From positions 53,382,001 through 53,446,000 of the forward strand of contig CM060731.1 in assembly GCA_030704615.1 (NCBI GenBank): DNA of 64,000 bases, written 5' to 3'. Both the position numbers and the translations under genes were made by a program. Position 1 is the first letter of the stretch; the number at the start of each line of letters is the position of its first letter. This DNA is from Takakia lepidozioides. Taxonomy: Eukaryota > Plantae > Bryophyta. The notes below the pieces were generated by a model that was given only the letters and a program-made list of their open reading frames with translations, made no database searches and was not told the DNA's origin. Shown here piece after piece: positions 1 through 64,000 of the stretch.

Positions 1-160
1 CATACATCCTTGCCTTGCTGCTAGCAGCTACGATGATAGCCTAGATTTGCTCTAGGAAACACCCAACTCAACTTATCACACTAGTTCCTATGCTCAATTG
101 CATCTGCTACTCTCTATAATCCAACAAGCATTCACCTTCTTGCCTCGATTGTCCCACTCG
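1..160 (-). pseudogene. Inverted partial copy of the OSB-type PDF-motif cassette (EWDNRGKK plus following intron-like sequence)
   Basis: Reverse complement matches about 3765-3920; translation EWDNRGKKVNACWI matches the copy at 3770. Confidence 0.6.
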
Positions 161-329
161 GTCAAAACACTCATACTGGTAGATCCAAAAACATGTTGTT
201 GGGAACTCAGCAGAAATTCGTCCACAGGGTCCCGGTGAGGCCAGTGCATCCGAGTCTGTTGCACAATCCAGGAAACAGACTGGCTGTTAGTCTCCTGGAT
301 AGTTTGCTCGGCCATCTGCTGAGTGGGTT

Positions 330-660
330 CGTCAGTGTGCTGCATAGTCTGCTGAGGGGCAATCTGCTGGCTGGATTCGTCGGTCTGCTGCACGGTCTGC
401 TGAGGTGCAAACTGCTGGCTGGATTCGTCGGTCTGCTGCACGGTCTGCTGAGGGGCAATCTGCTGGCTGGATTCGTCGGTCTGCTGCACGGTCTGCTGAG
501 GGGCAATCTGCTGGCTGGATTCGTGGGTCTGCTGCACAGTCTACTGAGGGGCAATCTGCTGGCTGGATTCGTCGGTCTGTTGTACAGTCTGCTGAGGGGC
601 AGTCTAGTGGCCATGTTCGCTGGTCTGCTACACAGTCGGCTGAGGGGCAGTCTGTTGGCC
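330..660. repeat. 48-bp minisatellite, about 6 copies
   Basis: Unit ctgaggggcaatctgctggctggattcgtcggtctgctgcacggtctg recurs at about 352, 400, 448, 496, 544 and 592. It explains the repetitive ORFs on both strands (QQTVQQTDESSQQIAP). Confidence 0.9.
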
Positions 661-1964
661 GGTCTGCTGCAAAGTCTGCAAAGTTCGCTGCCCGCTCAGT
701 ACTATTTGCACATACTGAGTATGTGTGTGCGGGGCAGTCGCTGATTCTGAATTACAGTAGGAGGTCATGAAAGTGCTTGAGTGCTATGGAATGGGTGTCT
801 TTGCTGGTGAAGTGTTGCTGGTGTACTGCCTTTAGATGTTGCACATGCCAACGGTACAATCATTAAAGTAGGGGATGTCTTGTGTGAAGAGATGGTGAAA
901 GGATTGTTGAACTTAGTTGGAAGGAGGACACAAATGAAGGATAATGGGAAAGAATGCCAATGACATATGAAGAGGGCAATGTACCTACTATGGGGGTAGG
1001 CTGTAGCTTTTCTGAAAGAAGATATCAGGTGGCATGCATTTGTTCCCTACTGCTTGTATCAATCAGCTTAGGAACATTCATAGACTGAGATCTGCAATCA
1101 GTGGGGCATAAGGGTCTTTCAAATAGTTAAAATGCAGTTTTAAATGAGGAGTTAAAAGTGGGGGCTCTGTGATATCATGCCTTCTTCATGCAAAGGGAAA
1201 GAGAAGATAAATTTGAAATAGAGAAGCTAGGGTTTTGCATTTTCATTTAAGTAGATGTGAATGATGTCAAAACACCATGCATCAGTGTACAATCCATGGG
1301 CAGGATATGAAGGGGTAGCAATGTCATGCCAAAGGGGATCTGTTTCTTAGATAGATGTAGTATTAATAAAGAAGGAAAATGAGAGCTCATGTGTAGAAAC
1401 TAGGGCCTTTGCATTCTGGTTTACAGTAGAATAACTGGCACACATATTTCTGCATCACTTACCTAGTCCAAGTATGGGCCAGTGGGGTATCTCTGATATG
1501 TTTACACTGTGGATAGGATCTGAATCTGTATAAGGATCAGAATGTACACCCTGTGATTTTCCAATGATGACATCTGTAGGGAAGAAGAACCCTGACATAT
1601 ATGATGATTTGTTCACTAAAGAGACCCAATAACAATTTAGATAACCTCATCCCTGTCCATGTCTTCTCTTCCGCTGCGGCGTGGATAAGGGTATAAAGTC
1701 TCTAGTCATAAATAGATTTAAAATGAATTAAGTAGGGTCTGAATCATTTTAGAAAGAGCAAGTAGGTTGATGTCATAGGGCAGGGCCATGGATCACTACT
1801 CAAGAAACAGTTAACTATAGTTTACCAGAAGGGTTTCATGCCCCTTCTTTTTCACACTACAGTGTGGCTTTTCCTTGATGTAGGATGTGAAGTGTCCATC
1901 CTGCAAATGTGGGCTTTTGGCTCCTGTTAGTACGGTATTCTTCCTGATGTTTACAAGGTTCTTG

Positions 1965-2570
1965 GGAGAATCAGCTTGGTCTTAGCAGCCCACTGATTCA
2001 TTTCCTGATTCAACCTATTTCAACCTGTTTTGCCCTCTTATCAGACTCGGGCCTGATATTCATATTGGATTCTGTAAGTTAGCTCGTTGGTGCAAGATAG
2101 AGAGTCAGCTTGGTCTTAGCAGGCCGTGATGGCACCTTCTTCTTCAACCTATTTCAGCCTGTTTTGCCCTCTTATCAGACTCGGGCCTGATATTCATATT
2201 GAATTCTGTAAGTTAGCTCGTTGGTGCAAGATAGAGAGTCAGCTTGGTCTTAGCAGGCCGTGAGGGCACCTTCTTCTTCAACCTATTTCAGCCTGTTTTG
2301 CCCTCTTATCAAACTCAGGCCTAATATGCATATTGAATTTTGTTAAATTAGCTCGTTGGTGCAAGAGAGAGAGTCAGGTTGGTCTTAGCAGGCCGTGAGG
2401 GCACCTTCTTCTTCAACCTATTTCAGCCTGTTTTGCCCTTTTTTCAGACTCGGGCCTGATATGCATATTGAATTCTGTAAGTTAGCTTGTTGGTGCTAGA
2501 GAGAGAGTCAGGTTGGCTGATATGCATATTGAAATCTGTAAGTTAGCTCGTTGGTTCAAGAGAGAGTTCC
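1965..2570. repeat. About 134-bp tandem repeat, 4-5 copies
   Basis: agagtcagcttggtcttagcag recurs at 2101, 2235 and 2370, with a partial unit at 2504. Parts of the unit reappear near 2645, 3010, 3190, 3550 and 44460-44720. Confidence 0.9.
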
Positions 2571-3289
2571 TACAAATCCTTTGGAAGGAAGCTCTTCTAT
2601 AGCAATGGCTCTGCAGAGGTGGGGAGGAACCCAGTCCATGGAGAACAGCTTGGTCTTAGCAGGCCGTGCCTTGTTCAAAGCTGGAATTGTACCTAATGTC
2701 ATCCTGAACACTGCCTGGCAGCTCTGGAAAAAGGGAAAGAGATCGACATGTTTGCAAAATGAAGGCCTTGCTTGGTGCCTGCAGAATCCATGGCAATGTG
2801 GAGATGACTGAACGTGCGGCATGAAGGTACCTTTTTCAACACATTTCACCCTATTTTTCCCTGTTACCAGAGTAGTCCCTAAATTTTCATGTAGAATTCT
2901 GCAAGTTAGCTCATTTGTGATGTGAGGTTGCATGAGTTTCGTCCATCTTGCAAAGGTGGGCTCTTCGTACCTGTGAGTACCATGATTTGGTGTTTACAAG
3001 GTTATTGGGAGAGTCAGCTTGCAGGTCTTAGCAGGCTGTGTTTCAATCTCTCCCTGCTCAGCTGCACCGTGGTGGTTCTCACAGACCAATCCGACATTAC
3101 CTGACTACAGACAAACAACACGCACAAGAGGTCATTTTGGGGTGATGGTCGGTCAAATCCTCCATGGGTCAAGGACAATGTGGTGAGGGCACGTTTCAGC
3201 CTGTTTTGCCCTCTCATCAGACTTGGCCCTGAGATGCATGTTGAATTCTACATGGGTGATAAGTAGGGTTGGGTGTTTGCTGGAACAAT

Positions 3290-3540
3290 TGTAGGCTGTC
3301 CTTGTCAGCCGCTAGCAGCAAGTGAAGGATGTATGCATGATTTGTGCAGAGCTTGGATAGCTGAGGGAACAGGGGTAGAGTCTGGCCGGTCTAGATTCAT
3401 CCAAGAGGGCGGGACTTCAAGCTCACGATTACCTATAATTCCCTGTGGATCAATAGTTGCAAGAAACCTGCATGGGTAGATGATCAAATGGAAGCCGCAA
3501 CAGCAGCGGTACAATTGATAAAATCAGGCACTGCTAATGA
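3290..3540 (+). pseudogene. Degenerate duplicate of the second half of the PDF motif
   Basis: Similar to 3875-4110 (attcatccaagagggcgggacttcaagctc...). Confidence 0.55.
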
Positions 3541-3722
3541 AGCCACCTTCTTCAACACATTTTCATCCTGTTTTTCCCTCTTATCAGAATTGGCCCTAAA
3601 TTTTCATGTTGAATTTTGCAAGTTAGTTGGTTGAGTGAACCTTTGATAGTTTGGAGTGACTTTGATACGGTACTGCCAATGTGACAACAGGGAAGTATCC
3701 AGTTCTAAACAGGTAACAGCTG

Positions 3723-4430
3723 AGACGAGGAGAAGTTGTGGAATGATACTTTTCTGACCCCAGTCAATGGTGGGACAATCGAGGCAAAAAGGTGAATGCC
3801 TGTTGGATTACAGAGAGTAGCAGATGCAATTGACCATAGTGATAAGTTGAGTTGGATGTTCCCTAGAACAAATCTAGGCTGTCATTGTCAGGTGCTAGCA
3901 GCAAGGCAAGGATGTATGCATGATTTGTGCAGCGGCATTGATAGCTGAAGGAGCAGGGATAGAGTCTGGGTCCAGATTCATCCAAGAGGGCCGGACTTCA
4001 AGCTCCAGATTACCTATGATTCCATGTGGATCAATAGCTATAAGAAACCTGCTGCATGGGTAGATGGTCAACTAAAGGTAGCAGCTGCAGCGGCACAGTT
4101 GATAAAATCAGGCACCCCAACCATGACCACAGCTTCTGAAAGAGGATCAAGAGAGGTGGCTGAACGAGATGTGGTCTTTTGGAGTGCCATGATTGCAAGG
4201 TATGTGTAGCATGGGTATGGGATTAAGGCTTTGGAAACCTAGGAGCAAATGATGTGGGATGAGATGAAGCAAGACCAGGTCATGTTCATTTGTGTTTGTA
4301 ATATGCATATGGGAGCCTAGCAGCCCTGGGAAGGGGCAAAGAGGTTCATGGTGACATTATCAAAGCTGGTATTGTACCAGATGTCATTCTGAACATTCCC
4401 CTGGTGTACATCTATATCAAATGTGAGCCT
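3723..4430 (+). pseudogene. OSB-type PDF motif joined to PLS-class PPR repeats, degenerate
   Basis: EKLWNDTFSDPSQWWDNRGKK, then a GT..AG intron, then IHPRGPDFKLQITYDSMWINSYKKPAAWVDGQLK. This is followed by RDVVFWSAMIARYV*HGYG..ALE and GKEVHGDIIKAGIVPDV..N..LV..Y.KC (PPR consensus) with stops and frameshifts. Confidence 0.7.
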
Positions 4431-4669
4431 GACAGCCCTGGCCAGAGAAGAGCATAAAGAGGGCTTACAATTTCGTTCGCCCGGGCGTAGACATTGCTGG
4501 CAATGAGAAGAAGGCAGGAAAGCAGTTCGGTGTTCCTAGCATGCATGCGGAGACGCCGTGTAGAAGTTAGGCTTAGACTTTTATCATGGCCGGATTTTGT
4601 TGACAGTGTTCCAGCACTTACTCTTTGGGATTTTATTTTATTTTGTGGAGCTTGAATCCCCAATGGTAC

Positions 4670-5554
4670 TTCTTTCACTACAATAGTGGTATGTGTTCCT
4701 CTAGTCATGTTCCTAATCACTTGCACACCACTGTAATAGTGGTATAATTTAAAACTGTAAGAGTAGCCAAATACACACAATTGCCTCCATTTCCACTCCT
4801 GTAGTGGTATAAATAATCACCTATATATTACTGTATTAGTGGTATGAATTCCTCCAGTGGTATTCCTAATCACTTACACACCACTCTGTTAGTAATCATT
4901 CCAATCCATAGGTCCCACTCAGAGAGACACCGAGGATGATTCAAACAGCTTACATACCACTATGTGGGTAATCATTCCAATGACCTGCTAAGAGACGTCA
5001 TCCACTCACATAACCACGGTTTGAGTGATATTGTATATTCTCAGTTTTCATAGAATGACTCTGTGAGTCATTTCGCGATCACTCAACAAGTGGTTTCGGA
5101 AGTCATTGAATTTTTCACTCCATCCATTTTGTAGCACCGACACAGGACACGTGTCCATGCTGAGAGTGTCGCCACGTGTCAACATAATATCCAATATCAT
5201 CCACGGACCACCGACTTTCACGTGTCCACTAGAAAACGGAAGTGGTTACTTTACCACTATGACACGTCAGTTTACCACTGTGACACGTCAGAAGTGGTTG
5301 GTTTAACTTAGTGATACATCATTGACACGTCACAATGGTTAATTTACCACTATGACATGTCAGCGAACAGGTGGACCCCGACGTGGGTGGTTCGAACCAC
5401 TGTCCTTAACCACTGATGCCACGTAATGTCTTTTACCACTCACTTGTCCTAATCCACTGGTTCTTCATCACTCTGGGGCCAGAGTGGTTTAGTGTCTTTT
5501 ACCACTCAAAATGAGTGGTTAACAAAGTGGTTATTCCGCGTTTTTCTTCTAGTG
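4670..5554. mobile_element. Terminus of a CACTA (En/Spm) DNA transposon
   Basis: Ends in ...cgcgtttttcttcTAGTG at 5554, preceded by dense ACCACT/AGTGGT subterminal repeats. The matching other end was not identified. Confidence 0.55.
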
Positions 5555-5585
5555 GGACACGACTTTTTGAGAGGGGAAGGGATAA

Positions 5586-6605
5586 TGTTAGAGGGCTGTC
5601 TGGGACTTAGACAGTTTTATGGGTTCTGAGGGGTACCCTTAATTTTGCGCAGACCTACGGGTGGTAGACTCAGTCCAACATAGGCCTTAGGGGTGACGGA
5701 CACAGACCTTAGGGGTGGCACACAGGCTCACACAGTCAGTCACAATCTTACACAGCCTATCACAGCCTATCACAGTCAATCACAGCCTATCACAGCCTGT
5801 CACAGTCAAACACAGCCTAACACAGCGTGACACAGTCAATCACAGTCCGACACAGCTTGGCACAGTCCGTCACAACGTTCACAATGAACGGTTATCATTG
5901 GCAGGGAACGACTATGTGGGAACAACAACAGAGGGAACGTGCGTTCTGTCTTGGATGACAGTAAGTTAGGCGGTTAGTACAGCTTGCAGGAAGAATAGGC
6001 AGAGTAGCTACAGGGAGGGGGTCACTTCTTAGATCAATTCTTGGGCATGGGTTCTGGCATCACGATGGAGAGCACGATCTTGGAGCACAAGAATGGAGAT
6101 TACACAGAGGAGGAGAAACGACGAGATGATGCTGGATACATGCAAATTGTAGAGATGCACTGTAGAGCAGATTAGAGACACCATGGCTTCAGCCTGATAC
6201 ATGATAGATATTAATATGATTCATATTTCATACTCACACCGTGTAGAGAGAAATGAGTGAAGCTGTGGAATGAATGCTTGAGTAGATGAAACATGGTAGA
6301 TTGGAGAAGCAATCTGATACTTAATCATAGACAGTAAGGTAACTTGCTAACATGAATACGAGAAGGAATACAAATAGTAAGCACCCCCATGATACATTAG
6401 TTGTAGGTCATGACTGATTGTTCTGAGTGGGAGGAGTACTTAGAGATATCCAACTCTTCTATCTTGGAGTTTCCACCTCGGATAGCGAAGGGATGGGTGA
6501 GTAAAAGCCGTTCGACAGTATTCATTCCAGAGCTTCTCTTCTCTCTATTATCTGTGAAAAAGGTTGTGCATCATGTAGGATCTCCTCTGAGATCGGTGTG
6601 TGACA
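5586..6605 (+). mobile_element. Probable 3' LTR of an unrelated LTR retrotransposon
   Basis: Polypurine tract gagaggggaagggataa lies immediately before TGTTAG at 5586; plausible end tgtgaCA at 6605. No partner LTR is in the window. Confidence 0.4.
5718..5872. repeat. 10-bp cacagNNNNN minisatellite
   Basis: cacagcctat/cacagtcaat variants in tandem. Confidence 0.8.
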
Positions 6606-6959
6606 CCCCTCCGCGCTCAACCACGCTGGGGCATCATCGTCACTTCCTCGCGCTACAAGACACGGTTATTTTTCGGGCATTTCGGGCAGTCCGGGCAGAT
6701 TAAATTTTTTTGATGACGTACGTGGCGACGATGACGTGGTTATGATGACATGGCTACAAAATGTGGCGATGATGATGTGGCACTAAGGCACCCTATATCT
6801 GCTCTACGCTAAACTAGTTCTCGACCTTCGGTCGTCGCTAGAATTTAAGGTATTGTTTACCCCCCTATGTATGTATAATGTTGTACATGGGGGATTAAAA
6901 ATACCCCCTCCTATGCACGCACGTGGCTGGTACAGATTGGCTGGGTTGCACCCCCCAGG

Positions 6960-7996
6960 CCATCATGTCTGCAAGTTTAGTGAACTCCAAGTGTCTCTTG
7001 GGGTTGTGGGCAAAGTAGACATGGCTAGTCTGAAGCAAAGCTTCAATGCTGCTAAAAAGCCCCAATTGAGATAGTGTCTTGAAGGCCAAATTGCACTTAT
7101 GAGCCATGCAATGCACCCCCATACAAAATGGAGCATGCTTTGAAGCAATTTGTTTGATAACCCCATTCCTTACACCTTGAATGGTACTGACTCCATTAGC
7201 CCCAAAGCACAACAATTTTCTAGCTATGCCACTATCTGAAAGTCCTCCACCAGTCCTCAAAAGCATCCATGAAAACAAGGATCAAGTTATCAGCCCCTGA
7301 CCCATCCACAATTTTCTGAAGGGAGACCATCATGGGGACTCTTACCCAGTTTTGCATGACATAGACATGTATGCTGATCCAAGAGCTGTTATCCACGCTT
7401 GTGACCTCATCACAGGTCAGTGCCACATACTTGGCAGCCCTCACACATGACACCATTATCTCCTTCACTCCATTGTACATGCACTCAGCCATGATCCAAC
7501 CTGATGTGTCACTCCAATGCATCCTTGGGTTGTTCTGGACCTCAAGAAAGACAAACAAACTTTGCATTCTCTCATACTCAGTCATGGACATCCACTCCAA
7601 TTGGAACGTTCGGGTCAAGTCATAGTTGGGCTTGGACTTTTTCTTTGGTACAGATCCCTGCAAATCGTCCTCTTCCTCAGAAGATACCACCAGAGTTTCA
7701 TGAGCATTTTCAGAAGAGTCAAACAGTAATACCACTGGTGGTGGGGGTGAGGGAACAGACAATTGAGAGTGTGTACTAATAACCTGTTCATTCAGCCTAG
7801 AATTGGACGAGTCTGAACTACCCCGTCCCTTAACATCACACGGCAAAGGCATGGAATCACAAACCAAACGCAGGAGCTGGGCATTGCCCATATTCCTAGA
7901 GGTCACCAAGTACTTGTCAAGGAAGGAATGCGGAGGCATGCGCTTAGCAGTAGGTTTCGGCATTGCCCGTTGTCTCAAGAAGCCAAGACTGCCCAC
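6960..7996 (-). pseudogene. hAT-family (ZNF862-like) transposase remnant
   Basis: YVALTCDEVTSVDN (first catalytic D), FGANGVSTIQG and VHCMAHKCNLA (CxxH). Frameshift near 7250; C-terminus truncated. Confidence 0.8.
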
Positions 7997-8466
7997 AAAA
8001 AGCCAATTTCACTGCACTACAACATGCACAACCTCTCTTGAGAATTTGCAACCCCAAAACACATGAACTAATCAAGTATGGTACTAATGAACATAAGGCA
8101 CAAATCACTGAGGACAGTGGAAGCACTGAGCTTCAGCCATTCTCTTTGTAATTGTAAGCCAATCTCCAAAACCCAGAAGTTTAGTGAAGCAAACAACCAA
8201 TTTTCTCAACTTATAGTAATGCACCTAAGATTCACCTTCACTGCCAGTCTCCCATGGAGAATCCACCTTGGGAGAATCCAAGGATCAAGCCACAAAACAC
8301 ACAGTAAAGGAAATGGCGGCGTAGAGGGTGAATGCAGTGTATCTTGCCTGCCGACCCCGTCACTTTTCCTTCATTGCGCCGCCACCCCTCCTCCGCAACA
8401 GCAAAGCAGCATATCAGCGGCCCGCCCACATTCAAGCAGCGTTGAAGGCCGCTCCAAAGTTTTGTA

Positions 8467-9002
8467 CAGTCGACCTTGGATAAATGTTATCTGCTTTTTT
8501 GTTATGTTATCCTTAATGTTATGAAATCTTGGCTCTGTAAAAATTTACACTTGAAAACAAAAACATAACATAAACATAATGGTTTTGAAAACATAATAGT
8601 TTTGAAAATAGATATTACCTCAACAATTTCTTTTGACCTCCCTCAAAATCTATTGTTGAGGTAATTTAAGAAAAAAAAGAACAGAATAGTTTTGAAAATA
8701 GATATTATCTCAACAATTATTTTTGACCTCCCTCAAAAACTATTGTTGATGTAGTTTTCTTTTCTAAGAAAATATAATGGTTTTGAAAATAGATATTACC
8801 TCAACAATTATTTTTGACCTCCCTCAAAAACTATTGTTGAGGTAGTTTTTTTTTTTTTTTAAACATAATGGTTTTGAAAATAGATATTACCTCGATATAA
8901 TTTTCTCTTAAAAAAAACATAATGTTTGATATGTGAAAAAATTTAGCAGATATGTTATAATTTTTCTGCTCTATAGGCATAACAATTATCTAAGTTCGAC
9001 TG
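8467..9002. mobile_element. Tc1/mariner(pogo)-type MITE
   Basis: TA on both sides. TIRs cagtcgaccttggataaatgttat and (reverse complement) cagtcgaacttagataattgttat match at 21/24. AT-rich interior with three palindromic units. Confidence 0.8.
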
Positions 9003-9336
9003 TAACAACACCCTAATTCCTGGCGACAAGCCTCAGCACCTTGCGATCGAAGTAGGCGACACCATCTCTTTGGGCAATGCAGCGTTCTGGCGATGGCCAG
9101 CCCCTCCACCCCGCTCTGTGTGGTGATCTGACGGTGGAGGGTGGTGCACATGGTGAAATCTGGCTGGCCCCCGGCGCGATGGGGCACCAGCCCTTGGATT
9201 TAGGGCGTCGTGCCCCCTGTTCTCAGGCAAAAACGTAGGGTTCCCCTGATGCTTTTTGGCACTAGCTGGCCAGGCCCCTGCCTCGATTGGGCGATAAATT
9301 TAGATTTTGCCCCCGGAAATCGTAAAGGGGTGTCGC

Positions 9337-9376
<40 letters not shown>

Positions 9377-9904
9377 TTGGGTGCTATTTTGCTTTTTATT
9401 GATCTAAAAAGGAGGGGCTGATCTCCATCAACAATTTTTGTTGATTAATAGTTTCATATTTATGTGATGTTGACGCTCGTAGCAATCACTAATATGCAAA
9501 ACTAGACACAATTCATTTTGTTTCGCCCACGAAAGCGTGGGTAATGACCTATTCCCATAAGCACGTAACAATTCTGTAGCAAAATAAAACAACATCATGT
9601 CGTCCCTTATATGCAAAACCAAATACAACTCATTTTGTTTCGCCCACGAAACCATTGGATTATGACCTACACAACAATACCTTGAAATTTTCACCGGTGA
9701 AACCCAATATCTTGATTTTCGCTGGTGAAACCTATTGTTTGTCTCATTATATTAAATTGTTCAATTATTGTTTGGTGTATTTTGGATGGTGTTGAATATT
9801 GTGACTCTGTTTTTTCCTAATGTGTTATTCTTTTGTAGGATACCAAAGCTATAAATATGTGGAACTTGAGCTTGTAGATATACATTATGGGTGTCTATTT
9901 CGAG

Positions 9905-9924
9905 TTAGGGTTTAGGGTTTAGGG
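9905..9924 (+). repeat. Short interstitial plant telomere repeat (TTTAGGG) x3
   Basis: ttaggg tttaggg tttaggg. Confidence 0.7.
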
Positions 9925-10327
9925 ATAGCACAAAACCTTAAAAATGCACCGTGTCTCTATATCCGCCAATGGTTTTATTGGGTTTAGAAAACATATAACT
10001 CTTGTGACCGTGATTTAAAAGCATAAAACTCCCGTGACCGTGGGTTGTGCTCACGTTCTACCCCCCCGCAGTAGAGATGATGTTATGAAGAGTAGGACAT
10101 TGTTGAGTTAGCAAATTGCTTATCGGCGCACAAAGGATTCTGCAAATCAGACTGCAACGGAAAATATGGCAACGTGGTAGTTGGTCAGCTATATGACAGA
10201 AGTCAACGCTTATAAGGCATATTTGATTTCCATATCCATGGGAACGATGCTCAAACCAAGATCACTAAATATAAGCTACTAAGTTTGTGTGAGTGCATTT
10301 GCAATAGGGAGAGATTTCTACTAACCT

Positions 10328-10682
10328 TGTCAGGTTAAATAAGCACAGTGTGAAAACAGCTAGAATAAAACCAGTTATTTGTATTTAACACTTGGATTTA
10401 GGTCAAGTGTTAAATCAGGTGTCAAGTTTAGTTTGACACCTGGTCCGTCTTATCTTCACGAGAGCGGCAGTCGCGCAGCTCATCTCTCTCGAGTTGAGCC
10501 TGCGCGACCGAGCTCCTTCATGCATTTAGATTTGAGTGTGCTTATGATGGGAGTGTAGGTTGTTGTGGGGTGGAGTCCCCATAGCTTGGGGTGCCCCTGG
10601 CTCGACTTCTGTTTTAAAGAGTGATAGCGATGGATTCATGTTGTTTCTGGTGTGAGCAGTGTGTTTTCTAGTTTTCTTATCA
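10328..10682 (+). repeat. Terminal repeat A1 (355 bp)
   Basis: Matches 21780-22134 with 3 transitions seen by eye (10372, 10464, 10524); bounded by TG...CA. Confidence 0.95.
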
Positions 10683-10695
10683 CTCGAGAGAGATG
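10682..10695 (+). promoter_or_regulatory. Candidate self-priming primer-binding site
   Basis: actcgagagagatg is the exact reverse complement of catctctctcgagt at 10481-10494 inside repeat A. No TGG-type tRNA PBS follows A1. Confidence 0.7.
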
Positions 10696-11107
10696 CTCTC
10701 TTACCTGTGAGTGCAAGGTAGGAGTTGAGTGTTAGCACTTGCAAGATTACTTGTGTGTAAGTAGTGCTTAGTTTGAGAAGCATATCATTGAATGTGACCA
10801 CAAGATTCAGCGTGCCCTGAAACGCCTGGAGGATGACGATGCTAGAGCCGTCACTGTTGTTGCAGTCGCTGAAGCTACCAAGTCACCAGAGGCTTTGGAG
10901 TACACAAGGCAAATCAAGGAGAAGATGAAAGCTGCGGAGTACATGGATCTGGATGGGAAGCAGACAACAAAATTCGGATAATGGAGGACGTGGAAGTAAA
11001 AAACTGGCAGCAGCCGATGAACACCAAGACAAACACGGCAGCTCGCATTCCAGGCACAAGAAGAATATAGGCGGAAGCAAGATGCACTGCGAAGGCGACA
11101 GGCACAA

Positions 11108-11500
11108 GTGGGTGGAAACGCTTTATCTTTGAGTGATCTCGAGTTCGTAGCATTCTTGACTGAGGAGGGTACGATTGCAGATTGCAGCAAACCTGACTCG
11201 AAGGCAAGTGTGTATGCCATTTTTTATGAGGAAAAGATTATATATTACGTTGGTGTCTCAAGACAGGCTTATCAGAGTATGAGGCTACGCTTTGCACGCA
11301 AGCCGCTACAATGCTGGTATGTGAAGGTGCAGAATGAGAACCGTCCAGCCGAGCTCTACTTGAAAGCATTCGAGACAAATGGATCTCTGAGAATGGTGCA
11401 GTTCCCAGCGGAAATGACAATGGGAAGTTGCAAAATATTTAGGAGAACCCACTGGATTGCAAACCTCTCATGAGAGAAGAAGAGAAGCTGAAGGTTGAAG
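11108..11500 (+). pseudogene. GIY-YIG endonuclease-like domain (AtGRXS16-N / cyanobacterial type), frameshifted, inside the retroelement
   Basis: SVYAIFYEEKIIYYVGVSRQAYQSMRLRFARKPLQCWYVKVQ..RP; after a frameshift near 11348 it continues SRALLESIRDKWISENGAVPSGND...*ENPLDCKPLMREEEK. Confidence 0.7.
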
Positions 11501-12222
11501 ATGCAGAGGACGTTGTTAAGAACAGGAAGAAGCGGGAGCGGCGATGTCTCGGTAGAGCAACCTGACGGTAGAGATGTGAAAGAGAATGTGGAGAAGTCGA
11601 CAGGTTGGGCACTGTCAGCTCAGGAAGAGACCATTCAGAGAGAGCTTGAGCGTGAAAGAAACAGGGCACAACCAAAGGAGCTGATGGCCATCTAAGTCTT
11701 TGATTTGGCAGCTTGCAGCTGCCTCATTGCAACATTGTTTATCCCTGAACAACCAGCCATATCTCTTCCCACCTCTTATATAGACATCAGAACTGTACAA
11801 TGGATGAGGGATGGACTCAAGAAGGGGTGCTCCACACATGGGAGGGAGCTGCTGGTCCTCTGCAGATATGCATCACCAGCCTAGCAGCAGTGGGAGCAAC
11901 AAGCAAGAGACTGACAAAGACATGCAAGCTAAGAATTGAAGGTGGGAGTTAGGAGCATGCTGCGTGCAGCATTTGCAGACTCAGGCAGCAGCTGAGAAGG
12001 AAGAGGCTCAAACCAATGTTGAGGGAGGCCCATCGAAGCAGTTTCAGGCACCTCAAGCACCAAGTCCTTCGTCACCAAGGGATTTTCCTTCTCTTTCTGT
12101 GCTTGAAGAAGTGAATGAGTCGGGTCAGCCCTTTCTAGCAGGGCAAGCATGCTTGGTGGGGAGTCTAGACGCGTCCAGGGAACTCGTCCAGGGTTGGTAC
12201 TAGTTTGTGCATGAACGTTTGG

Positions 12223-12310
12223 ATTGCTTTGCCAAAAGATAGCCTCCCCGGCCTTACTGTGAGCCGCTTTCAACTGTCCGTTATACCATTGTCCTTTTGC
12301 ACTCAGCGTT
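12223..12310 (-). pseudogene. Short fragment resembling the DUF1771 region of Smr-domain (CID7-like) proteins
   Basis: LSAKGQWYNGQLKAAHSKAGEAIFWQSN resembles the LSxKGQxHNxxMKAAHxKAxEAIYxQRN pattern as recalled; not searched. Confidence 0.4.
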
Positions 12311-12855
12311 CTCATTAAGTGAGGAGACGTCGTCTTCCTGGGCCGCCCATAGTTTTGGAGCTATCATGGTGTCTGCACGAGAACGATCTGTGTTGCTCAA
12401 GTTGAGCTGACAGGATTGCGGGAGACTGGCGGGCTGCGTTCGCCACAGAGACGACGGCTGCCAGGTGAATATGAACAATACCTAAGAGCCGCTGGTACCA
12501 ATTTAGAACTTTGGGCACATATACAGGAACAGGTAACCAGGGAACAGGGAACCAAGACAATAGAGTTTTCTTTGTATTTGTTTTGTCTTATTAAAAATAT
12601 TTAAAAAAAAAATGTTATGTTTAAAGGGCCTGGTTGGTCATATCTTTGTCAAATGGGCTCCGTTTGACTCAGTTTTTGAGGGGATAGCTGCAGAAAGGGG
12701 AAATCTACCTATCTAGATCTGGTTTCTGTTTTTTGGACTTTGCTAAAAATCTATGGAATTTTTAGAGTGTGAGTGTGCCATGAAAGATCCACAATCCTGT
12801 TTCTAGAACCTGTTCTGGTCTACATGAGAGATAAATCTGGGGATGTACTCCTTGT

Positions 12856-13605
12856 ATGGCTGGGGGAAATGAGAACGTGATTGAAGGGCAGGTCTCTTCT
12901 CTTAGCCTGTGCACCAAAGGGGACAAGATTTATGTTTCCCAAGGAACTCAGACTGATTTGAGTGGAGAACAGTTGGACGAGTTGATTGCATACTGGGAGT
13001 CAGGCATTAGTAGTGGACAACAAACTGCTGTAGTTGGCGTTGAGGGCCTCAATATCGCCTTGGACAGTCAGAACTTTGTTGGAGCCAGTAGTTCTGCAGC
13101 TGTAGGTGAAACACCAAAGTGGGTGAAAGCTAGGCTTGGAACACAGCCAAAGACAGCCCCGAGGACCAAGGTGTTCAGCCACAAGGCCGTGGTGTACTGG
13201 AGCAGAGGAGCAGGAGCTACACAAGTTTGTGCAATCAGACATGGTTGCAGCCGGATACGCTCTGCACAGGGCAACCACGAGCGGGGGTTCATCAGCAATG
13301 ACATATTTGTTGTGCGTGAAGGAGATGCAGTCATTCGCAATGAGGACACCCACAACCGTCTCAAAGCTTTCGAGTTGAGAGACTATCAGACCCTACCTTT
13401 GTTTTCTTTAGTATTCAGTGAGCGGGAGATAGGGGAGTATTGCTTTGTCTCTACCTGGCAGAAAGAGGAGGAGGGTTGGTTAGAGCGAGCTACTGTAGCT
13501 TGGGACAAGGTGAGTGGCAGGTTTCTGGACATAGATATACCTCCTACACGTTACCATCATGCAGAGCGAGGCACTTTGAGAGAAGTCTGGCAGTTGATAG
13601 CATAG
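12856..13605 (+). CDS. Intact 249-aa hypothetical ORF in the retrotransposon leader, upstream of gag
   Basis: ATG to TAG, uninterrupted, non-repetitive globular-like composition; no recognised motif. Confidence 0.55.
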   Translation: MAGGNENVIEGQVSSLSLCTKGDKIYVSQGTQTDLSGEQLDELIAYWESGISSGQQTAVVGVEGLNIALDSQNFVGASSSAAVGETPKWVKARLGTQPKTAPRTKVFSHKAVVYWSRGAGATQVCAIRHGCSRIRSAQGNHERGFISNDIFVVREGDAVIRNEDTHNRLKAFELRDYQTLPLFSLVFSEREIGEYCFVSTWQKEEEGWLERATVAWDKVSGRFLDIDIPPTRYHHAERGTLREVWQLIA

Positions 13606-14306
13606 ATCAGGATTAGATCTTGCTTGGTTGGGCTTCTATTCTTCCCCTCCATCTCTGTACTATTTTCATTACCATGTACTTGTAGTTGCCAAAGCCTCTC
13701 TTGGTGGAGGCCAGTCAGTCCGGGGTTTTGGGCTGGGCTATTCTGCAGGATCAGCATTGCAGCTGGATTTTGGTGTGGGGGTGTTGATGTTTTGATTTCT
13801 TGTGTTTGGATCCCCCCCAACACCTGCATGCTTGACTGTGCGCCATGTTGGTTTTGTGTGGGCGCTTGCTTTCATAGGGATTAGGCCGGATTTGATCACC
13901 GGTCAATCCTAGAGTATGCTGTCGGTGGTGAGGCTGGAGTGATGACCAGCAAGACCACCAGTGTTTCTTCTATGGTGAGGCTGGGTTGATGACCAGCCAA
14001 CCATAGGAGTTCTTGCGGTGGATGCAGGTGCAGGTGCCCTGAGCCATTGGGATATGACCCTTAAACTGCAACAGGTGCCCACCCGTGTCACTATTAGATT
14101 AGTACTAGAGCCTTATAGTGTCACGTGGAGGAGGTGCACATTGTGAGTGTCATTACGGAGTTACCCAAGGGTTTTGAGGGGAGTACGGCTACAGGCAGTA
14201 ACAGTGAGAGTGGGTTCACAAGACGAGGTATTCGGTTCAGACCACCTTCACCGCCACCCTCAATTCTGTAGAGTCAGACACAGACTCAGAGGCTTCATCA
14301 ACAGGT

Positions 14307-16345
14307 GTGCACTTTCATTCGCCATTGTTGTGGGACGACATGGAGGAGATGTATGGAGCTACCAAGGGGCCTCGTAGGTACTCTGGAGCTGTGGGCACAA
14401 TTGAGTTGGATGACTTTATCCAGGAGTTTGACAGCTGGTGTGATTTGCAGCAGATGCGCAATCCACAGCTATTCACCCCATTCATGGCGTGGAAGGGACT
14501 GTTCCAGCATTTGGAAGGCCCGCCTATGGACGATTACCACGAGTTCAGGCGAGGACATGAAGCAGAGATTGAGGAGTGGAGATGTATTGGTCACCTGACT
14601 ACGTCTCCATTACTCGAGGCACGACGCGACCAGTAGCTGCATCAGTACCAATAGCTCCCACTGCCAGCACTAGTAGTGGAGCAAGTAGTGCTGGTACTTC
14701 TGCAGGTGGTACCAGTTCAAAAGGTGCTACTACTCCTCCTGCCACGACTACAACACATGTGCCTAGATTCAACCCGGTGGTGGAGTTCTTCCAGGAGTTG
14801 CGGAGGAACTACCAAGGTGTACGGACAGAGAAGCTGCGAAGTTTGCAAGACTTCCAGCGCAAACCCAGTGAGAGCCTGCGAGAGGCGTACACTCGTATGA
14901 GGCGCTTGATAAGTGTGACCCAAGGGGTTACTGAAGCTCAGGCAATCCAGTTTTGGTATGGAATTCTGGACAAGGAGCTCAAGAGAAGGGTGCGAGATGC
15001 AACCCTGTTACAAGCAGCCCAACCCACATTAGCAGATGTGTTTCTGCTGGCTGAGCGGATTGAGCTCAACATGGTGGAGGAGCGAGTTGTTACAATTGGA
15101 TTTGGCAAGGACATGCCTGTACGGGGCACAGCTGTCAGCCCACAGGCACAAGGGACTGCCCAACAGCGTGGTCAGGGGGGCAAGGTTGCCCAGCCCAAGT
15201 TCCATGGAGCTTACAGGGGACCTCAGGTGCAGAGGCCCGTGGCATCTTTTGCAGGCCAACAGCAACCAGGGGTGATATGTTGGACATGTGGAGGACCCCA
15301 TGTCAAAAGAGATTGCCCAGAGAATGGCAGAAGGCCGGCACAAGCACAGCCTGCACAGTTGCAGTGTGGGCATTGTGGCAAGTATGGGCATGGAGATGCC
15401 CAGTGTTATGACTTGCATCCTGAGTTGCGCCCAGGCCAGTTCCAAGGGAACAATGGTGGCCGGGGGCGAGGTGGACCAGCCCAAAGGAGGTGGTCGGGCA
15501 CGAGGTGCAGGCCAAGGGCAAGCTCCACATGGCCAAGGACGCGGAGGTCAGGGTGTTGACCAAGGCATGGCCAATCGGCTTCAGCAGCTAGAGCAGAGGC
15601 TCGCTGCCATGGCTATAGCTCAGGCGGTACCGGCTCCCAGGCGGGATGGTCCACCTCCTGCTCCTGAGGGAGGAGATATGGGAGGCATGGGATTCATGTG
15701 CGGAGCAGCACTACCACTAGAGCAGGTGGAGTCTGCTGCAGCCGTGACTCGAGGAGCAGCACGAGTTCCTGAGCCACGAGGTGCAGAGGTGGAGTTGGAT
15801 CCACAACGTGGGGAGGCAAGCCGTCAAGCGAGGCTGCCTCAGTCATTCACCTTGGCGGAGACAGTGTCAACGCCATCCATGGCACCTAGTTCTCGCCCGA
15901 CTGTTACCGAGGCGGAGGTTTCTATGCCATTGGGGAGAGCTACACGTGCAGCACTGCACCTGCTGCCAAGGCTAGTGCAGCCGGTGTGTTGTTGGGGGCA
16001 GCCACCTCTGTGTGTCAAGCCCCATTGTTCTCGGCAACCATGATTGCAACGCCGGGAGTGAGACCAGCTGCAGTGTTCAGACTAGCAGCAACACTCTGTG
16101 AGAGTGGAGAGGTCACTTCATCTTCTGCGGAGTTAGTGGAAGGTGTAGTGGCAGAGGGATCCTCAGATTTGAGGGTCAAGACTGCCACGGCAGCGCCCTG
16201 GCAAGCTGCAGCTGCCAAATTGACGGAGCTGCCAGCTAGGCCAGCCTTTGAGCGCGCCACGGTGACACCTGGAGTTGTCTTGTTAGACAACCAGGGAGAC
16301 ATTTTCACTTTGAGTGGACCGGCAGGCAAGAAGTACTGGCCACTG
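14307..16345 (+). pseudogene. gag: Retrotransposon Gag with two zinc knuckles and Gag-PR linker (frameshifted)
   Basis: Capsid-like LQDFQRKPSESLREAYTRMRRL..FWYGILD; knuckles CWTCGGPHVKRDC and CGHCGKYGHGDAQC. Frameshifts near 14580, 15490 and 15980. Confidence 0.85.
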
Positions 16346-16645
16346 CGGGTCTTGTTGGACTCATGAGCTCAGCCACTGATGTTGGGCAGAGCTGCTATTG
16401 CAGGTTTGGGCCTCATGGAGGCGGATATGGAGCCTTGTCCTTTCCAGATACAGACATCTCTGGGAGGATCAGAGCAGGCTCGGGGCATGACACGGCATCA
16501 GTTGGCCATTAGACTGCAGCCGGATCATCCTATCGATGGCTCAGTAATGCGAGCCAAGGCCATTGTGACAGACGCAGTCTCTTACGATGTCCTCGTTGGT
16601 GGGGCAGTGTTATACCCCATGGGCTTCACCCTGGACTTTTGGGAG
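16346..16645 (+). pseudogene. Retroviral-type aspartic protease
   Basis: RVLLDS*AQPLMLG, where TGA at 16364 replaces the Gly of DSG, through to YDVLVGGAVLYPMGFTLDF. Confidence 0.85.
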
Positions 16646-17068
16646 GAGTCAGCATCCTACAGGCCTGGATGGCAGTCAGGCGATGGTCGCCGTGCACAGC
16701 TCCCTGTGACATTCATTGGGGGTATAGCGGCTGCCCAGCGGGGCAAGATGCCAACACTAGCCGCCTTTACAGCTGCAGTTAGTTGGCCTGGAGAGTTGCT
16801 GGAAGGCAATGCCCATGCAGAGGATGTGCCACCTCCAGCAGAGCAGGATGACATGCATGGTATGGCGGAGTTGCCTGCCATGGTTGCTCACACTCCATTG
16901 TGGGGTACGAGCAAGGATTTGCAGCAGGTTGCTGATCGACGGGTGCAACAAGCCTGGGTAGAGGCTTTTGTTCCGTCAGGAGAGGAGGAGAGTGCGGGTA
17001 TTGCACCAGGACCACCTCAGTTGTCACCATTGGATACCACACCTATTGTGTGGCAGTATCCGGATGAA

Positions 17069-18020
17069 GGCATTTGCCTTCTGGACTTGTTTGGCGGGAT
17101 CAGCACCGGATTGGCTGCTGTGCTACAGGCAGGTGTACGAGTTCGACGTTACCTGTATGTGGAGAAGGATGAGACTGCACGACGCGTCTCACTGCGCCAT
17201 GTTGCTCGGATGCTGCAGCAGTACCCTGAGTTGTTGCCGGTGTCTGCAGTTCGTGGATATCAGCAGGCCTTGCCAGCAGACATTGCGTTGCTGGGGGCAC
17301 AGGATTTGGAGCGGGTTGGCTCCATTGATCTGGTAGTGGCAGGTTGGCCCTGCCAAGGGCATTCATCAGCCGGGCATGGCAATGGATTGCTAGACTCGAG
17401 GACGGGTTGTTTTGGGAGATGGTGCGGATTTTGCGCCACTTGCAGCTTCATCAAGCTGTATCTCCGGCATACATCTTGGAGAATGTGCCACTGATGGGTG
17501 ATTCTCGGGCCAGGGTGATGGCCAGTGTGCATCAAGTCTGGTCGTGGCTTGGGTCAGCAGTGTTGCTGGATGCAGCTGCAGTGGGGTCACGGGCTCATCG
17601 TCCACGACTATGGTGGACTAACTTGATGCCACCCGCACTGCTCAAGCGTGCATTTGATGGGGTGCAGCGGCCAGCACACCTCACCGTGGATGGCATTTTG
17701 GACACAGGAAGGCAGTCTCAACGTGTGAGACACGATGACCGTTCGCCTTTGGCAGTGGTCAACAGGGTGGGTCAACCACGAGCAGCATTACCTACACTGC
17801 TCAGCTTCCCAGGATCCCATGCTTTTCGGGATGGTGGACCTGGCCTCCTGTGGGATGCTCAGTTGCAACAGTTAGTGGAGCCTAATGCCGACAAGCGAGA
17901 GCGGGCTATGGGGTTTTCCACTGGGACCACGGCGGTGCCTTCTCTTTCTGAGGCATCACGTCGTCAGGTGTTGGGGCAAGCAATGGATCTCAATTGCTTG
18001 ACCTGGATTATCAGCTTGGC
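17069..18020 (+). pseudogene. C5 cytosine DNA methyltransferase domain (DNMT3-like) within Pol
   Basis: Motif I LDLFGGISTG, II YVEKD, IV DLVVAGWPCQ (Cys codon 17351), VI YILENV (17479), VIII AHRPRLWWTNL, IX RERAMGF, X RRQVLGQAM. One frameshift near 17405. Confidence 0.93.
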
Positions 18021-18432
18021 TATGGCTGAGCAACGTAGAGTGCGGAGCGCACTTCCCTTGACGGTCTCTCTGCCTACCGAGACGGTACAGGCAGCGAGTG
18101 GGGGCGAGCCGGTGAGGACCACGGGGTGTAGACATCCATGGCACACGTGGGAGGTGCTCGAGGTCCAGAGGGAGTTGGCAGCCAAGGCAGCTGTGATGGA
18201 TGAGGTTGGGGATTCTTCTCGGGTTGAGGAGGTTCTCAATGATGAGATGATGGGGCAGGATGAGGCCTTGTCATTGACTGAGCAGGAAGGGAGTACTGCT
18301 CAAGAGGTTGCAGCATAGCAACCACGGGACGCGTCCTCTACCTCTAAGCCCACTGGACTTAAGGTTGCAGTTACGGAGGACAATTGGGAGCCTGACATTG
18401 GACCCATTGTCACCGGAGGAGAGAGACGACGT

Positions 18433-19430
18433 ATGCGGCGGTTCCTGAGGGCTTACAGGAATTGCTTTGCCTTCAGTTTGAAGGACTTGGGAGCACTGAA
18501 GGGTCAAGAGATTCGCATTGAATTGGCTACTGACACGCCAATCTTTCGGAGACCCTATAGATACAGTGACATGGAGAGGTCCTTGATTCAGATGAGAACT
18601 CAGGATCTTGGGAGGCAGGTTTGGTGGAGCTCTCTGGTGGAGAGTATGCTTCAGCCACAGTGATGCCAGCCAAGAAGGATGTCTATGGCAATTGGACGGA
18701 GAGACGTATGTGCGGTGATTACCGGCCTGTAAATCGTCAGACCAAGTCCGATAGGTATGCCATGCCGACACCAGAGGAGATCTTTGATGCCATTGGGCAT
18801 TCCAAGGTCTTTAGCACGTTGGATTTACGATCCGGATATCACCAGTTGCCGATCAAGGAGGCGGATAAGCAAAAGACGGCATTCTGGGGGATCAATGAGC
18901 ACGGGAAGGATTGCCTATACCAGTGGCGGTTCTTACCATTTGGGCTTAAAAACGCTCCCGCTGAGTTTCAAAGAGTCATGGACAGGATTCTAGCAGGGGT
19001 GGAGTTTGCTCGGTGCTACATAGATGACATCATCATCTTTAGTGCTACGGTGGAGGAGCATGAGAGACACCTTCAGGGGTATTTGAGCGCTTGAGGACGC
19101 ACGGATTGAAGTTACATCCGGGCAAGTGCAAGTTTTTCCACAACCAGATTGAGTATCTGGGTCACATGATATATCCTGGAGGATTGGGGGTACAGCAGAC
19201 TAAGGTAGAGTCCATTGCACAGGTTCCACGCCCCACGGATGTGAGCCGAGTTCGAGCTTTCATGGGGTTAGCAAACTATTATAGACGGTTTGTTAAGGGA
19301 TTTAGTGCCATTGCAAAGGCTCTAACCAAGCTGACCAAGGTGGACCAGGAGTGGCAGTGGGAAGATGAGCAAGAACAAGCTTTTCAAGAGCTCAAGGCGA
19401 GGTTGACCTCGGCGCCCATCTTGAGACGAC
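18433..19430 (+). pseudogene. pol: Reverse transcriptase (Ty3/Gypsy type)
   Basis: RMCGDYRPVN, FSTLDLRSGYHQ, LPFGLKNAP, YIDDI, IEYLGH, FMGLANYYRRF. Frameshifts near 18620 and 19085. Confidence 0.95.
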
Positions 19431-19439
19431 CTATCAGGG

Positions 19440-19815
19440 GCGTCCTTTTCAGCTGCATACAGATTGGAGCATGCTGGGGCTTGGAGCGGTGCTCACACAG
19501 GTGGATGATGAGGGGAGAGAGTTCGTAGTGGCTTATGCTAGCCGCTCGAACAATGCTGCAGAGTCTAAGTATAGCTCATATGAGGGAGAATGCTTAGCTG
19601 CAGTGTGGGCCGTGGCACACTTCAGGTGCTATCTATACGGCAATCTCTTCACCCTTGTCACGGATCACCAACCACTCAAGTGGTTGATGGAGTCAGACAA
19701 GCTTACGGGGAAGCTTGCACGGTGGGCACTCATCCTTCAAGAGTATGACTTTCAGGTGGTGCATCGACCGGGTTTGGTCAATCGCAATGCAGATGGGTTG
19801 AGTCGCAATCCATGC
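19440..19815 (+). pseudogene. RNase H
   Basis: HTDWSMLGLGAVL, YSSYEGECLAAVWAV, TDHQPL, NADGLSR. Confidence 0.92.
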
Positions 19816-20024
19816 ACGAGCCAGCAGGATGACACTGGAGCTCGGTGGCATGGTGAGACGGACGAGGAGATGGTGCCCGGATGGCATGCATCTGCATTTC
19901 TGTGTATCTTGGCAGCGGAAGGCCAGGTTGGACCTGCAACAGGGATGACTGTAGATCAAGTGTCTGAGGACCTGAGGCCAGCAATGAGCAAGGTGGCGCC
20001 AAAGATATACATGAGGATTCAGTT

Positions 20025-21260
20025 GTGTTGGACTACCTCCGCACTGGAGACACTGCAGCCACTGTGATTGCCAAGGAGAGGGATCGGATCCTACAACGAG
20101 CCAAGAGGTTCAAGTGGGAGGGGACACACCTGCTCCGAGTGTGGGAGGATGGTCGAGTGAGGATTGTGCCTCACCCAACACAGCGGGCACGGTTAGTGCG
20201 GCATGCCCATGAGGAGTTGGGGCATTTTGGGGTGCGACGCACTCATAGTCTACTGCAGGGGCAGTATTGGTGGCGTGGTATGCACACAGAGGTGCAACAA
20301 TTTGTGGCTAGGTGCATGGTGTGTGACAGGGTGCGTGCTTCATTCAACGCCCCTACTCCACAATTGCACCCTCTTCCGATCATGGGATTGGGCTACAGGT
20401 GGAGTCTTGACTTCGCAGGGCCGTTGCCACTGACCATGCGCCACAACAAGTACGTGTTGGTGATGGTGGAGCACTTCTCCAAGTGGATTGAATTGGTTCC
20501 ATTGCCTGATAAGGCTAGTGAGGGAGCTGCGTATGCATTCCTGGATTGTGTGCTTAGCCGATTCGGTGCTCCAGCTGAAGTACTCACGGACCAAGGGAGA
20601 GAGTTCTTGGGGGAGTTTCAGGCTTTGTGTAACAAGGCCTTGATAGACCACCGCACCACTTCTCGGGATCATCCTGAGGCCGATGGCTTGGCAGAGAGAG
20701 TTGTTCAGACAGTAAAGAGGGGTTTGCGCAAGTATGGCTTGCAGAAGGGACACCTAGGAGATTGGGACCTTCAGTTACCCTGGTTAGCCATGGGCTACAG
20801 GTTCAGCAAGCAAGCATCACTTGCCTTCTTTTCACCATACTTTCTTCTCTTTGGCCGAGAGCCGGATTTGCCTACATCCATTCGCAGAGAAGCTGCTACA
20901 ATTCTTCACCTTGACGATCCGGACGTGTGGGCACGTGCATATGAGCAGCATGCAGAGTTGTTCAAGAGAGTCATGCCCATGGCCTTCGAGAACCTTGCCA
21001 TTGCACAACACCGTGATACGTTGAGGTATGCTACCATACGTGGTGGGGGCTATCGTCCTGGGGTTCGGAGATTCAACCCTGGTGACTATGTCTATCTGCA
21101 GCAGACTGCTCCTACGACCCTGGATGTGACTGCAGGACGTGTTATTTTGAGGGTTCGAGAGGTCTTGCCCTCAGGCGTCTTGGTCTTGGAGGGTCGGGAT
21201 GGCATAACTTGGAAGGACCATGTGCGTAATTGTGCGCCATGTCACCTTCCGAATGTCAAA
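20025..21260 (+). CDS. DDE integrase with HHCC zinc-binding domain
   Basis: HEELGHFG...CMVC, WSLDFAGP, TDQGREF, DGLAERVVQ, SPYFLLFG. Confidence 0.92.
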
Positions 21261-21288
21261 CCTGGCAGTGGTATCTGCAGGTTTGAGG

Positions 21289-21432
21289 TGCATGTTGTGT
21301 GGGTCTGCTAAAGGGGCAGCCACCATGCTGGTGTGCGATCGATGCTCTAGAGGTTGGCATATGGGATGCTTGACTCCACCTCTTGAGATGGTTCCAGATG
21401 AGGATTGGTTATGTCCACATTGCATTGGATAG
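21289..21432 (+). CDS. PHD finger (C4HC3) at the integrase C-terminus
   Basis: CMLCGSAKGAATMLVCDRCSRGWHMGCLTPPLEMVPDEDWLCPHC; offset from INT by a frameshift near 21258. Confidence 0.9.
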   Translation, partial: CMLCGSAKGAATMLVCDRCSRGWHMGCLTPPLEMVPDEDWLCPHCIG

Positions 21433-21681
21433 TGGGAGTGGATACAACCAAGGAAGGCTAACAAGAAACGCAAGGCCTAGCTACTAGGAGACCTTGAACA
21501 CACGAGATCCTGGCTCAAGTTCATAGATTGCAAGACAGCGACGAACGATGGGGCTACTCTTGTACCCGGCCCCTTGGTCTATAGAATTTGAGTACAATAG
21601 GGACAGTGATAGAGGACTTAGTACGGCTGTGGCTATTACATCTTGTAGCTATCTGGAGGTAGATGGACCTATCTACCAGCT

Positions 21682-21691
21682 AGGGGGGCGA
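21682..21691 (+). promoter_or_regulatory. Polypurine tract
   Basis: aggggggcga lies directly before the TG of repeat B1. Confidence 0.8.
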
Positions 21692-21692
21692 T

Positions 21693-21777
21693 TGTGGCAG
21701 ACTACTTTATTGTGCATATATGTGTGGTGTGGTTTGGACAGCGATGTAGTTGTGTAGCGATATGTATGCGCACGACA
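21693..21777 (+). repeat. Terminal repeat B1 (85 bp)
   Basis: Identical by eye to 22136-22220; bounded by TG...CA. Confidence 0.95.
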
Positions 21778-21779
21778 GC

Positions 21780-22134
21780 TGTCAGGTTAAATAAGCACAG
21801 TGTGAAAACAGCTAGAATAAAACTAGTTATTTGTATTTAACACTTGGATTTAGGTCAAGTGTTAAATCAGGTGTCAAGTTTAGTTTGACACCTGGTCCGT
21901 CTTATCTTCACGAGAACGGCAGTCGCGCAGCTCATCTCTCTCGAGTTGAGCCTGCGCGACCGAGCTCCTTCATGCGTTTAGATTTGAGTGTGCTTATGAT
22001 GGGAGTGTAGGTTGTTGTGGGGTGGAGTCCCCATAGCTTGGGGTGCCCCTGGCTCGACTTCTGTTTTAAAGAGTGATAGCGATGGATTCATGTTGTTTCT
22101 GGTGTGAGCAGTGTGTTTTCTAGTTTTCTTATCA
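21780..22134 (+). repeat. Terminal repeat A2 (355 bp)
   Basis: Copy of 10328-10682. Confidence 0.95.
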
Positions 22135-22135
22135 T

Positions 22136-22220
22136 TGTGGCAGACTACTTTATTGTGCATATATGTGTGGTGTGGTTTGGACAGCGATGTAGTTGTGTAG
22201 CGATATGTATGCGCACGACA
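22136..22220 (+). repeat. Terminal repeat B2 (85 bp)
   Basis: Copy of 21693-21777; followed by the TSD ACCT. Confidence 0.95.
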
Positions 22221-22676
22221 ACCTGTTATTAGTCCTGATTCTTTACGGAGGTTCGCATGCAACAGCCGGAACTGGGATTTAGAGTGAAGGACGTAACCTT
22301 GGTGTCTATGCCCCTCAAAACACCTATATATATATATATAACGCCAGCCGCAACTAGCGTAACTAAGAGCCTCTTCCCCTTGTGGATACTGCCCTTTTCA
22401 AGGGTGGGCTCTAAGAGAATTCAATAAAATGGATTGTGAAGTGTGGATGATGATTTATTGGTGGGATAGCTGTGATAGGTGCGATAGTTGTGATAGGGAG
22501 GCCATGAATAAGTAGAATATCTAGGCAGAGTCTTACCAGGCAGCAACAAGGATGGCTTAAGCATATGCAGAGTAATAACCACGTGGATATAGTCTTGTCT
22601 GGCGGTTGTCCTTGAAATGTGCCCGCATTAATGAGGTTGAACCATCTGGATTTAGGGTTTGATAGAAGTAATTTAA

Positions 22677-23717
22677 CCCCTAAAAGACCATAGGTGTTTT
22701 TGGGTTTTTTGGACAATTCCGGGACCCACCCTCACACGTCAGCGGCTACCTGCCCACCAACGTTCATCCACATGGATGAACATACAAACTGCTTCCTACC
22801 TACCAGATGCACAAGCCCCCCAAATTTGGGAAGATTCCAACGTGTAGTTTGGGAGATTATAACATTTGAAGACTGTGCATTTTTCTGAAAATGGAAAAAA
22901 CAAAGCAAAAGTTCATGTTTGACCAAGCAAATTATCCATGATCCCAAATTTTCCTGGGAGAAAAAGTGCTATATTCCTGTGAAGTGCACAATCCCAAACC
23001 CTCACACCAAATTTCACCCCAATCTGCCAAAATGAAGGGGGGGTGCTTTGTATGTGACTTGAATGGGGTCCAAAAAGAGAATTTGCAAAGGAAATGGTAT
23101 AGGCGCCTCAAATTCTCCTTCATTTTGGAATTCCAACGGTCAGTCCCTCATAGGCCAAGAACTACACAAGCCTGCCCAAGAATTTCCCAAAAATTCCATA
23201 AATTGAATTTGGGATGTGGGATTTTGTGAAATTTCCGGCCTCCTCCAGGTCAGGCAATCGGTGGCCGGAATTTCGCCTGAATCCGGCGACGTTTTCCGGG
23301 CCACGTCGAGGTTCCCCATTATTTGTCAGGGCCAGCTCATTCGAGCCGTCCCGTGTTCGTCGGCATTTTGGGGAGGGCCTCACAAGCCCCCGAATCCAAC
23401 CCCTGCATTGCCCCCCCCCCCCCCCCCCTGCCCCCCCCGCAAAATCCCACCCGCGTGGCCGCTGCCACCTGCCACGTCGACGGTCAACTGCCGTCCCCCC
23501 CCCCCCCCCTCCACCCACTCCTGCAATTTCCAAACTTCAAAGAATTCCTGACGGCTGAGTTTTTCTCTGTTGGGGGCACCATAAAGACCTGCGTGTGCAA
23601 CTCGTTCCGCGCTACATTTTTCGTTCAAGCCGCTCGTTCATCGAACTTCATCCATGCATGCTACATATGGATGAAAAATTGGGCCGACCCGATTCGGGTC
23701 GGCTCGTCGTTTCAGGG
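22677..23717. mobile_element. Candidate non-autonomous piggyBac-like element
   Basis: TTAA at 22673-22676 and 23718-23721; termini CCC...GGG; imperfect 14-bp TIR (cccctaaaagacca vs ccctgaaacgacga, 10/14); no transposase. Confidence 0.45.
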
Positions 23718-24390
23718 TTAAGAAGCTATCTAACTCCTTGGTTATGTCAAAACACACACACATCATCATTGTGAAACTGCAACAACAAAAACAAGGAGAC
23801 TATGACCTAAGAATATAGTTGGTGGTGGAAAAGGGCAGTACAAAGATGGATGGATGGCCTCTTCATGGCTTCTAGTCGATCAATGAATTCGATACATGGA
23901 AATTTAGTATAGCATGCATTGAGTCAATAGCAAAGATTCCAAAGTCGGAACGTGGATTCCCAAGACATGCCAGTTCGCAGTGTTTGATTCTACGAATGCA
24001 GGCTGTCTCCAACCGAAACTATGCGATATCCATGTTATGATTCTCTACATATTCCAGAGAAAGGGCTAACGGATGACCATGGTATTGGAAGAAGGTTGGT
24101 TGGTGTGGTCTCTTTTAGTTACCGCTAGGCTTCCCAGACCCAAACGGAAAAGAAAGGAAATCACGGTAACTAGCATGAGATTTCGAAGTATGGTCTTCGT
24201 TAGTAAACGGTATATTTCGCGAGGGAGAGAGGCAAAACCATGGTGAGAGGGTTTAAGGCTCCTGCACAGATCCTGTGGAGCATTCCGTCCTCGTCTTGCT
24301 CTGCGCATTTCTTCTCGTGATCCCGCACCTGTGCATTTCTGCACTCACTTCACAATTAAACTGTTATGGGGACTGCTGGGGGTGGCCCAC

Positions 24391-27300
24391 ATGGTGGCCC
24401 CTGCAGGGCGCCCCATTGCGGCCACCCCTGGATGCGTGAGTAATGTGCGATTAGTTTCTCCTTTGCATCCCTCTCTTCTCCTATTTAATACCAGAGTGTC
24501 GACCATCTCTTCTTCTTTCAGTAAGAAATCGCATTCTTCTACTCCCAGATATGTTTCCTTGTTTCAACCGACACATAAGATAATCGTCTATGGTTCCAGT
24601 TATCGCGAAGCAGGATACTGTTGCAGCCGGGGGAGTCACTTATTCAGAAGCAAACCACGAAAGCACATTTCTATCTCGGTGGAAAAAAAGGAAACGACGC
24701 CTATTAGCTGTGACATGGCTTCGATCGTGGAGGCCGGAGGTATCAACTGTGCGGGGGTAAATGTCCCGGCGTGGAGTCGTGTTTCTTCAGAGAACGCATT
24801 CATGAGGACTAAGTTCAGCAAAGTTGGTGGATTATTGCATTCGGTTTCTTTCCTCGCAGTGTCAGCACGTATCAAAGGCTACAGCAGTATCAACCAAGTT
24901 TCATGTTCTCCTCGGAGGGGTTCATGTAGATTGAATTGGAGTCGAGATGATGCTCAATGGCGTATATCGGTGTATGGAAGCTCTTTCTTCACGGTACGTC
25001 TATCATAACCTTGCCATTGAAGTCTTTGATTTTCCTGTCGTCAAATTCTTTCAGGGCTGTAAGTGATTGTTGTCCTTCACCTCACTTGGTGCTTGCGGAT
25101 GATGGAGATGCTTCAGACATTGAGAAAAATTTTACTCACACCAATTTGCCTCAGCTAAAGAAACGGAAATTGCGTGTTTGCCTGCAGGGGGGAGGGATTT
25201 GGGTAATGGGGTGGTAAGGCTGGTTGGGGAGGAAGGTAAGTCTGGTGTGGTTAAAGATCCTGACGTAGATTTCTATCGGGGCTGGCGCCTGCAGTGAAAT
25301 GAGGGACACATGAGACGCACAGATCCACAATTGAGGGACGCAAGAGTTGTTTACAGCCAAGTTGTGAGTAAATGCTGATGGGTGGGCAACTGCAGGTGGC
25401 AGGTGAAAGCAAGGAGTATGGGACCACTCCAGCACCCGGAAAGCTGAGACGAAAAGGGCGCCGGAGAGAAGTGAAGAAGAGAAACCTTCCATCCCCACAA
25501 GGAGCAGGTAAGGTGGAAGGGACGAGACAGGCAGTAGTTGTAGTTGAGTCACCAGCAAAAGCAAAAACTATCGAAAAGTATCTCGGCACGGGCTTTACTG
25601 TACTGGCGAGCTATGGCCATGTGCGTGATTTAGCTGCACGTGCGGGCTCAGTTCGGCCAGATGATGACTTCACCATGCTCTGGGAGGTGCCTACCTCAGC
25701 CCGTCCACACATCAATGCCATCAAGGCTGCACTCAAAGGGTTTGTTTCCCTTCTCTGGGCTTCACAATGCTGTCCGGTGAAGTTGGCAGGGGGAATGGAT
25801 GGGCAGCTTTTATTCATTAAATTTCACAGCTCCATAAATACTCTCAGCCTGCGCCATGTCTGTAACAGACCTTGGAGGATTTCTTCATGGAGCAGTACTC
25901 CACAAGTGTCAACACTGTGACACTGTGACGCGCAGGCTGGAATTAGTCATGGAGAAATGTAGCTGTGCACCCTCTGAGTACTCGGTAGACTTTGCTGTAG
26001 CCTTTGTGGCCTAATGCTTAGTCTGGATGGAAGCACAGAAGGGGGGGAGGAAGAGAGTATCCCTCAAAGCTGTCGACTCTGCCATATGACCATGATATGG
26101 AGTCGTCAATGTGAAGGACATTGGATTTAGGTCCCTCCTTTGCTCCTTTTTCCTAATTTTTGTTGCACATTTTGCTCTGTTCTGTCTTTTCTTGGGGCTT
26201 CATTGAAGGAAGAGTCTCTCATTTCACTGTTATCCAGGAACCTTTGAAATTTAAGTCTGGACTTTACTCAGCACTTATATGGATATACATCTTTTGACTT
26301 TATGTTGTGTCAGGGCAGAGACGTTGGTTTTGGCCTCTGATCCAGATAGGGAAGGAGAGGCCATTGCATGGCACATGCTGGAGATGTTGACAATTGAGGG
26401 GGTTTTGAAGAAGGGAATGAAAGTGAAGAGGGTGGTTTTCAATGAAATCACAAAGACAGCAGTGCTTAGGGCCATGGAAGCACCCAGAGATGTAAGCGGT
26501 ACACTTGTGAATGCCTATCTTGCTCGGAGGGCGCTTGATTACCTTATTGGATTTGACCTCTCACCAGTTCTGTGGCGCAAGCTGCCGGGGAGCAAGTCTG
26601 CTGGGCGAGTTCAATCAGCTGCTCTCCGTCTTATTTGTGAACGTGAACAAGAGATGGAGGTGTTCTGTGCTCAAGAGTACTGGAGTGTAGAGGCACAACT
26701 GGAAAAAAGTTTATCCAGCAGCACTGGCACCAGAGTATTTGGTGCCAGATTAACGCACTATGGTGGTGAGAAGCTGGGCCAGTTTTCACTTTCTTGTGCT
26801 CTGGAAGCAGAGGCAGCTGCAAAGGCAGTGGCAGATGCTAGGCTGCATGTGGCTAGTGTGAAGAAGAGCCTGATGCGCCGCTCTCCACCACCTCCGTACA
26901 TCACGTCTACTCTGCAACAGGATGCCTCTACCAAGCTGGCCTTTGGGGCCACTCGCACCATGACTGTATGTTTATCACTACATATGGATGGAGGTTTGGA
27001 GGTTAGGAGAGAGAACAGGAATGGGCGGGAAAGTGTAATCTTCTTTCATGTTGGTTTTATGATATTGCTTTCAAACATCGTAAGTCGTAAAACCAACATG
27101 AAAGATGACTACATTTCCCGCCCATTCCTGGTCTCTCTCCTAACACAGTCCAATTGTGGGTAGCAGATTATGAACTTCTGAACTTTGCTTGACCATGAAA
27201 TCTTCAGGCTGATGATTCTGTTCAATTTGAAACTTATTCATACTGCTGCCAAAGTTGAACCAGGATATTCGAATACTTGTTTCTGCTTGACAGTCTCTGT

Positions 27301-30300
27301 GTCTTTGATCTTTTGATTGCCCAACTGTGTTTGAAGAGTTGCTGCTGTGTTCATTGCTACCTCAGATATTACTTTGGGCATGCACCATCTGTGCCTCGTG
27401 AAGCAGATCTCTATATGCTACCTTACAAAATAACATACAGTTGTTTTGGGTCATCATTCACTCACGGCTTATATGCGTCTTTAATTTCTAAGCCAGGACA
27501 TGTTTTGGGACATGAAAGACCTGGGGCGTGGAGGGTGGAGACAGGTGGCTCAGCAACTGTATGAGGGGGTGAAGCTTGCCAATGGTGAGCAGACAGGCCT
27601 CATTACATACATGCGCACGGATGGGGTTCAGGTGTGTTGACATTGATGTCATACTATGTACTAGATGTCATTTTGAGCATTTGACACGTGGCTGTGCAAG
27701 AGAAAGAGAGAGAGAGAGAGAGAATCATGAGACATTGTTTGCCATAACCTTGTGGCATAGACCCTGCGTCCACAGAGAACGTACTCATAAGACGTTGTTT
27801 GCGGCCATTGACCCCGCGAAAGCTACCTTTGTCAGGGGCTGACCCCGGTAGTATGACTCACCTTGGAACAGACAATGGATCTGAGTTTTCCAGATATCCT
27901 CTAGAAAACCCTTCACACAATCAGAAAACCCTTCCCTTTACGCAAGCATTAATCTGCTCTGTGTGACTTGCCCAATAATGAGGCCCCAAAAGGGCCTGGA
28001 CTTTTGGCTCAGCCTCAAGATTTCAAAGTTGGTAAACAGAGGTACAGGCACAAATCCCTTGATGGATTTGATGAGGGCATCTCTCTGGTGAGAGTATCCA
28101 GGACAATGAATCAGAAAATGAATATTGTCTTCAGGTTGCCCACATTATGGGCATTTGCAATTCTCCTTTCCTTTCTGCATCTGTTTGCTGTTCAAAGGTA
28201 GGCTTCCCGCCCTGAGTTTCAATTTCAGTCTAGTGCCGGAGTGGGTAAACCCTTGAGGTCATCCTGATGTCCTCCCCCATGTCAGAGACTGGAAACAAGT
28301 TCAGGGAAGTTTTCTGCCTAACTTCATTCGCATCCACAGAGAGAGAGATTGGTCCTGTGTGTTGGGTCACATTTGTTATGCAACGGCTGTAAATGTCAGT
28401 TCTGTTTTTTGCTCTTTTTGGCTGAAACATCTTTGAAGCTTTTGAGATGCAGATGTCAGTTGCATGCTGGTCCAAAGTTGGTTACTGAAGGAAAGGATTG
28501 AGGCATGACATTGGGTGTGGGTGAGTGTGGTACTAGCTATCCGAGGAGGCCGTTGACAGCATCCGAGCTTTGGCCGCATCAAGGTAGGATTTTGACCTTG
28601 GATCCACCAGAGGGCCTGTTGTTTAGCTTCTTGGTTTGAATTTTGCTCATTTCTGTTAATGAGTCGTATTTCTCTTCAAAGTTCAGAGTTGTAGCACTGA
28701 GCTACAGGCTTGGGATGAGCATATAGATTACTTACCACCACTTATATACATATATAGAGATTGTACTCTTAAGATGTTGTTTGCCGTAGCCTTGTGGCCA
28801 TATACATATATAGAGAGAATGTACTTAATAAGATGTTTGCTTGTGGCCCCTGCGCTCATATATATGTATATATATATATTTGTAGATGTACAGAGGTAAT
28901 GTGCTCATAAGACGTTGTTTGCCTTAGCTTTGTGGCCATTGACCCCGCACCCAGTTTGAGCGGAACACAAGGGACAGAAACTACCTTTGTCAGGGGCTGA
29001 CCCTGGTAGTATGACTTAACCTTGAAACAGACGATTGATCCGAGTTTTCTAGATATCCTCTAGAAAACCCTTCACACAAACATCAATCTGCTGTGTTTGA
29101 TGTGCCCAATAACTAGACCCCAAAAGGGCCAGGGCTTCTCGAGATTTTCAAAGTTGGTAAACAGCGGTACAGGAACAATTCCCTTGATGGTTTTGAAGAG
29201 GGTGTCTCTCTGGTGAGGGTACCCAGGACAAAGAATCAGAAAGTGGATATTGTCTTCAGGTTGCCTGTACACGGGCATTTGCAATCCCTCTTTCCTCTCT
29301 GCATCTGTTTGCTGTTCAAAGGTAGGCTTCCTGCCCTGACTTTAAATTTCAGTCTAGTGCCGAGGGTGGGTAAACCCTTGAGGTCATCCATGATGGCCTC
29401 TCCCATGTCAGACTGGAAACAAGTTCAGGGAAGTTTTCTTCCTAAATTCATGTTCATCAGACATTTTCCTGGCAACAGACATGGCTTTGGACACTACAGC
29501 CTCTTAAGTCATATTTCTCCACCAGGGTCAAGACTTGCGGGCTTAGATTCAGATCCTCGAGAACCTCTTCTAATCTCTTCCGCCAGGACTTAGCCTGTTT
29601 GACAGGGCGATCCTGCTTCCAAGATATAGAGTCGATTAACTTAGGATATCTGATATTTGCAGCTGACCCCACCATCTGACCTTGAATTCATCTCGTTGGC
29701 AGCTCAAGGAAGGGATGCCAAACTCACCCCAAACAGCGACATTGGCTGTTTTGGAGCATGCCTTAAGCACCCCCACTTGAATGGATTCTAGAGGTTTGTG
29801 GAATGGTTTTTTCTTAACGTCAGAGTTGATCCCTCTTCAGTGGAAAATTTTAGTGAGCGTGTTACGCTTGCCAGATTGAACGACTTTTTGAATATGTGCA
29901 TCCCAATTACAGTTGGAGGAAATCTCAATGCCAAAGTATGTGTAGGAAGGGAGGACCGGAATCTCTTGGCTTCCCCACTGCCACTTGAGATCACCTCCTC
30001 CTTTCCCTCGGTCGTGGAATGCCACCACTGCGCATTTGCTGATGTTAGCCTGTAGCCCCCAAATGTCAAATTATCTCTTCGCGCAATCAATCAACTCCTG
30101 GAGATTGGAAGAAGTCTCCCCTATGCCTGTGAAGTCATCCGCAAACATGAGGGCTGGTGTGGTGGCACCCACCTTAGATTCCAGATCAAACTCGAGACGA
30201 TTACTTAAACTCTGCAAAATATCTTGCCAACTGATTTAGAAGGGTGATGTGTCGACAGTTCCTTGGCTCCTCTTTGGCATGCGAGAGAGAGAGAGAGAGA

Positions 30301-33300
30301 GAGAATGTACTCATTGGCCATTGACCCCGCGCCCAGTTTGAGCGGAACATAAAGGGACAGAAGCTACCTTTGTCAGGGGCTGACGCCGGTAGTATGATTT
30401 ACCTTGGAATAAACAGTTGATCCGAGATTTCCAGATATCCTCCAGAAATCCCTTCACACAAGCATCAATCTGATGTGTGTGATTTGCCCAATAGCTAGAC
30501 CCCAAAAGGGCCTGGGCTTTTGGCTCAGCCTCAAGATTTTCAAAGTTGTTAAACAGAGGTGCAGGCACAATTCCCTTGATGGAATTGAAGAGGGTGTCCT
30601 GTTGGTGAGAGTACCCAGGACAATGAATCAGGAAGTGAATATTGTCTTCAGGTTGCCCACACAACGGGCACTTACAATCCCCCTTTCCTCTCTGCGACTG
30701 TTTGTTGTTCAAAGGTAGGCTACCCGCCCTGAGTTTGAATTTCAGTCTAGTGCCGAGGGTGGGTAGACCCTTGAGGTTCAGGGAGGTTTTCTGCCTAACC
30801 TCATTTTCTTCAGACAATTTCCTGGCAATAGACATGGCTTTGGAAACTTCAGCTTCTAAGCCAGATTTACCAGCAGGGTCATGGCTAGTGGACTAAGATT
30901 CAGATCCTTGAAAATCTCTTCTACCCTCTTCCGCCAGGATTTAGCCTGTTTGACAGGGTGGTCCTGCTTCATATAGAGTCGATTAACTTAGGATATCTGG
31001 TATTAGCCATACGTTGCAGCTGACCCCACCATCTGATTGTGAATTCATTGCGTCGGGGGCTTAAGCGAGGAATGCCAATCCCACCCCGAACAGCCACATT
31101 AGCTGTTTTGGAGCATGCTGACATGCACTCCTTGAGCACCCCGACTTGAATGGATTCAAGAGACTTAGCCTGGTTGGAGTTATCAACCCATACAGCAGAT
31201 GCATACTCCAAGGCCGGCCTGATAATGCAGCAAAGCATGGTTTTTTTGACTTCAGAGTTGATCCCTCTGCAGTGGAAAAATTTAGTGAGACCTAGCGCTT
31301 TGCGTTTGCCAGATTGAACCACTCTTTGAATATGTGCTTCCCAATTACAGTTGGAGGGAAACTCAACGCCAAGATAGGTGTAGGAGGGGAGAACAGGGAT
31401 CTCTTGGCTTCCCCACTGCCACTTGAGGTCGCCTTCTCCTTCCCCCCGGTCGTTGAATGCCACCACTGCGCATTTACTGACATTGGCCTCTAGCCCCCAA
31501 AGATCAAAGTATCTCTTCGTGCAATCTATCAGCCCTGGTGGTTAGAAGGAGTCTCCCCTATGCCTGCGAAGTCATCCGCAAACATAAGGGCTGGTTTGAG
31601 CAGAAGAGAGAGAGAGAGCGAGATGTGGGAGCAATTGGAAGCACAAGATGATTGATGGCAGGAATGGCATCCACAGGTATGGTCAAGAGTATGTCCCAGT
31701 ACAGCGTCGGCAATTCAAATCCAGGGTGAAGAATGCACAGGAAGGTCACGAGGCTATCCGGCCTACTGACATTCACCGCCTGCCTTGTAAGTTTGTTATC
31801 CCAAAGCGCTTCCGCCATCTCGTTGTCCCTAAGTGATAGGTGAAAGTGCCTACCAATGAGCTTCTCATGATACTTTTGTTGCATTAATTATGCATATCTA
31901 TTATGTTAATGGCAACATTCCCATAAGTACCGAATCAACCCAGTAACGGGATTGTCGGTGGTTCTTGCGTGATTGCGTCCGGTTGTCGTAGGTACCAATA
32001 CAGAGGGTGGTGGATGGATGCAGCAACACTGACAGGGGTGCTGGAGGAAGATGCTTTGCGGCTCTACACCCTCATCTGGGCACGGACTATGGCAAGTCAG
32101 CTGGAGCAGGCCATACTCAACCAGGTCTGCTTTCCCCTCTCCCATTCTTTTCCGCCTCTACTTGTGTTATGAAGGCAGTTGGGAGTGATGGGCCATAGCA
32201 TTGGATGATTTGCAGGTGGCTGTTGATGTTGCGGATGATAATGAAAACGTACAGCTGCGCTCCAGTGGCTCTACTGTATCATTTTCTGGCTTCTTTTCTG
32301 CTTACAAGGTACCTGCATCCTTATGTTCTAGAGAATGGTTTTCTGTGAGGTTCAGAGGGAGGGAAGGAGGTGGAGAATATGAGGGCATCTGCGGAAGGAG
32401 GGGCTGAGGTTTCTCAGGTGTCAAAGTTTGAGAATCTGTCTCATCATTGAGAAGAGCAATGTATGTTGAACTCTTCAAGGCACATTACTCTTTGATGCCG
32501 GGGCAACTTGGAAGGACCGTTCCCATATCTCAGGCTTATTGAGTAGGTCTGCATTTGTAATAGGGTACCCCCTATTTCAGACTTAATTCAGTAGGTCTTT
32601 CATGTTTTTCAGTGGCAGTCTAAATTGGTCCTTCTCAACTCTCATCACTGACACATGGGTAAAAAATGCACATAATGAGTACACTAAGGGATAAATTATG
32701 GAATTCTTCTCATGCTCGAGCAGGACCCAGAAGTGTTGGGCATGAAAATGGATTTACATCAAGAAGATGCGAAAGGGGAGGATCGCGATACATTGCAATA
32801 TGTTGAGGTTAGTTCAGCCAATCCAAGATCTTCTCTGATTCTTTAGTCTTCTCATGTCAACAGTCAAAGTATGGTTCTTCATTGTACTACGTCATTTTTA
32901 GTCCCCAAAGATATTGGAGGTTTGCTCTCTTCCATCCTAATGTTGTTTTGGAAATGGCTCAATTCTTCGATTGTTTATGCAATCTCTTACCCTCTTCTCT
33001 GGGAGTAGATGTTTTGTATTCATCGTTTTTGTTTTGTAAGACAATAGTAGGCTTTGGACATAGGTGATTGTAACAGTACTGGGAGTGTTGTGGGAGGGAA
33101 GGCAGGGGATCTATTATCCTTGACCGAAGTTCGACCATCACAACATTTCACAGAGCCACCTCCTCGCTTCTCTGAAGGATCCTTGGTAATTTTACCCAGC
33201 CTTTGTACTTTGGCTTGATGACACAGAACCACCTGAATAGATTATACAGATTGGAGATTTCATCCTGCAACATTTTGCATTGTGGTGAAGACAGAACATG

Positions 33301-36300
33301 GGTAAGTTCTGCTGTGCAGAGGTAGCTGCTCAGGGTATGGTCCAAGACCATAGAACACAAGATAGGTTTTGGTTGGTTGTGACTTATTGTCGACTGCGAG
33401 GAGGGTTGATCCCTGCTACCAGTTATGTGACTGATGGGTTTGCGTGTGGTGAGTAACAAAGTTAAAACAAAGATATACAGATTAGAGGATTTTTCCAGTG
33501 CTCATTCATTTCTCAAAGAGAAATTATGGCAGCACGTGGTGACTAGCCCCTATGGTCTTTTGTAGACGGATAGGAAAAATCTCTATCAAAGTGAACATGA
33601 GCTTTCACCATAAGGACACGTGTATATTTATCGGTGTCAGCTCTCCTGGGAAACCTTCCGCCATTCTTGTTATCTTTCTGCTATTGCTGTACATGTGTTC
33701 AGTGTAGTCTCCCTAATAATATCATGGTCTGAGGGTAGGTGAAGAAGCTGGAGGAGTTGGGCATTGGTCGCCCTTCCACATATGCTTCTACCTTCCGCAC
33801 TTTGCAGGTATAAATCCTTCTCTCTTTCCTGACTGCCTGATTCTACCTTGTTTTGGAAGCTAAACTTATTAGTAGTTCTGTTGCTGTGATAGCCATTTCT
33901 ACCTTTGATGTTCAAAGCAGGTGTTTGGCTGTATAGGCATTTATAACTATTGATGGGTTCTATTCATCACAGGTGCGAAATTATGTGAGGCTGGAGAAAA
34001 GGCGAATCTTCCCCGAGACTCGTGGACGCATGGTGAAACCTAGTCTGCTGATTTCTAGGCAGTGAGGGAGGGCAACTTCATGCTCTATTTGATCTTTGTT
34101 GCGGATGGATACACTCCAGCAGATCTCTCATTGTTGAAATCTTGGTTTGCAGGTGTCGGCATTTTTATCGTACTACTTTCCACACTTTTCAGACTATGAC
34201 TTTACTGCAAATATGGAGAATCAGGTCTTTATGCTGGCAGTGTATCTTTCCAGCTTGTAATTGTTTATGTGAAATGACAGCTGTGGGCAATTGCTATCCT
34301 CTTATCTTAATCTGTTGATGCTATCATTGCTGGAAACAGTAAAATTAGTTAACAGAACATTACTTCTGCATGAAAGGCAGATTAGGGTTTGCATGTATGT
34401 GTATTGAAGTAGAGAAGGCTTGGTGCTTGTGATTGTATCTGTTGCAATGCTGAGCTAAGCTGGGTTGTTTGACCATCTTGGATGGATTGGTAGAAGCTTG
34501 GAGTCCATCTTCTCAGCAGAGGATAAGGGTTGTGATATGGGTGGGTGTGAGTAGCTTGATGAAGTGTCAGCAGGTCGTGTGGACTGGAAAACATTATTGG
34601 GAGAATTTTGGCCAGGGTTTCATGAGGGTGTCATGGCAGCCATGAAGGTTCCTATTGATAAGGTGGAGTTCATGTTAGTGCCTACATGGTTCAGTCTGAC
34701 CTAGTATTTTCATTAAGCTGCAAGATGTTGAAGACAGAAAGTCACAGCAAATCAAATTAGACTATAGAACTTTGTCAAGATAAATTGCACTTGGCCACTT
34801 TACCTGGATGTAGTTGCAAAGTTCCACTTATGAAGTGAACTTCTAAAAATCTAGAAGTCAAGGTTATGTTGTGACTTTTTCAAATTGGTGAAAAAGTAAT
34901 TACTTCCTCTACAACGCGGGAGAGGAAAATCCTTGCCAGGGATCTGAAATAATAGGAGTACGAACTATGTCCGGACCATGAGTGTGCACAATAAGCCCTT
35001 AGGTCTTGCAGTTTGAAGACCCACACATTTTGGGGAGTCTAAACTATTTGAACTTCTCATCCAATGAACCCGCATCTGCAGTTTCCTTTTTGTATGAGAC
35101 TCTACTTGCTAGATTTGAGAGTGCCATTCTGACGTTGCAGGTAGTGGAGATGCTGGAAGAAGTTTTTGCCAAACTTTTGTTTCCTTCCTCAACTTCGGCA
35201 GAGGAGAAGAGGGTTTGTCCAAGGTACAGCTAGTGTCATAAGGACCTCACTTGTATTCTCCACGCGTTTCATTTGAGGAAAAGCAGAATTGCATGGTCGT
35301 TTCACAGTTATTTTGGTAACTGAAATTTGCTAAGGTTGTTAAATCTTGAAACTTGTGTGCACATGAGGAATGAATTTAAGCTCAGTGGTATCCCCTAACA
35401 TGGGTTTTCTGTATCACGAGCCTAATTGTTAGTAGGTATAGCCTTAATTGTCTCGTGTAGTTTTCTGAAGATGGAGCGTTGCATCCACTGTGTTACAATC
35501 ATTGCAGCTGTAAAGAAGGAAGGGTGTGCTTGAAGCTGAGCCGATTTGGGTCAGGTTATTTTTTCAGTTGTACTCGCTACCCTGACTGCCTGTGAGTTCC
35601 TTTTGCTTCACCCTCTGTTTACTTCATCTTACCCTGACTGCTGGCTTCGGCTGGCAATTGGCATCTTATTTGTTCATTTTGGTTCAAGTGGTAGGCTTAG
35701 AAGCGAAATCACACATGGTTGTTGGGCAGGTTTAAGGCGAATGTGGTGTCTAGTGTCGAAGACGATGCCAGTGATGATGACGACAGTGGCGCTTCATCAC
35801 AATGGTCTCAATTTGCACGCCCGCCAAAGCTTCTTGGGGTGGATCCTGCATCCCAACTCCAGGTATGTCGGGCTGCAGTGTTACTGCGTGGAGATCTAGT
35901 TAAGACCATTTGGTGTGTCATTTAATAGCACTATTGCGTCCGGCACACGGATCTTCCCTGCTGTTCCCCTTACTGGCTCTGCACTTGTAAAATTTCTGAA
36001 GATTCAAGAACCTGTCTGTCATTAAATGTCCCTCAGTACTAAGGATATGAAGCCAGGAATGGAGTGGGACGCTTTTATATCGATTTTTCCATCGAGAAAA
36101 ATAAAAATAAGAAATAGATATTATTATTTCGTGTGTCTGGGTCTTGGCCACAAGTCAGTAGTTTTTATATGGATTTTCTGTTACAGGACCTTTGATCTTG
36201 ACCTGTAATTTTGAAGTCAAGACAGCCATGTAATGAGTTGACATATTCATGACCTGCCGTATTTTATTTATTTCTGCACACTTTGAATTTATTTTAGATC

Positions 36301-38852
36301 AGTGCTGAGTTCTGCCATCACTTCCAGCATGGTAGCAGGAATTCACAGTACAATGATCTATCTACTGGTCTGCCCATGAATTAGTATTAAATGTGATCTA
36401 CACCACTGTTAGGAGTTGATGAACTTGATGGGGAGTGGTGGCGGCTTGTCACTGCAACACATGATAAGTTGATGGTCTGAGACTTTGCAATTGACAGCAC
36501 ATTTTGAAGATTGCACTCTTTATGTTGCACTATTTTAGGTTTAACTTGGGCTGGTGCAACATCTGCTTGTCCTACCTTTGAATGTCTGTATGGAATCGTT
36601 ATTCTGTATAAACAGAAACTATCGCTTGGGTCTCTGTTGTCTCACAACTCTCGCACACACTCAAGAGGGTGCAGCTGTGTATTTTTTGGTGACTTTTGTG
36701 ATGTTCAGCATCCAATTAGTGACCAGCTGGTATGTCTAGGAACCTTCCAGCAAATCTCTTTTAGCAGTTTTGCTCAAATGCTTACTTTCTCAGGACAAGC
36801 AAAATTGAAATTTCACGTCCTACTTCATAAGTTTTACCCTCAAGAAGATGCTGGCTGGCTGTTTTAATTATCTTTGCCTGCTGGGTGCTAGCTGACATCA
36901 TGGCTGAGTTTTCCCAGTAGAAAGTGGCGAAAGTTAGTATGAAGTTCTATATAGTGTTATGCCCATGAATTTGAGCGTAGTATTATAAGTGATCTACACC
37001 CACTGTTAGGAGCTAATGCAGTCGGTGAGGAGTGGTGGCAGCTTGTCACTGCCACACATGAAGTTGATGGTCCGAGACATTGTGATTGGCAACACAATGC
37101 TAAGACTGCAATTGCTGTGGTGCACTAGTAGAGGTTTTAACTCGGACTGGTTCATTGTCTGTTCCAGTTACCTTCAAATCTCTGGATGGAGTTTCTACTT
37201 GGTACTCTGTAGATGATTTATGTACTTCGGGCTTAGGGAAAGTGAAGAAGACACATTGGGGGAGGGAAGTTATCTTTGAACATAAATCAGGGGGAATGGA
37301 GGGCTAAGAGTTTGGGTCATTTAAGAGAAGGAATTGTTAGGTCTTGAGAGCTATGCCTGGGGTAATGTGCTTGCTTTTAGCTTTCAACTGTCGGGGGAAG
37401 TACATGTCGACTGTCTTTAAGAGTTCGGCTGCCTTGGGCATGCATTGAATTTCAGTCTTGTGACATGAAGGAATGACTGGAGAGTGCAGTTGCAGCAACT
37501 AAGAATCCTTGAGAATGGTCATGAAGAAGTTACGAAGCCAGTGAAAATGAAGAGCTAGACACATTTTGGTAGAGGAAGAAAGGCAGAGAGTTCATGCAAG
37601 GGTTGACAGGTGGTGGTGAGGGTGGGGCCGTATGGCGCTTATGTGCAACTGGGTGAAGCTTCCAAGAAGCAGAAGCCACGGCGAACAACTTTGCCAAAGG
37701 TGTCTTACTTTGTACCATCATTAAGTGCTTTACTTTTGTTGATTCAGCTCTACTTACACAAAGGTTTTTAACTGCAAAATGTGGTGAGTAAGGAGACCAA
37801 TGATTTTTCTGTGGCAGGGAGTGAAAGTGGAGGAGGTAGACCTGGATAAAGCTTTGGAGTTGCTGAGCTTTCCCCGCGAGTTGGTACGCTATCCTCAATT
37901 ACCATGCTGTGTGTTTTGAGGAACATAGCAGACTTCATATTTCGGGGGGGTGCTGGCAGTGGTTTTTCAGGAGTATGAAAGGGTCCTTTTTTTATCTTCA
38001 CTTTTCTGTGGTTTTTTGTGTTGCAGGGAAAGCATCCTGAAGAGGGGACGCCCATCACGATAGGCATAGGGAAATTTGGATATTATTTGCGACATCGTGC
38101 AATCATTGCATCTGTGCCACAGGCAAGTTCCAGTTCGTCAAATACTTGTTTCATGCTCTGTGGAGAAGGAAACTCCTTTTTTTAACAAATGCGCAGTTGA
38201 TGATGGAGTTCTGCAGAAGTTAGGGGAAGGTCTGACTGTGCATGTTGGCAGCACATCTCACTGTTTTCCTTTTGTTGATGGTTGGTAAGTGTTTGGTATT
38301 CGTGGGTGGGTTGTGAATTAGGTGGTGCCAATAGAAGACCTGACCATGGAAAAGGTGATGGAGTTGCTGAAGGGAAGAAACGTAACAAGGCGTGGTCGTC
38401 GGCCAGTTACAGCTGCTGCAGAGGATGCAGGACGTGCTGCCCCGTCGTCCTCTGATGTTGCCAAAACTGGTAGGGTAAAGACCCCAGATTCTGACAGCCA
38501 TTCTCAGTTATCCCCTGGTTCAACTGCAGGGGAGCGCCAACAAACCAAGGAGGAGCTTTCAAGCAAGAAAAAACACAAACCTAAGACTAAGAGTAAACTC
38601 TTCACACAGAAGGCAGAAGAAGGCTCCTCGGTAGTTCTCCTTAATGAACCATTGAAAGTTGACCCAACTGCTCATCGTCAAACGGTGGAGGACCAGGAGG
38701 TACACACTGCACAGGAGCAGTCACCAAGCATGGAGCGCAACCCTGCCAAAAAGCCAGGAAGAGGGCGGGGGCGGCCAAGAAAAAACCCTCTTACATCTGA
38801 CCAGCTCGACCTCTTATCTGCAGAGGTATTGTCCAAGCCACTCATATCATAG
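24391..38852 (+). CDS. topA: Organellar (bacterial-type) DNA topoisomerase IA, multi-exon
   Basis: Exons read by eye: 24391-24993 (transit-peptide-like, tentative); ~25400-25739 ([13 protein letters not shown]); 26314-26965 (DPDREGE, SAGRVQS); 27545-27631 (GLITYMRTD, catalytic Tyr); 28537-28583; 31677-31786 ([11 protein letters not shown]); 32024-32124; 32216-32308; 32724-32807; 33102-33185; 33739-33807 (GIGRPSTYA); 33973-34032; 34153-34224; 34555-34662; 35141-35223; 35508-35591 (C4 zinc ribbon); 35730-35862; 37610-37699; 37818-37883; 38027-38122; 38322-38852. Phases are compatible from the TOPRIM exon onward; the join between exon 1 and the TOPRIM exon is unresolved. Confidence 0.92.
27777..28340 (-). 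mobile_element. 5'-truncated LINE fragment, copy 1 (intron of topA)
   Basis: Homologous to 30311-30810; flanked by (GA)n. Confidence 0.8.
28900..30230 (-). mobile_element. 5'-truncated LINE fragment, copy 2 (intron of topA)
   Basis: RT motif [10 protein letters not shown] at about 30125-30155, YTYFGI, and C-terminal [13 protein letters not shown]. Confidence 0.85.
30305..31597 (-). mobile_element. 5'-truncated LINE fragment, copy 3 (intron of topA)
   Basis: [10 protein letters not shown] near 31570, [18 protein letters not shown], and CCHC-type [20 protein letters not shown]; (GA)n on both sides. Confidence 0.88.
36371..37190. repeat. Diverged ~220-bp direct duplication in a topA intron
   Basis: tgcccatgaatt...gtgatctacacc..ctgttaggag...gcttgtcactgc at about 36371-36593 and 36960-37190. 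Confidence 0.7.
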
Positions 38853-41187
38853 AGTGTTACTTTTCTTCTTTAGCAGTATGAAGCCCCCTCTGCCACCATC
38901 TCTTTGTTCATTTCATGCAGGGTGCAGAACTGTGTGAGGCTGTGCAGTCACATCCTTGATTTGTGTGTGATCTCAGGCCAATGCAAGGTAGCTGTTGGCA
39001 ATTGTTCTTGGACCAGTGTTGATGTGTACTGCTCAGGCGTGTTCTCCCCACTTTAATCATGGGGATAACCTGGCAAGGTGCACAACTAAGGCGATGTGAA
39101 GCCAGGAACTTCAGTTCATGATCTCCCCGTCCCTCTGCTACTCTCACATTCTTGTCCGGTGCGGACTGTTCTTGCTCCCGCATTTGTCTGTACTCATGTC
39201 CTGAGGTGATTCCTCTTGCGGACAAAGTTTAACTGTTACGGATTCTGTGTTGACAGTTTTTCCTAATTTCCCATCCTCTTCTTTCCAGAGTAAATTGTCT
39301 TCTAGGTTTCTCTTCATAAGCCTGAGGGACCAAGATCGAAGTTTAGGATTCAGGTTGGAGGCACAGAGGGATTGCCAACAGTTTCATTGCCTTTTTCCTT
39401 GTACTCATTGCCAAGTTTTACTGGTGCATGTCTTGAAATGCTTCTCATCACTAGCTCTGCCTGTCTGCCTCTCTCCCCTTTCATGTGTTGGGGATGTGCG
39501 TGCGGAATTATTCACAAGCAGCCTAACATATTGCATGCACCTGATTTAATATCAGACCAACTAGAAATATTCAGATTCCAAACCTCACTTCCACCACAAG
39601 GCAGAGCAATAAAAGTGCTGAGCTGCCTATCAGGCATGGTTTTGAATGTACACATCAGAGCTGCCACAGGCATTCATTTTCCTCAAGAAGATTTTCATGG
39701 GAGGCTCCACTTCTCTTCCCTGAAAAGCAAGAGATGTGCTGTTAAGTATCGTTTATCAAGAAAGGTGTGCCTGAGAGTCAAGCTGCCAAGACCCCCAACT
39801 ACTTGGCCTAGTTCACTGCAAACTTTCTCCAGCCGACCCTTGTGTAGGAAAGAAGTCCAAGCAACCTCGGAAGAATGTTGAAGGAAGTCGTCGAACTGAC
39901 GATGAAGACATGGCTTTAGGTGCTCATCCTGCATTGCGGCTATATCTCCATTTTTTCCCGGGGTTGTAAGCTGGTTGCTTCTTCTCAAACGACAGTGTTT
40001 CTTGTCAAGATTCTTGGAGCCGAGTTTTTCCGCGGGCTCTAGGTGCCGATCTCAAACTCATTGTTTTCTTTGTTTTGGGCTTTGTGTATTCTGCGACCAT
40101 GGAGTCCTGTCATAACTTTCGTTCTAAACTCTCTTTCGACTCGCAGCCTGCCGTATTCCCTTTCACTGTTTTCTTGATGATTGCATGAATCTTGATTGGT
40201 CCCTCCTCCCTGTTACCCCTCGCATTTATGCATTCTCATCTGTTATTAATATTTGATCTTGAAACTTATGTTTGGCTTCAGTGGATATCATTATACCTTG
40301 TCTGACACGTTTCTCTCTTCCTGGCACCTTTGTCACTTGTGTGTCTCTGTTTCTATCAATGCAGTACAGTCGACCCTGGTAAATGTGCCCTCTTTATGTG
40401 TTACAAGGGGTGTAATTGTTACCTTTTTTTTACTCCCTGTGTGTTGAGCAGTAGGCTCTGTAAATTCACTGGACGTTAAAGAATCTTTATCTTTATCCCT
40501 AAAATTTTACACTATGCTGCAGTAGGGATGTTATATGTTAAACGTTACAGAAATGGTACTCCCTCCTTTGTAGACCCTTGATAGTTAGGAAAGTACAGTG
40601 AAGGCCGCCTAAAGTAGGTTGAAACATAAATATTTCCATTGACATTTCATTAAGAAATGAATAATGTGGAACCACCTACATATGACGATTAAATTTCTGA
40701 ATTAATATAGGGATGGATGTCTAGCAAATTGGCTCTATATAATGCAATGTAGTTACGTTTCCGACTATGGGGGTTCACTAATTTGTTCATTACGAGGAAG
40801 AACACGATTTGAACACTCCATATGTGAAAGCGAGATATAGGAACTCGTTGATCCATGTGCAAACGAAGCTGACGAAGACGAACCTATTTTAGATCCAATG
40901 GCACAAGTGACATTTTCAAGCAGGAATTCAAAGTGATTAATATGTTTCTAGAACCCTCGGTGGTTGGTTGAGAGACTTTCTAATAGGGTTAGATCTGTAG
41001 AAAATAGTCTAAGTTATTTACATTGCAGGTTGCAAATTGTCGACATGACACTATTGACAGAATTTTCAGTCGATTTGACATGTAACTCTGTAAATGTTAT
41101 ATTTTTTGAAATCATCCCTGGTTTATTGTTACATGGATAAATGTTAAGAAGAGTCTTGGTCGCCCTCTTTAATTGGTAATATGCTAT

Positions 41188-41607
41188 GCCTCTCATTTTA
41201 AGATAATAGGGTCTTCAATGGGCACGTGCGATGTGGCGGTGGGCCCCGCGCACGGACATTCGGCTCCCCAGCACCCCGCCCGCCGCTGCGCGCGGTCGCC
41301 TAGCCGCGGGCGCGGCTGCAGCAACCGCGCCCGCGCCCCCGTCCGCCGCACGGCTCCCCCGCCCATGAGTCCGATGCCCTCTAGTCTGCCAGTCCGCTAC
41401 TGGCCAGTCTGCTGCCCAGCAGTCTGCCAGTCCGCCAGTCTGCTCGCCAGTCCGGTGCTGGCCAGTCCGCTGCCCAGCAGTCTGCCAGTCCGCCAGTCTG
41501 CCCGTTTGTCCGTTGGCCAATCCCCTGCCATCCAGTCCGCTGACGGCGCAGGATCGCCACCGTCCATTCCCATAACCCATCCGAGCCTTCCATTTTTAGG
41601 GCTGCAA
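41188..41607 (+). repeat. Left TIR
   Basis: gcctctcattttaagataatagggtcttcaatgggcacgtgcg... is the reverse complement of the end at 63158. Confidence 0.92.
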
Positions 41608-41779
41608 TTCAAACCTGCATCCCTGCCACCTGCCACTTGCCAGTAGCCGCGAACGTGCGCACTGTTCTCCTGGCACGTTGATCGTGTCCTGTACTACGGC
41701 GCGTTTCTTGCATGTTCAGAAGCGTGTCCTTTGTATTGTTTCTAATGTGTACCATATGTGTTGTGCAGAATTGTTTTTG

Positions 41780-43024
41780 AATGAGTACTCATTTTCCTCT
41801 GTCTTTGGCATGTCCGCAAGGCATAGGTGAAGCAATCATGCAAGAAAACGAAGGATCCGGTGACCGCTGTAAACTTGTCGAAGGATATGGGAGACCTCAT
41901 GTACTGTAGAGGGGGACCACGTAACAAGAAAAGAGCGCTTCGGTGGGTTGCAAAGAGAATCCGTCGTATGAGGTCAAAATACCCGAAAGGACATGAATTT
42001 CTTGACTATATCGAACAGTACTGGAAGCCCGAAATAGCAATGTGGTGTACCGCAGCCCCCCATGTCCCTCATGCGAGCCAAGACACAAACACAAGCATTG
42101 AGGCATACCATGGAAATCTGAAGGCAAGACTTGTCATGGGGAAAGGCAAGATAATTGGTCGTAGAGTGGACTGGCTTATATGGGAACTCACTGGCCGTGT
42201 GCTAACACACTATTGGTACGCAATCCATTTGAAGACCCACGGGTTCATAAGAAATGACAAACACAAAAAGTACATATCCAGTTCTATACTTGCGGCACGA
42301 GACATTCCTGCTGAGAGTGTTACTCTTCCCTTGGGTCCTGGTGAACCAGCCTACGTTCTCAGCAGCAACCACCCCGGCACAACATACATTGTTTACAATC
42401 CTGATTGCGATTGGGGTTGTTGCACGTGCCCATGGGCAATGAAAGGAAACTTATGCAAGCATCAGGTCCGTGTCCTGAAGATGCTTCACCCTGACCTACA
42501 GGATGGCATCCTTGTGCACGCTTGTGGCACGGCGCTGGGAACCATTCATGGAGGATTACCTAACTTGCTCTTGGGCAATGGTGCCAGCGGCAACGACGAA
42601 TCCAATCAGTTCATAGAAAGACATCCTCCGGACTTCTTCCCCTTATGACGAGGCACCTCTGGAGGTCTCAGCCTCAATGGAACAAGAATTCGCGGACATA
42701 CTTCGCATTGTAGGTGATGACAAATACCTGGAGGCACATGCCCGATCTGCTCTTCATATGTGCAGAGGGCAGCTCGTTGATATCCTGGCGAAAAGTGCGG
42801 CTGGAATGTTGCACCCTGCGGCAGCGAAGGCTTTCCGTCCTCTGAACGACAACAACAACATGTCTCTGAAAAGGAGACGAGATTTCGTGGAGGCCTGGAA
42901 AACCCGGCCTAGGGTTTTGTGGAGAACCAGCAAGAGGGTGTCTGCACCTGCACCTGCAGCACATATATACTCAAAAATTCGCAAGGTTTCAAGTCGTGTA
43001 GATGTCACGAAGAAGACAATATAA
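41780..43024 (+). pseudogene. MULE-type transposase, C-terminal part with SWIM zinc finger
   Basis: CLWHVRKA* (CxxH, W to stop), DTNTSIEAYHGNLK (catalytic E), RRVDWL, and CTCPWAMKGNLCKH (SWIM). The N-terminal part is missing. Confidence 0.85.
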
Positions 43025-43170
43025 GTCTGCAATGCCTCGAAAAGAGACAAGGTTTCACGTCGTGTAGGTGTCACGAAGAAGACAATATAAGTCTGCAATT
43101 CCTCGAAAAGAGACAAGGTTTCACGTCGTGTAGGTGTCACGAAGAAGACAATATAAGTCTGCAATTCCTC
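42983..43170. repeat. 66-bp tandem repeat, about 3 copies
   Basis: aaggtttcacgtcgtgtaggtgtcacgaagaagacaatataagtctgcaattcctcg... Confidence 0.9.
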
Positions 43171-43806
43171 GGTAGCATTGTCCCTTTCTGAAATACAAGT
43201 CCGCAATGGACTAATGCACAGTCTCCCAACGGACTCCTCCAGTCTCCCAACTGACTCCCACACAGTCTCCCAAGCATAATCTCCCAACGGACTCACGCAC
43301 AGTCTCCCAACAGAGTCACAGTCAACATACTGCGAGCGCCAGTAAGCCAGTCTGCTGGTCAGTCTGCTGCCCACTCCAAAAGTCTGCTCACCACACTTCC
43401 ACCTCATCCTGCAACTCTTCCAGCAGACAGCTGGACAGACTAAGTCTCAAGCAGACTCATCAACAGCAGACTCAAAATGGACAGGCTCCAGTGGACTACC
43501 TCCCTAACGACTCATGCCAATCCAGCGTCCCAGCGGACTCATGGACATGGTGCCTACCAGACTAGGTACCAGACCCACCAGTCCTAGCCTCGGCAACGTA
43601 CTGCTCGCACATTCAAGCTCAGCAAACTCAGGTGCACAGTGCATGGAAAAATTGACACCATTGTGTCCATTGAGTTTAGTGACAACATTACAAAACATGC
43701 CAGCACCCACAGTACACAAAAGTGCTCATCACCACTGGAATAATAAGCGAAAAGACTCACATTTTTTATTTCGGTACATAGACTTCACAGGACAAGTACA
43801 TCATAC

Positions 43807-43868
43807 TCATGAGAGCAGTTTCTCTACATTGTCTAACCCCCGCATGATATACTGGGCACACTGCATTC
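43807..43868 (-). pseudogene. Displaced C-terminus of the Ulp1 ORF
   Basis: Removing the CACTA element and one TTC gives FALEQRMQCAQYIMRGLDNVEKLLS* in frame. Confidence 0.7.
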
Positions 43869-44329
43869 CACATCAAGAGATGAGCGTTTTTAGGACTACG
43901 GCTTTGGCGGAGTCATAAAAATTGCACTAGGTACATGACTACAGAGCGTTGAAATGCATTACAGTTTTAGTTTTATGACTTTGTAGTAATGGATATCACT
44001 ACATGACTCCGGAAAGTTAGGGAGCATTGGTCAAACATTGTTGACCATAATGACAGGGATGGTTTATATGACTAGTGTGATATGTTTGACTACACGTGGA
44101 CGACGTTTCATGGAATCTTATGACTCCATGACTGAAGATGGTTTCAGAACTCTATTTATACGACTACATCACTACACGTGTCATTTTGAAGGCACATATA
44201 ATGCAAATAAGGTTGCCCATTAGGTTTAAAAAAGATAAAAAAATTGCTAATAAGGTTGCTCATTAGTGTAATCGTGAACAGAACGGAGGGCTGGGACTTG
44301 GCGTCTTTTTGTCTCCTGCGCCACACCAC

Positions 44330-46400
44330 ATAGCTGAGGGATGGAACGCGATGATAGCAGGATATGCAGGGGCGTGGGATGGAGGCGTTGAGCAAATGAT
44401 GCACGGAGGAGAAGAGGAGGAGGAGACGAGACGAGGAGAAGCGACTCGCCGTTCTTGGGAGAGTCAGCTTGGTCTTAGCAAGCGTGTTTCAATCTTTGAC
44501 TACTCATCTACGCCGTAGTGGTTCGATCTGACAGACCAATCCGACATTACCTGACTAGACACAACAGCACACACAAGAGGTCATCGGTCAAATCCTCCAT
44601 GGGTCAGGACAGGTCAAGGACAATGTGGTAGGGCACCTTCTTCTTCAACCTATTTTAGCATGTGTTGCCCTCTCATCAGACTCGGCCGCAAGATGCATAT
44701 TGAATTCTGTAAGTTAGGTCGTTGGGTAGATCTGTGGTGGTTTGGAGTGACTTTGGCAAGTTACTGCCAGTGTGGCAGCAGGGAAGTATCCAAAAACATA
44801 TAATAGAGGTGAGGAGAAGCTTTGGGGTGAACACTTTCCGACCCCAATGGTGGGACAATGGAGACAAAAAGGCGAATGCCTGTTGGACTACAGAGAGAAG
44901 CAGATGCATTTCAGATTGTGATAAGTAGGGTTGGGGTGTTTTGGGAAAGAACTCCACACCAGTATGGTTGGGGTGTTTGCTGGTAGAATTGTAGGCTGTC
45001 AGAGGCATGGATAGCTGAAGGAGCAGGGATAGAGTGTGGGTCCAGATTCATCCAAGAGGGCTGGATTTCAAGCTCCACATTACCTATGATTCCTTGTGGA
45101 AGGATAGGTACAAGAAACCTACATGGGTAGATGGTCAACTGGAAGCGGCATGCTGTACTATATGTCATTACTGTACTATATGTCATTCCAGAGACTGTCA
45201 TTGTTGGTCCATGTGTTTTACAACAATGCTATCAATATAAGACTCCTGGTTCGCATTGGAAGCTCAATCCCTGCAAGTTCATTGTGTGTGAAGCTCAAAC
45301 TTGCGATTTGAAGGATCTTGTAGCCAAGTTCATTCAACCGGAAAGGAAAAATTCTGAAAGCTCCCAAATTTGATGTGGGCAAGCTTATGGAGGTAAGACT
45401 TAGCTTCCCTCCTCTAATGTAAGTGTTGGATAAGTTTCATTTAGTGTCGACCTTCACTGCATATATTGGCTCTTTTCTTGGCTGGTTTCATATTTTCTTG
45501 GCTGGTATGCTGTTGGTTGGCTTCTTTCATTTCACGTGTGTAGTGGAAGGGGAGAAGTACTTTCCTAAGTTCTGCTGCAACAATGTCTTTTTCCAGCCTA
45601 GATGTTTTCGATGGATACAAATTGAAGTGCTTTGAATGTTGCTGCAATACTATAATAAAGTGGAGGGTGCTGAATGCAGTTGGCCTTGCTTCGTGCAGGC
45701 ATAATCCAGGGAAATGTGGACATAGCTGAAACCCCATGATAGCATTTCCAGAGGACGGTGTGGATGGCCTCACAATCCAGCATGCAAAATCCATGACAAT
45801 GTGGAGCTGGCTGAATGGGCAAACAGGTTAAGTGGCGAACAAGCCACGTCACTGGTACATAGTTGCATGCTTACATAGTACATGAAAGCGTACTATATGT
45901 CATTCCCGAAATTGACCATGTTGGTCCATGTATTTTACAACAATGCTATCAATAAAAGACCAATGGTTCGCATTGGAAACTCTATCCCCGTAAGTGGCTT
46001 GTGCGTGATGCTCAAACTTGTGATTTGAAGGATCTTATACCCCAGTTCATTGCAGAGGTGATTGGAAAAGACATTGAGAAGGCAACAGCCGTTATCTATA
46101 ATCTACAGATCCCCTTCAATTTGATGTGGGAAAGCCGGCTGGCTGGAGGTCTAGTCTCACTTTCACTCATCTAATGTCAGTGTTGTATCCATTGCAATGT
46201 GGAGATGTTTGAAACAACATTGGAGCATTTCCAGAGGATGGTCTGGATGGCCTTTCGTGGCGTGTGCCGAATCCATGGCAAGAAAACATTGCAGGCAGAA
46301 CCCATGGCAATGGTACCAGCACGGGTTGGTCCAAAGCCAATTGCAACAACAAATGAATAAAGGGTGCTGAAAGGAAAGCACTCCATAATTGATCATAAAA
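44330..46400. pseudogene. PDF-motif and PPR gene fragments carried inside the CACTA element
   Basis: WNAMIAGYA, QWWDNGDKK and IHPRGLDFKLHITYDSLW; homologous to 3000-4100. Degenerate minus-strand PPR-like duplicates at 45150-45380 and 45890-46130. Confidence 0.65.
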
Positions 46401-46502
46401 TCCAGTGTCCAAGCATGATATCTTAATGGGAATGCGAAGGGAGTGTTACCACCTTAAACTATCATGCATGGTCTATAACTGGAGTGCACAAATCGCGCAT
46501 AT

Positions 46503-49500
46503 CTAATCTTCATCATCCTCATCTATGTCTGGGTCACTACATGTATCACTGTCTTCATCACAGACTTGATCTTGTCCAAGGGTTGGCTGAACATCATCAC
46601 CACGTATACGGGGTGCTCGGAGGTACAAGGAGGCCACCTGCTCTGGAGTAACCGGTACCGCTCGGCTGCATGTTGGGCCATCAGTAACCAGAGTCTCCTC
46701 TAGTCTTTGTGGGGCTAACAATCCTTCCACTTCCGCCACATCATCATTATCAATTGATATGTCGCAGACCACTCTACGTGCTCGGGGGCTCTTCTCCAGG
46801 ACGACTTTCCACCCCGGCTCCTTCACACAATCAGAAAAAAACACTTGATCAACCTGGCCAGGAAACACAAAAGGTTGCTCAGAAGGTGGAAGCATACGGT
46901 TAAAATTGACAAGTGTGAAGCCAGCATCATCCTGCTTCATTGACATAGGTTGACGACCCACGCGACTCGCCCGTACCCACGAACACAAAAACACTATAGG
47001 CTGTGTTTGGCCATAGTCAATTTGCAAAATCTCCCTTATAAGACCCACATATCTTGTAGGTTCCTCCATGTCATTGCCTGAATTGTTGGTAATGGGCTGG
47101 TGCTGGAAAACAGATGAGACTCCACAATCAAAAGACACCATACTTGTTGTGTTCATGCCGGGGGATGTAACCCTGTAATGGTTACCATACGCTGTCATAC
47201 TCTTGAATGACAGGGCAGTAAATGATGGAGGCCTTGAAAGATCCAGTAATTCCTCACGTGTTGTAGGATCAAGCCCATCTGATTGAATTGAGAGATGATC
47301 CCGTACACCTTGAGGGAGCCAAACAGCAAATGGAGGACAAGGATGCAAATCAGGAGGGTACTGAATTGCCGTGGGATTGCTCATGCCTTCCAGCCCTTGC
47401 TCCTCACGAAACAAGCGTCGTCTGGCTTCTATCCGTGTGGACTCTGCTTCATATATCCTGTCACAATCCGAGGGTCAGCCAGGAGATTGACAGAGGTGGC
47501 GTGGGAGATTTGAAAAGACGCCATATGCCAACTAATGATAAATGACTAAAACTTGGAAATCTGAATGTCAATGAAGTAGATTTCTTACCCCAACATGACT
47601 GATAGACGAGGATGGTTCTGAATGATGTACTCATGTACAATATCACACAGGTCATTCAATTTTCGGGCTTTAGAACTTCCTTCCACAACTTCACGTTCCA
47701 CAGATTCTGCCTCATCTGCATCCCACACCCTTCGTACACTTCCATCAAATCCTGCCATATACTCTGTGCAAAAACCCAATGCTTCTTCAAATTGGTATCC
47801 TTCTGCCATGCTCCCCTCGGGCCTTGCCATGTTTCTTACGTAGCCCTTCATATCTTTCATTGCCCGCTCCATGGGGTACATCCAACGAGATGCTACGGGC
47901 CCGCATAAGTACAACTCATCCACTAGGTGAACAACCAGATGTGTCATCACATCAAAAAATGATGGTGGGAACTCCTTCTCTATAAGACACAGAGTGAGAA
48001 CTGCTTCAGTTCTCAATTCCTCATACTCTACAGGATTCACCACTTTTGCACACAACTTCTTAAATACACGACATACTCGCAAAATGGCCCTTCGAGGACC
48101 ACTTGGCATGAGCCCACGGATAGCAAGCGGTATAATTTGCTGCATGAGCACATGATAGTCATGTGATTTCATGCCTGACAACTTCTTCTTCACCACATGC
48201 TTTTTGAAAGCTGATGCGTAGCCTGTTGGCACTTTCAAGTTCTGCACAATCTCCAGAAAGACTTGTAACTCAGCCTCAGTGAGGACATAAGGGGCAGGAG
48301 GCATAATTAACGTATCTGCTCTGTCAGGATCACGTTGTAGCCACAATTCCGGGCGCATCCCAAGTAGCTCCAAATCACGGCGAACTTTCAATGTGTCTTT
48401 CTCACCAAAGATAGTTTTAATAATATTTTCAGCCAAGTTCTTCTCGCAATGCATTGCGTCAAACGTGTGGCGGATGAGGAGACCCTACAAAATGAACACA
48501 TAAGCAATTGAGCATTTACTCATCACAATTTAAACAGAAAACGCAAAAATGTACACAGCCAATTTAAAGGCCATGAAGGAATTACCTCCCAATAAGGTAA
48601 GACATATAAAATTGACAATCGCTTAACTCCATGAGTTTTTGCTGGGTCTGTCCTGCTATCTGGCGTCCCTCCGTTTTCCACCCATGCAGTGCGAGCTGTT
48701 GCAAGGTCCTTGATTTGTGTTCCAGTCTGCGTTTTTGGAGGAGTTCCATGCTCAGTAGCGCCATTGAACATTCTTGACCTTCTATATGGATGATTGCGGG
48801 CCAAAAATCTTCGGTGGCCTAGGAAAACAATTTTTCCACATGTGTGTAACTGCTGTGAAGTCACCCCGGGTCCACAAGCTGGACAACCAGCATAACCTTT
48901 CGTCACTTGACCTGAGAGCAAGCCATATGCAGGGTAGTCATGGATTGACCACATCAACACTGCCCTCAGTGTGAATTCGCGTTGACCACGAGGACGGGAA
49001 ACATCATGAGCTGCAATCCCTCTCCATAGTTCCAGTAGCTCTTCCACTAGGGGCATCAGGTAAACATCTACGTTGTCCGAGGTAACAGACTCCTTACCAG
49101 GAATCAGTAGCGCTAACATGACAAAGAACTTTTTGGTCATTAACCACGGAGGCAGATTGTAATTGACCAAGAGAACGGGCCATGTGCTCCAACTTGTGGA
49201 TTGAGCTCCGTAGGGATTTACACCGTCTAAGGCCAATCCAAATCGCAGAGATCGTGGCTCTGCAGCAAAATCCGCAAATGTGGTGTCAATGTGTCTCCAT
49301 GCTTTGCTATCAGCTGGATGTCGAACCAACCCATCCTGGCTCTTATGTCTGTCGTGCCATGTCATGAGGTTAGCGATCGATTTACATCGGTACATACGTT
49401 TCAACCTTGGAATGACAGGGAAGTGTCGCAATACTTTCTTGGGCACACTTCCACGACCTGGAATGTAACGGGAACTGCGGCACACTGGGCAAATGTCTAC

Positions 49501-50657
49501 ATTCTCATACTCCCCACGGAAGAGTACACAACCACGCTCACAGGCATGAATCATCGTGTACTGCAATCCCATCTTGGCAATCATGGTTTTTGCTTCATAG
49601 TGAGTTTTCGGCAATGAATTCTCTTTAGGCAAAAAACTCTTACGCAACAATCCCAGAAGCTCATCCACAAATGCATTGGTGCACTTGTGGGTAGTGCATG
49701 CGTTCAGCAACGTCAAAGTTGCTTGCAGCCGGCTGATGGAGCACCCTTCAAAAAGTGGACATTGCGACTATCGGAAGAGTTTATCATACTCGGGATCAAC
49801 GTGCAGGTGAGCATTCTCATCAAATTCATTGTCTCCGGAATCGTCGAGATCATCGTCATGATCGGCAAATGTGTGATCGGTTCCACCATGAATGGGGTCC
49901 TCTCTGTTTGCATCTGCAAAGAGAAACGCTTCCTGCAATGCACGCTGCATTTCTACCTCCAATCCACCACTCTCATCTGCGTTCTCTGTGACATTGGGCT
50001 CCCGCTGTGCCGCAGGGCCTTCGTCTTCATCATCTGAATATTCACATCCCTGCATCCCAATAGTCATCTTGTGAGTGGACCAACAACGATGTGACACTTG
50101 TTCATATTATGACATAGGAGGCACGGTGACGTTGCAGTGATGCAGTCATATTTACGTATGTATCTTATGAATATACACCCAATCAAAACACGACATTTGT
50201 AACCATTGAAGTCATAGTTGCAGTCACTTACTTAGTCATATATGACTACATGACTACACATGACCAATGAAAACACGACATGTGCATTAATTAAAGTGAT
50301 AACGGAAGTGGCGTAGTCATAGTCACGTCTGTATCTTATGACTTCTTGACTACAATCACCCAACGAAATGTCGACATGTGGAGAAGAGGATCGTTGCATT
50401 CAAAATTCAAACTAAAGTGCTGAAGGGAAAGTGGCGATCTTACCGGAAAGAGAACAGCGTTGGAGAAGAGGATCCCTCCCGTGTATCATGTAATGATTCC
50501 TCACTGTTTCCAACAACAGTACTTTTCCTCCATGACACTCATCGCAGTTGCATAGCATTTTTGTATGCCCATTCCTTGTGGCATAAGCTTCTTCCATTCG
50601 CCATAGACGGTCATCTATTCTACGCCTACGCATCCGTTCGCCACCTGCACTGTACAT
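46503..50657 (-). pseudogene. CACTA TnpD-type transposase (transposase-associated domain, Transposase_21, DUF4218, DUF4216), spliced, at least one frameshift
   Basis: MLCNCDEC..VRNHYMIHG, IHACERGCVLF, LALDGVNPY, MWSIHDYPAYG, DAMHCEKN, GMKSHDYH, RWMYPMER, PFVFPGQVDQVFF. Confidence 0.92.
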
Positions 50658-50782
50658 GCTTTGAACGTCACCCCTTCCCTCTTTGCATGCTACGCACAGT
50701 GCATTGTCTCTAGTTTTGCACCAGCTGCCAATGTGCTATTTCTATATCTATAGTATACTATAAGTATCGTTTCTGAGTGTCC

Positions 50783-53700
50783 ATGGTGAAGCGGAAGGTC
50801 TTCGAAGTGACAGTCCCTCTCACTGAGTACGAGAAGTTCCGAGAGCGCCGGATTGCTGCCATAAAGGAGGTGGAAGCAACGTTCAAGCAGTCGATAGATG
50901 GGTGAGTTTAGTTCCTGACTTTGGATACCCACCCACTAAACTTGCGATTCGCCTTATCCTCTAACCTTCCTACAGCGATCATAAGCTTCATAGCACAAAT
51001 GGGGGCGAGTAGCTGCGACTTGTACAAACAGAGAGGCAAACAACATGCAGTGAGTGACGATTAGGTTTGAGGAGGGTGTGTCATTAGGCGGGAGATGTCC
51101 GCCGTCATTCGTGGGCAGCCATTACGTCCTGGTAGGGTGCGGCTGTGGTTCAGCGTAGGCTTAAGAGTATTAGGGTATGTATGCTTGCATTTGTTTGTGA
51201 TTGTTTGAGAGGGAGGTCATGGAGGTGTTTGTGCAGGCTTGCGGGAGCGAATCGCCCTCGCAAGCCACGCGCTCCGAAGGAAAAAGCTAGGGATCAAGGT
51301 CCTGCAAGGCAAAGTGCCAGACTGAAGACGATGAAGACTACGATTCTGCATGAGGGCTCTTCTGAGGACGATGAGGACGATCCACTCCTCCCACGCCAGT
51401 GCGAGGCGAGTGCGTCGTCGGCGGATGCCACGGCAAGCCGAGGAGAACATGCCCATGCTCATGTCGCAGGACAAAAACGCCCATCATCTACACTACGAAC
51501 ACCTTCTCCGTCTGTGAGTTATAGTTCTTCACAATGACCATGATTCAAATTATGTATGTTTTTGGTAAAATCACGAAGAGATAGGGTATGGTAAGATCAT
51601 GAAGAGATAGGGTATGTCTGTCAAGACAGGGAAGTTGGACAATGCAGGGGTCAGCCAAGGCACAATCACAAATGATTTCCACTAGACAAGTTGAAGTGCC
51701 AAAGGCATGATGTCAGGCCAATGTAGACTTCAGGTGTGTTCAAATTCTTTGCCCCATGAAACCAACGTCCTGGTACTAAGCTACAATGGCTACTTATAGA
51801 GATACTTGGGTTACTTATGCACCCAGAATATCAGTAAAACTTGGAGGGATACTTCTCATGGACCCATCAGGTTTGTCCATTTGAATTCTTGCTATGGATT
51901 TCAGGAACACCCCATACCTAAGAGGGCTCAAAAATGTACTGGGAGGACATCATTGGGGCCAATCAAATTTGGGAGATTTACTGCCCAAGATCATACTGAG
52001 TTTTGGGTAATCTTGTCTTTACAAATGATATGTGCTTCCAGTTTGTTATATTGAATTCAAGGATTTGCTGCTTGCTGCCTATATGTATGTGTAATCACCC
52101 ACATTGTACTGGGGGAATTTCTTTTCAGGGCAAGCACAAGCGCACTGGATCCACGATCCCTGCTGCTAGCAATGGAGATGGCGCCCACAAGAACGCAGGA
52201 GGTGGCCCTAACTCTCCCAACGTTGTGGGTTCTGTGCCACCAGTACCCCCACCTTATTATGGTATGCCTCAGTACCCACAGTCTGGCACTCAGTATGGTC
52301 AGGGTCAATATGGTGCTCCTCCATATGGGCAGTATGGCCAGTATCCTCCTCCACCATATTTGCCACCCCCTAATAGCTATGGGGGTGGCAGGCCACCGGA
52401 ATATCCTCCTGCTTATGGACAGTATGGCCAGTATGGTCCTCGGCCTTCTGGCCAACAGCCATGGCCACCAGTCCCTACTTGGCAGGATCCTGCTTTGAAT
52501 TCTCCTGAGCGCACGGAGGTCTCTGAAGGAGGGGAGGGTGCCGTTTCAAAGAATGATAGAACCAATGCTTTAAGGAGGGCTAATAGCTCAGCCAAAATTG
52601 AAGCTGCCAAGGTGAAGGAAGAGAGAATAGCTGCAGGTCTTCCTCCCACGGTGATTTTGACGAACCTCAAAGGAGCCCCGTATGGTCAGACCCGGAATGT
52701 ATGGCACGCTGCCCTTAAAGGACAGGCTTATCGCAAGCTAGATTGTTCCCTTGCCATCAACAACCAACCTGATGAAGTTGTATACGAAATCAGAGATCAC
52801 CTGGCTAAGCTATTTTCATATACGCCACACGAGTTAAAAGACTTCCACCTAAAACAAACAATTGGCAGAATAATGAAGAGCCAGCGTTATGAAGCACACA
52901 CTGCGTGGTTGGGTGGTAAGGGGAAACCCATTACTGTATCTGACGAGGTATGGAACAAGCTTGTAAGTTACTGGCAGACAGAGGTGTTCCACAAAGTGTC
53001 GGGCAACATGAAGAAGGCAAATGGTGCAATTTTGAATCCTACCAAGACTGGCCGTGGTGGGAAGGCAATGGTGGAAGCACGCTTGGTAAGTGGCATCATC
53101 ACGACTCTGTATTTTGTTCCTCATTGAATTGCTATGTGTATATAGTCAGCCCTCACATTGCTTACTGACTTGTGGCATGGGTTTGTTTGTGGCATGGATT
53201 AATTTGTAGGAAACACTATCAGGGTGCCCTCCTACATTATATGAAATTCAAGAGGGTTCAGTGTCACGGTTGTCAGCTGGGAGTGACAGGCGGGTAAGTG
53301 TGTTTTCCACGTTTGCTAGAGTGGTTGCTGCATCATAGGTTGCTAGGGTTTTTTTCACGGCTTTTGGCCTGGGTTTTCTTTCCAATGGTTGTTCATGCTA
53401 GGTTTTTTTGGTTTGATTCATACTTGGGCAAGTTTTCATGGATTGGCAGGAGGGAAGTCTCGCATATTCTACAGTAGTTGGCAGGATGGATGGCTTGGAC
53501 AAACTGGTGGAATCACAAGGACGTGACATGGCAGAATTAAAATTACAGATGCAGAGTATGATTGAGTACCAGAAAGCCATTGTGACCAGATTGGGGATTA
53601 ATCTACCAGGCGCAGGACCAGTGACATCTACGATGGATACGTCTGCTGTGACAGTATCAAAATGTTTGGAATCCCAATTTCAGACGGTAACTGGTGCTCA

Positions 53701-55377
53701 CTCTAAGCCCTTATGTCTTCCTGTCACTGATGATCTTTTGAATTTGACCGAGCAGCAGCAGGATACAGGGAAGGCCAGCTGTGAGGTACACGTGGAAATT
53801 CAGCCCTTGCCACGTACAAAGGCAGTAGCAGTCCAGGGGGCAATGGTGACAGAGCCGCCGGGCACACCGGATTCTGGTATGCAGGTATGTGGGAGTTTAA
53901 ATGGGGAGGAAGATGCAGACGGGGACAAAACAAACAAGCAGGTTGCTTTAATTTCTCCTGCTCACATGTTGAAGCCAAATATCAGTTTACTTCCTGGACC
54001 AACGAGGAAGCATTTACTAATTCTGGACTTAAATGGTCTGTTATGTGAATCTTTTCATTCTGCTAATGGGCCTGCATCCCTTCCCAAAGGTTTTGTGGGG
54101 AAGATGTGTGGCAAGAAGATGGTAGTTTTGAGACCACGCTGTTATGACTTTTTGCAAAAGTGTTTTGAACACTTTGAGGTGGCGGTGTGGTCTTGTTGCC
54201 AAGCTCGCAACTTCTTCCCAATGGTGGACTATATTTTTGCAGCCCACACTAACCTGGTTTTCCAGTGGGATGCCCTTCACTGTGACGAGGATCCAGTCCT
54301 CCCATGCCGTAAGGGGTCTGATTCAAAGCCATTATATTTCAAGAACTTGTCTACAGTGTGGGCAGACTGGCCAGAATGGACTTATGAGGACACTGTTCTT
54401 GTTGAGACACACCAAGAAAGGCGGCAAACAATCCTCCCTTCAGTGGGATTTTTCCAGAGCCATGGAAGGTGCAACCAGATTCACCAACTGATGAGTATCT
54501 AACAGAGGTGTTGTGGCCTTTCTTGTGGAAGGCATCGAAAGCTGCCAGTATTCCCAAGTTTTTGGAGTCTCAGCCTGTTTTCGGACAACAACCATACAAC
54601 ACTGCTACTGTGAAGGTACAAACATTCTGACAGTGCTCCAGAGGCTACATTTTTGTGGGTTCATTCATTGCATTGCTTTCCTGGATGCTTCTCCTCGGTT
54701 GCTTGATTAATGCTAGGTTTTCTTTGCAGCTTTTCATGTTGGCTTTTTTTGTTTGATTCATACTTGGATTTTGTTTCTATTCACTATTCATGTTTGCTCA
54801 TTGCTTTCCTGGTTGTTCTCTGGTCTGTGACACAGGAACTTGTGACAAACAAAGGTGATATTGTCGACAAGCCGGTACAGACGAGGGGCAAGAGTGTCGA
54901 CCCGGCGAGTAGCCCCCCAAAAGAGGTCTCACCACCACTGGAGACTGCAAATGGAGTAAGTCCAGGCGTTGTCTTGTTTGTTTTATTTTTTCCAACCTTG
55001 GGGCTCTCTTTAACTCGCAAATGTTGAGTGTCCTAGTCGTGTGTATGTCATGGGTTTTCACATCGTGTTCTTTTTTGTGTGGAGTTGGGATCACAGTTCA
55101 GGGTGGGTGACGAGGTTCGGCTGTTGGATGTGAACTCCAAACGCAAGAAATGTGGAGTAGGGCTGATTGTTGCTCTTCAAGGTGCTGTGGTGGGTTACGG
55201 GTACCCTGCTGTGCCCTTGATTATGCCTGTGTGTACATCAAAGAGGCATGTGTCAGTAACACCCCTCTACCATATGTGAATGGTGTTAGGAAACAGACCG
55301 AGTTGGGGCAGGTGGTTGGCCAGACAACACTTTGGAGTCTAAAGTTACTGAAACTTATGGAGCTGCGGAAGGGATAG
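50783..55377 (+). pseudogene. CACTA second (TnpA-like) multi-exon gene including an FCP1/NIF-like domain
   Basis: ATG at 50783 (LTEYEKFRERRI). Putative exons near 51237-51510, 52129-53085 (WNKLVSYW..KTGRGG, Transposase_24-like), 53449-54620, 54836-54955 and 55098-55377. Exon limits are approximate. Confidence 0.6.
54003..54560 (+). pseudogene. FCP1/NIF-like HAD phosphatase domain
   Basis: RKHLLILDLNGLL, VVLRPRCYDFLQKCFEHFEVAVWS, YFKNLSTVW, DTVLV; frameshift near 54410. Confidence 0.8.
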
Positions 55378-55929
55378 TCAGTATTGCACTGTTTACCAGA
55401 GTTCTTGATTCTAATAGCACTAGAACATACTAGCTACAACAATTCAGCCCATGTGTGGGCTTGCTTGTTTTTGGCTGGGCCTTTTGAGGCATGGATTTTT
55501 TGACCTTGTGGCTTTTGAGGTGTCCATTGGGATATTGGTCTCATTTGGATTTTTGTAATGTGATTTATAGGGCTTGTATTGCCCTGTAGTTGACTATTTT
55601 CATTCTCCTTGTGGTTGATAGTATGCAGGAGGGATCCATTCTGTTTTCATGTTGGAATTTCACCATGTAATGAAGATTTTAAATCATTTAATTCACTTTC
55701 ATTTTAAATAATAATATTAAAAAAATACCATTAAAAAAAATCCAAGGCTGCAATCTCCCTGTTCTTTTAAATATTAAATGAAAACTAAAAAATAAAATAT
55801 GAACATTAAAAATATAAACTATTCCGGAAAACAATCTTGATGACACGTGGCATCACTCTTGCTCAAACCAGAACACGTGGCAGTATATGACACGACATTC
55901 TTTATCCATATTTTCACCACGTGTAAAGA

Positions 55930-56530
55930 TCCGTAGTCATATATGCTAGTCATATATTTTGTCTGTGTGCCACATGTCACATCTCAAGTGCAACAGGTGT
56001 CCCGCTAACAACTCTCCATGTAGACATCCCTGTAGTCATATGAGCGAGTCATGTAGTCACCACGTGTGAAATCTGCCATAGCACACGTGTCTCGCTAGCG
56101 CCTCTCCATGTAGGCATCACTGTGCAGACATGTAGTCATATGATCATGGCAAGAAGTCGTGACATGTCAAATTCGCAGTGGCGCACGTGTCCATCCGTCG
56201 CCTCTCCATGTAGGCATCACTTTGCAGACATATAATCATATGATCCCCTGACGAATGCATGACGTGTCGCTTGCGCAGTGGCGCACGTGTCCCGCTGAAG
56301 CCTCTCCATGTAGGCAGCGCTCAACAGACAATGTAGTCATATATTAGTCATATAGTTGTGACTGCAACCCTCTCTGCAGCAGGACTCCAGGTGCCACGCA
56401 AGCAGTCACGAATATGACTTGCAAAACGCAGTCCTAAAGACTAGTCGCTATGACAGGGTTTTTTTCACTACAGAGTGATGTAGTCATGAACGCATATAAG
56501 ACTGAAAAAATAGTCATATGTGAAGTCATA
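55930..56530. repeat. CACTA subterminal repeat array including ~100-bp tandem units
   Basis: cacgtgtc..cctctccatgtaggca..cagaca..tagtcatat is repeated about 4 times. Confidence 0.8.
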
Positions 56531-56552
56531 AAAACGCTCATCTGTTATAGTG

Positions 56553-59500
56553 TTCGCTGCTCAAGTGCAAACTTGAAAGTAAACCAGTTCTTCATGAAAG
56601 GTGTTCCTCTCTCTGGCTTTGCAGTCTTGGAGATATTTGCTCTGACTTTTACCCACTCATAAAACACTTGAATGATTGACATGATGTAAAAGCCACACTC
56701 CCAGCTGAATGGTTGTTGGGGCACATCAGGCGCGTGGAACTGAAATGCTTGGACAATCTCATGCCACTCTGGTGAGTCCATCGAGTACCCTAAGCACTCA
56801 GCATGAAGCTTCCGAATCCACCCTATAACAAATGGACATTTATGCGAGTCCCTGATAGAGTTCAGGTGAGTGTAACAGCCCTTGCGGAGGTCGATGATAC
56901 AAACACTCCAGTGCCCCCTGCAATGGTATCAAACAACATGGCGTCATTGCACAATCATGATGGGTAGACTCAACAGACTGACACTCAGCAGACCGACCAC
57001 TCAACAGACTCAGCACTCAGCAGACTCAATCTTCAAACCCAGTCCACTGCACAAATACAAAGGTCAACTTAATCGCTCAGAATCAAGATGACACTGCGAA
57101 ACCAGACTATGACTCAGGAGACAGTCTCAGCAGACTCGGAAGAGTTCTTACTCGTCCCCAATTGGCACCAAAATGAAATCGCACTCTTTCAAGTCCTTGC
57201 CCAGTCGTTCAGTGCTGAGGCAACCTTTCAAGACCTCTAGAAGGCTTTCACGTTGCCCAACCCCCAATGACTTCAACTCCTTTCACGTCAACGTTGGAAG
57301 AACAGCAATAGTGTTGGTGAACGCAGCCTCAACCGACTTCTCATAGAATCGACACCACAGCTCCAGGAGTCTATCTGTGCACTCCGACTCAACCTTTTGG
57401 AGCGTCTTTATGTCATCCGGCGACAGTCCGCATTCAAACCGTGGGTCCCCTTCAAAAAACATCAGCATGGAATTACCCGCCTTCACGTGTAGAGCATGTG
57501 CTTTGCCAAACCGAGCACCCATCCTGCACAAAGCAGACCATCCTTCGGGAAGCCTCATGTACTGAACAGACTGACGTCAACATGGTACCAAACACTCTAC
57601 AAGCTGACAATTCATCAGACTGACAAGACTAACCACAACAGACAATGATGAAACCAGCAGCAGACTGACCAACGTGCAGACTGACCACAACATAGCGCAA
57701 AGCACTTAACGACAAAGACAGACGAGGAGACTGAGCACAGTACTCACCTGTGCTGCTCCAGGAAACGACCCACATCTTTGTCCATGTCCAAGGCCAGCTT
57801 GCGGTTCTTGTTCATAAAGACGCCAGACTTTTTCTTCGCCGGTCTCTTGGTACTCGGACCCTCCTCGACCTCCTCAGCATGGTCCACAACAGTCCACTTC
57901 TTGGCTTTGCCTCTCCCCTGGGAAGCAGGGACAGCTGTAGGCGGGCTCGATAGAGCAGACAAACGCAGCTCTGCCGCCCTACTTCGCAACAGAGGCTGGT
58001 CAGCAGGTTTGTTTACACTTGTTGGACCTGTCTTTGCAGCTTCGTGGGTCGCATGCGTAGAACTGACCCGCGTATCGGGGGGCATGCTCACCCTCACACC
58101 TTTCTTGGTTGTCGATCCCACGTTTGCAGCATGGGTGGAAGATGTCATGTCCTCAGAAGTAGACAGTCTGCCGACGGAGGGACGAACATCCTGTGAGGAT
58201 ACCGAGCAAAATGATGAATTAGCCCAATTTTACAATGTGCTAAAACATAAACAACAGTGCTGAAAGAGGAAATGACACAACCTGCCCAAGGGGTGAGGGA
58301 GCATACTCCATGTAATCCAGCGCTATACCAGACGGTGTCTGCGCCGCATGTGGTTCCTTGTCAGTGTGTCTGCCAGCATGTTCAGTCTGTTGCTCAATGT
58401 GGGCAGTCTGCTCGGCCGCCGGTTCTTCGTGAGTCCTTCCCTCTGTGAAGTGTGCAGTGTGCTGGTCAGGCTATGCAGTCTGAACTGTGCAGTCAGAGCT
58501 GAGCTGTGCAGTCAGCCGCTCCGAGCCATCCTAGTCAGTCCTTCCATCTGTGACCTGTGCAGTCTGCTGGTTAGTCTGCAGTTCAGTCTGCTCATCAATG
58601 AAGACAGTATGCTGCCCCGCCACAGGTTGCTCGGCAGTCCTTCCATGTGTCCACTGTTCAGTGTGCTGGTCAGTCTGGTGGACAACCGGCTGGGTGTTCG
58701 GATCTCCATGGACTTGGGAAACATCAAGAACATGTATGGAAGACCCACCAGCAATTGCTTCATCAGACTCTTCTGTAAGATCTATGATACGGTTTTGGCA
58801 ACAATCTGCTCATGACATGAAGAACTGACTAAGCATGGCCAGAACAACAGATAGAATGAGTAGAAGTGATCCGGCCTATTACTCGGGACGGTCTGGTGCA
58901 CATGCTCGGTCTCCAGCACTTGGGCAGTCTACCCACATGTGTCATGGGAAATATGTTGTTGGACATTCTTGTGGCCAGTCTGCTGGACAGTCTCCCGAAC
59001 TCCTTATAAAGCCAGGACAAGGTCCCTTGCGCCTCTGGCAAAAGAGTCGAAAGCAGTCTGCACTTGCTTGTCTCCCAAATCAACTCGCCCTGCAACACAT
59101 GTTTATGCAAATGTGAACTTCTAAAAAAGTTGGCAAAAGAAATTGAGCTGAAACACGAAAGTTGCCCATAACATTTTACCTTCCAAGAGATTTCCAACGA
59201 GGCCAATGTCCTTGATTTTCCGGCACAGGCATGCTCCATCGAGACGAGCAATGGCGCCGATGCGGTCTTCAGTTGGGATCCCACACCACAGGACTTTGAA
59301 GACATTGGGATTCTGCAATACCAACAGAGGTCGCATGACCCAAGGAAGCATCTGCCCAGAGGGTTCCATTTGCTGAATGGGCAGCACCTGTAGAGACGTC
59401 ACAAGTTGCTGGCGTGACTCGTAAGCCAATGCAAGAATTTAAGGTCAGCACACACACGGATTCAACTGATTAGAATGAATAGGGCTCGCTCCATCACCAA

Positions 59501-61260
59501 TGCAAACCAGTGCAATGCGTCATCCACCACAAACTTCTGTGAATGGTCTGTTCCATGGAGTAAGTCCATCCTCAAACTATGCAGATCCTTCATCAACTTG
59601 TTGTATGAGCGGAAATTGCCAAATTGCATCCATTTGTGTTGTAGGAAGGAAGCTGCCATGCGCTTAAAGTCCTCCTCAGTCAATCCGAACAAGTGCTTTC
59701 TTCGCACCCCAAAGGTTGGATGTACCATAGGCATATGTCTGAGGTCTTCAGGCCGTGGGTCATCCATGAGAATCAGCTGCACAAGTAGAGGCGGCGCATT
59801 TTGGTCGCTTGTGGCTTCAATGGCAACAACAGAGGCGGCTTCTGGAACATGGTTGGCTTCCTCAATAGAAAACTCCATGGAATAATGAAAGGGTACAAAC
59901 CGGCGGTCCGCAACAATCCGGTGGAGCTCATTATGCCAATCCAAATGGGGATTAATTTCTCCCACCCTAAGCCGGGGAAGTGTGAGGTCTTCAGCTCCGG
60001 GTTGAATTACCGGTGATGGCGATCGCCAAACTGCAAAAAGCACTGTGCTATGTGAGAGAAAGGCAATCTGCTGGTCCACAGTCTGTTGGATGACAGGACT
60101 TCCCATTGGCATGGGCTGCATGATGGGCTCTTGGAGAGGAGTCTACAGGATGACAGGCTGCTGAACGGGAGTCTGCTGGATAACGGCCTGCTGAATGGGA
60201 GTCTGCTGGATGGCAGACTCGGCTGTCCCAGACGCATTCCCCCCCGACGCGTCTTGAATATGTAATGCCGCTATAGCAGCAGATGACCCAGGATACTTCA
60301 ATAATATGTACTCTCGCACGCGGTCCACTTTCGCACGCACTGCAGTCGCTTGTAAAGGAGCATCATTGCTAGGTATCCGCCAAGCCTGAATGGCCCTACG
60401 AATAGAAACACGTTCACGGCAGAGAACTTGGACGTCAGGAACATGGACGTGGACTCTATATTCACCTCATGCAGCGGACTGGACTCACAGACCAGCAGAC
60501 TGTAACATGCGTACGTAGGGTGGAGGCAACTAGTAGACTATACCAGTGGACTGGACCAGCGGACTGACAAACGGACTCAGTAAGTAATGCAACGATATAA
60601 AACAGACTAACTGACAAGCGGAGTGAGCCAGCGGACTGAGGAGACAACGCAGCGGACTGACCAGACTGAATAAGACGTGACCCCGATGATGGACTCAAAC
60701 AGCACAGAGAACAGACTGGGCGGTCAGACTGACCATTACCTCCTCTACTTCATCATCGTCATCTCATTGCAACGGTCTCCTTGCAACCCATGTCAACACA
60801 ATGCCGATTTAGTTGGATTTTGTCCTTGATAACCTCTTCACAGAAGGGACAGAAGAGCTTGTCCTTTTGCCAATTCGAGTTTTTGGGCTTCCGGGCGCGG
60901 AGGTCTACAAATGCTTCCACTATTTTATGATCAAACTTGTCTGGTGAGTACCAGTACCTTCGCTCCTTCTTCAGTCTGGTTTGGTGCACAAAATCCACCC
61001 AGTCCGCTCCACCCTTTTCACAAGCATCCTCCATCGCTGCAGAATGAAACGAAGGTGCAAGGACAATGAGCGACAGATAGAAGTCCTATGAAAAGACTCA
61101 CCCTAAGCAAGAAGAGGACACATAATGGAATGGAAACACCGCAGCAAGTGAGAACCTCACCGAGCCGATGAACTTCGAGTTGTTACGAAGGCGAGCGTGT
61201 TTGCAACGCTTCGCGGCTCACCGCGACTCTCCACACCTGGGGAAGAACGGTCGTCTTTCA
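56553..61260 (-). pseudogene. MULE accessory multi-exon gene ending in a Ulp1-like (peptidase C48) domain, interrupted by the CACTA element
   Basis: CDFILVPIGDE|GHWSVCIIDL (His; 57150-57185 and 56890-56918), HLNS, and VPQQPFSWECGFYIM (Gln/Cys; about 56680-56725). Upstream minus-strand ORF blocks with splice signals extend to about 61260; limits are approximate. Confidence 0.7.
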
Positions 61261-62763
61261 TTACGGTGATGGAAACGCAAAGAGGAAAACAAAACAGTGC
61301 AAAACAGTGCGAAGAAACAGGCGCGAAGAGAATGGAGTCGATCGCACAGGGAACATGAGAAGAAAGTAGAAGTAGAAGGGGGAAAGCGGGCATGGCACTG
61401 CCAACGTGGCGCGATTTCACACGCGCCAACTATCCGCCGTCATCGCATTGAATACATCCACCGAACGAATGCATCGTACTAAATTCATCCACGGTCCTTG
61501 CAAGTGCAGCAGACTCATTTCCCATCGGGCCGAGAGTCCACCGGACCGCCAGTCCAACGGACTATTCGCTTTGCTGAGGCGAAGCGGCTTCATATTGGAG
61601 GCACTTCCCTGCCAGCAGAATGAAGACAAAAGAGAGTAAGGGGAGAACAGGAAAGTCGAACAGACTCGCGGCACAACAGACTGATGCATGCATAGTCCAA
61701 CAGACTGATATCCATAGAGGAGAACTGTCCAGCAGACGGACGTTTCGCCAGACTGGGGGAGAACAAGCCAAAAGACTGACCGGAGGGAAAATAAGAAGTC
61801 AAACAGACTTAGTGCAACAAACTTCCGACACAACAGACTGACAAATTCACAAGTGTGACAGACTGATATCCCAACAGACGGACTTCCAGCAGACCGCCTC
61901 CAAACTAACTGTTATGCACGCGATAAGGGGAATATCCGGAGCACTGACGGGCCAATGGACCCACTGTGAATAGACTCGCGACACAACGGACCTCAAACAT
62001 CTACGCGCATTTGCAGATGCAATTGTCTCAGCCTGGTCCGTCTCCTCACAAATGCGACAATGTACCGATTCTGCACCTACTCCCGTCGTGGCTCAGACAT
62101 CTGCATTCAGCATGTGTGTGTGGATGTTTGAGGACCTTACGACTGGATGGTGTTCCGTGACGACTCGAATTGCTTTTTTGTGCTGCCATCCCTTATATAA
62201 TACCATGTGGATCCATCACAAAGCTGGGTTTCTTCAGATTCTCCACCCTTTTCCACAACTTATGCACGACGGATGCAAGCCGCTATACTTGGTCACATAA
62301 ACAGTCCCATCGTCCGATACGAAATCTGCAATACACGCCCCCATGTGCATACGCTTCCACCATTTTCGCGCCCATGTTACCCATGGGTTCATTTAACAAA
62401 CTGTGAAGGCTCTCATGAGGGATGCAGTACGAAGGGGCTAAACGTATCATGACGGATCACAAGCAGAGGACGTTATCGACGACAGATGTCCGCATTTTCC
62501 ATATTTATGACATAGAACCAAACCATAAAATGAAGGTTCCCGAAAGCACAACAAGAAGGCAAAAATAGTGGAAGCATATGCACGATGGTGGCTGTAGTGC
62601 CGAGACAGTCCTCTCATGTTCAAGTACACGCTTCATCATCATCAAGAACATCGTGCGCAAAAGAAGAACAGTCGCGTGCATGGAAACGCCTACCGCAACA
62701 TCGGACAACAAACAGCCGTCAAAAGAGAGCGGCCGGGATTTGGTGGGAAGATCATTGCCATTT

Positions 62764-63158
62764 TTGCAGCCCTAAAAATGGAGGGCTTGGATGGGTTATG
62801 GGAATGGACAGTGGCGATCCTGCGCCGTCAGCGGACTGGATGGCAGGGGACTGGCCAATGGACTGGCAGGCAGACTGGCGGACTGGCAGACTGCTGGGCA
62901 CCGGACTGGCCAGCACCGGACTGGCGGGCAGACTGGCGGACTGGCAGACTGGAGGGCAGCAGACTCATGGGCGGGGGACTGGCCGCGCGGCGAACGGGGG
63001 CGCGGGCGCGGTTGCTGCAGCCGCGCCCGCGGCTGGGCGACCACGCGCAACGACGGGCGAGGCGGGCGGGGTGCTGGGGAGCCGGGCGTCCGTGCGCGGG
63101 GCCCACCGGCCACATCGCACGTGCCCATTGAAGACCCTATTATCTTAAAATGAGAGGC
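62764..63158 (-). repeat. Right TIR
   Basis: Reverse complement of 41188-41607 with small indels. Confidence 0.92.
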
Positions 63159-64000
63159 TGTTATTTTTTTCTTACTCCCAAGGCATAACAATAAAGGAGG
63201 GTCGACTGTATACATATGTATGTCAACTTCCAACAATTAAGGGGATGCAATGTACATCGCTAGAATTAATTGGTCCTATAAGGGCACTCGTTGTGTCAGG
63301 GTAGTGATCGGTGTACAATAGGGTTCACTGAGATTTATGGTCCGAGGCGAGGAAAACTTGACGTGTGTTAAATATTCACAGATGTAACGAGACAAGGCTA
63401 GTGCAGCTTCTTTACTTGCTTGCTTTTACGGTACCTTGGGAAATGCGACTGCATCTGCACCACACATTCTGAATCTCGTATTACTTGGAACGATGCCCTC
63501 CCTGGCAGGAGCTCTCTTAGTACTAGATGCTCACCGGGGAAGGAGAAGAACTAGAGGTCAACTGGAGACATAGACGTAGCTCTAGAAAAGGAAAGTTTAA
63601 AGCGCACTTATCTTTGAGCCCTCTAAAGGAAGAGTGAATATGATGCAAATTATGAGCTTTTCTACTCCTTTTCTATAGCTGGAGGTTCAGGTTCCTTTCC
63701 GTTTGCAGAAAGTTCTGGGGACATTATTAGGGGGTGAGACAGATGGGTAGGACCAGGACCTAGTAGATACAAGATCCAAGTCAGAAATTCAGAAAGCTGT
63801 CTCAGCGGCTATGTTGTGGGAAGCTTCCCGGAGAGGACATTGCTTTGTATCAGGCAAAAAAGAAGCAGTTTAGGGTCTCTGATGTCAAGCAGGAGCAGGC
63901 AGGGACAGTGACAGTCATCTCATGGAAGATTGAGAAGCCCCTCTCACCACCGCAAGGTTTCAAGTGGTCAGCTTCTCTGCCCCCGTGGGATAGAAGTACC

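Follow-up and report, generated by a model that had tools for sequence, protein, structure and literature searches.

Here, we propose that a retrotransposon in the window (by which we mean the whole 64-kb stretch of Takakia lepidozioides DNA that was analysed) belongs to a lineage that probably makes an ordinary LTR cDNA, has the ends of that cDNA joined to each other, and integrates through an attachment site lying inside its repeat, where a DDE integrase would use a palindrome. The proposal rests on sequence comparison. By its proteins, the element is a Ty3/gypsy retrotransposon and not a tyrosine-recombinase element. We draw a distinction between the repeat layout itself, which is real, lineage-wide and without a mechanistic explanation in the literature that we found, and which is already known from the figure legend that describes KnitGypsy-Dnmt3 and from Chlamydomonas library entries, and what is new here: the spread from chlorophytes to bryophytes, the conserved attachment word, the 4-bp target duplication, the self-priming signal, a second class of copies with the layout A...B, and a one-sided cut.

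Repeat layout in the window and its relatives

The integrated unit is 11,893 bp long, with the end layout A...PPT-B-GC-A-B (PPT, polypurine tract) and ACCT on both sides (Table 1). A preliminary description of this DNA had read a left end of A only (355 bp), a right end of PPT-B1 (85 bp)-GC-A2-B2 and an ACCT duplication bracketing A1 through B2, and all of this agrees with our alignment base for base; relatives likewise have 4-bp duplications. A1 and A2 (355 bp each) differ at 3 positions (99.15% identity). B1 and B2 are the same, and their match extends to 87 of 87 bases (21691-21777 and 22134-22220) when the two preceding letters are counted, so that the single T taken as a spacer between A2 and B2 is the base that precedes B1. 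The A2/B2 joint is thus flush with one shared A, the end of A being joined to the first letters after the purine tract, which is how the preliminary description had understood it. The word GACAGCTGTC occurs once in the 64-kb window, at 21774, on the B1/A2 joint. No B stands before A1 and no further copies of A or B were found in the window. A 5-bp duplication, AACCT, was considered and rejected, as it would force an element end of GAC and relatives have 4 bp.

Table 1. Features of the element, with positions in the window
Feature	Position	Strand	Basis or remark
Left 4-bp target duplication, ACCT	10324-10327	+	
Repeat A1, left terminus, TGTC start, contains predicted transcription start	10328-10682	+	
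Predicted self-primer (would be the RNA 5' end)	10481-10494	+	reverse complement of 10682-10695
Predicted primer-binding site of self-priming type, no TGG start	10682-10695	+	
Long leader with cargo ORFs 11021-11470 and 12835-13602	10700-14200	+	no counterpart in 80 related loci
gag, zinc-knuckle-like motifs, two frames	14208-15556	+	PF03732, E 0.0014, below cut-off
Aspartic-protease-like region, approximate limits, stop codon inside	16250-16750	+	translation; relatives P0135 and P0136 have PF13650
C5 cytosine methyltransferase domain in Pol, approximate limits, two frames	17070-18000	+	PF00145, E 2.9e-4, just below cut-off
Reverse transcriptase, two frames	18570-19525	+	PF00078, E 3e-22
RNase H	19369-20064	+	PF17917, E 8e-37
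DDE integrase, HHCC zinc finger and core D148, D208, E243, one open frame	19968-21308	+	
PHD finger after integrase, different frame	21289-21429	+	PF00628, E 9e-12
Polypurine tract	21682-21691	+	relatives: G-run directly before B
Repeat B1, 85 bp, GACA end	21693-21777	+	
Palindrome GACA-GC-TGTC, putative head-to-head attachment-site pair	21774-21783	.	2-nt spacer in 25 of 25 relatives
Repeat A2	21780-22134	+	
A/B joint, putative junction of two cDNA ends	22134-22136	+	
Repeat B2, right terminus, GACA end	22136-22220	+	
Right 4-bp target duplication, ACCT	22221-22224	+	

In public sequencing runs, the joint between B2 and its flank has a difference-free match in short contigs that contain only 24 bases of B (our bridging rule being 31 bases) and that come from one sample, which may be the source of the assembly. 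Contigs spanning the A/B joint, from a second study, also have 24 bases on their short side, below the bridging rule. Depth in the read contigs of these public runs is very high over both repeats, thousands of times above that of the flank, which suggests many copies, depth being no count of them. The contig unique to this locus begins only 24 bases inside B, and this fits, indirectly, with B being followed by many different flanks.

Relatives were collected by searching metagenome contigs with an integrase profile. The best 80 of at least 294 confirmed loci were retained and seven duplicates were removed (L002, L011, L025, L040, L048, L071, and L078; L010 equals L011 by flank), leaving 73 distinct loci. 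Among these 73, drawn from the best 80 of at least 294, the right end reads PPT-B-A-B in 26 loci and PPT-B-flank in 24; another 22 are unscorable (short contig or no reference repeat) and L072 carries a deletion there. The scored loci of this same best-80 set form three families whose A and B sequences are unrelated from one family to the next. Tabulating the termini and duplications of other copies had been the first check recommended in the preliminary description and, run on relatives, it returned right ends of B-A-B or B: none of the scorable relatives from the best 80 of at least 294 has a canonical BA...BA end, and in none of the 26 B-A-B right ends is a second A followed by flank. At the left, 16 ends (the one in the window among them) have 600 or more upstream bases, and B precedes A in none of these. 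The A...B class, at 24 of 50 scorable right ends in the best 80 of at least 294, had been missed by the preliminary description; the class may include assembly collapse.

Sixteen copies are complete. An exact 4-bp target duplication flanks 10 of them; in another 3, one of the four bases is mismatched, and the last 3 (L015, L028, and L077) have none. Exact duplications occur in both classes (6 of 10 A...B-A-B copies and 4 of 6 A...B copies). Within copies, identity is 83-99% for pairs of A and 83-100% for pairs of B, A and B having aged alike.

Could the window element be a one-off, that is, an ordinary LTR element altered by auto-integration, nesting, local duplication, or mis-assembly? Its gag-pol is interrupted by several frameshifts and stops despite repeats that are 99-100% identical, a combination that could reflect assembly errors. 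Broken genes between near-identical repeats would mean either that this copy is young and its lineage was already defective, or that the assembly contains small errors. We consider the one-off reading very improbable and already largely refuted by the census, given that the layout is found in 26 distinct loci of three families (from the best 80 of at least 294), in Klebsormidium, and in Chlamydomonas library entries, that a canonical end was not found, and that 10 of 16 complete copies have 4-bp duplications.

Further afield, four distant loci (L007, L052, L058, and L060; 46-71% integrase identity) have CGACA-nn-TGTC downstream of the integrase or after a purine tract. In L060 (3737-9601) and L007 (8655-9317), B, palindrome, A and primer site lead into the leader or a 1499-aa ORF, with no B2. 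This arrangement may be a collapsed assembly, a tandem copy, or a one-repeat circle; we rejected the two loci as canonical ends or circles and treated them as collapsed or tandem assemblies. On the minus strand of the L032 contig (1356-1838), about 220 bases upstream of the L032 element, lies a B-A-B remnant of another family of the lineage. A search of metagenome contigs with a 21-base pattern taken from the B terminus gave no match, nor did one of viral contigs with the window integrase.

Elsewhere in the window, a type IA topoisomerase gene (Toprim, Topoisom_bac) lies in exon-like pieces at 24247-27560, about 2 kb downstream of the element, and is probably an ordinary host organellar gene. 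Partly duplicated fragments on the minus strand at 27800-31900 read like a reverse transcriptase that we take to be of the LINE family. There are tandem arrays at 262-710 (48-base unit), 1941-2516 (134), 5701-5880 (10), 8585-8893 (91), and 55970-56330 (100), and an inverted repeat of about 400 bases and about 90% identity (41188-41607 and 62764-63158) whose arms are 21 kb apart.

Coding content and known systems

The element has the Ty3/gypsy order of gag, protease, reverse transcriptase, RNase H, and integrase, with a methyltransferase inserted before the reverse transcriptase. Its reverse transcriptase is of the Ty3 type (best solved relatives 4ol8 and the Ty3-G Gag-Pol 7q5b), and its integrase combines an HHCC zinc finger with a D-D35-E catalytic triad. 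The TG...CA termini, a target duplication within 4-6 bp, and a PPT adjoining the 3' repeat are also those of Ty3/gypsy elements. What is missing is a pair of full, equal terminal LTRs, A standing alone at the left and B-A-B at the right. Tyrosine-recombinase families had no match in 76 of the 94 stop-to-stop pieces of at least 60 aa, the other 18 being plus-strand pieces in frames that overlap gag-pol; together with the DDE integrase, this bears out the preliminary description, which had seen no tyrosine recombinase. Residues at 16250-16750 form what we take to be an aspartic-protease motif. The nearest named relatives are liverwort proteins (75-84%), followed by those of Klebsormidium nitens, Sphagnum, and Haematococcus.

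Neither cargo ORF of the leader has a counterpart in the 80 related loci, and neither has a Pfam match; a PDB match was also sought for ORF 11021-11470, with none found. Presumably, this ORF resembles a GIY-YIG-like plant or cyanobacterial domain. It was considered as a nuclease acting on the palindrome and rejected on the grounds of its lack of a Pfam or PDB match and its absence from the 80 loci.

The methyltransferase domain (PF00145) is present in the precomputed annotation of most of 31 relatives. It stands before the reverse transcriptase in the window and the three scored families, and between RNase H and integrase in distant relatives (L038, L049, L052, and L059; P0145 and P0147), which would mean that the domain moved or was captured twice. 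In Marchantia polymorpha, a series of methylase-domain gene models (P0122-P0124, P0126, P0128-P0132, and P0137-P0139) match the window Pol at 57-71%, with P0122 additionally matching the window gag, and several of these models appear to be copies of this retrotransposon's Pol.

The preliminary description had held the split-repeat layout to be foreign to Gypsy elements. This is wrong: KnitGypsy-Dnmt3 of K. nitens is described as having a DIRS-type repeat structure with Gypsy domains (de Mendoza et al. 2018, PMC5890265, Fig. 4c legend), and the same paper defines DIRS repeats as A-coding-B-A-B. KnitGypsy-Dnmt3 resembles the window element in its Gypsy domains, in a cytosine methyltransferase within Pol, and in its repeats. 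The text on KnitGypsy-Dnmt3 in the accessible portion of PMC5890265 mentions neither a mechanism nor a mode of priming, and likewise neither a target duplication, a palindrome, a PHD finger, nor an A...B class. Three K. nitens integrase proteins (P0012, P0045, and P0092), which may differ from the published copies, match the window integrase at 50-56%, and two of them have a PHD finger; an integrase tree drawn without an outgroup places the window integrase with two K. nitens proteins (95/89). In the literature searched, the name KnitGypsy occurs in one paper only, and no published mechanism for a Gypsy element of A...B-A-B layout was found, most subscription journals, Repbase Reports, and theses lying outside the scope of that search.

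A second precedent comes from the Chlamydomonas repeat library v3.4 (supplement of PMC9940879), in which Gypsy-14a_cRei and Gypsy-14b_cRei are listed as LTR/Gypsy. Judged by eye, these entries are like the window element in starting with TGTC and ending with GACA, in having a purine tract-B-GC-A-B order around GACAGCTGTC, and in carrying integrase- and PHD-like coding sequence. Unlike it, they are short and rearranged, with a B of about 50 bp and, in 14b, a B2 without its start. Within the part of the supplement available to us, the Gypsy-14 name appears in FASTA headers only. Gypsy-7a_cRei, which has a PHD finger and is active in Chlamydomonas, was rejected as a living member of the lineage, as its LTR is of the ordinary kind and its internal part begins with TGG.

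Priming, joints and the proposed route

Just after A1 lies a sequence that is the exact 14-nt complement of a stretch within A1 (Table 1), equalled in none of 200 control stretches. In the predicted fold of the window leader, the duplex has an energy of -23.6 kcal/mol and 10 of its 14 pairs have P of at least 0.75. Comparable duplexes of 17, 15, and 16 nt are found in L003, L015, and L079 (0 of 200 controls each), and across the three families their offsets are similar, the letters on each side of the pairing being different. When mismatches were tolerated, 10 of 17 left ends scored above all 150 controls, the result being weak in the other 7, whose scores were reached by 1 to 47 of the 150 controls. 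Within A, upstream of the predicted RNA start, there are also two adjacent hairpin-forming inverted repeats (window 10383-10444, and 21835-21896), the second identified by eye.

Tf1, Tj1, and Tcn1 are described, in the portions of PMC4600332 and PMC6317226 available to us, as self-priming from a primer-binding site that complements the 5' repeat and not a tRNA. The predicted primer-binding site of the window element, like that of Tf1/Sushi and Tcn1, is complementary to part of the 5' repeat. The element itself differs from them in that they have two full terminal LTRs and mostly a chromodomain, whereas its ends are permuted and its integrase is followed by a PHD finger, with no chromodomain. 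The complement internal to A thus points to Tf1-like self-priming and hence to an ordinary BA...BA cDNA. Given a primer site that directly abuts A and a purine tract that directly abuts B, a linear BA...BA molecule would be the outcome of standard LTR reverse transcription, and its ends coincide with those proposed in the preliminary description (PPT-B and the end of A). In that case, RNA could not be the template of B2, which would have to be supplied anew, as DNA, with every cycle.

The two joints behave differently. At the B/A joint, all 25 copies have a spacer of 2 nt, the letters of which vary (AC in 10, GC in 7, AT in 3, GT in 2, and others in 3). The perfect palindrome of the preliminary description is present in the window, and its GC centre is shared by 7 of 25 relatives. 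Since the centre varies and the spacing is fixed, the arms and the spacing seem to matter more than a perfect palindrome. As had been proposed, the arms equal the integrated termini and, in relatives, are accompanied by the 4-bp duplication. At the A/B joint, 21 copies of the largest family were read by eye, and 10 have the commonest length while 11 depart from it; L016, L018, and L020 have a joint 2 nt shorter, a form that could be inherited. The second B of L079 starts about 137 bp upstream of the PPT and thus carries the PPT and upstream sequence, and the second A of L065 is reduced to 76 bp. Some joints are flush with an overlap of 1-2 nt (a shared A in the window; a shared AT in L020 and L079). 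A fixed B/A joint beside a variable A/B joint is what one would expect if the former were templated and the latter came from end joining; as the relatives are old (83-94% repeat identity), small changes at the A/B joint may be later decay.

These joints also bear on whether the element might replicate in the manner of split-repeat recombinase elements, with an RNA running from A1 through B2, an internal B/A joint that templates the ends, an inherited A/B joint, and a DDE integrase in place of the recombinase. The A-coding-B-A-B layout is shared with SymbioDIRS-Dnmt3, and the 10 of 21 A/B joints of equal length, together with the three sharing the 2-nt-shorter form, would suit such inheritance. 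We nevertheless think this route unlikely. A primer site flush with the end of A1 would set the 5' end of the minus strand at the end of A, leaving B2 uncopied from RNA, and the PPT flush with B1 puts the plus-strand start at B. Furthermore, the B2 of L079 includes the PPT and sequence upstream of it, and within copies the two B repeats resemble each other as closely as the two A repeats do. The available portions of PMC7192593 and PMC5890265 show PAT, Ngaro, VIPER, and SymbioDIRS to have the A...B-A-B repeats of the window element, with a circular donor proposed there; these elements encode a tyrosine recombinase, in place of which the window element has a DDE integrase, and it also differs from them in its protease region, PPT, and 4-bp duplication.

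How, then, might a cDNA of ordinary form give the observed unit? In the route that we favour, the RNA would start within A1, at about 10481, and would prime the minus strand at 10682-10695 with its own 5' end, as in Tf1, after which the PPT would prime the plus strand at the start of B to yield the linear BA...BA cDNA. Integrase would cut after CA on both strands of the left-repeat palindrome, producing a pair of processed ends whose 2-nt 5' overhang would disappear on insertion; the unit would consequently start with TGTC and end with GACA, without the centre, and with a short duplication like that made by any DDE integrase. Host end joining would likely connect the blunt cDNA ends (end of A and start of B), either ahead of strand transfer or shortly after it, and the donor would be a circle closed either by DNA or by the integrase complex. 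An A...B-A-B product could be copied again. A circle with one repeat, a second cut, or a loss between B1 and B2 might each give rise to the A...B form, which is predicted to be a dead end because it is missing the second A. Bacterial copy-out-paste-in insertion sequences use circle junctions, and the proposed route may be likened to theirs.

The integrated unit is best read, as the preliminary description had it, as a circular permutation of a BA...BA cDNA. Its further step, integration from a free two-LTR circle, fits less well: such a circle has two equal palindromes, from which the mirror product A-B-A...B would be expected as often as A...B-A-B, and the counts are 0 against 9 (two-sided binomial p 0.004). 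It would seem that the left palindrome is always used, so that either the cut is biased or cutting may precede joining; if cutting comes first, the integrase complex may hold the B stub. Our guess as to the choice of side is that the left repeat becomes double-stranded first.

The mirror count also weighs on another possibility, that reverse transcriptase, on reaching the end of the right repeat, jumps to where the left repeat starts, giving an over-length cDNA that integrase trims at the palindromes with no host end joining. Reverse transcriptases are capable of end-to-end jumping, and flush A/B joints with 1-2 nt of overlap (A in the window; AT in L020 and L079) are compatible with it. The jump would require displacing an existing plus strand, however, and it predicts both A-B-A...B and solo A-B inserts, of which there are none in the 80 loci (the best 80 of at least 294), a set selected by integrase and so a poor sample for solo A-B units. 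On balance, we hold the jump to be improbable.

Returning to the favoured route, its fullest form is a Ty3/gypsy clade extending from chlorophytes to bryophytes, in which a self-primed two-repeat cDNA would integrate obligately via the internal site and host end joining would seal the ends; judged from sequence, we rate this broader statement somewhat above even.

Significance of a possible circle-based route

It has long been debated whether LTR circles can be genuine integration precursors, with cell experiments on foamy virus and HIV-1 supplying the arguments. For both viruses, the integrase is reported to cut at the palindrome of the two-LTR circle junction (PMC1180852, PMC4372172, as far as the accessible parts of these papers go), and, as in the proposed route, a DDE integrase thereby cleaves a head-to-head attachment-site palindrome into processed ends. 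The two cases differ in that the viral palindrome lies where the cDNA ends meet and the viral provirus has the canonical form, whereas that of the window element would be templated inside the repeat and the unit is permuted. Here, an entire lineage appears to have recorded such a route in its genomic copies, together with a short conserved substrate, GACA-nn-TGTC.

There is also a consequence for annotation. Surveys that require two full LTRs (for example with LTR_FINDER, as in the available part of PMC6317226) would miss or mis-delimit this abundant methyltransferase-carrying element; the preliminary description had likewise expected LTR finders to mis-call its ends.

If the proposed route is true, the ends made by reverse transcription would be uncoupled from the ends used for integration, and the circle, usually a dead end, would be the normal route for a eukaryotic retroelement. 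This would in turn offer a simple path from an ordinary LTR element to one with split direct repeats.
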